Assembly: GCA_043777315.1 (NCBI GenBank)
Contig: JAYVPW010000150.1
Span: forward strand, 1-64,000
Direction: 5' to 3'
Source: Spartobacteria bacterium
Lineage (GTDB): Bacteria > Verrucomicrobiota > Verrucomicrobiia > Chthoniobacterales > Chthoniobacteraceae
DNA length: 64,000 nucleotides
Shown here: positions 1 through 64,000 of the stretch, in pieces
Numbering within the stretch: position 1 is the stretch's first letter
Layout: the number at the start of each line of letters is the position of its first letter
Notes under the pieces: model-generated
Told to the model about the DNA's origin: nothing
Database searches by the model: none
Seen by the model: only the letters and a program-made list of their open reading frames with translations
Position numbers and translations under genes: made by a program

Positions 1-182
1 GCCGTCCTGAGCTTGATTGGCCGCCCGTGGATGCACGCTCAACTAAACGCTTCGCACTGCAATCGAGAGTCATGTTGATTTAGCGAGATGGTATGAGGCG
101 GTTGCACTTCGGTATCTTGCCGAGGATCCGCAAAAGGCGGAAGGGATGGCCGAGCGCAACGTGAGAGATTTCGTGCAACGCG

Positions 183-715
183 ATGCATGTCACTTGTCCC
201 ACGCTCAGGGGTCGCACCACTCCGGGTTGTAAGGGAGGCGGGAGAAAGGTGAAGGTGCGCTCTTATTCGATGATCGCTTCGGGGCCGTCGCCGGCCCAGC
301 CGACGAGGGAGGTGAAGGTGGCGTGGGTCGGGTCGGCTTTTTGGGCGGTGATTTTTCGAGGATTTGGCCGCGGTCTTTCATGTTCCAGCGGTCGTAGGTC
401 TCGCCGTTGACGCGATTTCATTCAGTCGATGAGGATGCCGCGGTGGTGGGTGAACTCCGCCGGGGCTTTGGTGATCGGTTCTTTGCGTCGGCGTCCATGA
501 CGTGGAGGTAGGGTTTATAATTGATGGGCGTTTTCTGGCGTCGAGACATCGTGCGAGTACATGTAGCGCGCAATGGGTTTGCTCTTGGCGAGGATGTCGA
601 AGTGGTCGGCGGGGGTGTCGCGGAAGGAGAAGGCGGGGTCGGCGGCGAGGGCGGAGGTGAGCGCTGTAGCGGCGGCGACAAAAATGGCGGTAAGAAATTT
701 TATGCGCTCTTTCAT
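183..715 (-). pseudogene. degraded ORF for a secreted protein: an intact signal peptide (MKERIKFLTAIFVAAATALTSALA, start 715) is followed by a premature stop at 515; downstream protein-like segments continue in all three frames
   Basis: minus-strand translation of 263-715 shows protein-like stretches (NRVNGETYDRWNMKDRGQILEK, ITAQKADPTHATFTSLVGWAGDGPEAIIE) in shifted frames. Confidence 0.25.
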
Positions 716-951
716 CCAGGTTGAGAGGTGGCACCGTTTTTGAGGAAGGCAGACGGAGTTGGACCAATCCGGAAGAGAGTCAACTCGGAGGGAGTTTTGC
801 TTGCCCTTGAATTGTGCGGCAAAAGTATGGGCGATTTTGTTTTTTGACTGCGGATTGCGCGGATGAACGCAGATACTCGGAGCGTTCATCTGCGTGATTC
901 GCAGTGGTTTTTGACTCTCTTTCCCCGTTTTTCAGGGCAGGGCGCGGGTGA

Positions 952-1012
952 GGGGGAAATAGTTAGAGGTCCTTCGACTGCGCCCGCAAAGCCGGGCTTC
1001 GCTCAGGATGAC
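952..1012 (+). repeat. family-B ~60-nt repeat (GGGGGAAATAGTTAGAGGTCCTTCGACTGCGCCCGCAAAGCCGGGCTTCGCTCAGGATGAC), copy 1
   Basis: near-identical copies at 3213-3273 and 5409-5459, and two inverted copies at 49005-49137; lies just 3' of the flotillin gene. Confidence 0.8.
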
Positions 1013-1049
1013 GGCGGAGGCTGGGAGCTTCCGCTCCGGTCGGTTTGCT

Positions 1050-3128
1050 CTACGTTCTTCCGGGGGCTTTGGCTTGGGAGTCCGCGACGACTTTTTCGAG
1101 GGCGGCGAGGTCGGTGGGGGACTCGGCGATTTTGATGCCGGATTTTTCGGAGACGAGGAGGGCGACGAGGGTGTTGAGGAGGCTGAGGGAGGTGTTTTCG
1201 CCTTTGCCGTCGGAGCCGGTGATGAAGACGCGCTCGGGGACGAGGGGCTGGGTGCTTTTGCTGAACTCGGTGGTGAGGTGGTTCAGCGCGAAGAGGCGGG
1301 CGTCGCCGTAGGCTTTGATTTTTTGGAGAAAGACGGCGGCTTCCGCGAGGCCGGTTTTGGTGATGCGGGCGGCTTCGCCTTCGCCGTAGAGCGTTTGGGA
1401 TTGGGCCTGGCCTTCGGCGAGGGCGACGTCGCGTTTTGCAAGGCGTTGGGCGTTGGCGAGTTCGGCTTCGCCGCGGTTGGCGGCGACTTCGATTTCGATG
1501 CGGGATTGCGTGAGCTCGCGCTCTTTTTCGGCGGCGGCCTGGTGTTTGTTCAGCTCTTTGAGGTGCTGGGCGGCTTCCTGTTGTTTGGCGTAGGTTTCGC
1601 GCTGTTCCTGGGCGAGGCGGCGGACGCGGAGTTGGTCGAAAAGGGTTTCGATCGGATCGACTCCGCCGGCCATGAGGCGGCCGGTTTCAGGGCGGCCGAT
1701 GAGGACGGCGACGCAGTTGATGTCGAACTCGGTGAAGCGGCGGCCGAGTTCTTCGGTGGCGCGTTTTTGGATTTCTTCGCGGTGGGTGAGGAGGTCGAGC
1801 ATGTTGCTGCTCTGCGCCACGTCGCGGAAGTAGGCGGTGAGGACGGGGTCGAGCGTCTGCGTGATGAGGCGCTTCACGTCGCCGAAGCGCTGGATGACGC
1901 TGGGCGCTTTTTGGTAGTCGATGTGGAGGACGAGCGAGAGCGGGAGGAGCGGCTCGTAGCCGTCGGCGGTGATCATCTCGATGCTGGCGAGATCTTTGTC
2001 GTACTGATGTGCCTCGGCCTGGCCGGTGATCCAGCGGAGGACGAAATTGACAGTCGGGACGTGCTCGACTTTCAGGGCGTAGGGATTGAGCGCGTATTTT
2101 CCGGGCGGGAGCGCGCGTTTCCAGACGCCCTTTTCGCCGGACTCGACCTGTTCGCCGTAGCGGAAATCTTTGCCGGTCACGTCCGAGCCCTGTGCGCCGT
2201 AATAGCTGACGACGACGCCGACGTAGCCGATCGGAATCAGCGTCTTCGACTTGATCTCGACGGTGGCAAACCAGCGGTTGATGAAGAATGTGCCGTCGGT
2301 GAGGACCTGGAGTTGGCGGCCGCGTTTTCCGCCGAGGGCGAGGAAACGCTCGGTGTCCTGGAAGTAGTTGTGATCGGGCTCGCCGGGCGGTGCGACGATT
2401 TCGGGGGCGATGATTTCGCCCGACGCGATGGTCGGTCCGTCATGCACGGCGACGACGCCGATGGTGTCGGCGGCGAGGAGGTCGGCGGCTTCTTTTTGCT
2501 CGGCGGGCGAGAGCGCGCCGGGGAGGTCGGGCGGGGAGGTGGCGCGGTCGGCGCGGCGCACTCCGCCGATGACGACGGGGCGGAATCCGTCCTTCGCGCG
2601 GAGCTCTTCCTGCCACTGCGCGTACATGTCCACCCGCTCGCCGAGGCCCGCGTAGACACGATCTTCGGTGATCACGACGAAGAGCGACGTGTTGATGGCG
2701 AAGACGCCTTCGCGCAAAATCGCGCGCTGTCGGCCGCGCTGGCCGCCGTTGTGGATGAAGGCGTCGGCGTCCTGGAAATAGTTGGATTCGACGACCTGGC
2801 CGAGCGTCTGGGTGGGAGAAAGCGGGGCGCCGTCGCGGGCATAGACGTAGCCGATGCGGCCCTCGGCGACGGTGACGAGCGGCATTTCGTGGATGCGGAA
2901 TTGCCACGGAAAAAACCAGAATTGCAGGCCGCCGCGGAGGAGCCGCGTCTGGTATCCGGCCTCGCCATTGAGCGCGATGATGCGGCCTTCCGCGAGGGAG
3001 CCGCGGCTCGACCAAAGCTTTTCGATGACGCCGACTTTTTGGTGGGGAATGTAGCGGAGGCCGGTAACCCAGAGGACGAGAAGCGCGACGACGGCGATGA
3101 TGGCGAGGACGACGATGAGGGAGCCCAT
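1050..3128 (-). CDS. SPFH/band-7 (flotillin/YqiK-like) membrane protein, 692 aa
   Basis: N-terminal TM helix (IVVLAIIAVVALLVLWV), SPFH-like core, C-terminal Ala/Glu/Gln-rich coiled coil typical of flotillins. Confidence 0.75.
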   Translation of the reverse strand: MGSLIVVLAIIAVVALLVLWVTGLRYIPHQKVGVIEKLWSSRGSLAEGRIIALNGEAGYQTRLLRGGLQFWFFPWQFRIHEMPLVTVAEGRIGYVYARDGAPLSPTQTLGQVVESNYFQDADAFIHNGGQRGRQRAILREGVFAINTSLFVVITEDRVYAGLGERVDMYAQWQEELRAKDGFRPVVIGGVRRADRATSPPDLPGALSPAEQKEAADLLAADTIGVVAVHDGPTIASGEIIAPEIVAPPGEPDHNYFQDTERFLALGGKRGRQLQVLTDGTFFINRWFATVEIKSKTLIPIGYVGVVVSYYGAQGSDVTGKDFRYGEQVESGEKGVWKRALPPGKYALNPYALKVEHVPTVNFVLRWITGQAEAHQYDKDLASIEMITADGYEPLLPLSLVLHIDYQKAPSVIQRFGDVKRLITQTLDPVLTAYFRDVAQSSNMLDLLTHREEIQKRATEELGRRFTEFDINCVAVLIGRPETGRLMAGGVDPIETLFDQLRVRRLAQEQRETYAKQQEAAQHLKELNKHQAAAEKERELTQSRIEIEVAANRGEAELANAQRLAKRDVALAEGQAQSQTLYGEGEAARITKTGLAEAAVFLQKIKAYGDARLFALNHLTTEFSKSTQPLVPERVFITGSDGKGENTSLSLLNTLVALLVSEKSGIKIAESPTDLAALEKVVADSQAKAPGRT

Positions 3129-3212
3129 GATTTTTTTGGAGGTTGAGTGGGGAAGTGTTGAGGGTCGGGCGGGAAAGACAAGCGGGCGTGAGGCGGGGCG
3201 GCGCGTCCCGTC

Positions 3213-3273
3213 GGGGGAAATAGTTAGAGGTCCTTCGACTGCGCCCGCAGAGCCGGGCTTCGCTCAGGATGAC
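3213..3273 (+). repeat. family-B repeat, copy 2 (divergent promoter region between the flotillin and FAH genes)
   Basis: sequence identity to 952-1012. Confidence 0.8.
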
Positions 3274-3371
3274 ACGGAAGGCTTTGACGCGTGCCGAGAT
3301 GTGCGCGCGGAAATGAATTTTGAGCTTCGGAATCGCGCGGGGAAATCGGAGAAGCGGCGGAGATTATCGCC

Positions 3372-4208
3372 ATGAAAATCACTCGTTTCCGATCTCCCGA
3401 CGGCTCCATCGGTTTCGCCAAAATGGATGCGGACGGGACGGCGCATCGGTTGCGAGGTGGCTTGTTTACAGGGTTTGAGGAGACGGGGGAGGCCGTGGAG
3501 ATCGCGAAGATTCTCGCGCCGGTGGAGCCGGTGGCGCTGCTTTGCATCGGGCTGAATTATCGGCAGCACGCGGCGGAGACGGGGGCGGCGCTGCCGGAGT
3601 GGCCGGTGCTTTTTATGAAGGCGATCAGCTCGGTGCAGAATCCGGGCGATCCGATTGTGCTGCCGCGGTGGATGCGGAGCGGGAAGGTGGATTTCGAATG
3701 CGAGCTGGCGGTGGTGATCGGGCGGGCGTGCAAGAATGTCCGGCGCGAGGAGGCGCTCGATTACGTGCTCGGCTACATGTGCGCGAATGATGTGAGCGCG
3801 CGGGATTGGCAGAAGGAGGGCGGCGGGTCGCAGTGGTGCCGGGGGAAGAGCTTCGACACGTTTTGTCCGCTCGGTCCGGTGCTGGTCACGGCGGACGAAA
3901 TCCCGGACCCTGGCGCGCTGCGGATTCGCACGATCGTGAGCGGCGAGGTGATGCAGGATTGCGCGACGAGCGACATGATTTTCGACGTGCCGGCGTTGAT
4001 CGAATTCCTCAGCGGGAGCACGACGCTTCTGCCGGGGACGGTGATTCTGACGGGCACTCCGCACGGGGTCGGGATGGCGCGGAAGCCGCCCCGGTTCTTG
4101 ATTCCCGGCGATCGAGTGGTGGTGGAAATCGCGGAGATCGGGGCGCTGGAAAACCCGGTCGTCGGAGAGGACGCCGCTGAGGGTTCGCGGTTTGCGTTGC
4201 CGGGTTGA
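3372..4208 (+). CDS. fumarylacetoacetate hydrolase (FAH) family protein
   Basis: FAH-family fold motifs (ECELAVVIG, ILTGTPHGVG); 278 aa. Confidence 0.8.
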   Translation: MKITRFRSPDGSIGFAKMDADGTAHRLRGGLFTGFEETGEAVEIAKILAPVEPVALLCIGLNYRQHAAETGAALPEWPVLFMKAISSVQNPGDPIVLPRWMRSGKVDFECELAVVIGRACKNVRREEALDYVLGYMCANDVSARDWQKEGGGSQWCRGKSFDTFCPLGPVLVTADEIPDPGALRIRTIVSGEVMQDCATSDMIFDVPALIEFLSGSTTLLPGTVILTGTPHGVGMARKPPRFLIPGDRVVVEIAEIGALENPVVGEDAAEGSRFALPG

Positions 4209-4431
4209 GCGCGGTGGCGCGTCCTTGAGAATTCATTAGTCCGAGGAGGAGGAGCGCCCGCTTCCACCGCCCCGCCGGGGCGCATCGCTTTCTTCCGTCG
4301 TCCGGTGGCTGACGCCACCGGCTAATTTCCGGAGGCCCTCCGGGCCAGGCGATCCGGAAACGACTTGGCAAGCGCTCTCATCGCCAAAGGCCCCCCGAGC
4401 TAAGGTCTGGAAACGTCGTTCGGCATTTGCG

Positions 4432-4791
4432 CTACGGATCGGAAACGGGCTCGCGGGGCGCGGGGCGGAGGGAGCGGACGAGGTGGTGCATTTCGAGGGC
4501 GGAGGACTGGATGAGGTCGCTGAAAGCGGCGATTTCCGCGGCGGCGGCGGGGCAAATGGGCTCGTATTTTCGCGCGAGGACGGCGGCCATGAGGTGCATC
4601 CCGCTGAGGCTTTGGCTGATGGTGTCGTGCAGGGTTTGCGCGAGCCGTTCCTGCTCGCGGCTGGCGGCGGCGAGGATGCCGCATTCGAGGCGGGCGCTTC
4701 TCGCCTTTTCCTCGGCGAGCTCGGCGGTCAGTTCGCGGAGCTGTTGGCTGAGGGCGGTCGCGGGTTCATCGGGAGAGGGTGGGGTGGACAT
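4432..4791 (-). CDS. stand-alone histidine-kinase dimerisation/phosphoacceptor (HisKA_3-like DHp) protein lacking an ATPase domain, ~119 aa
   Basis: H-box-like EQERLAQTLHDTISQSL; ATG at 4791; no HATPase_c anywhere downstream. Confidence 0.5.
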   Translation of the reverse strand: MSTPPSPDEPATALSQQLRELTAELAEEKARSARLECGILAAASREQERLAQTLHDTISQSLSGMHLMAAVLARKYEPICPAAAAEIAAFSDLIQSSALEMHHLVRSLRPAPREPVSDP

Positions 4792-4841
4792 GGGCGGAGT
4801 CGCGCGGAGTGGTCCGGGCGATGCCGGGAGGGTCGGAAATT

Positions 4842-5239
4842 TTAGCGGTGCGGCGCAAGTTCCCTCGCGGCTTGCGCGAGGATGGCGTCGAGGTCTTTCG
4901 GGACGAAGGGCTTCAGCAAGTGGTGACGGAATCCGGCGGCTTCGCTTTTCCGCCGGTCGGCGTTCATCCCGAAGCCGCTCATGGCGATGGCGAAAATCGG
5001 TTGCGGCAGCCGGGCGCGGCGGAGCAAATCCCAGCCGTCGCCGTCCGGCAGTCCGATGTCGCTGATGAGCACGTCGCAGTCGGCGCCGGGCAGGTCGGCG
5101 AGGGCGCTTTCGAGAGTGCCGGCGGAAAGGACGGCGTGGCCCATTTGCTCGAGGTAAAGGGTGAGCCACTTCAGCGTGTCGGCGTGGTTTTCCACGACGA
5201 AAATGCGGAGTGGGGGCGTGGCGGGAGTCGAGGGGTTCA
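4842..5239 (-). CDS. single-domain response regulator (CheY-like receiver only)
   Basis: RIFVVENHADTL...DVLISDIGLPDGDGWDLL...LLKPF receiver motifs; ATG at 5239. Confidence 0.8.
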
Positions 5240-5408
5240 TGCTCTCGGGGACATCGCGGGACGCTGGGGGAGGTGCCGTGGGGCGGAGGGATGAGCGGGG
5301 CGTCGGGGCGGTGCGTGGGATTTGTTCCGGAGTCCTTCGGAGCGCAGCGCGTACGAAGTCGAAGAAAGTCTCTCGATTTCCCCCGCCGGACGCGCGGGTG
5401 GGGGAAAA

Positions 5409-5459
5409 GTAAGAGGTCCTTCGACTTCGCTGCGCTGCGCTCAGGATGACGGGGAAGGC
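5409..5459 (+). repeat. family-B repeat, copy 3 (shorter variant), overlapping the 3' end of the kinase gene
   Basis: GGGGGAAAAGTAAGAGGTCCTTCGAC...GCTCAGGATGAC. Confidence 0.7.
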
Positions 5460-8400
5460 TGCACGCTGGGGCGGGGGGATTCGTCTCCGAGCGGGAGCTC
5501 GACGGTGAAAGTCGCGCCTTTTCCGGGGCCGGGGCTGGCGGCGAGGAGCTGGCCGCCGTGGCCGAGGATGGTGGCTTTCGAGATCGCGAGGCCGAGGCCG
5601 AGGCCACCGAATTCGCGGGCGATGGAGGGGTCGGCCTGCTCGAAGGGATTGAAGATTTTCGGGATGACCCCGGCTTCGATCCCGATGCCGTTGTCGGTGA
5701 TTTCGACGACGATGCAGTCGCGCTCGTTCCGAGATCGGAGGGTGATTTCGCCCCCGCCTGGCGTGAATTTCGACGCGTTTTTGAGGAGGTTCCAGAACAC
5801 CTGCTGGAGCCGGCAGATGTCGCCGGTGAGCCGGTATTCGCCGGCGTCGAGCGCGATGCTGAGGCGCTGTTTTTTTTCCTCGAAGTCCGCGGCACTGACT
5901 TCCACCGCGCCTCGCACCGCCGCGTGCAAATCCATCGGCTCGCGGATGAGCTCGAGTTTGCCTTTCGCGATGCGGGTGAGGTCGAGCATGTCGTCGATGA
6001 AATGCGCTTCGATCTGGATATTGCGCTCGATCATTTCGAGGCCGCTGCGCAGCGACTCCGGCAGATCTTTGCAGCGCCTCATCGTCTCCACGGCCATGAG
6101 CACGGGAGTGAGCGGGGTGCGCAGCTCGTGCGAGAGGACGGCGAGGAAGTGATCTTTGGCGAGCGTGGCGGCCTCGGCGTCGGCTCGAGCGCGTTCGTTT
6201 TCCTGGAGTGCCTCCCACAGTTGCGCGCGGCTTTCCTCGAGCGCTTCGCTGGCGGCGCGCGCCTCTGTCTGGTCGCGGAAAATTTCCACCAAGCCGACCG
6301 ATTGGCCCGTCCCGTCGTGCATCGCCATCATCACGCCGCTGCCCCAGAACCGGCTCCCATCCTTGCGCAGATGCCAGCGTTCGTCGGTCGCCCGGCCGAC
6401 GGCGAGCGCGGTCTCCGCCTCGCGCGCGCAGGCGCCGGATTCGCGGTCTTCCGGGGTGAAAATCACGTCGGCGGGCTGCCCGAGGATCTCCGCCTCGGTG
6501 TAGCCGAGGAGGCGTTGCGCGCCGGAATTCCAGCCGGTGATCCGCCGCTCCTGATCCATGGAAAAGATCGCGTAATCGCGCGCATTTTCGACCACGAGCC
6601 GCAGCCGCTCCTCGCTCACCCGCAGCGCCTCCTCGCTCCGCTGGCGCTCGGTGATATCGACGAAGGTGAGCACCGCCCCGGCGATCACATCCTCGGTCGT
6701 GCGATACGGGCGCAGCCGGGCGAGGAAACAGTTGCCCGACGGCGCGCTCACTTCCCGCTCGATGGGGGTGAGCGTCTCCAGCACGCGCACGGCGTCCGCG
6801 GCGAGCTCCGGATAATCGAGCCGGTGCTGGAGGTCGGCGAGCGGGCGGCCGACGTCGCCGGGGATGAGATTGAAAAGCGCGATCGCCGGCGGGGTGTAAC
6901 GCGCGATGCGGAGTTCGCGGTCGAGGAAGACCGTGGCGATGGCGGTGGCCGACATCAGGTTCTGCAGGTCGCTGTTGGTGTGCGCGAGCTCCTCGATGTT
7001 GCTCTTCAGCTCCTGGTTCACGGTCGTCAGCTCTTCGTTGACCGACTGCAATTCCTCGCGCCCGGTCTCGAGTTCTTCGGTGGCGGAACGCAGCTCTTCG
7101 TTCATCGCCTGGAGCTCTTCGTTGCTGGCTTTTAGCTCCTCGGTCGAGGTCTCGTATTGCTCCACCGTCTCGCGCAGCCGCGATTTCACCTGCTCGATTT
7201 CGCGCTCGAGATGCCGGATCGCGGGCTCATCCTCCACGCGCGAGAGCGCCGTCTGTTCGTTCGGATTTTCACGCAGCGACAGGACGACGAGCAGATAATC
7301 CGGCGCGATGTCCTGCGCCGGCGCGACGCGGAGATCGACGGCGTGCAGCGTCCCATCGAGGTCCACGGGCACGCGGAAAACCTCCACCGCCGAGCTCGTC
7401 TGCACCGCGCGAAAGAGCGCCGCCCGCAGCTCCACCCGCAGCATCGGGTGGACGACCTGGAGCAGATTCACGCTCGGCGTGCCGCCGCTGAAGTGGAGAA
7501 ACCGGCCCGCATTCTCCGAGATGTGGACGATGTGGTAGTCGCGATCGACGATCAGCGACGGCGGGGCGAAACGCTCGATCAGCTTGAAATGCAGCTCCTC
7601 CCACGAGACGCGGTGTGCGTCGGAATTGGCGTTCTCTTTCGCCTGCGCCGCCTTGCCGGGAGCAACGAAGGCAGCGCCGTGGATGAACGGCCCGTGGCTC
7701 GCGTGATCCCGCGCCTCCAGCGCCCGCCGCAGCGCGCTGCTGCCCGTGGGAAGCGACACCGTCACGCGCGCGTCCGAGCACTTCGTGTAGATGCGGTGCG
7801 TCTTGTCGAGGAGGGTGTAGAGCCCGCTCTCCTCGTCCATCGTTTCCGAGGCGCCGAGGAAGAGCCGCCCGCCTTTGCGCAGCGCGAAATGGAAGATCTC
7901 GCAGGCGCGCATCTGCGCCTCGCGCGTGAGGTAGATGAGCAGGTTCCGGCAGGTGATGAGGTCGAGCCGGGAGAACGGCGAATCGCGCAGCAGATCATGC
8001 ACGGCAAAGAGCACCATCTCGCGCAGGTCGCGCCGAACGCGGTAGCCGTGCGGCTCTTTCACAAAAAAGCGCCGGAGCCGCTCGTCGGTGACATCGGCGG
8101 TGATGGTCGTCGGATAAACTCCGTCGCGCGCGCTCGCGATCGACTCTTCGTCGAGGTCGGTGGCAAAGACTTGGATGGCGGGCGGATTTTCCAGCCGCCC
8201 GGCATACTCGCAGAGCAGCATCGCGACGGAATAGGCCTCCTCGCCGGTGGCGCACGCGGCGGTCCAGACGCGCAGAGTGTCGCCCGATTTTTTGCCGGAA
8301 AAGAGCTCCGGTATTCCAGCCTCCAGCGCCTCGAAGGCGCCGCGATCGCGGAAAAAATTCGTCACGCTGATCAGCAAATCCTGGAGCAGCGCGCCCGCCT

Positions 8401-9334
8401 CGCCGGGATGCGTGCGCATGAAATCGAGGTAGGCGGGGAGCTCTGTGACCGCGTTCACCTGCATCCGGCGCGCGATGCGGCGCAGGATCGTGGCGCGTTT
8501 ATAATAGGTGAAGTCGCGGCCCGTCCGCGCGCGCAGGAACGAAAGCACCTCGCGTAGCGCTACTTCCTTCCCGCTCGCGTCCGTCGGTGGCGGCTCCGCT
8601 GGCTGCGGGCCCTCCTCCGGCGGCAGCTTCAGGCGTTGCGCGGTATCCTGATATTCCAGCAGCCGCTGCGGCATCTGCGCGACGCGGAGCACCCAATCGA
8701 CCATCCCCGTGGCGATCGCCGATTGCGGCATGCTGGAATGTTCCGCCTCGTCGGGATCCTGCGCGATGGTCAGCCCGCCGCGCTCCTTGATCCGCTTGAT
8801 TCCGAGCGCCCCGTCGCCATCGGCGCCCGAGAGAACGATCGCCGCCGAGTGCGGCCCGTGCGAGTCGGCGAGCGAGCGGAAAAAGAGATCGAGGGTGACC
8901 CGCCGGCCCCGCTCGTGATCCATCTCCGAGAGCTGCAAAATGCCATCGACCGCGGAGAGATGCTTGCCGGGCGGGATGACGTAAACGCAGTTCGCGCGCA
9001 CCTCGATGCGATCGGTGGCCTGCACCACCGGCATCGTCGTCGCCCGGCCCAGCACCTCCGCCATCGTGCTCTCGTGGCCGGGGGCAAGGTGGAGGACCAC
9101 GACGAAAACCAAACCGCTCTCCGCCGGCATCGCGTTGAAAAACTCTTGCAGCGCCCGCACGCTCCCCGCCGATCCGCCGAGCCCGACCATCGGCAGCATT
9201 TGGTAGCCGTACGCCGGCACGGAATTGTCGATCTCCGACGCGAGCTCCTCCTCGACATGATCCGGCGCGAGTTCGGGCAGGCCGGTGTGATCCGGGACAT
9301 TCGCGGGAGGGAGCGGCGGTTCCGGGACAGTCAT
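5441..9334 (-). CDS. CheB methylesterase - CheR methyltransferase - PAS - coiled coil - PAS - histidine kinase (HisKA+HATPase_c) fusion protein, 1297 aa
   Basis: CheB core (VGLGGSAGSVRAL...VVLHLAPGHES...GADGDGALGIKRIKERGG), CheR core (LRVWTAACATGEEAYSVAMLL), H-box HELRTPLTPV, G-box GGLGLGLAIS. Confidence 0.85.
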   Translation of the reverse strand: MTVPEPPLPPANVPDHTGLPELAPDHVEEELASEIDNSVPAYGYQMLPMVGLGGSAGSVRALQEFFNAMPAESGLVFVVVLHLAPGHESTMAEVLGRATTMPVVQATDRIEVRANCVYVIPPGKHLSAVDGILQLSEMDHERGRRVTLDLFFRSLADSHGPHSAAIVLSGADGDGALGIKRIKERGGLTIAQDPDEAEHSSMPQSAIATGMVDWVLRVAQMPQRLLEYQDTAQRLKLPPEEGPQPAEPPPTDASGKEVALREVLSFLRARTGRDFTYYKRATILRRIARRMQVNAVTELPAYLDFMRTHPGEAGALLQDLLISVTNFFRDRGAFEALEAGIPELFSGKKSGDTLRVWTAACATGEEAYSVAMLLCEYAGRLENPPAIQVFATDLDEESIASARDGVYPTTITADVTDERLRRFFVKEPHGYRVRRDLREMVLFAVHDLLRDSPFSRLDLITCRNLLIYLTREAQMRACEIFHFALRKGGRLFLGASETMDEESGLYTLLDKTHRIYTKCSDARVTVSLPTGSSALRRALEARDHASHGPFIHGAAFVAPGKAAQAKENANSDAHRVSWEELHFKLIERFAPPSLIVDRDYHIVHISENAGRFLHFSGGTPSVNLLQVVHPMLRVELRAALFRAVQTSSAVEVFRVPVDLDGTLHAVDLRVAPAQDIAPDYLLVVLSLRENPNEQTALSRVEDEPAIRHLEREIEQVKSRLRETVEQYETSTEELKASNEELQAMNEELRSATEELETGREELQSVNEELTTVNQELKSNIEELAHTNSDLQNLMSATAIATVFLDRELRIARYTPPAIALFNLIPGDVGRPLADLQHRLDYPELAADAVRVLETLTPIEREVSAPSGNCFLARLRPYRTTEDVIAGAVLTFVDITERQRSEEALRVSEERLRLVVENARDYAIFSMDQERRITGWNSGAQRLLGYTEAEILGQPADVIFTPEDRESGACAREAETALAVGRATDERWHLRKDGSRFWGSGVMMAMHDGTGQSVGLVEIFRDQTEARAASEALEESRAQLWEALQENERARADAEAATLAKDHFLAVLSHELRTPLTPVLMAVETMRRCKDLPESLRSGLEMIERNIQIEAHFIDDMLDLTRIAKGKLELIREPMDLHAAVRGAVEVSAADFEEKKQRLSIALDAGEYRLTGDICRLQQVFWNLLKNASKFTPGGGEITLRSRNERDCIVVEITDNGIGIEAGVIPKIFNPFEQADPSIAREFGGLGLGLAISKATILGHGGQLLAASPGPGKGATFTVELPLGDESPRPSVQPSPSS

Positions 9335-9446
9335 GTTTTTTCACTAAACCCGGAGGCGAAGCTTGGCGAGTTTTGCCGTCCCGCGCTTTTCGCGGGGAGT
9401 TGGAATACGAGGTAAGTTTTACCATGTTCGCGACTACCCGCACGCC

Positions 9447-10547
9447 ATGACCATCGCCATTCCGAAAGAAATCAAAGCCCAGGAATCCCGCGTCGCCCTC
9501 ACCCCCGGCGCGGCTTCGCAGCTCGTGAAACGCGGACACAGCGTGCTCGTCGAATCAAGCGCTGGAGCGGGCGCCGGGTTTTCCGACGCCGATTACGCCG
9601 CCGCCGGAGCCGAGCTCGTGAGCGAGCACGCGGAGCTTTTCGCGCGCGGTGATTTGGTCGTGAAAGTGAAGGAGCCGCTGCCGTCCGAATACCCGCTGTT
9701 GCGACCGGGCCAGCTCCTTTTCACCTACCTCCATCTTGCGGCAAACCGCGCGCTGACCGACGCGCTCATCGCCTCCGGCGTCACCGCCATCGCGTACGAA
9801 ACGATCGAGGTGAACCACCACCTCCCGCTGCTCGAGCCAATGAGCGAAATCGCGGGGCGCATGTCCGTCATCGTCGGCGGCTACTTTCTCGCGAAGCACT
9901 GCGGCGGCAGCGGCACCCTGCTCGCCGGCGTCCCCGGCGTGTTGCCGGGAAAAGTGGTCGTCCTCGGTGGCGGAGTCGCCGGCGTGAACGCCGCGCGCAT
10001 GGCCAGCGGCCTCGGCGCGGATGTCACGATTCTCGAGATCGACCTCGAGCGGATGCGTTTCCTCGACATGACTTTGCACGGCGTCCACACGCTTTATTCC
10101 GACGAGTCGCATCTCAGCGAACTGCTCCCCGCCGTGGACCTGCTCATCGGCGCGGTCCTCGTGCCCGGAGCGAAAGCCCCGAAGCTCATCACCCGCGAAA
10201 TGCTCCGCTGCATGAGGCCCGGCAGCGTGCTCGTGGACATCGCGGTGGACCAGGGAGGCTGCGCCGAAACCACCCGCCCGACCACGCATCACGACCCCGT
10301 TTTCGTCGAGGAAGGCGTCACGCATTACTGCGTCGCGAACATGCCCGGAGCCTACGCCCGCACCGCCACGCAAGCGCTCGTCAATGTCACGCACCGCTAC
10401 ATCGGCATCCTCGCCGACCACGGCCTCGCCGCCGCCTGCGACCGCCAGGCCTCGCTGCTGGGTGGAATCAACGTCATGCACGGGAACGTCACCCACCGCG
10501 CAGTCGCCGCCGCCCACGGCCTGCCCTTCGTGTCGCCCGTGCCGTAG
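9447..10547 (+). CDS. ald: alanine dehydrogenase
   Basis: [10 protein letters not shown]...Rossmann [14 protein letters not shown]; full-length AlaDH/PNT family architecture; start moved to ATG 9447 inside ORF 9363..10547. Confidence 0.85.
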
Positions 10548-10578
10548 CGGCAGAAGGAGAAGCGGGCGAAGCCCAGCT

Positions 10579-10737
10579 CCGGGTAGCGCACTCGTCCCGA
10601 GTGCTGGTTTCGGCGTCCCGCCGAAACGAACTTTAAAAAAAACGTCCGCCGCTTGGACGTTCTCCAATATCGAACCGCTTCCTAAAGTTCGACGAGGCGG
10701 GACGCCTCGACCAGCGCTCGGGACGAGCGCGCTACCC
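10579..10737. repeat. MITE-like inverted-repeat element, copy a (~159 bp); ~56-nt arms CCGGGTAGCGC(A/G)CTCGTCCCGAG(T/C)GCTGGTTTCGGCGTCCCGCCGAAACGAACTTT with a variable centre
   Basis: copies at 12899-13060 and 47263-47425; sits in the convergent intergenic space between ald and the cyt-c gene. Confidence 0.8.
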
Positions 10738-10775
10738 AAACAGGACACGCGCGCAGCGTATCCCCTGCGCTTCCG

Positions 10776-12839
10776 CTACTTCACCACCGTGCGCAAATAT
10801 TGCCGGATCGCCTCGAACTGCGCGTGCGCGTCGCCGCCGTAGAAATCGGTGAGCGGCGTCTTGCCCTCGTCGTCGGCAAATTTCGGCATCTTCGATTCGG
10901 GATCGATGCGCAGCGGATTCAGCACCCAGCGATGGAAATATCCCGCGCGCAAACGCTCGGTCGAATACGCGAGATTGATCCCCGGTGCCTCGAAGACCGC
11001 GGTCGGCAAACGCTCGCCGACCCCGTGACAGGTCGTGCAATTGAACCCGCCATTTTCGCCGAGCAATTTCTCGCCATTGGCCGCCATCTCTTTGTCCGCG
11101 GGCTTCTCCGGCTCGACGGTCGGTGAAAAACCATGCTCCAGCGACAGCCCCGCGGCGATCCCCGGCGCGACCGTCGCGAAGCCCGGCATCCGCGCGATGA
11201 GCCACGGGCGCGGCTTGTATTTCTGATGCCCGGCGATGAATTCCGCGGCAAACGCCGGCTGCAATTTCTCGCCAAACCAGGTCGCCATCGGAGTCGCCGA
11301 GCCGGCAATCGGCAGACCCTCGCCCTCCGGCGTCGGCGCGCCTGCTTGCAGCGCGGACATTTCGCTCTCCACATCCGACCAAGTGCTCACCGCGCCGTCG
11401 CGCGCGTGGCAGGCGGTGCAGCGCATGTTGCGCATCTGCCGCTCCGCAAATTCGATCGGCGCGTCCTGCTTCAACGAGCCGAATCCCGTCGCGGCAAAAG
11501 CGACGAGCGCATCGCGCTGCGCGGGCTCGAGATTGAAGTCCGGCGCGGCTCCGCGAGCGGTCGCGTCGGCGGCGAGACAGCCCTTCGTCCAGCCGGATTT
11601 CAGCGTCGCCGCGAGCGTCGGCTGCGTCGTCGGCGGCAGACCTGCGTGGCAGTTCAGACATCCGCTCGCGACCAGATTTTGCGCCCCGCGCGCCGCGTCG
11701 CCTTTTGGACCCGCGGCAAATTCACGCTGCGTCCCCGACAGCAAAAACGCGGCGAGGCTTTCCGTCTCCGCGTCGGTCAACCGGAAATTCGGCATGTGCG
11801 TCCACGCGAAATTCTTCGCGGGTTCTTTCAAATAATTGCGCAACGCGGCGGGCTGCCACTTGGCTTTCACATGGTTCAGCGGCGTGCGGTCGTGCTCGTC
11901 CTTGCCGGTGAATTCCGGCGGCGTGTGGCAGGTGATGCAGCCGAGATTTGCGAACAGCGCACCGCCCGCCGGCGCGGGATCGGCGGAGAGCGCGATGTCG
12001 TCGCGCTTGCCCATCGAAACGAGATACGCCGCGAGGTCCGCCGCGCGCGGATCGATCTCGCCCGCCTTCGCCGAGAAAACCCGCGGCATCAGTGCGTGCG
12101 GGCGGATCGAATGCGGATCGCTGATCCAATGCGCAAGCCACGTCTCGTTGAATTTCGCGCCGAGTTCATCGAAGACCGGCGCATCCTGCGCGAGCTCCGG
12201 CATCCCCTCGCCGCGCGGCGGAATCAGCGCCGCATCCGCATGGCACGCCGAGCACCGGAGCTGCGCAAAAAGCAGCCGTCCCTCGCGCACTCGCACGCCT
12301 TCCCGCAGCTCATTCGCGGCGAGCGCGTGCGTGAAAACATTCGGCGGCACCGGCTCCGGCGCGAATTCCTTCGACGACCATTTGAGCTGCAAGCTCGCGT
12401 CCATTTTCCCATCGCTCACGAACTCGACGACGAACGGATTCGCGCCTTTTTTGAGCTGCACCGGCTTGCTCACCGTCTGCGCGGTATTGTCGCCCGCGCC
12501 TTCCAAAATCGGCGCGCCGTTCAGCGTCATTTTCATGCTCCCGCGCACCTCCGCGAGCAGCGTGAATTCGGCCCGCAGCGGCGAGTTCATTTCGCCTTCC
12601 CACTTCGCCGTGAATGCGCCCGCCGGCAGAAACGGCGTCACCGCCTGCCCCGCGGGAACGTAGATGGAGACAAGCCTCGCGGGCCGCGTGTCCGTTTTCC
12701 CGCCCGCGGAAAAAGTGAGCGTGAGCCCCTGCCCGGACTTCGCCGCGAGCTCCGGCAGCGGCGGTGCTTTCACCGGATTTTCCTCGGCGAAAATTGGCAG
12801 CGAGAGCGCCGCGAGAGCGGCGAAAAGGAGGCGCTTCAT
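10776..12839 (-). CDS. multi-haem c-type cytochrome (planctomycete-type, 5 CxxCH motifs), secreted
   Basis: CSACH, CITCH, CLNCH, CTACH, CTTCH; signal peptide MKRLLFAALAALSLPIFA (ATG 12839). Confidence 0.8.
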   Translation of the reverse strand: MKRLLFAALAALSLPIFAEENPVKAPPLPELAAKSGQGLTLTFSAGGKTDTRPARLVSIYVPAGQAVTPFLPAGAFTAKWEGEMNSPLRAEFTLLAEVRGSMKMTLNGAPILEGAGDNTAQTVSKPVQLKKGANPFVVEFVSDGKMDASLQLKWSSKEFAPEPVPPNVFTHALAANELREGVRVREGRLLFAQLRCSACHADAALIPPRGEGMPELAQDAPVFDELGAKFNETWLAHWISDPHSIRPHALMPRVFSAKAGEIDPRAADLAAYLVSMGKRDDIALSADPAPAGGALFANLGCITCHTPPEFTGKDEHDRTPLNHVKAKWQPAALRNYLKEPAKNFAWTHMPNFRLTDAETESLAAFLLSGTQREFAAGPKGDAARGAQNLVASGCLNCHAGLPPTTQPTLAATLKSGWTKGCLAADATARGAAPDFNLEPAQRDALVAFAATGFGSLKQDAPIEFAERQMRNMRCTACHARDGAVSTWSDVESEMSALQAGAPTPEGEGLPIAGSATPMATWFGEKLQPAFAAEFIAGHQKYKPRPWLIARMPGFATVAPGIAAGLSLEHGFSPTVEPEKPADKEMAANGEKLLGENGGFNCTTCHGVGERLPTAVFEAPGINLAYSTERLRAGYFHRWVLNPLRIDPESKMPKFADDEGKTPLTDFYGGDAHAQFEAIRQYLRTVVK

Positions 12840-12898
12840 GCCCGCGATATTTTCGGGAGATGCGGATGGGTGCAAGCTTTCGACCGGTTCGGTCCGAT

Positions 12899-13060
12899 CC
12901 GGGTAGCGCGCTCGTCTCGAGCGCTGGTTTCGGCGTCCCGCCGAAACGAACTTTTCTGACGCCGGCATTGTTCGGACGCGCTCCGATCTCCCCGCGTCTT
13001 AAAAAAAGTGCGTCGCGGCGGGACGCCGCGACCAGCGCTCGAGACGAGCGCGCTACCCGG
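12899..13060. repeat. MITE-like inverted-repeat element, copy b (~162 bp)
   Basis: perfect terminal arms CCGGGTAGCGCGCTCGTCTCGAGCGCTGG...; lies between the dehydrogenase-domain gene and the cyt-c gene. Confidence 0.8.
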
Positions 13061-13134
13061 ATCGGAGTTCCGCGCTCGCGCAAAAAAGGCTGCGCCCTCG
13101 CGGACGCAGCCTTTTTGAATTTACGCGCGTCGGA

Positions 13135-15506
13135 TTAGCGCAGCGCCGAGTAAGTTACGCCCGGCTTTGCGTCCGGCGCGACGACGTTGATCGTCCCCGC
13201 CACATCGGCCGGCACGTCGCCGCCGTCAGCGGATTTGATGTTCATCTTCAACCGGAACTGATCGACCGGCTGGAGGTCCGGCACCTCGATGAAGACGCTC
13301 TTTTTGTCGGCGCTCACCTTGACCGAAGTGATCGTCAAATCGTCCCGGCCTTTCGCCGCGGGGTCGCTGACTTTGTATTCCGCGGAGCCGTAATCCGAGG
13401 TCCAGCGGTAGTTGTGGACCTGCATCGAGTAGTTCTGCACATCGCCCGCCGTCGCAGCATCCACGGGGCTCGTGAAGCCGATGTGGATGCCTTTGTTCGT
13501 GATGTGAATCGTGTTCTGCATGCACACATTTTTGCCCGTGAAACGGACGCGCTGGACGGCGGCATCTTTCGATCCATTCGTCTGCCAGCCGCGCAATCCG
13601 GCGACGTAAAGCTGTCCGTCGAGCGGGCTGAAACGCGCGCGCATCACGCCGCTGTCAAACTTCAGCGGGAACTTCACGACCGCGCCTTGTGCGACCTCGC
13701 CGACGCGCTCCTGCAGCACGTTGAAGAGCGAACTTTTCCCGTACGAAAGGTAGAGCAACTGGCCTTTGAGCGGGCCCCATTTGTCGCTCATTTCCCAGAC
13801 GTGCGCGCCGCACGAATTGTCCCAATCGTAGGGAATCCAGCACAGATGCGCGGGGTGCGAAGTCGGCGGCGGATCGAGATGGGAGAGGTCCGGCACCTCG
13901 ATGAATTCGCCCTGCTTGACGTAATGAATGTAGTCCACCGGAACCCACGTGCCTTGGTTGTCGCCGGTCGTGACTTCGCCATTTGGACCAACGCCCATGC
14001 CGTTCGGCGCGCGGATGCCGGTCGCGAAGACCTCGAATTTCTGGCCGTCTTTCGAGACCTTGAAGACGCAGCCGTTGTGGTCGCTCAACGGGCCCCAACC
14101 GCGACCGCCGGGATTCACCGGGCCGCCTTTGGTGAAGTAGAAATTGCCCTGCGATCAGTCTCCAAACCGAACGTGAATTCGTGGAAGCCGGGTGTGACCT
14201 GAACGTCGTTGTTGAAGTTCTCGTAAAGGTCGGCCTCGCCGTCGGCGTTGAGGTCGTGGAGCCGCGTGATCTGATCGCGGCCGAGGACGTAAACGACGTC
14301 ATCGACGATCTTCAAACCGAGCGCCTGAAACAGGCCGGTTGCGTAGCGTTTCCACTGCAAATTTTCGAGCTTCGCATCGATGCCCGAGACGATCCAAACG
14401 TCGCCGCTCCAGGTGCTGACGGCCATGCGCCCGTCCTTGAAAAAATCGACCCCGGCGATGCGGAACCACGACTTCGCCGCGTTCTCAAACGGCACGGTGA
14501 GCGTGTCCACAACGTACGGGCTTTTGTCGTCCGTGCCGAGCGTGCCGGCGGTTTTCGCGACCTCCGGCCAATGCGGCGCGCCGCCTTTCGTGAACTGTTT
14601 TAAGTCGGCGGGTTTCGCGAGGGCATTGATCGCCGCAGTGACTTTCGGAGCATCCGGCAGCGCGCATTTTCCAAACGCGACTTTGAACGCCTGACCGGCC
14701 GCGAAGGCTGGCAGATGCAGCGTCACGCGCGCACCGCTCGCCACGAACTTCGCGCCCGCCGGAGCGCCGACGAGCCCGACGACGAGCCGATTGTCTGGGT
14801 TGACGATTTCGTTGCTGACGAATGCGAGACCACCCTCGACGACCGCCGTCGTTCCTTCCACTCCGTCCGCAATCAGGAGATTCGAGGCCGCTCCGGGAGC
14901 GACGACATTAAACGTCCGCGTGAGCAAATCGATCTCGCCGGATTTCTCGAGCGCCGGCATTTCCAGCACCGACGCCGTGCCGACCGTGTAGGCCAGCACC
15001 ACATTGTCGCCGCTCAAATAGAGGCCTTTATATTTCGCCCACTCTTTCGGCAGCGGACCGAAAGGAACTTTTGCCGCGCCCGGCCCGGTCGGCAATTTAC
15101 GCGGATCGGTGAGGTCTTCGCCCTTGCTCCAGCCCGGCCCCGGATTGGTCTCAAAATAAATATTCGCGCCCTCTTTCGGACTCGGATTCGGTCCATGTCC
15201 GCCATCGAAGGTGACGCCTTTCAGTTTGATCCAGCCACCGGTCCAGCCGCCCGCCATCCGCAGCAGCTCGGTGTCAAAAAGCAGCGTCCCCTCCGCATTC
15301 TGCGCCTCGGTTTTGCCGAGCTTGATCGCGATGCCTTTGTTCGTGCAGGAGCCTTTTCCGTCGAGCGTGCTCATGCCTTCGGGATTCAAATAGGTCGCCG
15401 AAAGAAAGCGGCCGTAGTCCATATCCTCCCACTTGTTCGCCGCGACAGCGGCGGCTGCGGTGAGCGTGTAAATGGCGGTGAGCAGAAGCGGAATTCGTCG
15501 GGTCAT
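13135..15506 (-). pseudogene. secreted membrane-bound-dehydrogenase-domain (TIGR02604-like) beta-propeller protein split into two ORFs (14115..15506 and 13135..14118) by an apparent 1-nt frameshift near 14118-14157
   Basis: both halves are paralogous to successive parts of the dehydrogenase domain of the 36484..40464 protein; frame 1 reads ...GLETDRRAISTSPKAAR*, frame 2 reads SQGNFYFTKGGPVNPGGRGW... across the junction; signal peptide MTRRIPLLLTAIYTLTAAAAVAA. Confidence 0.5.
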
Positions 15507-15567
15507 GCGTTTCGCCGGGCGGAATTGAGTCAAATAAAACCGGGGCGTCCGGGTTCTCCCCGGCAAC

Positions 15568-16257
15568 ATGAAATTCAACACGCTCGTTGCAGTGACGTTG
15601 TTCCCCCTCGGAACGATTGCTGTGCATGCTGACGTGATCCGGCTCGCGGATGGCCGCGTGATCGATGGGCAGATTGCCGAGCCCGCGGAGGTCACGATCA
15701 AGACCGCGACGGGCGCGCAGAAAGTCGCGTTCGGCCTCCTGTCGGCGGACTTGCAGAAAATTTATTGGCCGAAAATGGCGGAGACCCGCGCGGTCGCCGA
15801 GGCCAAGGCGCTTGCCGATGCCAAAGTCGTCGCCCCGGTTTCCGACGACGATCTCACCGCGCTCGCGAACGAGGTGAACCTCGAGACCTGGCAGCAGGTC
15901 GCGGCGATCGGCTCCTTCCGCGACAAACCGGAGAAGCGCGGGACCGGCGGGCTCGTCGTGACGAAAGCGTTCAACGCGCTCGATGAAAACTGGGTGACGG
16001 TTTATTCGCCAAAAGATCCCGTCGGCGAGGCGTGGAACTGGAACGACCAGATGACCCGCGCCAAGGCCATGCAGGAGCGTTCGCCGCAGTTCATGCAGCG
16101 CCGCTGGCTCGAGCTTTTCATCAAGGCCGGCGCCGCGGTCGAGTCGCGCGATTCCAACGAATTCGCGCTGGCCGTCCGAGAAATGAAGCGAAATCCGATC
16201 GCCAGCACGGGCACTTCGGCGGGCGATTCTGGCCGCAATTTTTTCCCAGCAAAATAG
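15568..16257 (+). CDS. hypothetical secreted protein (signal peptide)
   Basis: MKFNTLVAVTLFPLGTIAVHA signal; no recognised domain. Confidence 0.5.
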   Translation: MKFNTLVAVTLFPLGTIAVHADVIRLADGRVIDGQIAEPAEVTIKTATGAQKVAFGLLSADLQKIYWPKMAETRAVAEAKALADAKVVAPVSDDDLTALANEVNLETWQQVAAIGSFRDKPEKRGTGGLVVTKAFNALDENWVTVYSPKDPVGEAWNWNDQMTRAKAMQERSPQFMQRRWLELFIKAGAAVESRDSNEFALAVREMKRNPIASTGTSAGDSGRNFFPAK

Positions 16258-16304
16258 CCCGACCCGGGTTATCTACGGCGCGATTCTCAACTCCCCACCA
16301 CCTC

Positions 16305-16859
16305 ATGTTCGGCAAACAAAAACGCAAAGCTGCCTGGGTTTCCACCGCTCTCGAGCGCTACGAGCGCCCGCTCCTGCAATACGCGATGAGCATTCTCGGC
16401 GAGATCGAACGCGCCCGCGATGTGGTGCAGGAGACCTTCATGCGCCTGCATAATCAGGAGCAGGAAAACATCGAGGGACATCTCTCGCAGTGGCTTTTCA
16501 CCGTCTGCCGGAACTGCGCGCTCAAATCGCTCAAGAAAGAGGAACGCTACATTTACATTGAGGCATCCGAGTTCGAGCAGAAGCGCTGCGAGGGCCTCAC
16601 GCCGCTGATGGAGCTCGAGCGCAAGGAGCGCACCGCGCGCCTGATGCAGCTCGTCAAAGAACTTCCCAAGAACCAGCAGGAGGTCGTCCGCCTCCGCTTT
16701 CACCACCACCATTCTTACCAGGAAATCAGCGACATCACCGGCCTCAGCGCCGGCAACGTCGGTTTCCTCCTCAACGCGGCGATGCGCAACCTGCGCACCA
16801 AGATGGAGCGCGATGAGAAGGACGAAAAAATCATCTATCTGAAAAAGGGAGTTGCCTGA
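16305..16859 (+). CDS. ECF (sigma-70 family, group 4) RNA polymerase sigma factor
   Basis: region-2 and region-4 motifs (VQETFMRLH..., QQEVVRLRF...SYQEISDITGLSAGNV); ATG 16305 inside ORF 16032..16859. Confidence 0.8.
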   Translation: MFGKQKRKAAWVSTALERYERPLLQYAMSILGEIERARDVVQETFMRLHNQEQENIEGHLSQWLFTVCRNCALKSLKKEERYIYIEASEFEQKRCEGLTPLMELERKERTARLMQLVKELPKNQQEVVRLRFHHHHSYQEISDITGLSAGNVGFLLNAAMRNLRTKMERDEKDEKIIYLKKGVA

Positions 16860-16862
16860 CAA

Positions 16863-17423
16863 ATGAGAGGGAAAATCAGCGATCAAGACCTGACCGATTA
16901 CGCGCTCAACGAGCTGCAGCCCGAGGAACGGCTGTATCTCGAATCGATGCTCGCGATCTCGGAGGAATGCCGGCACGACATCTACCAGATGATCGAAGTC
17001 GGGCAGATGCTCGACGAGGGCTTCGAGGCGGAGGAAGACCTGTCCCAAACATTTTGGCTCACCGGCGCCCAGCGGAATAAACTCGTGCATTTCCGCCGGA
17101 CACCCGCGCTGTGGCAGCGCGCGACCGGCGTCGTCGCGCTCGCGGCTTGCGCGGCTTTTCTGCTCACGCATCCGTTGTTTTGGCAAATGAACGGCACCTC
17201 TCGCGAAGCCGTGGCTTTCTCGAATTCGGTCTCCACGATCGACAGCAACTCCGCCACGGCGACCCCGGTGAATTTCTCCACCCCGCTGGCCAGTTTTGCC
17301 GCCTTCGCCGATGACACTGCGAGCTGGCTGCCGACCGTTTCCGAGGTGCTCGACCCCATGGTTTGCACGCCGCCGTCGTGGGTGGAAAACGCGCACCTCA
17401 CGATCGTGTCCGACGGGCCGTAA
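16863..17423 (+). CDS. anti-sigma factor-like membrane protein
   Basis: 4 nt downstream of the sigma gene; N-terminal anti-sigma-like segment, one TM helix (VVALAACAAFLL). Confidence 0.55.
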   Translation: MRGKISDQDLTDYALNELQPEERLYLESMLAISEECRHDIYQMIEVGQMLDEGFEAEEDLSQTFWLTGAQRNKLVHFRRTPALWQRATGVVALAACAAFLLTHPLFWQMNGTSREAVAFSNSVSTIDSNSATATPVNFSTPLASFAAFADDTASWLPTVSEVLDPMVCTPPSWVENAHLTIVSDGP

Positions 17424-17723
17424 AGCTCGCGCGAGCAAACTGCCCCTGATTCCTGACGCCGTTCGAGGCTTGGTTCCCGAACGGCGTTTCTGTTTTAAAG
17501 ACCTGAAATGATCCGAATTTTTGGTCCGCAAAATCACGCGAAACAACGCGAAATTCGGAATCCGTTTCTGGTCTGCTTTTGCGTGATTTCGCGTTCTTTC
17601 GCGGACCGAATCTCCCATGTTCAGGCGGTCATAATACTCCCTGCAAACCGCTTGCCGCTCCCACGCCTGAACCCTTCGCGGAACTGAATCACCCAATGCT
17701 CAGCCGCCAATTTTCTCCACGCC

Positions 17724-18791
17724 ATGCCCACCCAAACCACCGCTGAATCGCCCACCGCCGTTCCTGTCCCCGACTCCGCTGCGCCGGTCGACGACAAAGC
17801 TGCCGCCGCCATGCTCGTCGATGCGTTCAACCGCATCTCCGCTGAGATGGGCAAATTCATCGTCGGCCAAAGCGAAGTCATCGAGCAGCTCGTCATCGCG
17901 GTGCTCGCCGGCGGGCATTGCCTGCTCGAAGGCGTCCCCGGCCTCGCGAAAACCGCGATGATTCGCTCGCTCTCGCGCTGCATGGATTTGTCGTTCCGGC
18001 GCATCCAATTCACCCCCGACCTGATGCCGTCCGACATCACCGGCACCGACATCATTCAGGAAGATCCCGCGACCGGTCACCGCAAGTTCGTGTTCCAAAA
18101 AGGCCCGATCTTCGCGCAAATGATCCTCGCGGACGAAATCAACCGCACCCCGCCGAAAACGCAGGCCGCACTGCTCGAAGCGATGCAGGAACACTCCGTC
18201 ACGATCGGCGGCAATACGCTGAAACTCGAAGAGCCGTTCTTCGTCCTCGCGACGCAAAATCCGATCGAGCAGGAGGGAACGTACCCGCTCCCCGAGGCTC
18301 AGCGCGACCGCTTCATTTTCCTCGTGAAAGTCGAGTATCCGAGCCGCGAGGAAGAGCGCCAGATCATCGCCCGCACCACCGGCACCTTCGGCGCAGAACT
18401 CCAGCCCGTGATCCACGGCGACCAGATCATCGCCCTCCAGCAGGTCGTCCGGAAAGTCCCCGTGCCCGAGCACGTGATGGATTTCGTCCTCGACCTCGTC
18501 CGTTTCACCCGCCCGAAAAGCACCGACGCTCCCGCCTTCGTCAAAGAGCTGATCGAGTGGGGCGCCGGCCCGCGCGCCTGCCAAAATCTCGTCCTCGCCG
18601 GCAAAGTCCGCGCCGTCCTCCGCGGCCGTTTCCACGTCACCATCGACGACATCGAAGCGCTCGCTCCGCCGATCCTCCGGCACCGCATCGTCGCCACTTT
18701 CAACGCCGAGGCCGAAGGGATCAACGTGGACGACATCGTTGCGCGGATTTTGAAGATCGTGCCGCGAGGCGAGGCGAAGCGGACCCTTTGA
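17724..18791 (+). CDS. MoxR-family AAA+ ATPase
   Basis: Walker A GVPGLAKT, Walker B ILADEINR, typical 355-aa MoxR layout. Confidence 0.9.
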
Positions 18792-19214
18792 AAATTTTGA
18801 ATTTTGAATTCTTAATTTTGAATTGAGCGCGCTCCGTGAAGGACAACGTCATCCGGGAGAAGGCTTATTCTTTTGCGCTCGCGATCATCGGATTTTGCCG
18901 CGAATTGCGGCAGATTCGTGAGTTCGAGTTGAGCCACCAGCTTTTCAAGAGCGGCACCAGCATTGGAGCCAATGTAGAGGAGTCGCAAGCCGCCCAAAGC
19001 CGCGCCGACTTTCTCTCGAAAATGTGCATCGCCTCCAAAGAAGCGCGCGAAACTTTGTATTGGTTAAGCCTCATCCGGGACGACCCGTATTTCGTGCAAC
19101 TCCCCTCCGCACCTCTGCTCTCCGACTGCTCCGAAATCGTCCGCATCCTCACCTCAATCGTGAAAAGCACCGGCGACTCCTGAATTCAAAATCAAGAATT
19201 CAAAATTCAAAATT
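18791..19214. repeat. low-GC cassette bounded by inverted AT-rich heptamer arrays (AATTTTG)n: left arm 18791-18824, right arm 19183-19214 (one mismatch); carries a four-helix-bundle gene
   Basis: arms are reverse complements; interior ~52% GC against ~65% in the flanks. Confidence 0.8.
18836..19183 (+). CDS. four-helix-bundle protein (23S rRNA intervening-sequence protein family, TIGR02436/PF05635)
   Basis: family motifs QLFKSGTSIGANVEE, ADFLSKMCIASKEARETLYWLSLI; 115 aa. Confidence 0.8.
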   Translation: MKDNVIREKAYSFALAIIGFCRELRQIREFELSHQLFKSGTSIGANVEESQAAQSRADFLSKMCIASKEARETLYWLSLIRDDPYFVQLPSAPLLSDCSEIVRILTSIVKSTGDS

Positions 19215-19222
19215 GTCTCCCC

Positions 19223-20128
19223 GTGGCCCACGTCTCCGACTTCCTCACCCCCGCCGATCTCCAAAAGATCAGCAACCTCCAAGTCCTCGCGCGCCAGGTT
19301 GTCGAGGGCTTCTGCTCCGGCCTGCATCGCTCGCCGCACAAAGGTTTCAGCGTCGAGTTCAAGCAGCACCGCCAGTACGTCCCCGGCGACGAAATCCGCC
19401 ACATCGACTGGCGCGTCTTCGGCCGCAGCGACCGCTTCTACATCCGCGAGTACGAAGAGGAGACGAACCTCCGCGCCTCGCTGCTGCTCGATCTCAGCGG
19501 CTCTATGAATTACGGCGGCGCCAAAAACGGCGGCCCGAGCAAATACCAATACGCCACGCGACTCGCCGCCTGCCTCGCGTATCTCATGCTCCAGCAGCAG
19601 GACACCGTCGGCCTCGCCACCTTCGACACGAAGATCCGCAAATACATCCCGCCGCGCTCCCGCGTGAGTCATTTGAAAGTGATCATCGACGAGCTCCAGC
19701 GCGCCACTCCCGGCGGCGAAACCGAGCTAGGCGACGTCTTCCACGACCTCGTCCCGAAGCTCCACCGCCGCGGCCTGCTCATCGTGATCTCCGACTGCTT
19801 CGGCGACGTCGCCGCGCTCATGAAAGCGCTCGCGCACTTCCGCCACGCCAAGCACGAGATCCTCATTTTCCAAATCTGGGACCGCGACGAACTCGAGTTC
19901 CCCTTCAAAAACTGGACGCAATTCGACTGTCTCGAACGCGACGGCGTGAAGCACCTGCTCGACCCCGTGCAACTCCGCCAGGCCTACCTCGCGAACCTCG
20001 AGAAATTCCGCGAAGACCTCACCCGCGGCTGCCGCCGGCACAAGATCGACCTCGTCCCCTTCACGACCGACCAGCCGTACGCCGATGCGCTCGCCGCGTA
20101 TCTGAGCCGGAGGATGGCGCGCGGATGA
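19223..20128 (+). CDS. DUF58 (vWA-like) protein, MoxR partner
   Basis: [26 protein letters not shown] and LLLDLSGSM motifs. Confidence 0.85.
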
Positions 20129-20691
20129 AAGGGGACGGGGAAAGCGGAGAACGTCGAACGTCGAACGTCGAACGTCGAACGTCGAACGAGGAGGAAGCGG
20201 CGAATGGAACGCTGCAAGGCGCTTCGAGGGTTTGGGACTTGGAGGAACGATTGCTCGATTACTCCGTTCGGATCATTCGCCTCGCCGATGCGCTTTTTCC
20301 GTCGCGCGCTGGGAACCATGTCGCGGGTCAATTGCTTCGCTCCGGCACTTCTCCCCTGCCAAATCACGGCGAAGCGGAGTCAGCCGAATCGCCTGCCGAT
20401 TTCCTCCACAAACTCCGCATTTGCCTGAAAGAACTTCGCGAATCAAAGCGCTGGCTGCGTCTCATTCATCGCGCTCCCCTGATCGACAGACCGGAAAAAG
20501 TCGAGCCGCTCCTCGCTGAAACCGAAGAGCTCATTCGCATTTTCGTCGCCAGCATCCGCACCGTCGAGAGCCGCCAGTTCAGTCCCCGCGTCCGTGAGGA
20601 CGCCTCCGATTCCGATACTTCGACGTTCGACGTTCGACGTTCGACGTTCGACGTTCTCCCCTCCCAGCCCCCACCCGAGGAAACCCCATGA
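20125..20691 (+). CDS. four-helix-bundle protein (23S rRNA IVS protein family), second copy; start uncertain (ATG 20125 overlaps the DUF58 stop; the conserved core begins ~20230); stop overlaps the next ATG (ATGA)
   Basis: family motifs [41 protein letters not shown]; both termini are translated from the heptamer arrays ([12 protein letters not shown] / [12 protein letters not shown]). Confidence 0.6.
20131..20667. repeat. heptamer-armed hairpin element E1: left arm GGGG..GGAGAACGTC(GAACGTC)4 at 20131-20187, right arm (GACGTTC)5TCCCCTCCC at 20618-20667; the loop carries a four-helix-bundle gene
   Basis: arms are reverse complements with a G-rich/C-rich clamp; same family as E2-E4. Confidence 0.8.
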
Positions 20692-22841
20692 ATTTCCTCA
20701 ACGCCGCCCTCCTCGCCGGCACCCTCGCCCTCGCGATCCCGATCATCATTCACCTCTTCCACAAGAGCCGTTTCGAGGTGGTGAAATGGGGCGCGATGCA
20801 CCTGCTCGAGTCGGTCATCCGCACCAATCAAAAGCGCGTCCGCATCGAGCAGCTCATCCTCATGGCGATCCGCGCCGCGATCCCGCTGCTGCTCGCACTC
20901 GCCATGGCGCGGCCCATCTGGCAGGGCGCGCAGAAGCTCCTCGGCGAGGCGAAAACCTCCACGATCCTGCTGCTCGACAACAGCTACTCGATGGAAGCCG
21001 GTCGCACCGGCACCTCGAATTTTTCCCTCGCCCGCGACGAAGCCACGCGCGTCGTCAACGACCTGAAACGCGGCTCCGACGTGCAGGTCGTTTTGATGGG
21101 AGAAGGGGGCTCCTCCCTGCTCGACCAGCCGACCTACGACACCGGACGCATCACGCAGGGGCTCACGAAATTGAGCGCGGGTTACGGCACCGCAACCGTC
21201 CCGGCGTCGCTCGATTTTGCGGCCGGCATCTTCGAGAAAATGCACGAGTCGGCGCGGAATCTCGTCGTCCTCACTGACTTCCAGCGCGTCAGTTTCGAGG
21301 CCACGGAAGACGCCGCGCTCGGGCAGGCGCTCGACCGGCTGAAAAAGCAGACGATCGCGCCGCACGTCACATTTTTCGATGTCGGGCAGGAGGTGAAAGA
21401 CAACGTCGCGCTCGAGTCGCTCGACTTCTCGCGCCTCATGGTCGGCGTCGGACAGAAGATCCAAATCCGCGCGAACCTCCGCAATTTCGGCGACGCCAAT
21501 TACCCCGACCTGCGCGTCTATTTCAAAGCCGACGGGAAGGAAAAATCGGTTTCCCAGATCGCACTTTCGCCGCACGAAAAGCGGCAGGTTCTTTTCACGC
21601 ACGCGTTCGATACGCCCGGCTCGCACGTCGTCGAAGTCTTCGCCGACGCGGACGCGCTCAAGGCCGACAACAGCTACCTCGCGAGCATTCCCGTGCGCGA
21701 CAAAGTCCCGGTGTTGCTGATCAACGGCGACCCGAGCGGCGAGCCGATGAAAGGCGAAACCGACTTCGCCGAAATCGCGCTGGCTCCGAACAGCGCGGCC
21801 CGCGTCGAACTCGCCGACCTGCTCGCGACGAAGGTCGTGCGGGCCGAAGAACTGGACCCGAAACGCCTCTCCGAGTCGGCAGTCGTGATCTTGGCCAATG
21901 TCCGCAAACTCAATGACGATCAGCTTCGCGGGCTCGAGGAGTTCGTGAAAAACGGCGGCGGCCTCCTCGTTTTCAGCGGCAACCGCGTCGATCCGGCGTG
22001 GTACAATTCCGCCTTTTTCAAAGACGCGAAGGGCCTGCTCCCGCTGATCCTCGGCCCGCTCGCCGGCGACCTGAAAGAGAGTTCGCCGTCCGTCTCCGTC
22101 GTCTCGCAGCGTTTCGACAATCCCGCGCTCGAACTCTTCAACGATTCACGCAACGGCAACCTCTCCGACTCCGCGATCAAGCTCTGGTTCAAGCTCAAGG
22201 AGCCCGGTGCCTCCGCCGTGACGACGCTCGCCCGACTCGAAAACGGCGACCCATTTCTCGTCGAAAAACCGTTCGGCGAAGGCCGCGTGATCCAGTGCTC
22301 GACGGCACTCGACGCCGACTGGAGCAACCTGCCGATGCGCCCGACCTATTTGCCGCTCCTCCAGCGCCTCTCGGTCTATCTCGCCTCCACGATTTATCCG
22401 TCGCGAAATCTCGACGTCGGCAAGCCGCTCATCGCGCTCCTGCCCGCCGCGGATGCGGGAAAAAAAGCGACGATCACGAACCCCGACGGCGCGGCGGTCG
22501 AGGTGCTGATCGTGAAGAAAGGCGAGCGCGGCGTGGTCGAGTTTGGCAAGACCCAGCGGCCCGGACTTTACACCCTCACGGCGGCCGGCGGGCAGCCGGT
22601 GCATTACGTCGTCAACGCGTCGCGCCGCGAGTCCGACCTCCAGCGATTGAGCGATGCGGAGATCGCCGATTTCGCGAAACAGCATGGCGTCGCGGTCGTC
22701 CACAACGGCGCGGAATACAAGGCGCTGGATCAGTCGCGGCGGTTCGGGACAGAGCTGTGGAAACCAATCCTGTGGGCGCTGCTCGGAATGGTTTTTGTGG
22801 AGGTGGTGGTGGAGCAGAAATTTGCGGGGAGGCGGAAATGA
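20688..22841 (+). CDS. BatA-like membrane protein (N-terminal double-TM domain + vWA-like region + C-terminal TM), 717 aa
   Basis: N-terminus [24 protein letters not shown]...LILMAIRAAIPLLLALAM matches the BatA N-terminal double-transmembrane domain; LLLDNSYSM vWA MIDAS-like. Confidence 0.7.
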   Translation: MNFLNAALLAGTLALAIPIIIHLFHKSRFEVVKWGAMHLLESVIRTNQKRVRIEQLILMAIRAAIPLLLALAMARPIWQGAQKLLGEAKTSTILLLDNSYSMEAGRTGTSNFSLARDEATRVVNDLKRGSDVQVVLMGEGGSSLLDQPTYDTGRITQGLTKLSAGYGTATVPASLDFAAGIFEKMHESARNLVVLTDFQRVSFEATEDAALGQALDRLKKQTIAPHVTFFDVGQEVKDNVALESLDFSRLMVGVGQKIQIRANLRNFGDANYPDLRVYFKADGKEKSVSQIALSPHEKRQVLFTHAFDTPGSHVVEVFADADALKADNSYLASIPVRDKVPVLLINGDPSGEPMKGETDFAEIALAPNSAARVELADLLATKVVRAEELDPKRLSESAVVILANVRKLNDDQLRGLEEFVKNGGGLLVFSGNRVDPAWYNSAFFKDAKGLLPLILGPLAGDLKESSPSVSVVSQRFDNPALELFNDSRNGNLSDSAIKLWFKLKEPGASAVTTLARLENGDPFLVEKPFGEGRVIQCSTALDADWSNLPMRPTYLPLLQRLSVYLASTIYPSRNLDVGKPLIALLPAADAGKKATITNPDGAAVEVLIVKKGERGVVEFGKTQRPGLYTLTAAGGQPVHYVVNASRRESDLQRLSDAEIADFAKQHGVAVVHNGAEYKALDQSRRFGTELWKPILWALLGMVFVEVVVEQKFAGRRK

Positions 22842-23015
22842 GGGGGGAGGCGGAGAACGTCGAACGTCGAACGTCGAACGTCGAACGTCGAAGTAGGAGC
22901 GCGCGGCGTGGCGTTTCCGTGCATCGCGCGGCGCAGTTGAACTCACGACATTTTCGGAATTCGCCACGCCGGAATCCGCCACTTCGACGTTCGACGTTCG
23001 ACGTTCGACGTTCGA
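22842..23015. repeat. heptamer-armed hairpin element E2 (arms (GAACGTC)4/(GACGTTC)4, ~88-bp loop)
   Basis: GAGGGGGGAGGCGGAGAACGTC(GAACGTC)3GAAG ... CTTC(GACGTTC)3GACGTTTTCCCCTCCCC. Confidence 0.85.
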
Positions 23016-23049
23016 CGTTTTCCCCTCCCCGCCACCCGGTTTTGTCCCG

Positions 23050-25812
23050 ATGAACGAACGCGTCGAAACCACCCTCCGCTTCGTCGGCGACTGGCCCGCC
23101 TGGCTCGGCCTCACCGCGGCCCTCATCCTCGCCGGAGCCGCATGGCTGCTGTATCGCCGCGATGTGCGTCTGGTGCGCCCGGCCTTGCGCTGGCTGCTCC
23201 CGACCCTCCGCGCGCTGGCGATCGCGATGATCGTTTTGATGCTGAGCGGACCAGTGCTGCATCATCGCAAAACGATCGGTCAGCTCTCGAAATTGCTGCT
23301 GTTCGTGGACAGTTCTCGGAGCATGGATTTGACCGATTCGTCGATGAGCATCGGGCGCAAAATCCTGATCCTTCAGCGCATGGGGATGCTCTCGCCGGAT
23401 GCGTTGAAAATGGATTTGCCGAAAGCCGGCGAAGCGCTCGCCGAGGCGCAGATGCTCGCGGAAAAGACGAAGCTTTCCACGAACGCGGACGATGCGGCGT
23501 TCAAAAAGATCACGACCGATTTCGCAGGGAAAATCACGGTGGCGCGGGAGCTGATCGCGAGCGCGGGAAGCGCGGGCGATCAACTCGCACGTTTCGGAAA
23601 AGAGCTCGGCGAACCGGCGCGGGAGATCGCCGGACGGGAGTTCAAAAAAATCGATGACCGCGCGCGTGCGACGCAGGATCTCACGCGCCTCGGCGAGAGC
23701 GCGCGGCGCTGGCAGGACGAGCTCGAGGAGGCATTTCAGAAGACCGCGAACGAGGCTGCCGCGGGCGACCTTTCGCCGCTGCGCGCGGCGCTGCAGAAGT
23801 TCGACGCGATGCCGCGGACGCAGCGCGTGCAGTCGCTTTTGCTCGAAGGCGGCTCGCCGCCGATGCTCGCGAAAGTCGCCGAGACTTATGACGTGCAACT
23901 CCTTTCGCTCGACAGCGGCGAGGCCAAGAAAATCTGGCAGCCGACCGCCAAAAACTCGTCGCTTCCGACCGCGCTTCCGAAACCCGTCGGCGACGTGACG
24001 AATCTCGCGACGGGTGTGAAAGCCGGCGCTGGCGAGCAGGAAAAAGAGCAGCGCGGCGCGGTCGTCGTGTTCAGCGACGGCCAGCATAATGACGGCGATT
24101 CGCCGGTCGAAATGGCGAAGATGCTCGGCGCGCGCGGGATGCCGATTTTCACCGTCGGCATCGGCAGCCAGACGCGTCCGCGCGATCTCGCGGTCGTGAA
24201 AACGGAGGGGCCGGACGCCGTGTTTTATCAGGATCGCGTGCGCGGGCAGGTCACGCTGAAGGACGACATGCCGGCGGGGATGCCTTTCAAAGTCGCGATC
24301 CAGGACGGCGACAAAATGCTGTGGGAACAGCAGGTGATCAGCGACGGGACGCAGCTCCGAAAAGTGCCGTTCGACTTCGCAGTGAAGGAACTCGTCGAGG
24401 CGAAATTGGCCGCTGGCAAAGGGAGCGGCGTGCAGGTTTCCGGCGTCCCGCTCGATTTGAAAGTGAGCGTCTCGCAGATCGAAGGCGACCGTGAGCCGAG
24501 CAATAATTTCGGCAGCCTCCGCGTGCGCGCGGTGACGCAGAAACGCAAGATTTTGATCATCGACGGACGCCCGCGCTGGGAGTCGCGCTACCTGCGGAAT
24601 CTCTTCGATCGCGATGAGCAGTGGGACGTCACGTCGGTCATCGCCGGCGCGAAAGTCGGCGAGCCAGGATTCGCCCGTGGGACGAAGCCGGACGAATTTC
24701 CGACCGACCCCGCGACGCTCGCCGGATTCGATTTGATCATCCTCGGCGAGACGCCGCGCACGCTCTGGAAAGGCGAGGAATTGCAGTGGATCAGCGACTT
24801 CGTGAACAAGCGCGGCGGGGCGCTGATTCTCGTCGATGGCGCTCGCGGACGATTCAAGGAATACGCCGACTCGCCGCTCGCGCCGCTCTTTCCCGTCGAG
24901 TGGAAAGCGCCCGCGGTGCGCGAGGGAATCACGAAGATTTCGCTCACGGGTCGGAGCGCAAATCTCGCGCCTTTCGCGCTCGCCGCGGACCGCGCGCAGA
25001 ACGCCGAAGTGTGGAGCAAGTTGCTCCCGCCGCACTGGATTTCGGGCGCGAGCGCGCTGCCCGGCGCGGAGCGTTTGCTCGATGCGGAAGTGGGCGGGCA
25101 CGCGGTTGCCGCGGTGGTTTATCGCCCGTTCGGCGCGGGCAAGGTGCTTTATCACGCGTTCGACGAATCGTGGCGCTGGCGCTACGAAATCGGCGACCTG
25201 CATCACGTCCGATACTGGAATCAAATCGCCAACTGGATCGCGGAATTGCCCTTCGCCGTGCGCGACAAATTCATCTCGCTCGACGCGGGCGCGCTGACCT
25301 ATCGGCCCGGCGAATCCGCCGACATCCGCGTGCGTCTGCGCGACGGAGAAGGCAAGCCGGTGAGCAACGCGAGCGTCGATGCCGTACTCTACCGCGACGG
25401 GCAAAAAGTCGCGGGCATCAGGCTCAGCGCCGACGACAATGCGGGCGGACTTTTCCACGGAAAAACCGCGGCGCTGGAGCCGGGAAATTACGAGATCGGG
25501 ATCGAGTCCGCGGCGATCCCGCAAAATGAACTCAAGGCGCGCACGACCTTCAAAGTCGAGCCGCGCGAGACGGGCGAACTCACGCTGCTGAACCTCAACG
25601 AAGACCTGCTCCGGCAGATGTCGGCGGCGAGCGGCGGTCAATATCTGCGCGAGGAAAACGCGGGCAAACTGATCGATCTCCTCGCGCCCTTGAGCCAGGG
25701 CAAGGTGATCGAGAGCGAGACGCCGCTGTGGCAGAGCTACGCGTGGTTTCTGCCGATCGTGGCGCTGCTGACGGCGGAGTGGATCGTGCGGAAACGGGTG
25801 GGGCTTTTGTGA
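23050..25812 (+). CDS. BatA/BatB-like vWA-domain membrane protein, 920 aa
   Basis: N-terminal double-TM, vWA-like block (VVVFSDGQHNDGDSP), C-terminal TM. Confidence 0.65.
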   Translation: MNERVETTLRFVGDWPAWLGLTAALILAGAAWLLYRRDVRLVRPALRWLLPTLRALAIAMIVLMLSGPVLHHRKTIGQLSKLLLFVDSSRSMDLTDSSMSIGRKILILQRMGMLSPDALKMDLPKAGEALAEAQMLAEKTKLSTNADDAAFKKITTDFAGKITVARELIASAGSAGDQLARFGKELGEPAREIAGREFKKIDDRARATQDLTRLGESARRWQDELEEAFQKTANEAAAGDLSPLRAALQKFDAMPRTQRVQSLLLEGGSPPMLAKVAETYDVQLLSLDSGEAKKIWQPTAKNSSLPTALPKPVGDVTNLATGVKAGAGEQEKEQRGAVVVFSDGQHNDGDSPVEMAKMLGARGMPIFTVGIGSQTRPRDLAVVKTEGPDAVFYQDRVRGQVTLKDDMPAGMPFKVAIQDGDKMLWEQQVISDGTQLRKVPFDFAVKELVEAKLAAGKGSGVQVSGVPLDLKVSVSQIEGDREPSNNFGSLRVRAVTQKRKILIIDGRPRWESRYLRNLFDRDEQWDVTSVIAGAKVGEPGFARGTKPDEFPTDPATLAGFDLIILGETPRTLWKGEELQWISDFVNKRGGALILVDGARGRFKEYADSPLAPLFPVEWKAPAVREGITKISLTGRSANLAPFALAADRAQNAEVWSKLLPPHWISGASALPGAERLLDAEVGGHAVAAVVYRPFGAGKVLYHAFDESWRWRYEIGDLHHVRYWNQIANWIAELPFAVRDKFISLDAGALTYRPGESADIRVRLRDGEGKPVSNASVDAVLYRDGQKVAGIRLSADDNAGGLFHGKTAALEPGNYEIGIESAAIPQNELKARTTFKVEPRETGELTLLNLNEDLLRQMSAASGGQYLREENAGKLIDLLAPLSQGKVIESETPLWQSYAWFLPIVALLTAEWIVRKRVGLL

Positions 25813-25847
25813 TGATGAATGCGCTGCTGATTTTCGCGGGGTTCGCG

Positions 25848-25963
25848 GAGGGGGCAAACGTCGAACGTCGAACGTCGAACGTCGAACGTCGAAGTGGGGA
25901 AACTGAAGAGACGCTGCGCGTCGGACTCTGCGTTCGACGTTCGACGTTCGACGTTCAGCGTTC
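25848..25963. repeat. heptamer-armed hairpin element E3 (~35-bp loop)
   Basis: GAGGGGGCAAACGTC(GAACGTC)3GAAG ... (GACGTTC)-type arm ...TTTGCCCCTC. Confidence 0.85.
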
Positions 25964-26002
25964 GACGTTTGCCCCTCTTCCGTCCGCAACCCGACTCCCG
26001 CC

Positions 26003-29000
26003 ATGAGCTACAAACTCGACCCCAAAATCCTCTCCAAACTCCGCGCCTTCGCCGCCCGACGGCGCAAGCTGATCATCATCCGCGGCATCTGCACCGCGAT
26101 CGCGATGCTGCTCGCGACGATGATGACCGTGGCGTTCGTCGATCTCGTTTTCGTGCTCCCCGACGGCGTGCGCTGGGGGCTCAGTGCCGTCGCTTATCTT
26201 GCCGTGATCATCGCGGAATGGCGCACGTGTCTGACGCTGCTCGCTCATGCGCCCGGTCCGCGGCGGCTGGCGCGTTTGCTCGAACATGCGGAGCCGAAGC
26301 TGCGCGAGGATTTACTTTCCGCGGTCGAGCTGGGGACGAGCAAGGATGGGGAGGTCGTCGATTCGGAGCAGTTCCGCGCGCTGGTGCAGAGCGATGTCGC
26401 GGCGCGGATGGAAAACGTCGATGTCGATCGGTTGCTGCCGGTCGGTTTGGTGCGGCGGTATCTCGGGATCGCGGCGGCGATTTTCGTGGCGATGATCGTG
26501 GCGTTCGTGATGACGGGGACGCAGTTCGGCACGCTGATGATGCGGGCGCTGCTGCCGATGGCGAACTTCGCGCGCGTCTCGAAATTCAAGGTCGCGATCG
26601 TCGAGCCGAAGCCGGCGGAAATGCCGGTGGCGTTCGGCGATGCGGTGCCGCTGCTGATCGAAGTTTCCGGCGGACGGACGAGCAAAGCGGTGCTCGAGAT
26701 ATTCACGAAAACCGGGGGGCGCGAAGTTGTGCCGATGACTCCGGCGGAGGGCGATCGCTTCTCGTCCACGATCCAAGTGGCGCGCGAGAACGTCGAATAT
26801 CGGGTGCGGGCGGGCGACGCGATCACGCGCAAATACCGGCTGGCGGCGATGCCTCGTCCGCACATCGCGAAGTTCGAGAAGAGCTACACTTTTCCCGCTT
26901 ACTCACGAGTCGCTCCGAAGGCTGTGACCGAGGAAAATGGTGATCTCGCGGCGCTGGAAGGGAGCGAAGTCGAGCTGCGGCTCGAGCCGAATCAGAAGAT
27001 CAAGAGCGGCGAACTCGTGATCGAACAGGGGCGCGTGACCTCGACCGTGCCGCTCGTCGAGGGCACCGGAAATCGGCTCACCGCAAAGATTTCACTGAAA
27101 ACTTCGGGGACGTATCGGGTGCATCTCGTCGCGGCGGAGAGCGGATTCGAGAACAAGTTCAGCCCGGAATACGAGATCCGCGCGGTGCCGGACCTTGTCC
27201 CGCAGGTCGATCTGGAATTGCCGAAAGACGACCTCATTTTGCCGGCAAACGAGATCGTCGATCTGGAAGGAACGGCGACCGATGACCAGTCGCTCGCGAA
27301 GGTCTCGCAGCTCGTCCGCGTGAACGAGGGTCCGTGGCGCGAAGTGCCGCTGGCAAAGGATCCGGGGGCGAAGACGAAAGTGGAGCGGCGCTGGGATTTG
27401 TTCGAGCAGGGCGTGAAGCCGGGCGATTTGCTGACGACGAAATTGCTCGCGGTGGATTTGAAGGGGAACAAGTCGGAGTCGAGGTCGCTGCAGATCACGA
27501 TCACGGCGTCGGGCTTCGAGACGAAGCGGGTGACCGGGCTGGATGCGCAGCGCGAATTGCTGCGGGTGATCGGCGAGGCGCGGGCGGCGGCGGACGCGCT
27601 GGAGAAGCAGGGGAACGAGGCGCGCGATGCGTTCGCCCGGCTGCCCGAAAACGATTCGCAGCGGAAGCAGACGGCGGTGACGGCGGCGGCGGCAATGGCG
27701 ACTTTCGATGCGAAAGCGGCGGCGATTTGGGGGCAGTTGACCGCGACGTTGCGCGCCTCTTCGCCGGGACATCAGAGCGCCGATCTCGCGCTACTCGCCC
27801 GACTGCTTTCACGCATGGATACAGGATCCGCGGACAATGCGCGCGATGCGCTCGGGCTCGTTATGCCCGATGCGGGTTCGCCGTTTGCGCGCGATCAAAT
27901 GCGTGAATTTGCCGACGGAACCTCGCGCACCGGACAGCGCGCGCGGTCGGCGCACGACGGTTATAAATCGCTCGTCGGAGCCGAGGAGCTCGATGTGCTC
28001 GCGGAGAATATGTCGGTCGTCGCGAAAGAGCAGGAACGGCTCGCGGCGCTCGCGCAAAAGAGCGGCACGGATGCGGCGAAATGGGCGCAGATCGCGAACC
28101 GGATCCGGGTGATCGTTGCGGAGACGCGGAGCCTGGAGCAGTTGATGACCTCGACGGGCGAGCATCTCGGCGGCGCGTTTCCGGACCGGATCAAACGGCT
28201 GGCAAAGGAGATCGAGAAACAGCGGACGGTGATCGACGCGGCGATCACCGCAGGCACGCCGGATCAGAAGTTGAACGAGCCGACGAAACTGCTCGCGCAG
28301 GCGTGCGCGAATGCGGCGAGGAGCCTTTTGGATTTCGAACGCGAGACGGCCTACACGCCGGTGAAGAAGGTCACGGAAATGACGAAAGAGACGGGGCCGA
28401 CGTACGCGAATTTCGAGCGGTTGCGGGCTGATTTTCAGCAGGTGAAGGCGATGGACAAGTTGCCGGCGGATGCTGTGGCAGGCTTGATCTCGCGGCGATG
28501 GGACGAACGGATCGAGGCGTTCAAAGCGCACGGCGATGCGGAGGAGGCGCGGCCGGATTCGGACGCGTATTTTGTGAATGATGTGCGGTCAGTTTCGCTC
28601 GCGCTGAAGGCGACGCACGAGGCGGCGACGGACGACGCGGCGCTGTTGAAAGAGAAGCTGGCGGCGCTGGAGAAAAATTTCCGGCTGCTCGAGAGCGGGC
28701 ACAATTTGTTCGAGGTGGCGGATGGTTTGAAGCAGCTCGCGGGGGCGGAGAAGTGGGAGATTTACAGCGCCCGCGCGCGCACGTCGGCGCCGCGGGATTG
28801 GAGCTGGCTGGAGGCGCGGCTGCGGGCGCTGCCGGAGGAGCTGGGCAAGGCGGCGCTCGATGAGGAGACGAAGAAACTGACGGGCGAGGCGCAGAAGATT
28901 TTGTGGCAGGTGCTGCAGCAGCCGTTCGCGCAGCAGGTAGCGCAGGAGATGCCGCAGCGGTTCAATCCGCAGCGGGAGCCAGTGGCGAAGCGGGCGGAAA

Positions 29001-31447
29001 TCGAGAAGACGGCGGCGATGGTGAATCAGGCGCTGGCGATTTTCCGCAAGCCGATGCAGGAGGCGCGCGAGCAGCTCGCGCAGATGGTGCCGAAGCTGTC
29101 GGAGATCGCGGCGCAGCTCGCGAAAGAGACGGAGGAATTGAAAAAAGAGACGCAGGAGGAGGCGCAGAAAACGGCGGAGAAATCGCCGGCGGAAGCGCAG
29201 GCGGAGACGCAAAAAACTTTGGCGAAACAGGAGAAGCTGAACTCGGAGGTCGGCGCGTTGAAGGATGCGCTGCGGGCGGATGCGAACCAGCAGGACGTGG
29301 CGAAAAAGGAAGGGCGCGAGCGGGCGCGCGATGCGGACGATGCGCTGGCGATGTTGAAGGAGCCGCCCGTCCGGGCTGAACAGGCTTTGCTGGAAGCGGC
29401 GCAGGCGCCCAAAGCCGATCTGCGGAAAGAGGCGCTGAACGGCGCGACGGAGCATCAGCAGAAACTCGCGGATGCGCTGAATCAGCTCGCGGAGCACTAC
29501 GCCAAAGTGGAGGAAGGGAAGGCGGACGAGACGCGGATGGCGTTGCGCGAGACGGAGGAAAAGAACGGCGTGAAGGAGCAACTCGACGCGCAATTTGCTA
29601 AGGCCGAGCAGATGGCGGAACTCGCGCAGAAGTCGCCGGAGGAACTGCTGGCACAGCTCGAAAAAGCGCTCGCGAAAAGTCCGGCGATGCAGAAGGAGCT
29701 CAGCGAAATTTCCAAGAACACGCTGGCCGACGCGCAGAAGCAGCTCGATCAGGCAAGCCGGCAGGAGAATCAGGTGGCGCAGGATTTGGCGAAAATGACG
29801 GCGCAGGCGACGGCTCCGAACGCGCCGCAAACGCAGACACCGCAGACCGCGAAGCAAGCTGTGGAGAAGGCTCAGCAGGCGGCGAAGCAATCGCTCGACG
29901 CGGCGAAGAACGCGCAGAAACAGGCGGACGAAGCGGTGCAGGCGGCGAAGGCGGCGAGCAATCAGCCCGCCGTGGAGCAGGCGCGGCAGGCGCGGACGGA
30001 AGCGGCGGCGGCGGCGCAAGCGGCCGAGCAGGCGGCGCAAGCGGCGGAGCAAATGACGAAGCCGAGTGAGGCCGCGAACGCAGCAAAAGCGGTGGTGGAG
30101 AAATCGGCGGAAGCGGCGAAGGATGCGGCGCAGGCGGCGGGTGATGCGGCGAAGGCGCAGGCGACCGCGCAGCAGACGGCGGCGCAGCAAACGGGTGATC
30201 CGCAGGCGAAGAATCAACAGACTTCAAAAGAAGCGGGGGAGGCGACGCAGGCCGCACAACAGGCGGCGCAGGCGGCGAAAAACGCGGAAGCGGCGGCGCA
30301 GCAGGTCGCGGCGATGACGCAGCCGCAGAATGCCGCGACCCCGCAAATGGCGCAAAACGCGACGCCTCCCGCAGCGCCGGCAGCACCTCCCGCGGCGACT
30401 CCGAATTCACCAAATCCAGCGACCCCGGCACCGGCGAAAAATGCGCAGCTCGCGCCGGCGGCGGCGCAGCAGCCGGAGATCGCAAAGGCCGCGAATCAAG
30501 CAGGGGAGCAGGTTGCGCGGGCGGGGCGGCACGAGGAGCGGCTGCAAAACATGGCGGTCGGGGAGAAGCTGCAGCAGCTCGGGAGTGACGTGAAGCAGAC
30601 GGCGGCAGAGCAGGTTCCGAATGCACAGCAGGCACTCGCGAAGGCGGAGAAACCGGCGCAAGCGCAGGCGGCGGTGAACGCGGCGGACTCGCAACTCGCG
30701 GCGCAGGCGGCGCAGTTGCAGGCGGCGGCGAATCCGGCGATGGCGGCTCCTCCGCAGACGGGGCAAGCGACGTCGCAATCGGCCACGCCCGCGGATGCGC
30801 AAGCTCCGGCGACGCCGGACAGCGCGCAGGCGGCGGGGGCTCCGCAGAGTGCGCAGGCGAGCGCCGCGAATTCGCCTCCGCCGAGCGGGAAGCCGCCGGG
30901 CCAGCAAAGCCCGGCGATGCAGGCGCAGAGCGGCTCTCCGGCCGGTGCGCCTCCGCAGGCCGCGCCCGCGCAGCAGGGGATGCTGGCTGATCTCGCGGCG
31001 ACGCCCCCTTCACCGCAGGAACAAGTGTGGATGGCGCGGACGCTCGATGCGCTGGATGCGGCGTTGCATTCGGAGCCGCCGGGCGCGGGCGAGAAAAGCG
31101 ACCCGCAGGCGGGCGCGCAGGCGCAGGCCGCGATGGCGGCGGCCGCGCAGGCTGCGGCTCAGGCGATGCGGGCGGAACGGAGCGAGAGTTCGGAGACGCC
31201 GGCAGGGATCGTCGGGAAGGGCGATTTGCAGGTGAAGTCGAAGGGCGGAGTGAAGGCGGCGGGGACGGCGCAGGCGTACGGGCAGACGGCGGAATTGAAG
31301 GGCGCGATCAAGCCGGGCGAATGGGGAAAATTGCCGAAGCAGGTCGCGGAGGAACTGAGCCAGGGCCAGCGGGAAAAGGTGGCGGGCGAGTATCGCAATC
31401 AGATCGAGACGTACTATCGGGTGATCGCGGAGAAATCGAAAAAGTGA
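26003..31447 (+). CDS. giant (1814 aa) membrane-anchored protein with long coiled-coil and Ala/Gln/Glu/Pro-rich low-complexity tail; Bat-operon associated; function unknown
   Basis: two N-terminal TM segments, >1000 aa of predicted coiled coil, A/Q/P-rich C-terminal third (DNA-level GCGGCGCAGGCGGCG repeats). Confidence 0.6.
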   Translation: MSYKLDPKILSKLRAFAARRRKLIIIRGICTAIAMLLATMMTVAFVDLVFVLPDGVRWGLSAVAYLAVIIAEWRTCLTLLAHAPGPRRLARLLEHAEPKLREDLLSAVELGTSKDGEVVDSEQFRALVQSDVAARMENVDVDRLLPVGLVRRYLGIAAAIFVAMIVAFVMTGTQFGTLMMRALLPMANFARVSKFKVAIVEPKPAEMPVAFGDAVPLLIEVSGGRTSKAVLEIFTKTGGREVVPMTPAEGDRFSSTIQVARENVEYRVRAGDAITRKYRLAAMPRPHIAKFEKSYTFPAYSRVAPKAVTEENGDLAALEGSEVELRLEPNQKIKSGELVIEQGRVTSTVPLVEGTGNRLTAKISLKTSGTYRVHLVAAESGFENKFSPEYEIRAVPDLVPQVDLELPKDDLILPANEIVDLEGTATDDQSLAKVSQLVRVNEGPWREVPLAKDPGAKTKVERRWDLFEQGVKPGDLLTTKLLAVDLKGNKSESRSLQITITASGFETKRVTGLDAQRELLRVIGEARAAADALEKQGNEARDAFARLPENDSQRKQTAVTAAAAMATFDAKAAAIWGQLTATLRASSPGHQSADLALLARLLSRMDTGSADNARDALGLVMPDAGSPFARDQMREFADGTSRTGQRARSAHDGYKSLVGAEELDVLAENMSVVAKEQERLAALAQKSGTDAAKWAQIANRIRVIVAETRSLEQLMTSTGEHLGGAFPDRIKRLAKEIEKQRTVIDAAITAGTPDQKLNEPTKLLAQACANAARSLLDFERETAYTPVKKVTEMTKETGPTYANFERLRADFQQVKAMDKLPADAVAGLISRRWDERIEAFKAHGDAEEARPDSDAYFVNDVRSVSLALKATHEAATDDAALLKEKLAALEKNFRLLESGHNLFEVADGLKQLAGAEKWEIYSARARTSAPRDWSWLEARLRALPEELGKAALDEETKKLTGEAQKILWQVLQQPFAQQVAQEMPQRFNPQREPVAKRAEIEKTAAMVNQALAIFRKPMQEAREQLAQMVPKLSEIAAQLAKETEELKKETQEEAQKTAEKSPAEAQAETQKTLAKQEKLNSEVGALKDALRADANQQDVAKKEGRERARDADDALAMLKEPPVRAEQALLEAAQAPKADLRKEALNGATEHQQKLADALNQLAEHYAKVEEGKADETRMALRETEEKNGVKEQLDAQFAKAEQMAELAQKSPEELLAQLEKALAKSPAMQKELSEISKNTLADAQKQLDQASRQENQVAQDLAKMTAQATAPNAPQTQTPQTAKQAVEKAQQAAKQSLDAAKNAQKQADEAVQAAKAASNQPAVEQARQARTEAAAAAQAAEQAAQAAEQMTKPSEAANAAKAVVEKSAEAAKDAAQAAGDAAKAQATAQQTAAQQTGDPQAKNQQTSKEAGEATQAAQQAAQAAKNAEAAAQQVAAMTQPQNAATPQMAQNATPPAAPAAPPAATPNSPNPATPAPAKNAQLAPAAAQQPEIAKAANQAGEQVARAGRHEERLQNMAVGEKLQQLGSDVKQTAAEQVPNAQQALAKAEKPAQAQAAVNAADSQLAAQAAQLQAAANPAMAAPPQTGQATSQSATPADAQAPATPDSAQAAGAPQSAQASAANSPPPSGKPPGQQSPAMQAQSGSPAGAPPQAAPAQQGMLADLAATPPSPQEQVWMARTLDALDAALHSEPPGAGEKSDPQAGAQAQAAMAAAAQAAAQAMRAERSESSETPAGIVGKGDLQVKSKGGVKAAGTAQAYGQTAELKGAIKPGEWGKLPKQVAEELSQGQREKVAGEYRNQIETYYRVIAEKSKK

Positions 31448-31530
31448 TGAAACTTTCGCAATTTCCAGACGCATCTTCCGTTCGTGGGGAAGTCAGAATT
31501 AGCCACGGACAGCCACGGACAGACACGGAC

Positions 31531-31665
31531 GGGGGAGGGGAGGGGAGAACGTCGAACGTCGAACGTCGAACGTCGAACGTCGAAGTGTCGGATTCCGAAA
31601 GGCGCGATGCTTTTAGCAGCATCTTTTTTGACTTCGACGTTCGACGTTCGACGTTCGGCGTTCGA
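31531..31665. repeat. heptamer-armed hairpin element E4 (~46-bp loop containing its own small hairpin GATGCTTTTAGCAGCATC); preceded by (AGCCACGGAC)x3 at 31501-31530
   Basis: GGGGGAGGGGAGGGGAGAACGTC(GAACGTC)3GAAG ... CTTC(GACGTTC)2GACGTTCGGCGTTCGACGTTTTC. Confidence 0.85.
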
Positions 31666-31710
31666 CGTTTTCTGAAAAATGCTCCGACGTTTGCGGCGGC
31701 GCTGCTGTCG

Positions 31711-32730
31711 ATGGCGATGACCTTTTTCACGGCAACAGGAAGCGCGGCGGACAAGGTGGACGAGGCGCTTTTTCGGGCGTCGCAGTTTTTGCTCTCGCAG
31801 CAGGATGCGACGAGTGGCGCGATCTCGTTGAAGGGGCGAAATGAGACGGCGATGACTTCGCTTTCCGTCCTCGCGCTCGCGTCGCTGGGACATCAGCCGG
31901 GCGATCCGACGCCGGAGGGGAAGGCGATGAAACGCGGGATCGGCTACATCGTGCGGACGGATTCGCAGCAGCCGGATGGGTATTTTGGACAGAAGGATAA
32001 TTCGCGGATGTACGGGCACGGGATCACGACGCTGATGCTCGCGGAGATGCTCGGGATGGGCGCGGATGCGGAGCAGGATGAGCTCGTGCGGGAGAAATGC
32101 CGGAAGGGGATTCAGTTGATTTTGCGCGCGCAAAAAGTGCCGAAGAACGAGCACTCGCGCGGCGGCTGGCGCTACACGCCGGACGATGCGTCGTCGGATA
32201 TGTCGGTGACGGTGTGGCAGGTGATGGCGTTGCGCGCGGCGAAAAACGCGGGGATCGACGTGCCGAAAGAGGCGATCGAGGACGCGGTGAAATACATCAA
32301 GCGGCTCTACGACAGCGAAGGCGAGAAGCGCGGGAAAATCCTGCCGGGCGGGTTCGGCTATCAGAACAAAGGGCGCGAACTTTCAACGACCGCGGAGGGG
32401 TTGCTCGCGCTGCAAGTGTGCGGCGAATACGACGCGCCGGAGACGCTCGGGGCGGCGGAACGTCTCTCGAAAGAAAAGATCCGGCCCGAGGAGCGCTGGT
32501 TTTATTACACGACTTATTATTACGCGCAGGGGATGTATCAGCGCGGCGGGAAATATGCGGAGGACGGGCGCCAAGCGGTTGCCGACTCGCTGCTGCCGCT
32601 GCAATCGCGCGAAGGCTCGTGGGAGCAGGGCGGGGGAGACGGGCGGGAGGCGGGGAAGGTTTACGCGACCTCGATGGCGATCCTCAGCCTTGCGGTGAAG
32701 AACCACTTTTTGCCGATCTACCAGCGGTAA
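31711..32730 (+). CDS. prenyltransferase/squalene-oxidase-repeat (alpha-alpha toroid) protein; start may lie upstream (a CTG/non-canonical start would restore a signal peptide FAAALLSMAMTFFTATGSAA)
   Basis: repeated QxxDGxW-like motifs (QQPDGYFGQ, RGGWRY, REGSWEQ). Confidence 0.6.
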   Translation: MAMTFFTATGSAADKVDEALFRASQFLLSQQDATSGAISLKGRNETAMTSLSVLALASLGHQPGDPTPEGKAMKRGIGYIVRTDSQQPDGYFGQKDNSRMYGHGITTLMLAEMLGMGADAEQDELVREKCRKGIQLILRAQKVPKNEHSRGGWRYTPDDASSDMSVTVWQVMALRAAKNAGIDVPKEAIEDAVKYIKRLYDSEGEKRGKILPGGFGYQNKGRELSTTAEGLLALQVCGEYDAPETLGAAERLSKEKIRPEERWFYYTTYYYAQGMYQRGGKYAEDGRQAVADSLLPLQSREGSWEQGGGDGREAGKVYATSMAILSLAVKNHFLPIYQR

Positions 32731-33059
32731 AGGCGGGCGCGCGCCAAGCCCGGTTGTGGCGCTTCTTTTTTAAGCAGTCCCCGTCACGGGATCGGACTGG
32801 GGGCCCTCGCCGGTGGCGTTGACGCCGCTGAGGGCGAGCGTCACTTCCGTCCCGACGCCGAGCGCGAGGGTGACCTCCGTGCCGGTGACCGCCACGAGGA
32901 GCGTCTGCTCCGCCCCCGGGTTTTGGTAGAGCTTGAATGAATCCGCATCCCGCGTCGCCGAGCAGTAGTTGAAAGCGCACCCGGCCCAGCGTCGTAGCGG
33001 CGAGGCCGAGCGCGGTATTGCGGACGCGGGTCGCCTGCTGACTCGCCGAGCCCGTCGCC

Positions 33060-33320
33060 GTCACCTCCGTTCCCTCTCCCCCAACGCCAAACCGCCAGCC
33101 ATCCGCCACTGTTCTCCATCCCTCAGACCCTAGCCTCCGGCCGTCTCGCTCCGTGCTCCGCTTCCCGACGGAAGACGGCCAGCCGTTGCCCTCCGTTCTT
33201 CGTCTCCCGAGGTCGATCGCCATCCGTGCAGCGCCGTTCTCCACTTCCCGGCGTCGAGCCGCCAGCCATCCGCCTCCGTGCTCCACTTCCCAGCGGCAAA
33301 CCGCCAGCCGTGCGCCTGCC
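33060..33320. repeat. degenerate tandem repeat (~4 units of ~55-65 bp, core CCGCCAGCCATCCGCCnCCGTGCTCCACTTCCC)
   Basis: repeated CCGCCAGCC / GT(G/T)CTCCACTTCCC blocks; region 32730-33690 has no convincing ORF. Confidence 0.5.
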
Positions 33321-33689
33321 CGGCCCGCCCGCGGGTTCAGAGGGAGAGCGAGCTCGGCGACGGGCCAAGCACTTCAGCTCCCCATCGGCATCCTGACCTT
33401 GGCGTCGCGCCTCTCTGTTCGACTTCCATGAGCAAAGGAAGCCACTACCGAAGTCACGCGGCTTCCCCTGGGCTGGGTGGCGGGGCCTTCGGGCGAAGGC
33501 AGACGAAGCTGCCGGGTCGGTGAGGGCGAGCGGCGGGAGCGTGGGCGCGGGGTGACGGGGAGGAGCGGGGCGGTGAGTTTTTCGTAGAGGCGAAAGAGGT
33601 GTTCGACCCGCGCGCGGTCGCTGCTGCCGAGGCGCTGGAAAAGCTCCCGGTCGTCCCCGGCGTAGGCCTTCTCGACCGCGCGATCCAGC

Positions 33690-36287
33690 GTCGCATGCGC
33701 CTTTTGCGAGCTCCGCCGGCATGGAGAGCGGGTCGTAGAGATCGGCGAGCGTGCGCATCCCCCTCGGCGGCAGGTGCGGCTCCCGCGCCGCCAGCACCGC
33801 CCGAGCGGCGTTCTCCACGGCGGCCCGCTGGGCAGGCGTGGCGGAGTCGGGCCAGGGGAAGTTGTTGTAAACGAGCCCGGCGGAATAGCGGTAGTCGGAC
33901 TTCAACCGCCCGGCGAGTTGGCGCATCCATGCCATGTGCATGGAGGAAGTGAGGACGCCGAAATGCCACGCGGTAGCGCCCGGGGAGACAAAGACGAGAT
34001 TGTTCGAAATCACTTCAGCGCGCTGCAACGCCATCGGAATGTAACTGCGTCCTTCGGAAGAGACGCCCGGGACAAGAAGATAGGACTCATTTGGCTGTCG
34101 ATCTTCCCCAAACCGGGTGGGCGTGGTGGCTAGTCGGGTCGTAGTCAGACGATTACTGGCAAGCCGGTGTTGCCGCACTCTTTCGATGCGCTCCATGACT
34201 TTGGGCATCAGCCGAAGCACGCCGGGCGCGACATCCTTCAACCACAAGCACCATCGGTCGATGCCGTTGATGAATTCTTCCGATCCGAGAATTGGACGAA
34301 TGAACGGCGCGGCTCCGGGCTCCTCTGCAAGCAATGTGATGCGCTCCGAGGTAGTCAGCATCAAATGCCCGCCATCGTTCGGCATCGAGCCGAAGATCAA
34401 TGGGGGCACGTCGCAGAGGGGAGTAGTCCGTTTGGTGATGGTGACGTCTAGGCCTTCCGCAAGATACGGCGAGATGTTCGCCGCGACGGTGACGGTCGGC
34501 TCGGCGTGGTTTCCTTCGTAGTCGAAGATTTATTTGTTCGCGCCGCTCCCGACTCCAAAGCCGATGATGACGACATGGACGTGGGCTTTTCCGCGGGACT
34601 CGCTGGCCCACGGGAAGGTGCGGTGGGCGAAATGGATCTTGATGCCGTAGCGCTGGAAGAGGTCGCCCGAGAGGATGCCGACTTGCTCGCCTTGGCTGAT
34701 GGAGTTCGTGGAGACGAAGGCGACGGATGGAGTCCCGGGTAGGGTGGGCGTCCCGCCCGCCGGCCGAGGCGTCCCGCCTGGGCGCACTTCCCGGGTGCCG
34801 GAAGATCGTTCCGGCGAGACGCCGGAACCGGCGGGCGGGACGCCCACCCTACCCGGGACGGCGGTGCTCAGGTATTGGGCCGCGCGCCGATACCAGCAGG
34901 TGACGAAGTCGAGGACGCCAGCGCCTTTCACGCCCTCCCAGACGTGCGCCATATCGGCCTTTTGCTCGGCGTTCTGGTAGTGCTTGCCCACGAAGGGCGG
35001 GTTGCCGAGGACGTAGCTGCACTGGGCGGCGGGGAGGACGGTGTGCCAGTCGAGGCGGAGGGCGTTGGCGTGCCGAATGTCGGCGGTGCGGGTGAGGGGG
35101 AGGCCTTCGATGGGCGCGCCGAGGAGGGCGCTGGCGGCCTGGTTCATCTGGTGTTCCATGAGCCACATGGCGACTTCGGCGATGCGGACGGGCTATTCAT
35201 CGATCTCGATGCCGTGAAACTGGGCGACGCTGACGCCGAGGAAGAGGGAGCGGACGACCTTCATGATGTCGCGCTCGCTGGTGTACTGGGCACCCTGCTG
35301 GCGGCGGGCGCGGTCCTCCATGATGCCCTGGAAGAGGGAGCCGAAGACGGCGGGGGAGATGCGGGCCCACTGGAAGTCGCAGCAGTAGAGGAGGGAGTCG
35401 CGCATTTTCGCGTCGAAGACGGGCGTGCGGAGGCGCTCGGCGAAGAGCTTGCCATTGACGTAGGGGAAGGCGGCGATCTCGTCTTCGATGCCGCGCTGGC
35501 GCTCGGTCTCGCGGGTGTCGAGGATTTCAAAGAGGAAATTGAGCTGCTGGCCGAGGTCGGAGCCATCGGGCCGGGTGCGGGTGCGGATGAAGGCGGTGAA
35601 GGCTTCGGGGCCGAAGATGCCGTTGTCCTCGGCGAAGAGGCGGACGAGGAGGCGGACGAGGAGGCGCTCGATCTCGTGGCCGCCGCGCGGGTCATGGGCG
35701 CTGCCAAAGCCGCCGGTTTTCAGCGCATCGTGCAGGTCGCACATGCGGGCGCAGGCTTTTTCGTTGGCCTCGTCCTCGGGCTGGTAGCGGACGCGGGTCT
35801 GGCCGAGCATGAAGGCGAAGTGCCGGACGTGCTGGGGGAATTCGGCGAGGGTGAAGTGGTGTTTTTCGATCTGCCGCCCGGCAAAGAGGGGGAGGTCGAG
35901 CTGGTCGTCGGGCTCGAGGTCGTAGAGGACGAAGCGGGCGAAGTCGGAGACGAGGACGTAGCGGGGGAGGTCGTGGTGGAGGCCTGCGCGGGCGAGGTCT
36001 GCGATGTAGGTGAAGGCCTGGGTCTCGGCGAGGGCGAGGTCTTCGCCGAAGCTCTTGTGCTCGACGAGGAGGCGTCCTTTCCAAAGGAGATCGATGGCGG
36101 AGACGTGGCCTTTGAGGTTGGTGACGTTGTGCTCGAAGGCGGCGAGGGCGGAGCGGCGGAGGCCGAAGACGTCGAAGAAGGCGTTGTAGAAGGTCTGCTT
36201 TTCGGCGCGCTCGGAGCGGGCGCCGGTGTGCTCGCGGCTGAAGCGGATGGCGCGGTGCTGGATTTCGCTCCAGGAGAGATGGGGCAT
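33690..36287 (-). pseudogene. MmeI-like type IIG/IIL restriction-modification enzyme gene (nuclease/helical N-domain, N6-adenine MTase NPPF, TRD) broken by two in-frame stops (TAG at 35193-35195, TAA at 34530-34532) and degenerate beyond ~33690
   Basis: fragments 35193..36287, 34530..35168 and 33690..34532 are collinear and in one reading frame; motifs LSWSEIQ...EKQTFYNAFFDVFG, LGNPPFVGK, AFVSTNSISQGEQV, HFGVLTSSMHMAWMRQLAGRLKSDYRYSAGLVYNNFPWP, LADLYDPLSMPAEL. Confidence 0.65.
34732..34859. repeat. 128-bp perfect palindrome (32-bp arms GTCCCGGGTAGGGTGGGCGTCCCGCCCGCCGG / rc, 64-bp centre) inserted in frame (141 nt, ~47 aa) inside the MTase domain of the MmeI-like gene
   Basis: the insertion sits exactly between conserved ...AAQYL and AFVSTNSI... 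blocks; terminal CCCGGGTAG and internal GGCGTCCCGCC resemble the MITE-like family. Confidence 0.8.
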
Positions 36288-36483
36288 GGGCGCGGCGGGT
36301 GGCGGGATTTGGGCGCTGGTGCAAGGCGGTCGGCGTCCGTGACGCTGGAACCGGCGGGAGGATTTAGTTTCAAAGAATGCGGGGTGTGGGGAATTGTCCC
36401 GCAGCCTCGCAGATTGTGGTGGAAGTATCTCGCGTCTGGGGGGCCTCCCGCCTCAGGCTGCCGCTCCTTTCCTTTTGAAACTC

Positions 36484-39400
36484 ATGAAACAAATCCTCCC
36501 CGCCTCACTCCTCGCCTCACTCCTCGCGCCGATCTCTTTGTTCGCCGCGCCGCCGGCCAAGCTCGATCTTCACAAGGGCGAGCACATTGCCATCATCGGC
36601 AATACGCTGGCGGACCGGATGCAGCACGACGGGACGCTGGAGGCGTTCATTCATAAGGCTCACGCGCAGGACGAGATCAGCATTCGGAACCTCGGTTTTG
36701 CCGCGGATGAAGTGGCGGCGCGGATGCGCTCGGACGATGTGCCGAAGACGGAGGAATGGCTGACACGGGCGAAGGCGGACGTGGTGCTGGCGTTCTGGGG
36801 GTTCAATGAGTCGTTTGGCGGGTATGACGGGATCGCGAAGTTCAAGACGGACCTGGAGAAGTTCATCAAGGAAACGAAGGCGGCGAAATACAACGGGACG
36901 TCTGCGCCGCGGCTCGTGCTCTTTTCGCCGATCGCGGGGGAGAAGATGGTGGACCCGAATCTGCCGGACCCGGAGAAGAACAACACGAATTTGCAGAACT
37001 ACACGGCGGCGATGGCGGAGGTGGCGAAGGCGAACGATGTGCAGTTTGTCGATCTGTTTGCGCCGTCGCTGGAGCTTTACAAAAACGCGAAGCAGCCGCT
37101 GACGCACAATGGCATTCACCTGACGGTGGCGGGTTATCAGGCGCTCGCGCCGGTGATTTACCAAGCGATGTTCGCCGCCGCGCCGCCCGCGCTCGACGAG
37201 AAGCTGCGCGCGGCGGTGCAGGTGCAAAATGAGGTGTGGCTGAGCCGCTACCGGACGGTCGATCAATACAATATTTTCGGCGGACGCTCGACGATCGGTT
37301 ACGAGTCCGGGAAGGGCGGTCCGAAGATCGATAATCGGGCGGTGCTCTGGCCGGAATTGGCGCAGCGCGATGTGATGACGGAGAACCGCGAGGCGCGCGT
37401 GTGGGCGATCGCGAAGGGCGGAGACTTGAAGATCGATGACTCGAATCTGCCGCCGGTGCCGAAGATTCAGTCGAACAAACCGGGGACGAATCCCGATGGC
37501 TCCTACACTTTTATCGGCGCGGAAGAGGCGATCAAGCACATGACCGTGCCGAAGGGGGTGAAGATTCAGCTCGTCGCGAGCGAGGAGCAATTTCCCGAGC
37601 TGGTGAGTCCGGTGCAGATGAATTGGGACACGAAAGGGCGGCTGTGGGTGTCGGCGTGGAAGAACTACCCGGAGCGGACGCCGACGAGCAAAGAGGGCGA
37701 CAAGTTGCTCGTGCTCGACATCGGGCCGGACGGCAAGGCGACGAAATGCACGACGTTCTTCGATCAGCTCAATTGCCCGACGGGGTTCCAGTTTTACAAA
37801 GACGGCGTGGTGGTGATGCGGTCGCCGGATTTGTTGTTTTTGCGCGATACGGATGGGGACGGGAAGGGCGAGGTGCAGGAGCGGTTGCTCAATGGGCTCG
37901 ACGCGGCGGATTCGCATCACGAGACGAACTCGATGGCGATCGAACCCGGCGGCGCGATCTATTTGAGCGACGGCGTTTTCCATCGGACGCAGGTGGAGAC
38001 GGCGGCGGGACCGGTGCGGAATGTGAACGGTGCGCTCTACCGCTGGGAGGGGCGCACGGGGAAATTCGAGCGCTACGTGGCTTACGGCTTCGCGAATCCG
38101 CACGGCAAAGTGTTCGATTATTGGGGCAACGATCTGATGACCGACGCGACCGGCAATGCGAATTACTTCGGGCCGGCGTTCAGCGGCCACATCGACTTCC
38201 CGGGCACGCATCCGAGCATGAAAGAGTTCTGGCAGCGTCCGTCGCGCCCGTGTCCCGGCACGAACATCCTGTCGAGCCGCGCGTGGCCGGCGGAGTTTCA
38301 GGGGAATTTTCTCAACACGAATGTGATCAGCATTCAGGGCATCTTCCGCGCGAAACTCAGCGAGGAAGGCTCGGCCATCAAAGGCGAGACGCTCGAACAT
38401 CTGATCACTTCGGATGACCCGAATTTTCGCCCGTCCGGCATCTCCGTCGCGCCCGACGGCTCGCTCTACTTCATGGACTGGCACAAGCCGCTCATCGGCC
38501 ATCTCCAGCATCACTTGCGCGACCCGAACCGCGAGATGGATCACGGCCGCATCTACCGCCTGACTTACGAAGGCATGCCGCTTCTCAAGCCCGCGAAGAT
38601 CGACGGACAGCCCGTCGCGGCCCTGCTCGATCTTTTGAAAGAGCCCGAGAACAACGTCCGCGAGCGCGCCAAAGTTGAGCTGGGCAAACACGACTCCGCC
38701 GAGGTCATCGCCGCGACGAACAAGTGGGTCGCCGCCCTCGACAAGTCCGAGCCGACCTACGAGCACAACCGCCTCGAAGCACTCTGGGTTCACCAGTATC
38801 ACAACGTCGTGGACCTCGCGCTTCTCGGCGAAGTCCTGAAATCCCCCGAGCCCCGCGCCCGTGCGCAAGCCGTCCGCGTCCTGACTTACTGGCGTGACCG
38901 TGTTCCAAATGCGACTGCACTGGTGAAAGCCGCCGCCGGCGACGACCACATGCGCGTCCGCCTCGAAGCCGTGCGCGCCGCGAGCTTCTTCAACGACAAA
39001 GACGTGCCCGCCGCGATCGACGCCGCCTCCACCGTCCTCAAGCAGCCGACCGACTACTACATCGACTACACGCTGAAAGAGACGCTCAAGCAGCTCCAGG
39101 GACTCTCGAAAGAAACCGTGCTCCCGACCGACCCGCAGATTCTCACCGCCCTGCTCGGGAAAATGTCCGACGCAGAGCTGAGCAAAGCGCCGGGCAGCGA
39201 ACCCGTCTTCATGGCCCGTCTCGAACGCAAAGGCACCGACCCCGTCGCCCGCGAAAAAGCGGTCACCGAACTCGTCAAGCTTCGCAACACCGACGCCGTC
39301 ACCGAACTCGTCGCCGCCCTCCAGCGCCTCGATGAAAAAGGCGGCGGATCACAGGCCGACGACCTCGGGAAAATGCTCGGCGCCGCGCCCGCTGCGACGC

Positions 39401-40464
39401 TGGTGAAAAATCGCCCCGCACTTTCCGCCCTCGCGCAAAAAGCCGCGCAGCCCGGCGTCCGCCGTGCCGCATGGGCCTCGCTCATTACCGCCGATGCGAA
39501 CCCGCAGGCCACGTTGGCCGAGGTGAAATCCGACGCCGCGGGCGAGTCGTTCATCAACGCCATCGGCTTCGTCCCCGACCCCGCCTTGCGAGCCAAGTTT
39601 CAGCCGATCCTCGTCACGGTCCTGACCGAAGCCAAGACCCCCGCACCCGTGCGCGTCGCCGCCCTCCACGCCCTCCCGCTCATGGGCGCGGAGAACGCCA
39701 AAGCCAACGCCGCCACCCTCGCCGCGCATTTGCAGAAAGGCCTCGAGCGCCCCGCCGCCGCCCGCGCGCTGATGCAGCTCCCGCGCGACAGTTGGGATAA
39801 AGCGACCGCCGCCCCGCTCGCCGAGAGCATCCTCGCATGGGCCAAGACCGTCCCCGCCGACAAGCGCACCGGACAGGACTTCGTCGAGATCCAGCAGGCC
39901 GGCCTCGAGCTCGCCAGCCTCCTCCCGCCCGCCGACTCCACCCGCATCCGCAAAGAACTCCGCGGCCTCGGCGTCAGCGTTTTCGTGATCAAAACCGTCC
40001 GCGAGCAAATGCGCTACGACACCCCGCGCCTCGTTGTCGAAGCCGGCAAACCCTTCGAGGTCATCTTCGAAAACATGGACCAAATGCCGCACAACATCGT
40101 CTTCGTCGAGCCCGGTGCCCGCCAGGCCATCGCCGAAGCCGTCCAGACCATGAAGCCCGATCAGCTCGACAAAGAAGGCCGCCCCTACGTCCCGCAGAAA
40201 GGCGACAAACGCATCCTCCAAGCCTCCCACCTCATCGAGCCCGGCCAAAAGGAAACCATAAAAATCAACGCGCCGCGCGAAGAGGGCGACTACGAATACG
40301 TCTGCACCTTCCCCGGTCACTGGGTCATCATGTTTGGCAAAATGGTCGTCACCAAAGACGTGGACGCCTACCTCCAAGCGAACCCCGACGCCACCCCCGC
40401 ACCGGCCGCACCGGCCGCCGCGATTCACCACCACAGCTCCGACGCCGGTTTGGTGAGAAAGTAG
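36484..40464 (+). CDS. secreted multidomain protein: SGNH/GDSL-like N-domain, membrane-bound-dehydrogenase-domain beta-propeller (TIGR02604-like), HEAT repeats, C-terminal cupredoxin (azurin/plastocyanin-like) domain; 1326 aa
   Basis: signal peptide MKQILPASLLASLLAPISLFAAP; C-terminal type-1 copper-like CTFPGHWVIMFGKM with upstream His (QMPHNIVF); HEAT-like AVRVLTYWRD... Confidence 0.75.
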   Translation: MKQILPASLLASLLAPISLFAAPPAKLDLHKGEHIAIIGNTLADRMQHDGTLEAFIHKAHAQDEISIRNLGFAADEVAARMRSDDVPKTEEWLTRAKADVVLAFWGFNESFGGYDGIAKFKTDLEKFIKETKAAKYNGTSAPRLVLFSPIAGEKMVDPNLPDPEKNNTNLQNYTAAMAEVAKANDVQFVDLFAPSLELYKNAKQPLTHNGIHLTVAGYQALAPVIYQAMFAAAPPALDEKLRAAVQVQNEVWLSRYRTVDQYNIFGGRSTIGYESGKGGPKIDNRAVLWPELAQRDVMTENREARVWAIAKGGDLKIDDSNLPPVPKIQSNKPGTNPDGSYTFIGAEEAIKHMTVPKGVKIQLVASEEQFPELVSPVQMNWDTKGRLWVSAWKNYPERTPTSKEGDKLLVLDIGPDGKATKCTTFFDQLNCPTGFQFYKDGVVVMRSPDLLFLRDTDGDGKGEVQERLLNGLDAADSHHETNSMAIEPGGAIYLSDGVFHRTQVETAAGPVRNVNGALYRWEGRTGKFERYVAYGFANPHGKVFDYWGNDLMTDATGNANYFGPAFSGHIDFPGTHPSMKEFWQRPSRPCPGTNILSSRAWPAEFQGNFLNTNVISIQGIFRAKLSEEGSAIKGETLEHLITSDDPNFRPSGISVAPDGSLYFMDWHKPLIGHLQHHLRDPNREMDHGRIYRLTYEGMPLLKPAKIDGQPVAALLDLLKEPENNVRERAKVELGKHDSAEVIAATNKWVAALDKSEPTYEHNRLEALWVHQYHNVVDLALLGEVLKSPEPRARAQAVRVLTYWRDRVPNATALVKAAAGDDHMRVRLEAVRAASFFNDKDVPAAIDAASTVLKQPTDYYIDYTLKETLKQLQGLSKETVLPTDPQILTALLGKMSDAELSKAPGSEPVFMARLERKGTDPVAREKAVTELVKLRNTDAVTELVAALQRLDEKGGGSQADDLGKMLGAAPAATLVKNRPALSALAQKAAQPGVRRAAWASLITADANPQATLAEVKSDAAGESFINAIGFVPDPALRAKFQPILVTVLTEAKTPAPVRVAALHALPLMGAENAKANAATLAAHLQKGLERPAAARALMQLPRDSWDKATAAPLAESILAWAKTVPADKRTGQDFVEIQQAGLELASLLPPADSTRIRKELRGLGVSVFVIKTVREQMRYDTPRLVVEAGKPFEVIFENMDQMPHNIVFVEPGARQAIAEAVQTMKPDQLDKEGRPYVPQKGDKRILQASHLIEPGQKETIKINAPREEGDYEYVCTFPGHWVIMFGKMVVTKDVDAYLQANPDATPAPAAPAAAIHHHSSDAGLVRK

Positions 40465-40834
40465 CGCCGTCGCGCACGCCTTTCGGTGCGCCACTTCATC
40501 GTTCCCAAGCTCCCGCTGGTTTCACGATTTTCATGTGGGAAAAGCGGCCTTTACGCGAGCAGCCTTGTTGCTGGCGAGACTTATCGGCCGAAGACACTCA
40601 ACTGAAACGACAAGAGATCCTCTGCCGCCGAAAAGCATCGCCCTTCCGGCGCGGGTCTCAAGGAACCACTGATCTAACCAACATGCCCGTTTCGATGGGG
40701 AGCGTACGGGTCCTCGCGTGTCGTGGCTGGTTCCCTCGCCGGGCACTCTTCCGAGGCGCGGATCATCGGCGAGGGCGCCGATGACAGCACGCGAAGGCGC
40801 GTGCGCTACCCGGCCCGATTAAATCAGTGGTTCC

Positions 40835-43222
40835 TTAATAGATCAGCGTCAGCGTCAGAAAGGCGTTGTAGAGGAAGCTATCCACCTTGCCTTCCTGGTC
40901 CTGAGGGCCGAGGCCGGGGACGCGTTCGGTGTTGCGACGGTAGATGTCGCGGTAGCCGCCGCCGGGGACGAAGAAGCCGACGCCGGCGGAGAGGATGATG
41001 TTATCGGTGAGCAAGGGCCGATATTTGAAGCCGAGGCTGGTGTCGAGGCCGAGGTCGTTGCGGGCGCGGTTGGTTTGCAGGGCGACTTCGATCGGCTTGG
41101 TCTCGGCGAGCCAGATGTAGTTCACGTTGACGAAGGCTTTGAGCTTCGGAGTGACGTCGATGTCCGAACCGACACCGACGATCATGACACCGGGGTTGAC
41201 GAAGTTCGACTGACCTTCGCTCTTGCTCGTGCGCAGGTCTGGGACCAGGGAGTCGCGTTGCTTGAGACCTACCGAAGTGCCGCCGAGATTCGGGCCTTCG
41301 TGGACATACCAACTGAAAGGTCCGCCGATGAAGAACGGGTTGTCTTGAATGCTATCGAAGCCTGTGGCGGTGCGGTTGTTTGGGTTGCCATCGCCGCTGG
41401 CGTAGAAGCCGGAGAGCTTGAGGCGATACCAGTCGCGATCGTAACTCAGTTCCAGCGCGGCCATCTGCGCGTTGATCGTGACCTTGCGCCCGGCCAGGCT
41501 GTTGAAGTTGTCTTCGCCCGTCACCTCGTAAAAAGCGTGGTTGATGTTGAAGCGTCCGATGTGTCCATCACCGGTCCATCCGAAGTAGAAGGCCTTGACT
41601 TCATGCCCGCGCAAGCCGCCGTCGCGCCCGGTGAAGTCACCATTGTCTTTGACGGTGCCGAAAGGTGACGGGCGGGTGAGGAAGCCGTTCTTGTCGTAGT
41701 GTGTCCCGCCGTCGTCTAGGTTCGCGTGGAAGCTGAACTGCGCGGTGTAGCCCTTCCAAATGGCATCCTGCCGGAAGACGTTCGCGATGATGACGTCCTG
41801 ATGCCGTGACTGGAAAGTGTTAAGGTCGGAGTAGGTGTCTTTCTCGCGCTGGTTGAAGTAGGCGAGGTTGTATTGGATCCGGTTGTTATCGAGGTTGCCG
41901 AAGATGCGGGCACCTAGATTGGTGTCGGCAAAGATGAAGCCGCGAAAATCACTGACAAAGGGCTGGATGCCCCAGCGGGAGGAGATGAAGTCGTAGTTGT
42001 CGGATAGGTCTCCGATGTGGATCTCGGCAAAGGCCTCCTGCAAGGCGAAGAAGTCGCGGTGCCGGTTGGTGTAGCGCGTATTCTCCAAGTCCTTGCGCCC
42101 GTTCTTTCCGCTGCTGTGACGATCATCCTTCTTCGCCTGACTCCTATCCCGCACCTCATTCGTCTGCGGATCCACTTCCACGAGCCTTTTGGCATTGCCC
42201 GTCGGGGTGAGCTGCGGCGCGATGAAGTTGAAGGCGTCGCCGGGGTTGACGGTTTTGGTGAAGTTGGCGGGGAAGCCGCCCTTCGGATTCACATTGTCAC
42301 CGTCAGTCGGGATGGACTGCAGCTTGTCGGTGCTTTGCGCGGCCTTGTTCTCGTTGAACTCGGTCCCGCGCGGGTCTGGATCGATGTTGTTGTTCTCGCG
42401 GACGCGGGTCCAGTTCTGGTTATAGACACCGAGGACTCGGATCAGCCAGTGGACGGGCTTGAAGGCGGTCTCGCCTTGAAAGATGTCGATGGCCAACGAT
42501 GTGTCATTCGAGAAAAGCATCTGCTGGCTGCGCCCAAAGAAGTCGAAGCTGTTCGGCTGCGCGGTGCTGACGCCGCTGGGAGTGGGAAGCTTCCGGTATT
42601 CATAGAGGGAAAAGTTCTTTGCCGTGAGGTTGAGAAAAATGTCCTGCCCGATGATCGGCACGTCACCTTTCAAGGTGCTCTGCCGATACGGATGCCAGAG
42701 CGCGGGCGTCTCGTACTGGTAAGGTGTCTCGTGCGTCGGGTCGCGGTAGCGCGTCCAGTGCGGAAAGTTGAGGAACCAGCGGTTCGGCACCCCTTTGGAA
42801 TGCGGCAGCAGGCCGAGACCCTCGCGGCCCATCGGATACTCGGGATACTCCCAGACTTTGTTGATCGGTGCCTGGCCGTGGACGCCGCGGCGCGGGAGCC
42901 TGAGCCCGCCGGGAGCCGTGGACTCGGCGCCGTAGTTGGGCCGGAGTTGCACTTGATCGGGGAAAAGGAAGTCGCTCGGCTCCGGGCTGCGCTCGGGCGT
43001 GAGTCCGTGGGTCGGGCCGTCGCCGCCACCGGGGTCGGGGTTGAATTGCAGCGGCGATCGCGGAGGGGCGGAATCCTCGGTGCCGGGCTCGTGATGGCCG
43101 TAAAACGGGCGGAGAAAAGGCGAACCGCTTTTGAACTTCGGCCCCGCCTCCTCGGCGGGCGAAGGAGTGGCGCAAAGCAGGGAGACGATGCCGGATGCGA
43201 GCCAGCGCGAAGCCGGATACAT
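40835..43222 (-). CDS. putative outer-membrane beta-barrel-like protein, 795 aa (signal peptide MYPASRWLASGIVSLLCATPSPA)
   Basis: beta-strand-like alternating aromatic/polar pattern throughout, C-terminal ...FLTLTLIY; no named family recognised. Confidence 0.45.
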   Translation of the reverse strand: MYPASRWLASGIVSLLCATPSPAEEAGPKFKSGSPFLRPFYGHHEPGTEDSAPPRSPLQFNPDPGGGDGPTHGLTPERSPEPSDFLFPDQVQLRPNYGAESTAPGGLRLPRRGVHGQAPINKVWEYPEYPMGREGLGLLPHSKGVPNRWFLNFPHWTRYRDPTHETPYQYETPALWHPYRQSTLKGDVPIIGQDIFLNLTAKNFSLYEYRKLPTPSGVSTAQPNSFDFFGRSQQMLFSNDTSLAIDIFQGETAFKPVHWLIRVLGVYNQNWTRVRENNNIDPDPRGTEFNENKAAQSTDKLQSIPTDGDNVNPKGGFPANFTKTVNPGDAFNFIAPQLTPTGNAKRLVEVDPQTNEVRDRSQAKKDDRHSSGKNGRKDLENTRYTNRHRDFFALQEAFAEIHIGDLSDNYDFISSRWGIQPFVSDFRGFIFADTNLGARIFGNLDNNRIQYNLAYFNQREKDTYSDLNTFQSRHQDVIIANVFRQDAIWKGYTAQFSFHANLDDGGTHYDKNGFLTRPSPFGTVKDNGDFTGRDGGLRGHEVKAFYFGWTGDGHIGRFNINHAFYEVTGEDNFNSLAGRKVTINAQMAALELSYDRDWYRLKLSGFYASGDGNPNNRTATGFDSIQDNPFFIGGPFSWYVHEGPNLGGTSVGLKQRDSLVPDLRTSKSEGQSNFVNPGVMIVGVGSDIDVTPKLKAFVNVNYIWLAETKPIEVALQTNRARNDLGLDTSLGFKYRPLLTDNIILSAGVGFFVPGGGYRDIYRRNTERVPGLGPQDQEGKVDSFLYNAFLTLTLIY

Positions 43223-43309
43223 CGGGCGGGAATGCGGAGAGGGCACCGTTTTTCGCACGGCGGTTGATTGGCGGAAAGCTCGCGGAGTCGCAATGTAATT
43301 GTCGCGGCA

Positions 43310-45178
43310 ATGAAAAATCTCGCGCGCCTCGCGCTTCAAAGTTGCGATCCGGTTCCGCCCTGCTATTCCTCCGGCGTGCAGCCGTTTTTCCCGGGTTACT
43401 CCTTCGTTTGCGCCGCGCTCGCCTTCGCTCTCCTCGCGGGCACCTCTCGTGCCGAGACGGCGCAACTCACGCAGGGCGATGTCACGAAGATCATCGCGCA
43501 AGCCGTGGAGGAAGCGCGACGGATCGATCCGAACGCGATCATCGCAGTGACCGACCGGGAGGGTTTTCTCCTCGGGCTCTGGGACGTGCGAGGGAATCTC
43601 CCGACTCCTCTCCCGAACTTTGACGTGGGTTCATTTGCAGTCGTGAAACTTTACAGCCTCGTCGCCGGGGCGATCACACGCGCGAGCACGGCGGCATTTT
43701 TGAGCAGCAATCAGGAGGCCTTCACATCCCGCACGGCGGGCTACATCATCCAGCAGCACTTCCCGGTCGGCGTGCGGAATACGGGCACGGGCCCGCTCGT
43801 CGGAGTTGGGTTTTCGAGCCTCTTTTACAGCGATGTGAATCGGGTGAAACTGATCCCGCCGGGCTTCGATGGCGCGGATCCCATCGACGCAAGAAAGTCT
43901 CCGGGCGCACGCGCCCCGGCGTTTCCGCTCACCTCCCTCAACGACTCCCCGGGCGGCGTGCCGCTTTACAAAGATGGCCAGCTCGTCGGCGGTATCGGCG
44001 TCACCGGCGATGGCTCGCCGACCGACCTGACCCCCGCCGGCGCGATCTTCTTCAACCAGACGCAGCGCGACGCGACGACGGGTTTCAAAATGGGCGAGGA
44101 CCAGGATGAGTTCGTCGCGCTCGCGGGGCAGACCGGCTTTCGCCCCGCCGATGAAATCGTCGCGACCAACGTGCTCATCAACGGCATCCGCATCCCGTAC
44201 GTTTTTCCGCGGCTGGAGGACATCCGCGATGCCGGCGATGCCGGACCGCTCGGAGAACACGGGCACGCGATCGACGTGCCGGCGGGAAAAGGGCCGGACA
44301 CGCCTATTTTCGGCCCGGGCTTTGTCGTGGGACCGGGCGGGGCGCTGATCCCGGTCACGATCCAAATAGGAACAACCCCGGGCGCGGCGGTTTTCGCCAG
44401 CGGATCGCCGCAGGCCTCGCCGGCCGAGTATCCGTACGAGCACAAAAACCTCGGCGGCTTCGACGGGAAAATTCGGTTTCCGTTCCGCGACGATCCGCAT
44501 CTGAGCGACCCGGCTCGCAGCAAAATCCAAGGCGCGCGGCGGCTCGATGCGGGCGAAGTCGAAGGGATCATTCGCCACGCCGCCGAGCGCGCCTTCATCA
44601 CGCGCGCCGGCATCCGCCTGCCGGTCGGAACGAGCGCCAAGGTCTTCATCAGCGTCGTGAACAATCCGTTCAAAGCCGGCGAGCCGCCGGCGATCCTCGG
44701 CGTTTTCGGCACCGGTGAGCCGACGATTTTTTCCTGGGATGTCTCCGTGCAAAAGGCGCGCACTGCCGTCTTTTTCTCGAATCGTCAGCTCGCCGAGTCT
44801 TCGCGCACCGTCGGCTTTCTCGCGCAACGCTTTTTCCCGCCGGGCCTCGATGGCCGTCCGCACGGCCCGTATTTTGGATTTCAGGAAGCGGTCACGCTCA
44901 GGCAAAAACCCGGCACTCCCCCGCATGCGCTCGGCTTTCCCGGCAATCCGAACCTCCCGAACGGCATGACCATTTTCCCCGGAGGCTTCCCGCTTTATCG
45001 CAATGGCCAGCTCATCGGGGCGATCGGGATTTCCGGCGACGGCGTCGATCAGGACGACATCATCGCCACGAGCGGCACCGTCGATTTTCTGCCGAATCCG
45101 AACATCCGCGCCGACAACTACATCTACCGCGGTGCGCGTCTCCCCTACGTGAAATTCCCGCGCGATCCGGTGCGCTGA
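43310..45178 (+). CDS. secreted protein with two tandem GlcG/HbpS-like (DUF336) domains
   Basis: duplicated motifs GGIGVTGDG and GAIGISGDG; start ATG 43310 (MKNLARLAL...) preferred over alt-start 43268. Confidence 0.65.
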   Translation: MKNLARLALQSCDPVPPCYSSGVQPFFPGYSFVCAALAFALLAGTSRAETAQLTQGDVTKIIAQAVEEARRIDPNAIIAVTDREGFLLGLWDVRGNLPTPLPNFDVGSFAVVKLYSLVAGAITRASTAAFLSSNQEAFTSRTAGYIIQQHFPVGVRNTGTGPLVGVGFSSLFYSDVNRVKLIPPGFDGADPIDARKSPGARAPAFPLTSLNDSPGGVPLYKDGQLVGGIGVTGDGSPTDLTPAGAIFFNQTQRDATTGFKMGEDQDEFVALAGQTGFRPADEIVATNVLINGIRIPYVFPRLEDIRDAGDAGPLGEHGHAIDVPAGKGPDTPIFGPGFVVGPGGALIPVTIQIGTTPGAAVFASGSPQASPAEYPYEHKNLGGFDGKIRFPFRDDPHLSDPARSKIQGARRLDAGEVEGIIRHAAERAFITRAGIRLPVGTSAKVFISVVNNPFKAGEPPAILGVFGTGEPTIFSWDVSVQKARTAVFFSNRQLAESSRTVGFLAQRFFPPGLDGRPHGPYFGFQEAVTLRQKPGTPPHALGFPGNPNLPNGMTIFPGGFPLYRNGQLIGAIGISGDGVDQDDIIATSGTVDFLPNPNIRADNYIYRGARLPYVKFPRDPVR

Positions 45179-45547
45179 TTATTTGGCCGCCGCGCGATAT
45201 TCGCGCAACGCCGCGCCGAGCCAGTCGGCGCTCGGGATGGTCTTTCCGTCTGGCATTTCGACGAGGTAGGGCTTGCCGCTCAGGTGGCTCTGTGAGCCGG
45301 CGAGCCGGATGAAATCCTCGGGCGTTTTCACCTCTTTTTTTACGTAATCGTACTTCCGCTGCATGAGCTTCGCCGCTTCCGCCGCGTCGTGCTCGCTGCC
45401 GTTGCGAATGAAGATCAGCCTCGAGTCGGCGACATGTTTGATCAGGTAGGCGACGGTCTCGTCGGTCGTCGGTGCAGCCTCCGCGCGCAGCGCAAAACAT
45501 CCGATGAATAGGCCGGGCAACAGTGCGAGAAACGAGCGGGTTTTCAT
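45179..45547 (-). CDS. small secreted hypothetical protein (~122 aa)
   Basis: signal peptide MKTRSFLALLPGLFIGCFALRAEA. Confidence 0.45.
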   Translation of the reverse strand: MKTRSFLALLPGLFIGCFALRAEAAPTTDETVAYLIKHVADSRLIFIRNGSEHDAAEAAKLMQRKYDYVKKEVKTPEDFIRLAGSQSHLSGKPYLVEMPDGKTIPSADWLGAALREYRAAAK

Positions 45548-45656
45548 CGCGGGAAAATCGTGACCGACGACCCGCGCGGTTGCTTTCCCCTTGTTGTTCA
45601 CGGGGCCGATTTTACGATCCGCCGGGATTCCACCTCAACTGATTCCCGAGCCGATT

Positions 45657-46490
45657 ATGATTCTCAAACACGCCATTCCCTTCGCTTTCGCCGCGTCCGT
45701 TTTGCTGGCCGGCTGCGCCTCGAAATCGGTTTTGCGCGGCCCGATCACGGATGCGCCGCCGGTGCGGAGCGCGTCGTTTCGGCAGGCGATGGGGAGCGTG
45801 ATCGGCACGCCCTTTGTCCCCGGAAATCGCATCACCACGCTGATCAACGGATCGCAAATTTTTCCCGCGATGTTGAGCGCGATTCACTCCGCGAAAAAAA
45901 CGGTCACCTTCGAGACTTTCGTCTTCGAAAAGGGCGAGGTTCCGCAGCGATTCGCGGAGGCGCTCGCCGAGCGGGCGCGGGCCGGGGTGAAGGTCCACGT
46001 CATCCTCGACGCGCACGGCGCGAGCAAGTCGCGCGCATACAATTCGCTCTTCAAATCCGCTGGCGTGCAGGTCGAGCGCTACCACCACATCTTTTATCCC
46101 GACGTCCGCCGGTACAACAACCGCACGCACCGCAAGCTCCTCGTGATCGACCAAAAAGCCGTCCGGCGCGCGTCCCGCAAACGCTGGAGCAAGCTGCTCG
46201 ATGCCGGGATCGAGATCTACGAATTCGAGCCAACGATGATTCACAGCAAGCTTCTCATCGCCGACGGGCTCTTCGTTTCCATCGGTTCCGCGAATTTCGA
46301 CAACCGCTCGCTGCTGCTGAACGACGAGGCAAATTTCGACGTGCTCGACGCCGGATTCGCCGCGCAGCAGGCGCGGCTTTTCGTGCAGGATCGGGCGCGA
46401 TCGGAGAAGGCGACCGCTGAGAAAGTGAAGGGAAAAGTCGCCGAGAAACCGGCGCAAGCCGTGCAGACGCCGGTCGAATCGCAGCTCTGA
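45657..46490 (+). CDS. phospholipase D/cardiolipin-synthase-family lipoprotein with two HKD motifs but an apparent ~130-aa internal deletion between them
   Basis: lipobox LLAGCAS; HKD1 THRKLLVIDQ, HKD2 HSKLLIADG...GSANFDNRS separated by only ~35 aa. Confidence 0.55.
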   Translation: MILKHAIPFAFAASVLLAGCASKSVLRGPITDAPPVRSASFRQAMGSVIGTPFVPGNRITTLINGSQIFPAMLSAIHSAKKTVTFETFVFEKGEVPQRFAEALAERARAGVKVHVILDAHGASKSRAYNSLFKSAGVQVERYHHIFYPDVRRYNNRTHRKLLVIDQKAVRRASRKRWSKLLDAGIEIYEFEPTMIHSKLLIADGLFVSIGSANFDNRSLLLNDEANFDVLDAGFAAQQARLFVQDRARSEKATAEKVKGKVAEKPAQAVQTPVESQL

Positions 46491-46495
46491 TTTTC

Positions 46496-47245
46496 ATGCG
46501 CATCGTCCTTAAATTTGGCTCCGGGATTCTCGCGAATGCCGAGGGGAACAGCCTCGATCGGGCGCAGTTCGAGCGGCTGAGCGCGGAGGTCGCGGAGCTC
46601 GTGCGCGACGGGCACGAATGCGTGATCGTCTCGAGCGGCGCGGTCGCCGCCGGATTGATGGCGCTCGGGCTGAAAGATCGGCCCGAAGAGCTCGCCGCGC
46701 GGCAGGCGTGCGCCGCGGTCGGGCAGTCGAAGTTGATGCAGCTTTACGCGACGATGTTCGAGAGCCACGGGCTGAACGTCGCGCAGCTCCTCCTCACCCA
46801 CGGCGACCTCGACAGCCGCACCCGTTACGCGAACGCGCGGAACACGCTCGAGCATTTGCTCACGCGAAAATCGGTCGTGCCGATCATCAACGAGAACGAC
46901 TCGGTGGCCGTGGAGGAGCTAAAATTCGGCGACAACGACCGGCTCTCCGCCGAGGTCGCAATCCTCGCCCGCGCGGACCTGCTCATCCTCCTCACCAGCG
47001 TCGATGGATTGCTCGACGGCAGCGGCGCGACCGTCGGCGTGGTCGAGGACATCGATGCGGTTTCCTCGCTCGCGCGGCAGGAAAAAGGACAGTTCTCTGT
47101 CGGCGGAATGATCTCGAAATTGCAGGCCGTGAAGCTCGCCGTGGAGGCGGGGATTTTGACCCAAATCGCGCACGGCCGAAAGGCGCGGCAGATCGGCGAC
47201 ATCGTCGCCGGCAGGCAGGTCGGGACGAAATTCCTGCCGCGCTGA
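46496..47245 (+). CDS. proB: glutamate 5-kinase (no PUA domain)
   Basis: MRIVLKFGSG..., VVPIINENDSVAVEE, FGDNDRLSA. Confidence 0.85.
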   Translation: MRIVLKFGSGILANAEGNSLDRAQFERLSAEVAELVRDGHECVIVSSGAVAAGLMALGLKDRPEELAARQACAAVGQSKLMQLYATMFESHGLNVAQLLLTHGDLDSRTRYANARNTLEHLLTRKSVVPIINENDSVAVEELKFGDNDRLSAEVAILARADLLILLTSVDGLLDGSGATVGVVEDIDAVSSLARQEKGQFSVGGMISKLQAVKLAVEAGILTQIAHGRKARQIGDIVAGRQVGTKFLPR

Positions 47246-47262
47246 GGACGCGCTTGTGCAGT

Positions 47263-47425
47263 CCGGGTAGCGCATTCGTCCCGAGTGCTGGTTTCGGCGT
47301 CTCGCCGAAACGGACTTTCCTGACGCGTCAGCCTCCACGGACGCGTCTTGAGAATCAGACGTTTTTCAAAGTCCGTCGCGGCGGGACGCCGCGACCAGCA
47401 CTCGGGACGAGTGCGCTACCGGGAA
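47263..47425. repeat. MITE-like inverted-repeat element, copy c (~163 bp)
   Basis: arms CCGGGTAGCGCATTCGTCCCGAGTGCTGGTTTCGGCGTCTCGCCGAAACGGACTTT / rc. Confidence 0.8.
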
Positions 47426-47545
47426 CGGAGTTCCCGCGCGGGTTGTCAACCGATACGCCTCCGCTACCCTCCCGCTCGCGTGGTCCAGCTCATCCTCCAA
47501 CTCAGCCGGGCCTTTCTCCGCGACGCGCGCGCGCGGCGGACGCTG

Positions 47546-47785
47546 ATGTTTTATGGCGTGATCATCGCGCTCGTCCTGCTCTTCATCGGCGCGACTTTTC
47601 TCGACGATTGGCCGCGCGAGCATCCGGTTTGGTTCGTCGGATATTGGGCGGTCTGCGCGTGGCTCACGCTTGCGGTCGTGCTGCTCGCGACATTCGACAT
47701 GCTCGTGCTGCGCGCGGCGGCGCGGAAAGAAAGGCAGCGGCTCGCGCGGCAAGTTTTGCACGACGACTTGGAATCCGGCCGATGA
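47546..47785 (+). CDS. small two-TM membrane protein (79 aa)
   Basis: MFYGVIIALVLLFIGATFL...WAVCAWLTLAVVLLATF; stop overlaps the dgt ATG (ATGA). Confidence 0.45.
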   Translation: MFYGVIIALVLLFIGATFLDDWPREHPVWFVGYWAVCAWLTLAVVLLATFDMLVLRAAARKERQRLARQVLHDDLESGR

Positions 47786-48981
47786 GGACGCGCGCCGAAT
47801 TCGAGGAGATCGAGCGGGAGAAACTCGCGCCGTTCGCGCAAAAATCGGGCGATTCGGCGGGCCGCGACCATCCCGAGCCGCGGCATCCTTTTCGCACCGA
47901 GTACGAGCGCGACCGCTCGCGGATCATTCATTCGCGGGCCTTCCGGCGTCTCGAGTACAAGACGCAGGTCTTCCTCAACGGGCAGGGCGACCACCTGCGC
48001 ACGCGCCTCACGCACACGATGGAGGTCGCCTCGATCAGCCGCACGATCGCCCGCGCGCTCGGCCTGAACGAGGATCTCGCCGAGGCGATCGCGCTCGCCC
48101 ACGACCTCGGCCACGCGCCTTTCGGGCACTCCGGCGAGGAGGTGCTGCACGAGCTGATGTCCGGCCACGGCGGCTTCGAGCACAACACGCAGAGCCTGCG
48201 GATCGTCGAGCTGATCGAGCAAAAATATCCGCGCTTTTCCGGGCTCAATCTCTCGTGGGAAGTGCGCGAGGGGCTGAAGAAGCACGCGAAGTTTTACGAC
48301 CCGCCCGAGCCTTCCGCCGACGGCGAAAAACTTTTCTGCCCGTCGCTCGAAGCGCAGATTGCGAACCTCGCCGACGAGATCACGTACTACAGCCACGACC
48401 TCGACGACGGCATCGACTTCACGCTCATCACGCCGCGGCAGCTCGCGGAACTCGATGTGTGGGAGGAAAGTTACGCGGAAGTGCGCGCGAATTTCCCGAA
48501 GCTCCGCGCGAAGGAGCTGCACAGCTACGTCATCCGCTGCATCATCGACCGGCAGGTGCAGGACGTGATCGCGACCAGCGACGAGCTCATCACCGCGGCG
48601 AAAGTCGGCAGCGTGGACGATGTGCGCCGGCAGAAAAAACCGCTGATCCGCTACAGCCTGCCGCTGCTCACCGCGAACAAAAAGCTGCGCCGTTTTCTCT
48701 ACAAAAATCTCTACTACCACCCACGCGTCGCCGGCGTGAATCAGCGTGCGTGCGGGATGCTCCGGCGCGTCTTCGCGGCGTATCTCGCGGAGCCGGAATT
48801 GCTCGGCGCCTCGACCGCGCGGCGGGTGGCGCGGGATGGTTTGCACCGGACGGTTTGCGATTATCTCTCCGGGATGACCGATCGATATTTGCTCGAAGAG
48901 CACGCGCGTCTGATCGAGGGAAAAAGCGTCGAGCTCGTGGCGCGTGGCGTGCCCGATCATTTGAGCCGGCGTTGGGAGTGA
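47782..48981 (+). CDS. dgt: dGTP triphosphohydrolase-like HD-domain protein (Dgt family)
   Basis: HD motif HTMEVASISRTIA...LAHDLGHAPFGHSGE. Confidence 0.8.
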   Translation: MRTRAEFEEIEREKLAPFAQKSGDSAGRDHPEPRHPFRTEYERDRSRIIHSRAFRRLEYKTQVFLNGQGDHLRTRLTHTMEVASISRTIARALGLNEDLAEAIALAHDLGHAPFGHSGEEVLHELMSGHGGFEHNTQSLRIVELIEQKYPRFSGLNLSWEVREGLKKHAKFYDPPEPSADGEKLFCPSLEAQIANLADEITYYSHDLDDGIDFTLITPRQLAELDVWEESYAEVRANFPKLRAKELHSYVIRCIIDRQVQDVIATSDELITAAKVGSVDDVRRQKKPLIRYSLPLLTANKKLRRFLYKNLYYHPRVAGVNQRACGMLRRVFAAYLAEPELLGASTARRVARDGLHRTVCDYLSGMTDRYLLEEHARLIEGKSVELVARGVPDHLSRRWE

Positions 48982-49004
48982 GCGGCTGCGCGGGGGGAAG
49001 TGTC

Positions 49005-49137
49005 GTCATCCTGAGCGAAGCCCGGCTCTGCGGGCGCAGTCGAAGGACCTCTTACTTTTCCCCCTCCTCAATCCGCGCGTCGTCGGGGGAAAAGTAAGAG
49101 GTCCTTCGGCTCCGCTGGCGCTGCGCTCAGGATGACC
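49005..49137. repeat. inverted pair of family-B repeats (copy 4 reversed at 49005-49054, copy 5 forward at 49085-49137) forming a ~130-nt hairpin between convergent genes; candidate bidirectional terminator
   Basis: GTCATCCTGAGCGAAGCCCGGCTCTGCGGGCGCAGTCGAAGGACCTCTTACTTTTCCCCC ... GGGGGAAAAGTAAGAGGTCCTTCGGCTCC...GCTCAGGATGACC. Confidence 0.75.
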
Positions 49138-49162
49138 GGATGGAACTCGCGCTGACGCAAAT

Positions 49163-49819
49163 TCACCGCGCGTCGTCGCGCAGAAATCCGAGCACGCAGC
49201 GGAGCCGCTCGGCCACATCGAGTTGCTCGAGGATTTTTTGCCGCCGCGCCGGGTCTCCGAGAAAAGTATGCGCGACGATGTCGCCGACGAGTTCGGGGTT
49301 GGAGACTTTCGCGAGCTGTTCGTCGAACCCCGCGGGGACACTGATACCTTTGGCCCGCAGCTCGCCGCAGAGATCGAGCACGGAGGCCGCGAGCGCGCGG
49401 GTCTCCACCGCATCCCCGCCTGCTGAATGAAGCCCGCGCAGTTCCGCGATGCGGAAAGGCCCGTCCTGCACGAAGCCGGAAAGACGCACGCGCGCGAGAC
49501 CCTGGAGCACGAGATGGAACGTGCCGTCGGGCTGCGCCACGCACGCGCGCACCAGGCCGAGGCCCGCGATTTCGTGAAAGTCGGCGGGCGATTTCGCTTC
49601 GCTGAGACCGGGGCGCATGAGGGCGACGCAGAACATTCGGTCGCGTTCGAGGCACCACTCCAGCATCGCGAGATAGCGCGGCTCGAACAGGCGCAGCGGC
49701 AGCAGGGTCTTCGGAAAAAGCGTGGCGTTCGGCAGCACCATGACGGGCGCTTCCAGCGGAAGACGGAGCGATTGGGAGCCGGTGTTTTTCACGCGTGCGG
49801 TTTCGGAAAGGTAGCACAT
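49163..49819 (-). CDS. LON substrate-binding (Lon N-terminal) domain protein
   Basis: LPLRLFEPRYLAML... Lon-N signature; true start may be the internal Met at 49741. Confidence 0.7.
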   Translation of the reverse strand: MCYLSETARVKNTGSQSLRLPLEAPVMVLPNATLFPKTLLPLRLFEPRYLAMLEWCLERDRMFCVALMRPGLSEAKSPADFHEIAGLGLVRACVAQPDGTFHLVLQGLARVRLSGFVQDGPFRIAELRGLHSAGGDAVETRALAASVLDLCGELRAKGISVPAGFDEQLAKVSNPELVGDIVAHTFLGDPARRQKILEQLDVAERLRCVLGFLRDDAR

Positions 49820-49857
49820 CGGTTGGCGGATGGAGCCCGCTCCGATAGGCTCGACGG

Positions 49858-50697
49858 ATGAACATCGTCCCCGCTGCTTTCGACATCATCACGCTGAAAT
49901 CCGGCGTGCGTAGTCTGCGCTGTCGTGAGTCGTTCGAGACGTTTCATCCGGTGGTCGGGCCGATGGCGGAAGCGCGGACGCTGCACGTCGGGCAGCAGCG
50001 GCTCGTCGAGCGGGCGCAGCATCGCGCGCGCTTCGTCGTGTGGGATGTGGGGCTCGGCGCGGCGGCAAATGCGATCGCCGTGGTGGAGGCATTCGCGGGC
50101 TGGCGCGGTCCGGCGCGGGTGGAGCTGCACAGCTTCGACGAGACAACCGCACCGCTGGAATTCGCGGTCGCGCACGCCGAGGAGCTCGGATATTTGGCCG
50201 GACATCGCGAGTCGATCGAGAGCCTGCTGGCGAAGGGTGAATCGCCCGGCGAGGTCGAGTGGAGGCTGCACCGCGGGGATTTTCGCGAGCTGATCCGCAC
50301 CGCCGTGCTGCCGCCGCCGGACGCGATTTTGTACGATCCGTATTCCGCGAAAACCAACCCCGGCATGTGGACGCTCGAACATTTTCAAAACGTCCGCGCC
50401 CGCCTCGCCGACGACGTGCCGTGCCTGCTCACGAATTACACGATGTCCACTGCGGTGCGCGTGACGCTGCTGCTCGCCGGATTTTTTGTCGGTCGCGGCG
50501 GCGGGGTCGGCGAGAAGGGCGAGACCACCGTGGCGGCCAATGATCGCGCGCTCCTCGAGGCGCCGCTCGGCCGCGCGTGGCTGGAACGCGTCCGCTTTTC
50601 CTCGGCGGGCGCGCCGCTCCGCCACGGCGTCGAGTCGGGGGCCATCGCGCCGCCGGACTGGGACGCGTTGCTGCGGCATCCGCAGTTCGCGGATTGA
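49858..50697 (+). CDS. MnmC-like (DUF752/COG4121) SAM-dependent tRNA methyltransferase-domain protein
   Basis: AILYDPYSAKTNPGMWTLEHF...LLTNYTMSTAVRVTLLLAGFFVG. Confidence 0.65.
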   Translation: MNIVPAAFDIITLKSGVRSLRCRESFETFHPVVGPMAEARTLHVGQQRLVERAQHRARFVVWDVGLGAAANAIAVVEAFAGWRGPARVELHSFDETTAPLEFAVAHAEELGYLAGHRESIESLLAKGESPGEVEWRLHRGDFRELIRTAVLPPPDAILYDPYSAKTNPGMWTLEHFQNVRARLADDVPCLLTNYTMSTAVRVTLLLAGFFVGRGGGVGEKGETTVAANDRALLEAPLGRAWLERVRFSSAGAPLRHGVESGAIAPPDWDALLRHPQFAD

Positions 50698-50762
50698 AAA
50701 AAGGCGCGCGAGGCAACCGCCCCGCCGACGTAAATCGGGGCGGGCTTCTCGCCGACGGACGC

Positions 50763-52313
50763 TTACTTCGTCGCGGCAGCCACCGGCTCGAGTGCCGGAT
50801 TATCCGTGCGGAAAGGCGACGCGGGCAGGCCGACGCCGTTGACCAGATTGCACTCCGGATTGTCCGCCCACGCGTAGCGCACCGCGACGGGCTTCGCGAC
50901 TTGCGGGCTCGAGACGACGAGGTGATCGCCTTGAATTTCCGCGTCCGCCCAGACGAATTTCTTGTCCGCGCCGGCAATCGCAAAACCTTTCAGCCGTTCG
51001 CCGTCCGCCGCCTTCATCCCGACCGCGTTGCGGAAGCTGAGGCGAATTTTCCCCTCCTCCTCCTGGGACCCGCTGAAGATCGGCCCCGAGTATTCCGTCT
51101 CGCGAAAATAGACCGTCGCCTCCGCCGCGAGCGCGAGCCGGCGACCGACCTCCTGCTTGTTTTTCGGGTGAATGTCTTCCGCCTCGCCGACATCGATCGC
51201 CACCGCCATGCCCGTGTGCGGCAGCTCGAGCGTCATCAATTGCGCCTCACGCAACTCCGCCCACTGGCTCTCGCCGGGCGCTTCTTTTCGCGCCATGAAA
51301 TTCGCGAGCTGCACAAACAGAAACGGAAACTCCGCGCCCCACGCCCGCCGCCAGCTCACGATCATCGTCGGGAAAAGCCGGGCGTATTCTGTCGCGCGCG
51401 ACGCGTTCGATTCGCCCTGATACCACGTCCCGCCTTGGATCGTGTAGGGCAGGATCGGCGCGACCATCCCATTATAAAGTGAGCCCGGCCCGCCGATCGC
51501 ATCACCGCCGCGCGGCGCGTTCGGAGCCCGCGGCGGCTTGGTGCCGTCGGCCTTCGCTTTTTCCGCGACCACTTTCCAGTCGGCGAGCGCCTGGTCGTAC
51601 GTCTCTTTCGCTTTCGGATAATCGGCCTTCGCCTTCTCCCACGAATCGAGGATCGGCTTGAACGCCGGGTCCGCCGTCAGCACCTCCGTCGGCGTCCAAT
51701 ATTCCGCCGGCGTCCCGCCCCACGAGGTGTGGATGAGGCCGACCGGCACCTTCATGTTTTGATGAAGTTGCCGCCCAAAAAAGTAACCGACCGCCGTGAA
51801 GCCCGGCACCGTCTCCGGCGTGCAGACTTCCCACTTCCCGACGCAATCGACCTGCGGCTCGAGCTGCGCGCTCTTCCTCACCGTGAAGCACCGGATCGCC
51901 GGAAATTTCGCCGCCGCGATCTCCTCCGCCGCGTTCATCGTCCCGCGCACGGTGAACTCCATGTTCGACTGCCCGGAGCAAACCCAGACCTCGCCGACGA
52001 TCACGTTCTTCACGGTGATCGTGTTCTTCCCAGCGATCGTCATATCGCCCTCCACGCCGGGCTTCAATTCCTCGAAGCGCACGTTCCATTTCCCCTCCGC
52101 ATCCGCCGCCGCCTCCGCGGTTTTGTCGGCGAATTTCACGCTCACCTTTTCGCCCGGCTCGGCCCAGCCCCAGACGTTCGCCTTGCTCTCCTCCTGCAGC
52201 ACCATGTTGTCGCTGATGATGGCCGGCAGCTTCACATCCGCCCACGCGACGGAGCCGAAAAAAGCGGTCGCGGCGAGGAACGGGACGAGGCGGGTGGAGA
52301 GGGGGGTTTTCAT
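50763..52313 (-). CDS. sialate O-acetylesterase-like SGNH hydrolase (DUF303 family), secreted
   Basis: GQSNM motif, signal peptide MKTPLSTRLVPFLAATAFFGSVAWA. Confidence 0.75.
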   Translation of the reverse strand: MKTPLSTRLVPFLAATAFFGSVAWADVKLPAIISDNMVLQEESKANVWGWAEPGEKVSVKFADKTAEAAADAEGKWNVRFEELKPGVEGDMTIAGKNTITVKNVIVGEVWVCSGQSNMEFTVRGTMNAAEEIAAAKFPAIRCFTVRKSAQLEPQVDCVGKWEVCTPETVPGFTAVGYFFGRQLHQNMKVPVGLIHTSWGGTPAEYWTPTEVLTADPAFKPILDSWEKAKADYPKAKETYDQALADWKVVAEKAKADGTKPPRAPNAPRGGDAIGGPGSLYNGMVAPILPYTIQGGTWYQGESNASRATEYARLFPTMIVSWRRAWGAEFPFLFVQLANFMARKEAPGESQWAELREAQLMTLELPHTGMAVAIDVGEAEDIHPKNKQEVGRRLALAAEATVYFRETEYSGPIFSGSQEEEGKIRLSFRNAVGMKAADGERLKGFAIAGADKKFVWADAEIQGDHLVVSSPQVAKPVAVRYAWADNPECNLVNGVGLPASPFRTDNPALEPVAAATK

Positions 52314-52431
52314 AAATGTGGGCGGCGATGCTGTGCCGAACCCGTGCCGACCGCGAGCGATTTTCAGCGATGGGGACTGTCTGAAATCCGGTGCGAGGCC
52401 CCGCGGGGACGACGCGGGTTTCGGTATCAAT

Positions 52432-53448
52432 TCAAGGAGTGAGGCCCGCGTAGAGGGCGAGATACCGCGCGGCGAGGGCGGGCCAGGCGAAGTGCGCGTG
52501 CGTCCAGCTCGCGAGCGCGGAGCGTGCGTCGGTGGTCAGCTTGTCGTCGGCGAAAGCGCGCGCGAGGGCGGTGCGGAGGCTCTCCACATTTGGATCGCAA
52601 ATGTAACCGTGCTGGCCCGCGAGATGCCCGGCCCACGGCGTCGCGGTCGTGGTCAGCGCGGGCGTGCCGACCTGGCAGGCTTCGAGCACGGCGAGGCCGA
52701 AGTTTTCGGAATGGGTCGGCAGGCAGAAAAGATCGGCGCCTTGAAAATACGGCCAGCGCGCCTCGCCCCAGATTTCGCCGAGCCAATCGACGCGCGGAAG
52801 TCGCGGCGCGAGCGCGGCGGCGAGCGCCTTCAGCCCGCCCACGCAGCCCGCGTCTCCACCGCCGACGATGACGAGCCGCGCCTCCCCCGGCACGGCGCTC
52901 GCGGCCAGCGCGCGGAGCAGGAGATCGAGCCCCTTTTTCGGATGAATCCGTGAAAGAAAGAGCAGAACCCGCTCGTCCTCCCGCCAACCGAGCGCGGCGC
53001 GCGCGGCGGCATAATCCGGCCCCGCATCCGAGGTCAGGCCGAGCGGCAGAGATTCGATGTGTTGCCCGGGAATCATCTGCCGGAGCCGATCCGACTCGGG
53101 CTGCGCGGTCGCCAGGAGACACGCGGCGCGGGAGAGGAACTGCTTTTCCACGAGATGGAAATACGGCCACTTTTTCCACCACCGATGCCGCCACGCCCAC
53201 GGCTCCAACATGCCGTGCGGCGAGACGATGAACGGAATTTTCCGCCGCAGACATTCGCGCGCGAACCGCGGATACGCGGGCTGCCAGAGGCCGTGAAAAT
53301 GCACGACGTGCGGTCCGCCATCGGTGTCGGGCAGCCCGCCATCGACGGTCGTGCCCGCCTCTCGCAATGCGCCGCGCAGGCTCTGGATCGCCGCGTCGAG
53401 ACCGCCGACGCGCTGCTCGGGAGGGGGCTCGAAAAAGTGAACCTTCAT
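52432..53448 (-). CDS. glycosyltransferase family 1 (GT4-type)
   Basis: C-terminal GT1 motifs (ADLFCLPTHSENFGLAVLEA); ATGA overlap with the upstream gene. Confidence 0.75.
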   Translation of the reverse strand: MKVHFFEPPPEQRVGGLDAAIQSLRGALREAGTTVDGGLPDTDGGPHVVHFHGLWQPAYPRFARECLRRKIPFIVSPHGMLEPWAWRHRWWKKWPYFHLVEKQFLSRAACLLATAQPESDRLRQMIPGQHIESLPLGLTSDAGPDYAAARAALGWREDERVLLFLSRIHPKKGLDLLLRALAASAVPGEARLVIVGGGDAGCVGGLKALAAALAPRLPRVDWLGEIWGEARWPYFQGADLFCLPTHSENFGLAVLEACQVGTPALTTTATPWAGHLAGQHGYICDPNVESLRTALARAFADDKLTTDARSALASWTHAHFAWPALAARYLALYAGLTP

Positions 53449-54590
53449 CGCGCCGCGGCGATCGTCTCGCGGTAAAGCGCCTCGTAGCTCGCCGCCATTT
53501 TCTCGAAGGAAAATTCCGCCTCCGCCAGCGCCCGCGCCGCCGCGCCGCGCGCCGCGCTGTCGCCGATTTCCGCGAGCCAGCGCGGGTCCGCGCCGATGGC
53601 GATCGAGTTGCTGGAATTTAGGAACGGCATCTCGGCGAGCAGGTTCTCCGTGATCGCGCACGGCAGTCCGGCGGACATCGCCTCGAGGATCGCGAGCGGC
53701 AGCCCTTCAAATTCCGCCGTGTGCAAAAACAGGTCCGCCGCGAGCAGAAACGCCGGGACGTCCGCCTGCCACGGTAAACGCCGCACCGCCCCGGAAAGCC
53801 CGCGGGCAGAGACTTCGCGGTCCCAGGCCACCGCCAGCGCGCCGTCGCCAATCCACAGAAACCGCGCGCCCGGATGCGCTGTCAAAATGCGCGCGGCGTG
53901 CTCGAGGAAAAGCAGCGGACGTTTCTGTGGAACCATCCGGCCGACGCCGATGACCACGAGCGCGGCGGCGTCGAGGCCGAGTTCCGCGCGCTTCGCCGCG
54001 CGGGCGGCGCGTCGCGTCGCGAGGTCGAAAATCGGAACGCCATTCGGGATCATCCGCAGCCGCGCCGCGTCGCCGAGAAACCGTGCGAGATCGTCCCGGC
54101 GCTGCCCGAGCACCGTCACCAACATCCCCGGATACGCCGCCAGTGCGCGCCGCGAAATGAAGTCGCGCGGAGCCGCCATCCGAGCGCGGAGATAGCGCGC
54201 GGATTGCGTCAGGTGGATCGTGCAGAGGCTCGGCAAACCGGCGAGCCGCGCCGCGTGGAGCAGGTCGAGCCCGTCCTCGAGATTCTGTTTGTTGAGGTGC
54301 AGGAAATCGAATCCGCCGCGCTGCCAATCCGCCGCGATGCGTTTCGCCGCCCGCGTGTCGAATGCGCTGGCGATCGAGCGCCCGAGCCGATCGTAGGTGT
54401 TCGAGTAGCCGGCGCGGCTCACTTTCCCGAATGCACAAAACGCGCCGGCGAGCTCATCCATCCGCGGGTGCGAGGAGGCCCACAGCGTCACCTCGTGCCC
54501 GCGCGCGGCCAGCGCGCGCCCGAGGTAAATCAAGTAAAGTTCGCCCCCGCCGCGCGAGCCCGAACTGCTGCTGACGAGCAGGATTTTCAT
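53445..54590 (-). CDS. glycosyltransferase family 1
   Basis: MKILLVSSSSG...EGLPLAILEAMSAGLPC. Confidence 0.75.
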   Translation of the reverse strand: MKILLVSSSSGSRGGGELYLIYLGRALAARGHEVTLWASSHPRMDELAGAFCAFGKVSRAGYSNTYDRLGRSIASAFDTRAAKRIAADWQRGGFDFLHLNKQNLEDGLDLLHAARLAGLPSLCTIHLTQSARYLRARMAAPRDFISRRALAAYPGMLVTVLGQRRDDLARFLGDAARLRMIPNGVPIFDLATRRAARAAKRAELGLDAAALVVIGVGRMVPQKRPLLFLEHAARILTAHPGARFLWIGDGALAVAWDREVSARGLSGAVRRLPWQADVPAFLLAADLFLHTAEFEGLPLAILEAMSAGLPCAITENLLAEMPFLNSSNSIAIGADPRWLAEIGDSAARGAAARALAEAEFSFEKMAASYEALYRETIAAAR

Positions 54591-55639
54591 CGCGCGAGCA
54601 CGGCCTGCATCGCCTCCATCCATTTCGCCGCCCCGGCTTCCGGCGACCACGCAGCCGCCTTCTGCCGCGAAGCAAAACCCCACTCCGCCAGCCGTTCGCG
54701 GTGCTCGATGCACTGGCGCATCGCCGCGGTCAGCGCGTCCACATTTCCCGCCGAAACGATGATCCCGTTCACCCCTTCCTCGACCAAATCGTGCGCCGCC
54801 CCGACCGCATCGGAACAGAGAATCGGCAGCCCCGCGCCGAGCGCCTGATTCACGACGACACCCCAGCCATCGTGCCGGCTCGGCAGGACAAAAACGTCGG
54901 CCTGCGCGAAGAATCGCGGCAGCTCCCGCGGGGGTTGAAAGCCCGCGAAGTCAATCCGGGCCTTGATCTCCGGTCGGAGCGCGCCGAGCAGCACCGGCAA
55001 ATCCGCCTCGCGCCCGACGAGCAGCAGCCGCGCATTTTCCAGCCGCGCAAACGCCGCCAGCAGCACGTCGATTCCTTTCCGCGCGATCATTTGCCCGCAA
55101 AAAAGAAACGTCACCTCCGCGCGCACCGCGGGCCGGCTCGCGGCGAGAAATGGCGCGAGTTCGCAATGATAAGGAATGCAGAAACTGCGCGGCTCCGGGA
55201 ACCGGTCCCGATACTCCCGCTGCGCCAGCGAGCCGACCGCCGCGATGCCCGCCGCGCGCTGCAGCGGCGCGCACAAAAAATCGTGCAGCCGCCCCTTTCC
55301 GGTGAGCCGTTCGCCCCAGAAAATCCACGGCGTCTCCCCCAGCCGCGCGCGCATCAGCCACTGCGCCGTGAGCGACATCAGCGTGTTCATCACCACCAGA
55401 TCGAAGCCGCGCAAATCGGGGGGCCAATTCAAATGCACGCGCGCCCCGCGGACGGGCAGCCACGTCCCCGCGAGCACGCTTTCAAAGCTCGCGAGCGCCT
55501 CGTCCGGCCACGGCGAATCCGGCGCTTCGTCCTCCAAATAAAAGACGCGCAGATCGATCTCCGGCCGCGCCGCGAGCGCGCGAAAAAGATCGCGCTGATA
55601 GGGCGAGGGAACGACGGAGACGACAGCGACGCGGATCAT
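54587..55639 (-). CDS. glycosyltransferase family 1
   Basis: DVFVLPSRHDGWGVVVNQALGAGLPIL; start ATG 55639 overlaps the stop of the upstream gene. Confidence 0.75.
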   Translation of the reverse strand: MIRVAVVSVVPSPYQRDLFRALAARPEIDLRVFYLEDEAPDSPWPDEALASFESVLAGTWLPVRGARVHLNWPPDLRGFDLVVMNTLMSLTAQWLMRARLGETPWIFWGERLTGKGRLHDFLCAPLQRAAGIAAVGSLAQREYRDRFPEPRSFCIPYHCELAPFLAASRPAVRAEVTFLFCGQMIARKGIDVLLAAFARLENARLLLVGREADLPVLLGALRPEIKARIDFAGFQPPRELPRFFAQADVFVLPSRHDGWGVVVNQALGAGLPILCSDAVGAAHDLVEEGVNGIIVSAGNVDALTAAMRQCIEHRERLAEWGFASRQKAAAWSPEAGAAKWMEAMQAVLAR

Positions 55640-57156
55640 GGGCGGCGGCCCCGAGGCGCGAGCGGTGGCCGCGGCACGGCCGGCGTGCGCCCGGCGAAAC
55701 GCCGCACGCGCGCGACCACGATCGCCCCGAGATACATGCCCAGCGCGATGCTCGCGAGCGTCGGCAGGGCTGCGGTGGTGAAGACGAAAAGGCTGCGCAT
55801 CGAAATGACCGCGGCGAAAAAACCGGAGGCGTAAATGAGCGTGCCGACCTCCGAGTTTCGCGCCGAGCCCATGTAGCTCCACCAGCCCGCGAGCGCGCCG
55901 AAAAACAGGGCGGTGACGAACACCGCGAGATACCCGCCGGCCATGTAGGCCTCGCCGACAAAGGTGGTCGCGATCGTGAGCCCGCTGACCTCCATCGCGT
56001 CCTCGATCGTGACGCTCAAGCCCTCCGGTTTTCCCTTCCAAAGTGCGCGCGGGATCGGGCGGATGAGCGCGTTGTATGGCACCTCCCAGCCGAGGTAGGC
56101 GTGGCGGTGCGGGAAGACCTCCACGAGGCAGCCGATCGCGTAGAGATTGTAGTCGATGAACATCGATTGCTCGTGGGTCTCCGTGGCTCTGACGGGAGCC
56201 GCTTCCCACCAATTGCGGAAGCCGATTTGCCGGAACTGGAGCATCACGCTCGTCGCCGTCAGCAGCGTGAGTGAAATGACGATCGTCAGCGTGACGACCT
56301 GCTTTTTCCGCTCGGGTGGCGAGGCGAAGGCGAAGCCGATGAGAAACGTCACGAGATAAGCCGCGAAGATGTTCCGCGTGCCGGTGGTGAAGCCGTAAAA
56401 AAAGGTGAAGAGCGTGCCGGCGGCGATGCCGGTGAGTGCGAATTTTCCGAAGCGATGCCGGCGCGCGAAGACGATGCCGGCGAGCGGCGGCAGCAGGTAA
56501 AGCAACATGCCGAGCTCCACGAGCATCGCGCTCCAATCGCCCAGCCGGCCGCGCGTCCACGGCTGCGAAAAACGGGGCTCGAGGAAATAGTAGAGCATCT
56601 CGGAAACGTCGAATTTCGCCGAGTAAATCATGTGGAAATAGCCGATCGCGAAACAGAGCCAGAAGATCGTGACGAACCAGACGGGCGGCATTTCCGCTGT
56701 GCGCATCCGCTCGAGCGGGGCGCGTTTGGGATGCCACAAATGCCGGCCGATCAAGATGCCTGCGAAACCGATGAGCACCGTGTGAATCGCGGTGCGCGTG
56801 GACTCCACGATGAGGATTTGATCGAAGAGAGGCTGCGGAAAAAGGAACTCGAAAAAGGTGAGGAAATAGAGCGCGGCCAGCGCCATCAGATCGGCGCGGA
56901 TGAGGTTCCGCACGCCCTTCCGAAAGTCATACGCGACGCTGAGGGCGAGGCTGAATGCCACGCCGAGGGCCGCGCTTTTCGCGATGGCTGACGGCAGTTT
57001 TCCAAACATGACGGCGGCGGTGATCGCGAGCCCGATCAATGCGGCGACCGTTCCGGCGGGGACGGCTCGGGCGACGAAATCAGAGGGCGGCGCGTCCGGC
57101 GGACTGACCTTGCGCCAGTCGGGCAGCTCGCGTTTTTTTGGGCGGGCGAAGTTCAT
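55636..57156 (-). CDS. polytopic membrane protein, O-antigen polymerase/ligase-like (Wzy/WaaL family)
   Basis: ~11 predicted TM helices plus a large periplasmic loop; located inside the GT cluster. Confidence 0.5.
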   Translation of the reverse strand: MNFARPKKRELPDWRKVSPPDAPPSDFVARAVPAGTVAALIGLAITAAVMFGKLPSAIAKSAALGVAFSLALSVAYDFRKGVRNLIRADLMALAALYFLTFFEFLFPQPLFDQILIVESTRTAIHTVLIGFAGILIGRHLWHPKRAPLERMRTAEMPPVWFVTIFWLCFAIGYFHMIYSAKFDVSEMLYYFLEPRFSQPWTRGRLGDWSAMLVELGMLLYLLPPLAGIVFARRHRFGKFALTGIAAGTLFTFFYGFTTGTRNIFAAYLVTFLIGFAFASPPERKKQVVTLTIVISLTLLTATSVMLQFRQIGFRNWWEAAPVRATETHEQSMFIDYNLYAIGCLVEVFPHRHAYLGWEVPYNALIRPIPRALWKGKPEGLSVTIEDAMEVSGLTIATTFVGEAYMAGGYLAVFVTALFFGALAGWWSYMGSARNSEVGTLIYASGFFAAVISMRSLFVFTTAALPTLASIALGMYLGAIVVARVRRFAGRTPAVPRPPLAPRGRRP

Positions 57157-58283
57157 GGGGAAAGTGAGCGGGCGCTGTGGGCGAGCAGCATTTCGGCCGG
57201 CGCGGACCAGTCGTATCGCTCCGCGAGCGGGCGCGGATGCGCGGCCCACCATTCCAGTTCCGCCGCCAGCGCGGCGCGGTCGAGCGCCGGAAAAATCGAG
57301 CCGTTCTCGCGATGCCGGATGAGGTCGCGCGCGCCGACGCGGTCACTCACGAGCGCGGGGATTCCGCAGTTGAGCGCCTGCGGCACGACGAGCCCGAAAC
57401 CTTCCTCCAGCGAAGGAAGGACAAGCACGGAGCTGCGGCGAAAAGCCTCCGCGAGCGCGGGCTGCGGGACCGGCCCGTGGAAGTTGAGCTTCGTGCGGCC
57501 GCGATACGCGGCGAGGTCGGCCGCGCACTCGGCGAGCACCGCGCCGTAGAAATCGAGCGACCAATTTTCGAGGCCCGAAAGCTCGAGCGCGGCGAGGAGC
57601 GTACGGATGTTTTTGCGAAGCCCAACTTGTCCGGCAAAAACAATGCGGAAATCGCGCGGGGGCCTCGCGCCATCCGCGTGGAAAACGAGCGGGTCCGCGC
57701 CGTACGGGACGAGCCAAATCCGCGAGTCGTCGATGCCGAGCGCGAGGAGTTGATCGCGCACCACCGTCGAGGCCGCGCAGTGCCAGTCGGCGAGCGCGTA
57801 TTCCTCATCGGCGCGCGCAAAATAGTCTGCATCGTACGGGCACACCGCCGCGAGCGAGAGGCCCGCCCGCGCGTATTCCGGCTCCATGATTCGCACCCAT
57901 TCGCGCACCGGTCCGGTCGCGTGATTCATCACCGTCCGAAGGCCGAGCCGCTTCGCCGCGCGAAAAGTTTGAAGGCATTGCCCCGGCATCCCGTGAATGA
58001 AATCACACGACGCGAGATGCGCGCCCACCCAGCGATCGAAGGTGCGGTCCTGCCACAAAAAAAGCGCGCGGGAGCCCGGGCGCCAGCGCTCGGGCACGAG
58101 CTTCAGCAGGCCGTAAACCGCGAGGGTCGCGAGGCTGTGCGTGCGCACGTTCAGGCCTTTGACCGCCGGCAGTTTCCAGCGCGGATAACCCGAATAGTAG
58201 CAGCCGAGCGCCCCTCGTTCCGCGACCGCCTGGGCGAGCGGAAACAGGTGGCACGGGTTCGTCGCGGAAAACGAAATCTTCAT
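57153..58283 (-). CDS. glycosyltransferase family 1
   Basis: LVLPSLEEGFGLVVPQALNCGIPALVSD. Confidence 0.75.
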   Translation of the reverse strand: MKISFSATNPCHLFPLAQAVAERGALGCYYSGYPRWKLPAVKGLNVRTHSLATLAVYGLLKLVPERWRPGSRALFLWQDRTFDRWVGAHLASCDFIHGMPGQCLQTFRAAKRLGLRTVMNHATGPVREWVRIMEPEYARAGLSLAAVCPYDADYFARADEEYALADWHCAASTVVRDQLLALGIDDSRIWLVPYGADPLVFHADGARPPRDFRIVFAGQVGLRKNIRTLLAALELSGLENWSLDFYGAVLAECAADLAAYRGRTKLNFHGPVPQPALAEAFRRSSVLVLPSLEEGFGLVVPQALNCGIPALVSDRVGARDLIRHRENGSIFPALDRAALAAELEWWAAHPRPLAERYDWSAPAEMLLAHSARSLSP

Positions 58284-59167
58284 TTCGCCGGCTCCGGTTT
58301 TCGCACGAGACGCATCCAGCCGATGTAGTCCGGCCATTGGATGGGTTGCCGCCGGGCGAGGCTTTCCGGCACGCCCGCGATTGCTGCGAGCCACCACTGC
58401 GGCTCGCGCAAAATCCAGCGCCAGCCGCGTCTCCACGCGTAGCTCATCTGCCGCGCGGCGCGGAAGGCCAGAACGCCCGGCAGGTGCGGCGCGGGGCAGC
58501 GCATCAGCGCGCTCCAGCATTCGTTGCGCGCGTGCAGATGGTGCATCCGAATTTCATTCCGGTTCACGCGCGAGTAGTGATGCCGCACCGTGATCGACGG
58601 ATCGAAACGCACGCGCCAGCCGGCGGCGAGGCAGCGGAGCGCGAAGTCGGGTTCGTCGTAGGCATTCCAAAAACGCAGGTCGTGTCCGCCGAGCTCGAGG
58701 AAGACGGAGCGTCGAAAAGCGCACGCGCAATTGACGTAGGTTCCCTCCCACCGGGGAGCGCCAAAGCTCGTGGCCGTCAGGGTTTCCGGGAATTCGTCGG
58801 AGCGCTGCGGAAACGACGCGACGCCGAGTTGCGGGTGCTTTTCAAAAAGCTCACGCAGCCTCGCGAGCGCGTCCGGCTCGAGCGGATAGCTGTCGTCATC
58901 GAGGCTGAGCACCAGGTCGGCGGAGGCGTGTCGCATCAGATGGTCGCGCGACGCGGTCGAGCCGAGCGGGCTCGGATTCGTGAAAACGCGAAACGCGGAA
59001 AACTCCGCGGCGAGCATTTCCGCCGTGCCGTCCGAGCAGCCGTCCGCGCAAATCAGCACCTCGTCCGGCGCCGGGGCGAGCGCGGCGATGCGCGCACAAG
59101 TCCGGCGCAAATCCTCGCGCCGATTGCGCGTCGCAATCATCACGGCGCAGGTCGCAGCCATCACCAT
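58280..59167 (-). CDS. glycosyltransferase family 2
   Basis: MVMAATCAVMIATRNRREDL...DDDSYP GT-A motifs. Confidence 0.7.
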   Translation of the reverse strand: MVMAATCAVMIATRNRREDLRRTCARIAALAPAPDEVLICADGCSDGTAEMLAAEFSAFRVFTNPSPLGSTASRDHLMRHASADLVLSLDDDSYPLEPDALARLRELFEKHPQLGVASFPQRSDEFPETLTATSFGAPRWEGTYVNCACAFRRSVFLELGGHDLRFWNAYDEPDFALRCLAAGWRVRFDPSITVRHHYSRVNRNEIRMHHLHARNECWSALMRCPAPHLPGVLAFRAARQMSYAWRRGWRWILREPQWWLAAIAGVPESLARRQPIQWPDYIGWMRLVRKPEPAK

Positions 59168-60072
59168 CCCGGCTGGCCGAGCTCGCGACGGAAGCGCCGC
59201 ACGAGCCAGCGATTGCGCCACTCCGCGGAGATTTGGCGGGCGCGATTGAGCAGCCGCTCGCGGCGGGATGCCGGTGGCGGCGCCTCCTGCATCAGCCACG
59301 TTTTGATGAACTGAAAATTCGAGCGGCTCGGCACTTTTCCGACCCGCTGCTCGAGCCGCGCGCAGAGCGCCTTGGCCTCTCGGGAGTTGTGGTCGTTGAG
59401 TTCGTGGTGGTCGCACCACGGCTTGTCGTCGCCGATGTGGAAGGTGAGGAATTGATTCCACAGCACCTTCGTTTTGAAGCCGGTGAGCACCTCCAGATTG
59501 AGGATCAGCGCGAGATCGAAATCGGGCGCGCCGATGCAAAGATCGCCGAGGTCGAAGCGCCCGATCCATGCGCGCGGGAAGATGAAACAATCGAACCCTT
59601 CGTGCGGCTGGCCGGCTTCCGCATACATCGCGGGAAGCTGGTCGGGAGAATCGTAGCCGCTCGCGATCGTGCGCCGCGGGATGACGTAGGCGCACTCCTC
59701 GCCGGCCCGGACCATCGCCGCGAGCGCGGTGTAGAAATAGGGCTGCGGGCAGATGTCCATGTTCGTGAAAATCACGTATTCGCCGCGCCCGTGGAGCGCC
59801 GCGAGCGAGAGGACTTCCGCGAAGATCGGCAGCGGATCTTTCCAGGCAAGATGTGCGACTTCACCGACGCGGCGCGTGAGTGGCGGCAGGGCGATCGCTG
59901 GTTTTTCCAAGCCCGCCAAATCGTCCGGGAAGGCTGCGGCGATCAGCTCCACCGACTCCACCGGGACCTCCGCGAGCGCGCGGCGGAGCGCTGCGAAAGT
60001 GACGCGCTGAGACCGCTCCGCCGCCGAGCCGGCGGGCGCGGCGAACGGATTGATGAGGTGGGTAAAAAGCAT
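59161..60072 (-). CDS. hypothetical protein in polysaccharide cluster (possible nucleotide-diphospho-sugar transferase fold)
   Basis: 303 aa from Met at 60072; no named family recognised. Confidence 0.4.
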   Translation of the reverse strand: MLFTHLINPFAAPAGSAAERSQRVTFAALRRALAEVPVESVELIAAAFPDDLAGLEKPAIALPPLTRRVGEVAHLAWKDPLPIFAEVLSLAALHGRGEYVIFTNMDICPQPYFYTALAAMVRAGEECAYVIPRRTIASGYDSPDQLPAMYAEAGQPHEGFDCFIFPRAWIGRFDLGDLCIGAPDFDLALILNLEVLTGFKTKVLWNQFLTFHIGDDKPWCDHHELNDHNSREAKALCARLEQRVGKVPSRSNFQFIKTWLMQEAPPPASRRERLLNRARQISAEWRNRWLVRRFRRELGQPGW

Positions 60073-60086
60073 CGAAAAAATCGCTC

Positions 60087-60986
60087 TCAACGCGAGAACG
60101 CCGCGCGCAGCGAGAGGATGGGAAAGGCTAGCAGGTAGCGCACCCGGGCCTGTCGGAGGTTCCACGAAAAGGTGCGGCGAAAGAGCTGCCACGCTTCCGC
60201 GCGGGCTCCCGCGCGGAGGCAGGCGAGACTCGCGGGACGGCTGTGAACCGTCAGGATTTCCCGCCGCGCCCGCCGTCGCCAGCGTCCCCCCGGGTAACCG
60301 CCCGCAGTCTCGCGGGCGATCATTTCGAGCACTCCGCGGGCGGAGTTTTGCAGCGAAGCGATCGCGCTCCCGGCATGTCGGCGATACGCAAAAACCGGCG
60401 GTGATTCCACGCGCACAAAGCCCCGTGAAACGCCGAGCCGCAGCCACAAATCCGAGTCTTCGGCGTTGAAGCCGTGGTCCGCGAACCCGCCTGTAGCCTG
60501 CAACGCCGAGCGTTTCACCGCCGTCGCGCAGGTTCCGATCCACGGCACCCGTGGCGCGGTCGAGAGATAATCCGGGTGCGCCGTGTCGCGATATTCTGAA
60601 CGCTGCGGAAACGGCGGCGGATCCGCCTCGCGGAAGTCCACCTGCGTGCCGGCGATGAAATCCGGGCGGTCGTGTCTCTCGATCGCTGCGCGGTAGGTCG
60701 CGAGGGTCCAGGGAAACCAGACGTCATCGCTGTCGAGAAAGGCCACGTATTCCCCCCCCGCGCGCTGCCAGCCCAAATTTCGCGCGGGACCGGGGCCGCG
60801 CCTTTCACTCCGGATGACGGTGAGCCGGTCGCCGAAAGTTTTCAGCACCTCAGCCGTGCCGTCGGTCGAGCCGGCATCGACGACGATGAGCTCGAAATCA
60901 CGGCACTCCTGCGCGAGCACCGAGTCGATCGCGGCGGGGAGAAGATGTGCGCGGTTGAAGGTGGGGATGATCACGGAGAAGAGCAT
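60087..60986 (-). CDS. glycosyltransferase family 2
   Basis: MLFSVIIPTFNRAHLL...VVDAGSTDGT...FLDSDD. Confidence 0.75.
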   Translation of the reverse strand: MLFSVIIPTFNRAHLLPAAIDSVLAQECRDFELIVVDAGSTDGTAEVLKTFGDRLTVIRSERRGPGPARNLGWQRAGGEYVAFLDSDDVWFPWTLATYRAAIERHDRPDFIAGTQVDFREADPPPFPQRSEYRDTAHPDYLSTAPRVPWIGTCATAVKRSALQATGGFADHGFNAEDSDLWLRLGVSRGFVRVESPPVFAYRRHAGSAIASLQNSARGVLEMIARETAGGYPGGRWRRRARREILTVHSRPASLACLRAGARAEAWQLFRRTFSWNLRQARVRYLLAFPILSLRAAFSR

Positions 60987-61810
60987 CACGGCCAGAATTT
61001 GCCGCGGTGCAGAAAGCCTTTCGCAGCGCGGATCCACGCGGGTTCGAGGTGATTCGGCAGGCGCGCGGGATCGGCCTTCAGACCGCTCGCGCCGGTGTCG
61101 CAGGTCAGGGTTTCCGGGTCGGCGATTTTCTCCTCCCAGCGCTTTTCGAGGCTGTGGCCAAAGTGCGCCCAGCCGCGCGCCGCCGCCGCGCGCCGCGTGT
61201 CGAGCCGGAGCTGAATCTGCGCCGGGGAACGATATTGAAAATGCTTCAACCGGATGCGCTCCGGCGTGACGAGCCCGAGGTGCCGCGGCCACGCGCCGCC
61301 GGGCCATTGGAGCCTGGCGCGATGCCGGAAAAAACGCGCCTCCGAGGCATCGGCGACGTAGTAGCGCGGCAGATTGGAGTCGTTCATTTCCGGCGCGGCG
61401 CCGTCGGTCTCGAGGCTCAGGCGCGGGAGGTCCGCGGTCGTCAGGTGAAACTGGAAATGCACCGACCAGACGACGTGGTGCGCCGCTGGCACGCGGTCGA
61501 GAAACTCGCGCGGGTCGTCGATGTAGATTTCATCGGCATCCAGCCGGCACCACCAGTCGCCGGGCGAGGCGTCCTCGCGGAAATGCTGGAAAACCTCCGC
61601 ACGCAAACCGTCGTCGAAACGCCGGTCGTCCTGCCGAAACGGGACGACCTGCGCGGACGTGCGCGCGAGTTCCTGGCAGAGCTCCCACGTCCCATCGGTG
61701 CTCCCATTGTCGAAGACGTAAATCCGGTCGCACCATGCCGCGCTTTTCCGCGCGAAGTAGCGCAGGATGTCCGCTTCGTTTTTGACCAGGCAGATGCCGT
61801 GAATGCGCAT
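60986..61810 (-). CDS. GT2-like (GT-A fold) glycosyltransferase
   Basis: ICLVKNEADIL...VFDNGSTDGT...RLDADE. Confidence 0.6.
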   Translation of the reverse strand: MRIHGICLVKNEADILRYFARKSAAWCDRIYVFDNGSTDGTWELCQELARTSAQVVPFRQDDRRFDDGLRAEVFQHFREDASPGDWWCRLDADEIYIDDPREFLDRVPAAHHVVWSVHFQFHLTTADLPRLSLETDGAAPEMNDSNLPRYYVADASEARFFRHRARLQWPGGAWPRHLGLVTPERIRLKHFQYRSPAQIQLRLDTRRAAAARGWAHFGHSLEKRWEEKIADPETLTCDTGASGLKADPARLPNHLEPAWIRAAKGFLHRGKFWP

Positions 61811-61812
61811 GC

Positions 61813-62769
61813 TCAGGTGCTCCGCAGATTGCGCCGCCACGAGGCGAATTTCTCGGCCGCGCCGAAGCCGAGCGCCTTGTAAAAAAGGCGATACCCGAGC
61901 GGGGCCGCCGGTCCCTCGAGATGGAGCAATCCGTGGTCGGCGCGTTCGCGCAAATACGTGCGCGCAGCGGCGAGGTCGTGCCCCGCAATGGTGCGCGCCA
62001 TTTCGAAGCACGCCCGCCCGGCGATGCGCTCGTGCTCTTGATTCCAGAGCCGTTGCCCGACCAGCCACGCATGCGCCGCGTCGATGAGCCGCGTCTTCTC
62101 GCGCACCACGAGCAGGGGGTCGCGGCGGCACAGCGTGTCGTCCGACCAGATGCGATAAACGGCGCCCGGCGACGGGGCGAAAACGAAGCGCAAACCGGCC
62201 TGGATCGCGCGCCAATAAAGCTCGTGTTCCTGGCAGCACGGCTGCGTCTCGTTCCAGCCGCCGAGCGCCTCGATCGCGCGCGTGCGCCACAGGCATCCGC
62301 CGGTCTGCGGCAGCCGCCAGCCGAGCCATTGCGCGTAAAGATCGGAGTCGGTCGCGACGTCGCCGAGGCGGCGCGCGGTCGTCTCGCCGGCCGATGTCTC
62401 GACCCAGACCGGGCTGTAAATCACGTCGGCTTCCGCGCCGTCGGACGACTCGGCGAACTGCCGCTCGATCTTTTCCGGCTCGAGGAAATCATCCGCGTCC
62501 AGGAACTGCACCCATTCGCCGCGCGCCTGCTGCTGCGCCTGATTGCGCGCGTAATTCCCGCCGCGGTGCCCGGTCGAAATGACGCGCACTTTTCCATCGA
62601 ATCCGCGCGCGATCTCGACCGAGCGATCCGCGGAGCCGTCATCGACGATGATGATTTCCGTGGTTGGCCAGCTCTGCGCCAGCGCGCTCTCGACGCAGAC
62701 CGCGAGGGAGCGTTCCGCGTTGAAGCAGGGGATGGCGATGGTGACGAGAGGCTCAGGCACGGTGGTCAA
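61813..62769 (-). CDS. glycosyltransferase family 2
   Basis: VTIAIPCFNAERSL...IIVDDGSADRS...FLDADD. Confidence 0.75.
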   Translation of the reverse strand: MTTVPEPLVTIAIPCFNAERSLAVCVESALAQSWPTTEIIIVDDGSADRSVEIARGFDGKVRVISTGHRGGNYARNQAQQQARGEWVQFLDADDFLEPEKIERQFAESSDGAEADVIYSPVWVETSAGETTARRLGDVATDSDLYAQWLGWRLPQTGGCLWRTRAIEALGGWNETQPCCQEHELYWRAIQAGLRFVFAPSPGAVYRIWSDDTLCRRDPLLVVREKTRLIDAAHAWLVGQRLWNQEHERIAGRACFEMARTIAGHDLAAARTYLRERADHGLLHLEGPAAPLGYRLFYKALGFGAAEKFASWRRNLRST

Positions 62770-63938
62770 ACTTGCGGTTCCGAAAAGTTTTGCACAACCC
62801 GGTCATACGTCTCGCGCAGCGCGGCGCACTGCCGTTCCTGCCCGAATTCCCGCTCGATGCGCTCGCGTCCGGCGCGGCAAATCGCCGGGCGATCCAGCGC
62901 CGCCGAGGCCGCGAGATCCAGTGCTGAAGCCAGTCCCGTGACATCGCCCGACTCGCGAAGGAAGCCGGTTTCGCCATCGGAGATCAGCTCCGGGATGTCG
63001 CAGTGCGCGGTGCCGAGGCAGAGCATTCCGGTCGCCATCGCTTCAGTCAGCGCCAGCGGCGAGCCGCCTTCCGCGTCGCCATTCGCGGCGTGTTTGCTCG
63101 GGCAGAGAAAAAGGTGCGCCCCGCGCAAATGGACGCGCGCTTCCGCGGGCGGGAGGAAGCCGGTGAAGTGAATCCGCGCGGTGAGATCGGGCGCGGAGGC
63201 GATTTCGTGGAGTTCGTTTTTGATCCGGTCGCCCGCCGCGTCGGTGGCGTCGCCGATGATCGTCATTTGCAGGTCCGCTCCTCCGCGAACAGCTTGGGCA
63301 AAGGCGCGGAGGCCATCGGGCAGCCCTTTCTTTTCGACGAATCGGCCCATCATCACGACTCGCAGCGGCGCGGAAAAATCGCGGGGGAGGAAGGGCAGCG
63401 CGGCGAGATCCACGCCGAGGCGGATGACTTCCACCTTCTCCTCGGGGCAGCCGATGGCGACGAGACGGCGGCGCATCGCGGGGCCTTCCGCGAGAAAGAA
63501 ATCACCGCGCGAAAACAGCTCGCGCAGGCGCTCCGGCCAGACCTCGCCGGAGGCTGGAAGCATCCACGCGTCGATCCCGTAGAAGGAGGTAATCATCGGC
63601 ACGCCGAGCGCGCGCTGCAGCGGCAGCGAGGCCCAGCCGCGCATCCCGAAATGCGCGTGAATCAAGGCGGGACGCCACTTCCGGGCGGCCGCACCGGCGA
63701 CGAGCTGCGGCTGGCCGAGCCGGAATGCGACGGAGTTGGCGAGGCGCGCGAGGCCGCATTTTTCCGACCACGGCGGCGGATCGAGCAGCACCGGTGCGCC
63801 ATCGATCGGGAAAAGCGCGCGATTTTCCTCCCGACTGCAGAGCACGGCGGGGCGGACGCCGGGCACGCGGGTGATCTGCGGATGAATCCAATTTTCCGAG
63901 GTCGGGAGGAACGTCTCGAGCGCGTGGAGGACTTTCAT
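62766..63938 (-). CDS. glycosyltransferase family 1
   Basis: LFLCPSKHAANGDAEGGSPLALTEAMATGMLCL; the window ends inside the next upstream gene. Confidence 0.75.
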   Translation of the reverse strand: MKVLHALETFLPTSENWIHPQITRVPGVRPAVLCSREENRALFPIDGAPVLLDPPPWSEKCGLARLANSVAFRLGQPQLVAGAAARKWRPALIHAHFGMRGWASLPLQRALGVPMITSFYGIDAWMLPASGEVWPERLRELFSRGDFFLAEGPAMRRRLVAIGCPEEKVEVIRLGVDLAALPFLPRDFSAPLRVVMMGRFVEKKGLPDGLRAFAQAVRGGADLQMTIIGDATDAAGDRIKNELHEIASAPDLTARIHFTGFLPPAEARVHLRGAHLFLCPSKHAANGDAEGGSPLALTEAMATGMLCLGTAHCDIPELISDGETGFLRESGDVTGLASALDLAASAALDRPAICRAGRERIEREFGQERQCAALRETYDRVVQNFSEPQV

Positions 63939-64000
63939 CGGGAGGCTCGCGGTCTCGCGAAGCGGAGGATGGCTTTCGCCTGCGCACGCGCTTTCGGCGG

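Follow-up and report, generated by a model that had tools for sequence, protein, structure and literature searches.

A four-helix-bundle gene at a DUF58-BatA junction lies in an open reading frame that runs through both arms of a heptamer hairpin

A hairpin built of 7-nt repeat units, here called E1, lies between the DUF58 and BatA genes in a 64,000-nt stretch of Spartobacteria DNA (the window). An open reading frame (ORF) runs through both hairpin arms in frame with a protein core of the S23p family and overlaps both neighbouring genes. Orthologous loci conserve the hairpin, the open in-frame ORF and the overlaps at both junctions. The original prediction had this ORF crossing both arms in frame with a PF05635-like core, and we confirmed its limits as ATG 20125 and TGA 20689-20691. 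The product is a 188-aa protein, and its arm-encoded N- and C-terminal peptides (13 and 12 residues) are those that had been given. From comparison of sequences, we consider it probable, at roughly 0.6, that E1 is an IVS-like element and that a bridge ORF accommodates it by coupling translation, with ribosomes crossing both arms. The features of E1 are, in order of position:

20109 to 20114, plus strand: Shine-Dalgarno-like GGAGGA in the 3' end of DUF58, 10 nt 5' of ATG 20125, read from the sequence
20125 to 20691, plus strand: bridging ORF of 188 codons, in the order leader, left arm, four-helix-bundle (4HB) domain, right arm
20143 to 20186, plus strand: left hairpin arm, a G/A-rich outer stem and a (GAACGTC)5.7 array at 20149-20188, within the ORF frame
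20239 to 20241, plus strand: in-frame TTG, codon 39, which aligns with HMM position 1 and opens helix 1 in the AF2 model; possible internal start
20239 to 20580, plus strand: 4HB core (aa 39-152), S23p / 23S rRNA IVS protein family, from TIGR02436, PF05635, AF2, Foldseek and dN/dS
20251 to 20253, plus strand: second in-frame TTG, codon 43, start of the database protein P0001
20619 to 20662, plus strand: right hairpin arm, a (GACGTTC)5.4 array at 20619-20656 and a C-rich outer stem, within the ORF frame
20677 to 20699, plus strand: putative BatA ribosome-binding region, with GAGGAAA 4 nt before ATG 20688, read from the sequence and the MFE fold

A complete match to the 23S-IVS family had been predicted, with alignment to the family HMMs as the check. 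TIGR02436 matched aa 41-147 with 78.9 bits (cutoff 24), covering model positions 3-108 of 109, and PF05635 matched with 42.8 bits (cutoff 33.8). In the AF2 model of the 188-aa protein, computed as a monomer, the core had a pLDDT of about 97 and helix 1 began at codon 39; residues 1-38 and 153-188 were coil with low pLDDT. The assembly characteristic of the family is a homopentameric toroid. Foldseek found 2RLD (TMt 0.81-0.89), 2GSC (TMt 0.84) and Avd 4DWL (TMt 0.72-0.75), and 2RLD was also matched by phmmer (E = 8.7e-15). Among the seven orthologs, core dN/dS was 0.05-0.25 where computable, with saturated synonymous sites (pS 0.56-0.89). These values indicate that the 4HB core is under purifying selection.

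The Coxiella S23p ORF is reported to be under reductive evolution and has been described as decaying and probably untranslated (PMC4990558). By this precedent, the 4HB gene could be a pseudogene adrift in a selfish hairpin, with its start and stop lost. It lacks a proximal ATG, no stop occurs ahead of the right arm, and its core GC3 of 0.64 is well under the 0.82-0.87 of the host genes, as such decay would allow. However, the low dN/dS with saturated synonymous sites in seven orthologs, the full HMM match, the confident AF2 bundle and the intact frames of the orthologs all argue against decay, which we regard as very improbable. The pseudogene reading was rejected on the core dN/dS.

The inverted arms of E1 are 44 nt each, 98% complementary and made of 7-nt units. 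On the 5' side, the AG-rich tract GGGGAAAGCGGAG is followed by (GAACGTC)5.7 and then by the 4HB core. The heptamer 14-mer occurs 29 times in the 64-kb window, against 0.09 expected by chance. The open frame had been attributed to heptamers repeated in multiples of three, but the arrays actually hold 5.7 and 5.4 units. What keeps them open is that no frame of the heptamer contains a stop triplet: GAACGTC and GACGTTC give 0 stops among the seven cyclic triplets on either strand. A search at Rfam gathering thresholds over 17000-33000 returned no family, rRNA included. Over 17-32.5 kb, a sigma-70 promoter scan found none, and terminator-like sites numbered 18 versus 21 in shuffles, with no enrichment.

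The long stem of E1 was present in both the MFE and the centroid folds (z = -4.6) and may be an RNase III feature or a DNA-level feature of the element. If RNase III cut the 44-bp stem, a stem-closed 4HB RNA would be freed, the DUF58 and BatA messages would be split, and the 188-codon ORF would rarely or never be translated whole. The layout of E1 matches that of the RNase III-excised Coxiella IVS, RNase III cleaves Correia elements carried in mRNAs at the inverted repeats (PMC10969869), and the location of the ORF in the loop for most relatives suits translation from an excised RNA. However, this processing leaves the stop-free in-frame leader and tail and the conserved ATGA junctions unexplained, and the ATG and its Shine-Dalgarno sequence, which lie outside the stem, would be cut off. 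We compared arm mismatches in 77 hairpins for RNA- versus DNA-level upkeep and found no signal, with 89 sense-strand G.U and 86 A.C mismatches. With no excess of sense-strand G.U, the mismatches give no support to an RNA-level role of the stem. Cleavage in place of translation therefore appears quite unlikely to us on these grounds. IVS-like processing is compatible with the bridge-ORF model, since untranslated transcripts could be processed.

Both ends of the bridging ORF are ATGA overlaps, as originally predicted. At the 5' end, ATGA 20125-20128 shares bases with the DUF58 stop (20126-20128); at the 3' end, ATGA 20688-20691 unites the TGA of the ORF with the BatA ATG at 20688. This BatA start is right, because the BatA Pfam match covers aa 1-76 of 77. 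In the MFE fold, the BatA GAGGAAA pairs with UUUCCUC (20693-20699) and the ATG/TGA overlap is left in a small loop. A start on the upstream stop, a Shine-Dalgarno sequence inside the upstream gene and a stop on the downstream start make up the sequence pattern of translationally coupled overlapping cistrons. This pattern suggests that DUF58, the 4HB gene and BatA are coupled.

Under the bridge-ORF model, E1 would be a relative of the S23p-encoding 23S rRNA IVS that became fixed in a MoxR-DUF58-BatA operon of a Chthoniobacterales-type genome, where DUF58 meets BatA. Its cargo, without a proximal ATG or a stop before the right arm, would have been absorbed into a single 188-codon ORF. Initiation would occur at ATG 20125, served by the GGAGGA in the DUF58 3' end. 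From there, ribosomes would read the left arm, which has no stops, continue over the 4HB domain and the right arm, and finish at the TGA overlapping the BatA ATG. Because ribosomes would read the ORF end to end, an insert of 563 nt with a 44-bp stem would not uncouple the translation of DUF58, 4HB and BatA, and translational coupling may be the selective reason for the arrangement. The arm-encoded tails would evolve under nucleic-acid complementarity and a 'no stop codon' constraint, and are best explained as disordered tails with no conserved peptide sequence.

The junctions were compared in seven orthologous Chthoniobacterales loci (the window and the Chthoniobacter and Chthoniobacteraceae MAG loci L090 and L172-L176), which, sharing descent, are not independent trials. 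All seven have an (A/G)TGA on the DUF58 stop, in the core frame and open through the left arm, and in 6/7 the frame also stays open across the right arm and closes with a TGA that overlaps the BatA (A/G)TG. The full arrangement is kept in L090, L172, L173, L174 and L176. L175, the closest ortholog with a proximal ATG (core 84% identical), has the 5' half alone. Read-through is not obligatory, because the L175 ORF ends before the right arm. GGAGG stands 10-11 nt before the start in six of the seven loci. No ortholog has a frameshift or stop, with ORFs of 180-211 aa and leaders of 24-38 codons; since these lengths vary and the frame stays open, indels in the leaders and tails have been kept in frame. 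The hairpins are maintained as well, with arms of 33-57 nt that are 87-100% complementary and heptamers that are lineage-specific. Leaders and tails of the orthologous loci contain 0 stops in 533 frame-0 codons versus about 8.5 expected, a value taken from the 17 stops in the two other frames with DUF58's own TGA left out. An open leader and tail would not be surprising if the window were the only case, given a stop-triplet frequency of 0.017 and heptamers that cannot contain a stop.

The original prediction left two options, an internal start or coding arms, and saw no in-frame ATG, GTG or TTG near the core. This was an oversight, as TTG 20239 (codon 39) and TTG 20251 (codon 43) exist. It had also named, as evidence against itself, a complete domain inside the loop with an overlooked start, and literally this is what we found: the domain begins 49 nt past the left arm and TTG 20239 coincides with HMM position 1. 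The comparative data still favour coding arms. With an internal start, the 4HB protein would be made from TTG 20239 or 20251, the upstream ATG and open leader would be by-products of GC-rich sequence and stop-free heptamers, and the C-terminal run-on would reflect loss of the cargo stop. In line with this, TTG 20239 is also where helix 1 starts and has GAGGG 8 nt upstream, and the closest database protein, P0001 (NCBI, 99% identical), begins MLDYS, that is, at TTG 20251. Most relatives begin in the loop, 5-10 codons before DLEERLL, and both the stop-free heptamers and the low stop frequency would keep a leader open by chance. However, TTG 20239 is replaced by CTG in L090 and L172, and L172 is left without any internal start, having no other in-frame ATG, GTG or TTG up to core codon +8. 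The stop-free leaders and tails compared with the other frames, the conservation of both overlapping junctions despite in-frame indels, and the frame bias of upstream ATGs at independent loci (described below) also speak against an internal start, and we consider it unlikely.

Non-orthologous relatives were also analysed. The suggestion that cargo ORFs might always cross the arms did not hold, as a second 4HB gene in the window, in Element A, and most of 80 metagenomic relatives keep both start and stop within the loop. Among 64 non-orthologous relatives, 62 have their stop codon ahead of the right arm. Among 32 hairpin-flanked relatives without a proximal ATG, 19 have an ATG just 5' of the left arm in the core frame, versus 2 and 2 in the other two frames. 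Of these pre-arm ATGs 15 were examined, and at least 11 adjoin or overlap the stop codon of a long ORF lying upstream; some have an AAGGAG motif upstream. Stop triplets occur in 4/29 traversed arms versus 26/42 non-traversed arms, a comparison that is partly circular and does not serve as primary evidence. Leaders with a 7-residue period were found in 52 of the 118 closest database proteins and tails of this kind in 46; these are hairpin arms read as protein, and such arm-derived periodicity is a warning for annotation.

The window holds further hairpins, the empty ones in the same operon as E1, at the following positions:

18790 to 19217, plus strand: Element A, an (AATTTTG)n/(CAAAATT)n hairpin with 38-nt arms, 92% complementary, holding the second 4HB gene
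22838 to 23053, plus strand: empty hairpin E2, (GAACGTC)n, arms 22855-22892 and 22983-23019
25812 to 26006, plus strand: empty hairpin E3, arms 25857-25893 and 25931-25969
31447 to 31682, plus strand: empty hairpin E4, arms 31547-31584 and 31633-31669

The heptamer of Element A differs from that of E1, and its 4HB gene runs from GTG 18836 to TGA 19183, wholly within the loop, a counter-example to cargo that always crosses the arms. The 64 kb contains four (GAACGTC)n hairpins with shared terminal inverted repeats. E2 is spanned by a mini-ORF of 71 codons, from an ATGA on the BatA stop to an ATGA at the start of the next gene, and E3 by one of 64 codons, which begins on the upstream stop (TGATG) and ends on the ATGA of the gene that follows. 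In E4, the open frame that starts at ATG 31447, itself on the upstream stop, spans the hairpin and runs in frame into the downstream ORF. Mini-ORFs from upstream stop to downstream start also span hairpins in L090, L173 and L174. For empty hairpins overall, the start-on-stop frame was open across the whole hairpin in 13/18, compared with 5/18 for the control frame. Polarity relative to the coding strand, assigned from GC by codon phase, was underpowered with just 20 usable empty hairpins: 11 had an A-rich 5' arm, 4 a T-rich one and 5 were equal.

Occupancy of the same spacer differs among the orthologs. The spacer between BatA and the gene for a 920-aa protein is filled in the window, in L090 (with a different heptamer) and in L174; in L173 the two genes meet in an ATGA overlap, and in L176 and L172 the spacer measures only 8-28 nt. 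ATGA stands on both sides of E1, E2 and E3, a pattern that a target-site duplication could leave and that selection for a stop and a start predicts equally; no longer duplication was seen. Tentatively, the heptamer hairpins, with or without an S23p/Avd-like 4HB gene, may form an undescribed class of operon-resident mobile elements that are kin of the rRNA IVS. We think it possible, rather than probable, that such elements are 'translation-transparent', with stop-free arms, and that they persist at stop-start junctions because a bridging ORF takes ribosomes over the hairpin and restores coupling. On this reading, the 4HB protein would be the element's own factor on the heptamer stem, binding the hairpin in its RNA or DNA form; the analogy is with Avd, which binds nucleic acid and a polymerase.

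These findings place an IVS architecture outside rRNA, in a protein-coding operon, where the protein is under strong purifying selection and the frame through both arms is conserved. The locus offers a setting for assays of IVS-family protein expression, read out as an effect on adjoining genes. It also yields the testable idea that bridging ORFs over stop-free heptamers let long perfect hairpins persist between coupled genes. Should the hairpins prove to be a mobile-element class, the 30-year-old question of the nature and spread of IVS/S23p would become directly testable.

S23p/IVS elements came to light in the early 1990s, and we know of no function for the protein and of no established mode of spread. 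In cyanobacteria, the STRR heptanucleotide repeats, reportedly described by Mazel et al. in 1990, are a possible parallel, as tandem 7-nt units amplified in non-coding spacers. Our literature search, of incomplete coverage, found no paper on 4HB genes in heptamer hairpins outside rRNA. E1 resembles the 23S rRNA IVS of Coxiella burnetii and Leptospira in having complementary borders that pair into a long stem, with a PF05635/S23p ORF in its loop, and it is likewise counted as transcribed within its host operon. The Coxiella IVS consists of AGAAGA, then 3-4 GACAGAT heptamers, whose copy number varies among strains, and then the S23p ORF, and it is excised by RNase III (PMC4990558). E1 shares the AG-rich tract and tandem heptamers on the 5' side and the S23p ORF in the loop. 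The 23S rRNA IVS are transcribed within pre-rRNA and cut out by RNase III with no re-ligation. Whereas they occupy helix 9, 25 or 45, E1 sits between DUF58 and BatA in an mRNA operon and is not an rRNA insertion. In contrast to the Coxiella IVS, its heptamers build both arms. Its ORF also differs from those of the 23S rRNA IVS in crossing both arms with ATGA overlaps to both neighbours, and its protein, unlike the Coxiella ORF described as decaying, is under strong purifying selection.

The homologous four-helix-bundle fold of Avd (PDB 4DWL), the accessory protein of diversity-generating retroelements (DGR), provides a second comparison, and PF05635 is the commonest DGR-associated family (PMC10053308). 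Unlike Avd, E1 has no adjoining reverse transcriptase or template/variable repeat; the neighbours in the seven orthologous loci are MoxR, DUF58, BatA and large exported proteins, with sigma-70 genes in some. Intercistronic MITE-like repeats such as Correia and ERIC/IRU (PMC10969869) also occur as several near-identical inverted repeats in the spacers of co-transcribed genes, vary in presence and absence at orthologous spacers, and form hairpins in mRNA. Unlike them, the present hairpins have arms of tandem heptamers with a unit that differs by lineage, a conserved protein gene in some copies, and bridging ORFs that run across the element; neither a transposase partner nor a clear target-site duplication was identified in the operon, where we looked. 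Rickettsia palindromic elements (RPE; PMC10969869) are likewise palindromic repeats tolerated through in-frame translation. RPE insert into host ORFs and end up as segments of host proteins, whereas E1 is intergenic and has an ORF and a cargo domain of its own.

The genes between 17.7 and 31.7 kb are all co-directional on the + strand. We found that a hairpin of tandem 7-nt units is present in every spacer of the row of genes from the MoxR-type ATPase to the 1814-aa ORF.

Genes and heptamer-repeat hairpins in the 17.7-31.7 kb region
17724-18791, + strand, MoxR-type AAA ATPase
18790-19217, element A, (AATTTTG)n/(CAAAATT)n hairpin
19223-20128, + strand, DUF58/VWA protein
20143-20186 and 20619-20662, arms of E1, (GAACGTC)n/(GACGTTC)n hairpin, 44 nt, 98% complementary
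20688-22841, + strand, BatA-N/VWA protein
22855-23019, E2, short-loop (GAACGTC)n hairpin
23050-25812, + strand, 920-aa ORF
25857-25969, E3, short-loop (GAACGTC)n hairpin
26003-31447, + strand, 1814-aa ORF
31547-31669, E4, short-loop (GAACGTC)n hairpin

There were 29 occurrences of the 14-mer GAACGTCGAACGTC in the window, where 0.09 would be expected. The loops of A and E1 each contain one gene of the TIGR02436/PF05635 four-helix-bundle (4HB) family. The second paralogue, in the AT-rich (AATTTTG)n hairpin of element A, shares ~41% identity with the E1 core across residues 32-108; the GC of this element is 0.50 vs 0.645 for the window, and each 4HB variant seems to be accompanied by its own heptamer. 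The GC3 of the 4HB genes (0.64 at 20239-20580 and 0.72 at 18836-19183) is well below the 0.82-0.87 of the flanking host genes, and this is so in E1 despite the ancient residence of the element at this locus. Three AGCCACGGAC decamers (31501-31530) and GGGGA repeats lie upstream of E4, and in its loop (31606-31629) a small hairpin followed by TTTTTT fits the pattern of an intrinsic terminator on the + strand.

The E1 ORF extends over 188 codons from ATG 20125 to TGA 20689-20691. Its ATG overlaps the DUF58 TGA (20126-20128), and its TGA overlaps the BatA ATG (20688). As the original prediction had claimed, the ORF spans both arms and both protein termini are arm-encoded, with a 13-residue stretch from the left arm and a 12-residue stretch from the right. 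The domain is complete: positions 3-108 of the 109 in the TIGR02436 model aligned with residues 41-147 (78.9 bits), and PF05635 scored 42.8 bits. In an AF2 model based on an alignment of 39 homologues, residues 39-152 (the core) form a helical bundle with pLDDT ~97, and residues 1-38 (the leader) and 153-188 (the tail) are low-confidence coil. The top structural matches were BT_0352 (2RLD), Xcc0516 (2GSC), and the diversity-generating retroelement (DGR) protein Avd (4DWL). The original prediction thus held except for two factual errors. It had stated that no in-frame ATG, GTG, or TTG exists near the core, and TTG codons are present at 20239 and 20251. The former, preceded by GAGGG at a distance of 8 nt, is codon 39 and coincides with HMM position 1 and the first residue of helix 1; the latter, codon 43, is the start of the closest database protein, P0001 (NCBI, 99% identical). 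It had also proposed that units in multiples of three hold the frame open. The arrays comprise 5.7 and 5.4 units, and what keeps them open is the absence of a stop among the seven cyclic triplets of GAACGTC or of GACGTTC, whichever of the six frames is read.

In the window by itself, the read-through is no more than chance, as stop triplets occur at 0.017 per position and the heptamer arms are incapable of stops. We examined six more loci with the order MoxR-DUF58-4HB hairpin-BatA, namely L090 (a Chthoniobacter sp. MAG), L173 (a Chthoniobacteraceae MAG), L172, L174, L175, and L176, whose 4HB cores are 66-86% identical to that of the window. Synonymous sites of the core are saturated (pS 0.56-0.89), pN is 0.08-0.25, and dN/dS is 0.05-0.25 where computable. 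These results indicate that the 4HB protein is functional and that the loci diverged anciently, and we regard a pseudogene as highly improbable. An (A/G)TGA start on the DUF58 stop, in the core frame and open across the left arm, was found in all seven loci, and in six the frame also crosses the right arm and ends in a TGA that overlaps with the BatA (A/G)TG. The ORFs vary from 180 to 211 aa and the leaders from 24 to 38 codons, so indels happened and were kept in frame. Leaders and tails contained no frame-0 stop in 533 codons, where ~8.5 would be expected from the 17 stops in the other two frames, with DUF58's own TGA excluded (Poisson probability ~2e-4). GGAGG was present inside the 3' end of DUF58, 10-11 nt ahead of the start, in 6/7 loci. 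Translation from an internal start only, for which the two TTG codons of E1 are candidates, is unlikely though credible; the position of TTG 20239 reads CTG in L090 and L172, and in L172 there is no in-frame ATG, GTG, or TTG from the upstream ATG to core codon +8. The exception is L175 (core 84% identical), where the in-frame upstream ATGA is kept but there is also a proximal ATG (MGRAW..), and the 4HB gene has a stop of its own ahead of the right arm. Between an internal start and truly coding arms, the comparative evidence, which the original prediction did not have, makes coding arms the better alternative, and this interpretation is partly supported overall. L175 is also the closest relative with both 4HB elements: its MoxR-DUF58 spacer holds an A-type element, whereas the corresponding spacer of L090 holds a degenerate (GAACGTC)-type hairpin that is empty. 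The DUF58-BatA spacer of L175 contains additional nested or tandem heptamer hairpins after the 4HB stop (4400-4659), and elements appear to pile up within this one spacer.

RNA folding of 20110-20705 gave an uninterrupted 41-bp stem in both MFE and centroid structures (z = -4.6), and the stem of element A was likewise present in both (z = -3.6). Across the seven orthologs the arms are 33-57 nt long and 87-100% complementary, and their unit is GAACGTC, CAACGTT/CAACGTC, or GAACATC. As complementarity is kept while the units differ, the structure, or a homogenising process, is maintained. Such a stem would also suit a reading in which processing of the transcript dominates, which we consider improbable beside the stop-free leaders and tails; arm mismatches showed no sense-strand G.U excess (89 vs 86), a count that does not separate RNA from DNA constraint. 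In the MFE fold, the BatA SD GAGGAAA (20677-20683) pairs with UUUCCUC of BatA codons 3-4, and this predicted pairing would tie BatA initiation to an arriving ribosome.

Hairpins without a 4HB gene are bridged as well. The E2 bridge is a 71-codon ORF whose ATG (22838) forms an ATGA with the BatA stop and whose TGA (23051) forms another with the following start, and the E3 bridge is a 64-codon ORF from ATG 25812 (TGATG) to TGA 26004 (ATGA). At E4, the frame that begins with ATG 31447 on the upstream stop stays open across the hairpin and is in register with the downstream ORF, into which it runs. Comparable bridges cross hairpins of other heptamers in L090 and L174 (BatA-920 junction) and L173 (MoxR-DUF58 junction). 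Among 18 short-loop hairpins closely preceded by the end of an upstream gene, the NTGA-type start frame was open across the entire hairpin in 13, compared with 5 for the control frame. The BatA-920 junction carries hairpins of three different units in the window, L090, and L174; it has a plain ATGA overlap in L173 and hairpin-less spacers of 8 nt in L176 and 28 nt in L172. Judged from these sequences, this presence and absence would be the pattern expected from a mobile or recurrently generated element. An ATGA target-site duplication is possible, and selection gives an inseparable pattern. The hairpin-less spacers are flanked by two ATGA motifs (L172 6879-6914, an 11-codon mini-ORF; L176 6750-6765, ATGAGCGACAGCATGA) and could be remnants of hairpins since lost or forerunners of insertion sites.

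A metagenome scan, unbiased by the arms because its query alignment was limited to the core, yielded 80 loci at 54-73% identity, none in a DUF58/BatA context. Inverted repeats flank ~64 of them, mostly with 7-nt periodicity and many units (including GAACATC, CAACGCT, GAATATC, GAACACC, and GAACCCT). The majority have an ATG inside the loop, 5-10 codons ahead of DLEERLL, and 62/64 hairpin-flanked loci have a stop ahead of the right arm; in most cases, then, the cargo ORF is self-contained, like that of element A (GTG 18836 to TGA 19183). The idea that cargo ORFs always read through the arms is accordingly false. Among the 32 hairpin-flanked loci lacking a proximal ATG, 19 have a core-frame ATG just upstream of the left arm, open to the core, against 2 and 2 in the other frames. 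In the 15 metagenomic loci of this kind, the ATG sits directly beside or on the stop codon of an upstream ORF (129-396 codons long) at least 11 times, and several have an AAGGAG-like motif 5-6 nt before it. Thus, starting at an upstream stop and reading through the left arm is a recurrent solution at independent insertion sites; run-on across the right arm would, on the loci compared, be a trait of the DUF58-BatA lineage. A 7-residue-periodic leader was found in 52 of the 118 closest database proteins, a tail with this periodicity in 46, and both in 31. Many orthologs (P0013-P0105) have 'ALPGAE' or 'ALRAAE' ahead of the left arm and 'QPPAGP' beyond the right one, the translation of a conserved, complementary GC-rich outer stem, and basic C-terminal tails of the 'KKRR' type fall on the purine-rich region that serves as the BatA ribosome-binding site; what looks like conservation of these flanking peptides is probably nucleotide-level. 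In L177 (3189-4617), a 4HB hairpin element occupies the place of the central part of a tyrosine-recombinase (phage integrase) gene, between a 270-aa N-terminal fragment, on whose stop its ATG lies, and a 46-aa C-terminal one. This is evidence that such elements may also land in, or replace, coding sequence. L178 (3895-4485) shows a further co-directional intercistronic insertion, a self-contained element with its own GGAGGG SD, ATG, and stop ahead of the right arm; it lies in an oligopeptide ABC-transporter operon, with the permease gene on one side and the ATPase gene on the other. In a genome scan, exact (GAACGTC)4 arrays occurred, among the matches listed (L001-L089), in MAGs labelled as many phyla, at least Chthoniobacterales, Gemmatimonadales (many copies in one MAG), Planctomycetota, Rhodothermales, Acidobacteriota, Desulfobacterales, Burkholderiales, Streptomyces, and Cellulomonas; these loci also contain short-loop hairpins of many other heptamers.

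As the most likely mechanism, we propose that E1 is an IVS-like element fixed where the stop of one gene meets the start of the next in a translationally coupled operon. Ribosomes would be directed into the insert by the start codon that overlaps the DUF58 stop and is served by an SD within DUF58, and surviving lineages would be those with the frame open as far as the stop on the BatA start. In E1 this frame has fused with the cargo frame, so that the 4HB domain would be flanked by two disordered tails encoded in the arms. TTG 20239 or 20251 may in addition give rise to a short isoform, and RNase III processing of untranslated transcripts is plausible.

In the literature, which was incompletely covered, we found no report of heptamer hairpins that carry 4HB genes within mRNA operons, or of ORFs bridging such hairpins. 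Correia and ERIC elements, which are hairpins within operon mRNAs (Correia being cut by RNase III), and Rickettsia palindromic elements, tolerated because they are translated in frame, are analogues of E1 (PMC10969869). The Avd proteins of DGRs belong to PF05635 too (PMC10053308); unlike a DGR, E1 has no reverse transcriptase among its neighbours. The nearest described system is the S23p-encoding 23S rRNA IVS, in which AGAAGA is followed by a tandem array of 3-4 GACAGAT heptamers, variable in copy number, and then the S23p ORF (PMC4990558). E1 has the same order of parts. An IVS is defined by its location inside an rRNA gene; E1 lies outside one, and so we do not file it as an IVS. The two are alike in layout but differ in host context, translated arms, and protein conservation.

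Follow-up and report, generated by a model that had tools for sequence, protein, structure and literature searches.

A long inverted repeat lies at 34732-34859 of the window, by which we mean the whole stretch of 64,000 nucleotides under analysis, inside a gene resembling that of the Type IIL restriction-modification enzyme MmeI, and it is read through in frame. The locus raises the question of what kind of element this repeat is, how it came to be there, and whether its open frame says anything about what the enzyme tolerates.

Anatomy of the inverted repeat

From the letters alone, the element had been described as a perfect palindrome of 128 bp. The inverted repeat and its coordinates hold, but the pairing falls short of perfection, as self-complementarity extends to 102 of the 128 positions. 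It is complete over the outer 32 nt of each arm, while the inner 64 nt, only partly self-complementary, form two differing hairpins. The 32-nt arm, GTCCCGGGTAGGGTGGGCGTCCCGCCCGCCGG (short form CCGGGTAGGGTGGGCGTCCCGCC), is present in two inverted copies, against none expected from 100 shuffles. Delimited by this inverted repeat, the 128 bp at 34732-34859 have the layout of a REP doublet (a REPIN, or 'HH' dimer, with outer GTAG tags), in which each half runs from CCGGGTAG through an 8-bp stem with a TCC loop to a second hairpin of 9-10 bp. In the left arm (34732-34763, forward strand), defined by the consensus of more than 100 copies, GTAG at 34739-34742 directly adjoins the short G+C-rich stem-loop GGTGGGCG-TCC-CGCCCGCC at 34743-34761, and the second hairpin of this half, CCGAGGCG-TCC-CGCCTGGG with one mismatch, follows at 34764-34782 (forward strand). 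The right half contains the second hairpin GTTCCGGCG-AGA-CGCCGGAAC, with 9 perfect base pairs, at 34808-34828 (forward strand), and an arm at 34828-34859 (reverse strand) that is the exact reverse complement of the left one, with CTAC at 34849-34852 (GTAG on the opposite strand) and thus a mirror-image copy of the tagged stem-loop. As single-stranded DNA, the element folds with -72.4 kcal/mol (z = -9.5). The sole Rfam match, MIR1437, reached 45 bits against a gathering threshold of 168, on both strands, and was set aside as the response of a generic long GC hairpin.

Boundaries and nature of the insertion

Alignment to homologues, first 14 and then 105, places the element within the MmeI_Mtase domain (PF20473), between the NPPF and FVSTNS blocks, in accord with the sequence-only reading, which had put it between conserved MTase blocks. 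These blocks are 53 amino acids apart in 102 of the 105 homologues and 95 apart in the window gene, a net insertion of 126 nt or 42 amino acids (34733-34858, the boundary from the homologue alignment being uncertain by 1 nt) in place of the 141 nt and 47 amino acids first suggested. The frame itself had been read correctly, and the element is indeed free of stops, giving 42 residues rich in Gly, Pro and Arg; when the 126 nt are excised at the codon level, the 7-residue loop YLSTAAPSVAFVSTNS is restored as in the homologues.

A linker-like Gly/Pro-rich composition and an in-frame reading are what one would also expect of a loop or linker that is native to this MmeI-like subfamily and specific to its lineage, and an assembly artefact could be considered alongside it. 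Such explanations have a negligible probability: the extra segment is missing from the same 102 homologues, including the closest one (78% identity over the MmeI-like fragment), this DNA is also met with between genes and inside unrelated genes in many genomes, and the GC content is 79% in the insert versus 66% in the gene. Judged by the alignment, 34732-34859 is a secondary insertion and no native loop, as had been surmised.

The element (flanks ...GGATGGA and GGCGGTG...) has no flanking direct repeat. Alternative boundaries giving 122, 124, 126 or 128 bp were tried, and with none of them does a target-site duplication fit. The net gain is 126 nt for an element of 126-128 bp; its precise ends, and the lack of even a 1-2-nt duplication, are judged from alignment with homologues of 59-78% identity. 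A search of metagenomes with the left-flank 20-mer gave no empty orthologous site, only four chance matches in unrelated genes.

A dispersed repeat family and its probable transposase

A 23-mer from the arm was found in more than 117 loci in many MAGs of Chthoniobacterales, Prosthecobacter, Akkermansiaceae and Terrimicrobiaceae, several of which had at least 5-20 matches each among the matches listed. The family includes 74 complete doublets of 110-225 bp, and whole-element relatives of 34732-34859 in other genomes are 75-84% identical to it. The window contains a single copy of this family, together with three doublets and one singlet of sister families. The sister repeats (arm CCGGGTAGCGCGCTCG...) are built to the same plan, in which CCGGGTAG is followed by a stem of 8 bp with the loop TCC and next by a second hairpin, GGCG-TCY-CGCC, and since CCGGGTAG and GGCGTCCCGCC are common to both, the kinship proposed earlier with a 'MITE-like' family is borne out, if not the label.

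About 15 of the 74 verified copies lie in frame inside genes, including Pfam-verified leuS, uvrA, mutS, dnaE and alaS and another MmeI-like gene. The verified intragenic copies always read GRVGVPPAG... and then either ...AGGTPTLPG or ...GGRDAHPTR. The other open reading of the arm (RVGWASRPP; ORFs in loci L042, L072 and L045) has no Pfam support and was taken as spurious. In-frame insertions of this kind had been thought rarely documented, which is overstated in view of the family copies in leuS, alaS, uvrA, mutS, dnaE and other MmeI-like genes and of the in-frame intragenic REP and RPE inserts described in passages of PMC3733652 and PMC3184786.

The second hairpin is variable in sequence and conserved in structure. 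Its lower stem comprises 63 distinct 6-mers in 100 copies, with 5.53 of 6 positions paired in cis versus 2.83 of 6 in trans, and the apical GC(G/A)TC(T/C)(C/T)GC is conserved across the REPIN family. This covariation, by which structure rather than sequence is kept, could mean that the hairpin is retained for a role at the RNA or DNA level, as a terminator or in mRNA stability or supercoiling. The very stable fold would suit such a role, as would a half-element found upstream of a thiC-like gene at the same position in four genomes, and roles of this sort are reported for REPs in passages of PMC3733652. However, covariation is equally expected if a transposase requires the hairpin, there is no T-run 3' of the hairpin at 34732-34859, and the host gene is dead, which leaves nothing to regulate; for this element we regard such a role as improbable.

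The proteins found between arms of this kind point to how the repeats are mobilised. At four loci (L047, L057, L068 and L102), REPIN arms with 0-1 mismatch and the inner hairpins flank a RAYT gene on both sides, in exactly the REPIN architecture with the RAYT ORF replacing the spacer. The RAYT has the HUH and Y motifs and matches PF01797 with 28.4 bits (cut-off 23), and many of its 244 homologues are labelled 'REP element-mobilizing transposase RayT' by JGI. By tblastn, no RAYT is encoded in the 64-kb window.

The label 'MITE' would imply a deletion derivative of a DDE insertion sequence, one that moves by cut-and-paste and duplicates its target site. While the small size, terminal inverted repeats, long hairpin fold and lack of coding capacity are shared with such elements, the net gain here equals the element's own length with no flanking direct repeat, a GTAG tag with a stem-loop at both ends is the signature of a REP, and the only type of ORF seen between identical arms is the Y1/HUH RAYT, with no DDE transposase in 117 loci. 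A classical MITE is accordingly very unlikely, and REPIN is the appropriate name.

We therefore consider it highly probable that 34732-34859 is a copy of a REPIN, composed of two inverted GTAG-tagged REP hairpins, non-autonomous and mobilised by a RAYT of the Y1/HUH type; it probably entered while the gene was functional. As IS200/IS605 and the TnpA-REP of E. coli suggest by analogy, the RAYT would recognise the GTAG tag and the folded hairpin on single-stranded DNA, and would cut the strand and rejoin it elsewhere without leaving a duplication; RAYT-driven mobility of this REPIN is thus inferred from the related systems. Transposition of a REPIN is not known to have been reconstituted in vivo in any family.

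RAYT genes are also found within tRNA-synthetase genes. Together with REP arms, a RAYT occupies one conserved in-frame site of the essential gene alaS in at least five lineages and with three different REP families, and in another lineage a RAYT lies in frame inside thrS. Between genomes, leuS and uvrA carry REPINs in frame at orthologous positions. In the literature searched, nothing specific turned up on Chthoniobacter REPs or on RAYTs inside tRNA-synthetase genes.

The host gene and the order of events

The host gene (33374-36287, reverse strand) retains the five-domain architecture of MmeI (PDB 5HR4), with the N-terminal nuclease domain (MmeI_N), a helicase spacer, a truncated gamma-class MTase, the TRD and a C-terminal domain all recognisable. 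One fragment aligns to MmeI residues 418-528 and 533-590 (E = 8e-47), and the 5' part is 87% identical in nucleotide sequence to a gene in GCA_031390545.1. Unlike MmeI, the window gene lacks motif I, is interrupted by two stops as well as a frameshift, and is longer by 42 residues between positions 528 and 533. By alignment to the homologues, a TAG at 35193-35195 replaces a Trp (EWP to E*P), and a TAA at 34530-34532 interrupts the window's NK*IFDYE where homologues have NKRIYDYE. An in-frame deletion of 222 nt (74 amino acids), with its junction at 35237-35248, has removed AdoMet motif I (DPACGCGNFL; generally DPACGxGxF), leaving the catalytic motif IV (NPPF) in place and a Pfam MTase match that begins only at profile position 74. 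At 33700-33703, an extra G causes a +1 frameshift, and the conserved C-terminal domain runs on in another frame from 33700 (all features on the reverse strand). Read from its sequence, the host gene is a pseudogene, its ORF broken by TAG, TAA and frameshift, and the working enzyme implied by the sequence-only reading must be given up in view of the two nonsense codons, the loss of motif I and the frameshift.

Did the REPIN enter a living gene or a dead one? Because the 126-nt element has no stop in 4 of its 6 frames, with a chance of about 2/3 of staying open, the preserved frame alone means little. The same REPIN could have reached the gene only after its inactivation, in which case frame and lack of stops would be coincidental and silent on what the enzyme tolerates. 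This is a reading of real but limited probability, which accords with the four independent inactivating lesions of the host and with 32-nt arms that are still perfect, as a recent insertion would leave them. As an attempt to date the insertion, arm divergence was of no help, since by our own estimate the 64 nt should have gathered about one substitution, and the zero observed is uninformative.

What stands against a landing in a dead gene is the choice of site. The insertion falls in the loop joining a helix to the AFVSTNS strand of the methyltransferase domain, corresponding to MmeI residues 528/533 in 5HR4, and palindromic elements have entered this loop independently in three other homologues, two of which are uninterrupted full-length genes. 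In one of them, P0005, an element of the same REP family, with an insert of 35 amino acids, lies 2-3 codons from the window site, and P0006 and P0015 contain two other palindromic elements. A random strike on a dead gene of about 2.9 kb would hit this one loop of 7 codons, used also by three homologues, with a probability of <1%, unless the local DNA is favoured as a target. In an AlphaFold2 model of P0005, which is only of moderate quality (mean pLDDT 71.6), the insert spans residues 560-593 with pLDDT <50, between a helix at 545-557 and a strand at 597-603, and the REPIN insert of this intact homologue is thus predicted to be disordered. Taking alignments and model together, the helix-to-strand loop appears as a permissive surface loop for inserts.

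The repeated use of this loop suggests that the REPIN was inserted while the host gene was still under selection. Intragenic insertions would persist only if their length is a multiple of three, if they offer a stop-free Gly/Pro-rich frame and if they fall in a permissive surface loop; such a filter would explain both the frame and the site, most likely with insertion into a functional gene. Death of the gene would have come later, through the Trp-to-TAG change, the second nonsense codon, the motif I deletion and the frameshift. The REPIN would serve no function in the enzyme.

Comparison with known repeats

Like the REPINs of Pseudomonas fluorescens SBW25 and the BIMEs of E. coli (PMC3116915, PMC3337134), the element joins two inverted REP hairpins into one long hairpin and has no target-site duplication. 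In related genomes its family is, as with SBW25 REPINs and E. coli TnpA-REP, dispersed in many copies, and its partner there is a Y1/HUH transposase gene with the same REPs on either side, a REPtron. It differs from those systems in belonging to the Verrucomicrobiota, mainly Chthoniobacterales, in having a co-varying second hairpin in each half, and in lying often in frame in genes, with the RAYT sometimes in alaS or thrS.

Closer at hand are the GTAG REPs and REPtrons described in passages of Di Nocera et al. 2013 (PMC3733652), according to which intragenic GTAG REPs are most numerous in Opitutus terrae, also of the Verrucomicrobia. Its GTAG-17/18/19 share the phylum, the GTAG tag and the formation of dimers, and the in-frame copies listed there include uvrA, helicases and a ligase. 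Peptides given in its supplement (GTGVPPV, GRDARAT, TGGTPVP) resemble GRVGVPPAG, GRDAHPTR and GGTPTLP of the window family, from which we infer that the two may be related in sequence. By the same account, however, the stem sequences differ, and the dimer spacers are 1-2 bp as opposed to about 60-160 bp in the window family.

Palindromic repeats in frame in protein genes are known also from the RPE of Rickettsia (Ogata et al. 2000, cited in passages of PMC3733652 and PMC3184786), which according to these add surface-loop peptides of about 30-50 amino acids without destroying the host protein. The RPE belong to another clade and are unrelated in sequence, RPE-4 and RPE-6 being CGTC-tagged, and the passages of the two papers that deal with CGTC repeats report no association with a RAYT. 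Bacterial MITEs (Nezha, RUP, NEMIS/Correia, ERIC) are likewise small hairpins with terminal inverted repeats, occasionally fused to ORFs, but they have their origin in DDE insertion sequences and duplicate the target site, neither of which is true of 34732-34859.

Implications

The window element is an ordinary instance of a known phenomenon, from a REPIN family common in Verrucomicrobia. For annotation, the locus should be entered as a REPIN-interrupted pseudogene of the MmeI-like type, not as a novel enzyme variant, and the many 'GRVGVPPAG...GGTPTLPG' segments in proteins of Verrucomicrobiota as sequence derived from REPINs. The family offers a natural data set of tolerated insertions of about 40 amino acids, in MmeI-like enzymes, aminoacyl-tRNA synthetases, UvrA, MutS and DnaE, whose sites mark permissive loops useful in protein engineering.

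REPIN/RAYT biology, so far almost exclusively a matter of Gammaproteobacteria, is hereby extended to another phylum, in which the RAYTs embedded in frame in alaS and thrS deserve a dedicated study. One could speculate, tentatively and against our own expectation, that REP/RAYT systems in these Verrucomicrobia specialise in living inside proteins, with genes as regular heritable harbours, a thought that draws on the RAYTs in alaS and thrS, on the orthologous REPINs in leuS and uvrA, and on the use of a single peptide frame despite a second open one. The helix-to-strand loop of the MmeI-like enzymes, independently struck four times, may be one such harbour, and if the idea is true, embedding in essential genes would amount to an addiction-like retention of the transposase.

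Structure of the element and of its host gene

The element is an inverted repeat of 128 bp (34732-34859) whose outer 32 nt, GTCCCGGGTAGGGTGGGCGTCCCGCCCGCCGG, are the perfect complement of its final 32 nt, an arm match that none of 100 shuffled versions of the window reproduced. Self-complementarity is only partial across the inner 64 nt. Over the whole element 102 of the 128 positions can pair with their counterparts, so that the description of the whole as a perfect palindrome applies to the arms alone. Folded as single-stranded DNA, the element is predicted to form a long stem bearing two or three small hairpins in its interior, with a free energy of -72.4 kcal/mol compared to -41.6 +/- 3.2 for shuffles (z = -9.5), and its GC content is 79%, against 66% in the surrounding gene.

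To delimit the insertion we used the homologues of the host. A 14-homologue alignment places 42 extra columns in the window gene, between ...AAxYIxGT and xIxVAFVSTNS. Among the 105 homologues having both the NPPF and FVSTNS motifs, the spacing between these is 53 aa in 102, as opposed to 95 aa in the window, and the net gain is thus 42 aa, or 126 nt, rather than the 141 nt and 47 aa of the sequence-only reading, which was nevertheless right that the segment is inserted and not a native loop common to homologues. Excision of 34733-34858 at the codon level leaves ...YLSTAAPSVAFVSTNS, with a 7-residue loop of the same length as in the homologous protein P0001 (...YIHGTRIPVAFVSTNS). No direct repeats flank the element, whichever boundary is chosen, and no empty orthologous site was found in metagenomes searched with a 20-mer from the left flank. 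Judged by these comparisons, the element is best regarded as a secondary insertion without target-site duplication.

The host gene occupies a single reading frame on the minus strand, from 36287 to about 33701, with Pfam matches, all on that strand, to MmeI_N and a helicase spacer (35196-36287), MmeI_Mtase (34533-35192), and the TRD and C-terminal domain (33700-34529). Its middle fragment matches MmeI itself (PDB 5HR4) with E = 8e-47, and its closest database homologues are 67% identical. The gene is dead, because it carries four lesions: a TAG (35193-35195, minus strand) that replaces a conserved Trp (EWP to E*P), a TAA (34530-34532, minus strand), a deletion of 74 codons (222 nt; junction near 35237-35248, minus strand) that removes AdoMet motif I (DPACGCGNFL), and a frameshift by one extra G near 33701 (minus strand). 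The Pfam methyltransferase match begins only at profile position 74, and the conserved C-terminus (AHATLDRAVEKAY...LFRLYEKLTAPLLP) carries on in another frame past the extra G. Directly downstream of the pseudogene end lies a degenerate 42-bp tandem repeat (33149-33317; 4 copies, 68% matches). The 5' third of the pseudogene (35237-36287) is 87% nucleotide-identical to an intact gene of GCA_031390545.1 (L119:6016-7075) but has different neighbour genes; the restriction-modification gene is apparently mobile, or was exchanged recently.

A GTAG-REP family of the Verrucomicrobiota

Among the matches listed from a species-representative genome collection, the 23-mer CCGGGTAGGGTGGGCGTCCCGCC occurs in more than 117 stretches, nearly all of them in Chthoniobacterales and Chthoniobacteraceae MAGs, and a few in MAGs labelled Prosthecobacter, Akkermansiaceae or Terrimicrobiaceae. 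The 74 complete doublets recovered among these matches (110-225 bp) follow one plan: (T)CCGGGTAG, a first stem-loop GGTGGGCG-TCC-CGCCCGCC, a second stem-loop of 9-10 bp whose loop is TCT or TCC, GAACTT with a variable spacer, and then the mirror image of all these parts. In the second stem-loop the apex GC(G/A)TC(T/C)(C/T)GC is conserved, and the lower six base pairs are highly variable (63 different 6-mers in 100 copies, with all four Watson-Crick pair types at several positions); pairing of this lower stem is 5.53/6 within a copy versus 2.83/6 between copies. A GTAG tag adjoining a G+C-rich stem-loop is how GTAG REPs are defined in published descriptions, and two such units in inverted orientation make a REPIN or 'HH dimer' (PMC3733652, PMC3116915). 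The element is a REPIN of this family. The first interpretation, that a miniature mobile element had entered the gene in frame, holds in part: the element is a REPIN and its host a pseudogene.

The suspected kinship with a MITE-like family of the window was also borne out. This sister family, with copies at 10579-10737, 12899-13062 and 47263-47425, has the plan CCGGGTAG-CGCGCTCG-TCC-CGAGCGCT-GG-TTTCGGCG-TCC-CGCCGAAAC-GAACTTT, and shares the architecture with a stem 1 that is different but compensated; the window contains CCGGGTAG 8 times, versus 0.47 expected. The first two copies lie between predicted ORFs and the third between proB and a dGTPase-like gene, and a single GTAG REP is found near 40780-40815, downstream of a 1356-aa ORF.

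Other arrangements occur elsewhere. A half-element (one REP arm and hairpin 2, without the partner arm) occupies one and the same position in four different genomes (L002:771, L012:304, L085:225, L093:5853), just upstream of a coding region that by eye is thiC-like (…EFVRSEVARGRAI…), and may represent a remnant that has been exapted or frozen in place. At L032:6290-6860, three direct arm copies spaced 188-189 bp apart constitute a tandem half-REPIN with flank, not an inverted doublet. One full doublet is in a MAG labelled Alphaproteobacteria (L096, contig CAVRDF010000002.1), whose sample series also yielded several Verrucomicrobiae MAGs; either misbinning or horizontal spread could account for it.

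A repeatedly hit loop and the order of events

On its own, the preserved frame is not informative. An element of 126 nt can never shift the frame, and the only closed phase is that in which GTAG is read as TAG, in either orientation, leaving four of the six frames open, so that a random insertion reads through two times in three.

The position is more telling. The 7-residue loop that ...WYxKAAxYI and AFVSTNS enclose carries inserts in three other homologues as well, P0005, P0006 and P0015 (L118:159-3188, L120:501-3560 and L121:501-3341; +35, +77 and +63 aa). P0005, full length with five domains, holds a 105-nt REPIN of the element's family, 2-3 codons upstream; P0006, also full length, holds a palindromic element of another kind, about 230 nt long, and P0015 a third, with inner hairpins of GCATCCTGC type. 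These palindromic inserts are independent, which marks the loop as either permissive or a hotspot for insertion. When P0005 was modelled with AlphaFold2 (mean pLDDT 71.6, medium confidence), the insert (560-593) had a pLDDT of 24-30 and no secondary structure, and lay between a helix (545-557) and a strand (597-603). Fold topology would put the loop at the N-terminus of the strand after motif IV of the class-I methyltransferase fold, on the face opposite the cofactor and substrate loops.

That a single loop, in a gene of about 960 codons, has been hit four times independently is consistent with a selection filter, with a local target preference as the alternative. Since the pattern fits such a filter, we lean towards the REPIN having entered a working gene that decayed later; the reverse order, in which the gene was dead before the REPIN entered, is somewhat less probable.

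A candidate mobilizing transposase

At four loci (L047, L057, L068, L102), the left arm with hairpin 2 and hairpin 2' with the right arm bracket an ORF, the arms having 0-1 mismatch to the 23-mer. The layout is that of a REPIN whose spacer is replaced by the ORF. The ORF has HUH (MPDHVHLLLQPW) and catalytic-Tyr YIxxNP motifs, scores 28.4 bits against PF01797 Y1_Tnp (cut-off 23), and has 244 database relatives, typically of about 217 aa, many of which JGI names 'REP element-mobilizing transposase RayT'. By analogy with IS200/IS605 and E. coli TnpA-REP, this RAYT would recognise the folded hairpin and GTAG on single-stranded DNA, cut, and rejoin the REPIN elsewhere without duplication, and would in this way mobilize the family. 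A RAYT is usually a single-copy gene, and it is thus unsurprising that tblastn found none in the 64-kb window.

Complete RAYTs with flanking REP arms lie in frame in alaS at L057:245-4105(+), L068:1077-4367(+) and L102:4373-6439(+), and further cases are L122:2927-5334 and protein P0232. The site is identical in every case, after ...FEAEVxRL and before FAFRLYDxxGFPLDL, and apart from the insert, L057 and L068 have intact alaS ORFs of full length. Since L122 and P0232 have the same site with other REP families (GSARFQRAASG..., GSAGASPAVS...), sequence comparison suggests an old, vertically inherited arrangement, of which our literature search found no mention. In a Chthoniobacteraceae MAG (L047:1-2000(+)), the RAYT and arms lie in frame in thrS, after ...AESMFPPMILEGD and before DRYYLKAMNCPHHH. 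In another clade (L123-L127), a RAYT homologue (216 aa; gene 3501-4151 in L123-L125) is a stand-alone gene with a T2SSE ATPase gene on either side, and the stop and start codons overlap. The synteny glmS-T2SSE-RAYT-T2SSE-T2SSF is conserved there, and RAYT location is therefore clade-specific yet stable within a clade.

In-frame copies in other genes

Stop-free frames reaching 100 codons or more to either side surround 22 of the 74 complete doublets, and for about 15 of the 22 Pfam confirms a real host gene, including another MmeI-like gene (L006), leuS (the same site in L007, 4257-4387, and L087, 7277-7407; another in L058), uvrA (three copies in L037), mutS (L073), dnaE (L108) and alaS (L057, L102). 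One uvrA site is shared between two genomes (L037:1615-1766 and L063:7165-7295). Because leuS and uvrA each carry REPINs at orthologous in-frame positions in two genomes, some intragenic REPINs are old and inherited with an essential gene. In all verified cases the left arm reads (S/P)GRVG(V/A)(P/S)PA and the right arm AGGTPTLPG or GGRDAHPTR; three ORFs reading the other open frame had no Pfam support.

Di Nocera et al. 2013 (PMC3733652) counted the most intragenic GTAG REPs in Opitutus terrae, a verrucomicrobium in which uvrA, helicase and ligase genes contain such repeats, with encoded peptides (GTGVPPV, GRDARAT, TGGTPVP) similar to those here, and the Rickettsia RPE, as reported in PMC3184786, are a further precedent for in-frame inserts. 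Since both match our in-frame copies, the statement that such insertions are rarely documented was too strong: in-frame insertion of a miniature element is an already known phenomenon. More unusual are the RAYT with REP arms in frame at a conserved alaS site, and once in thrS, and the repeated use of the MmeI-like loop by palindromic elements.
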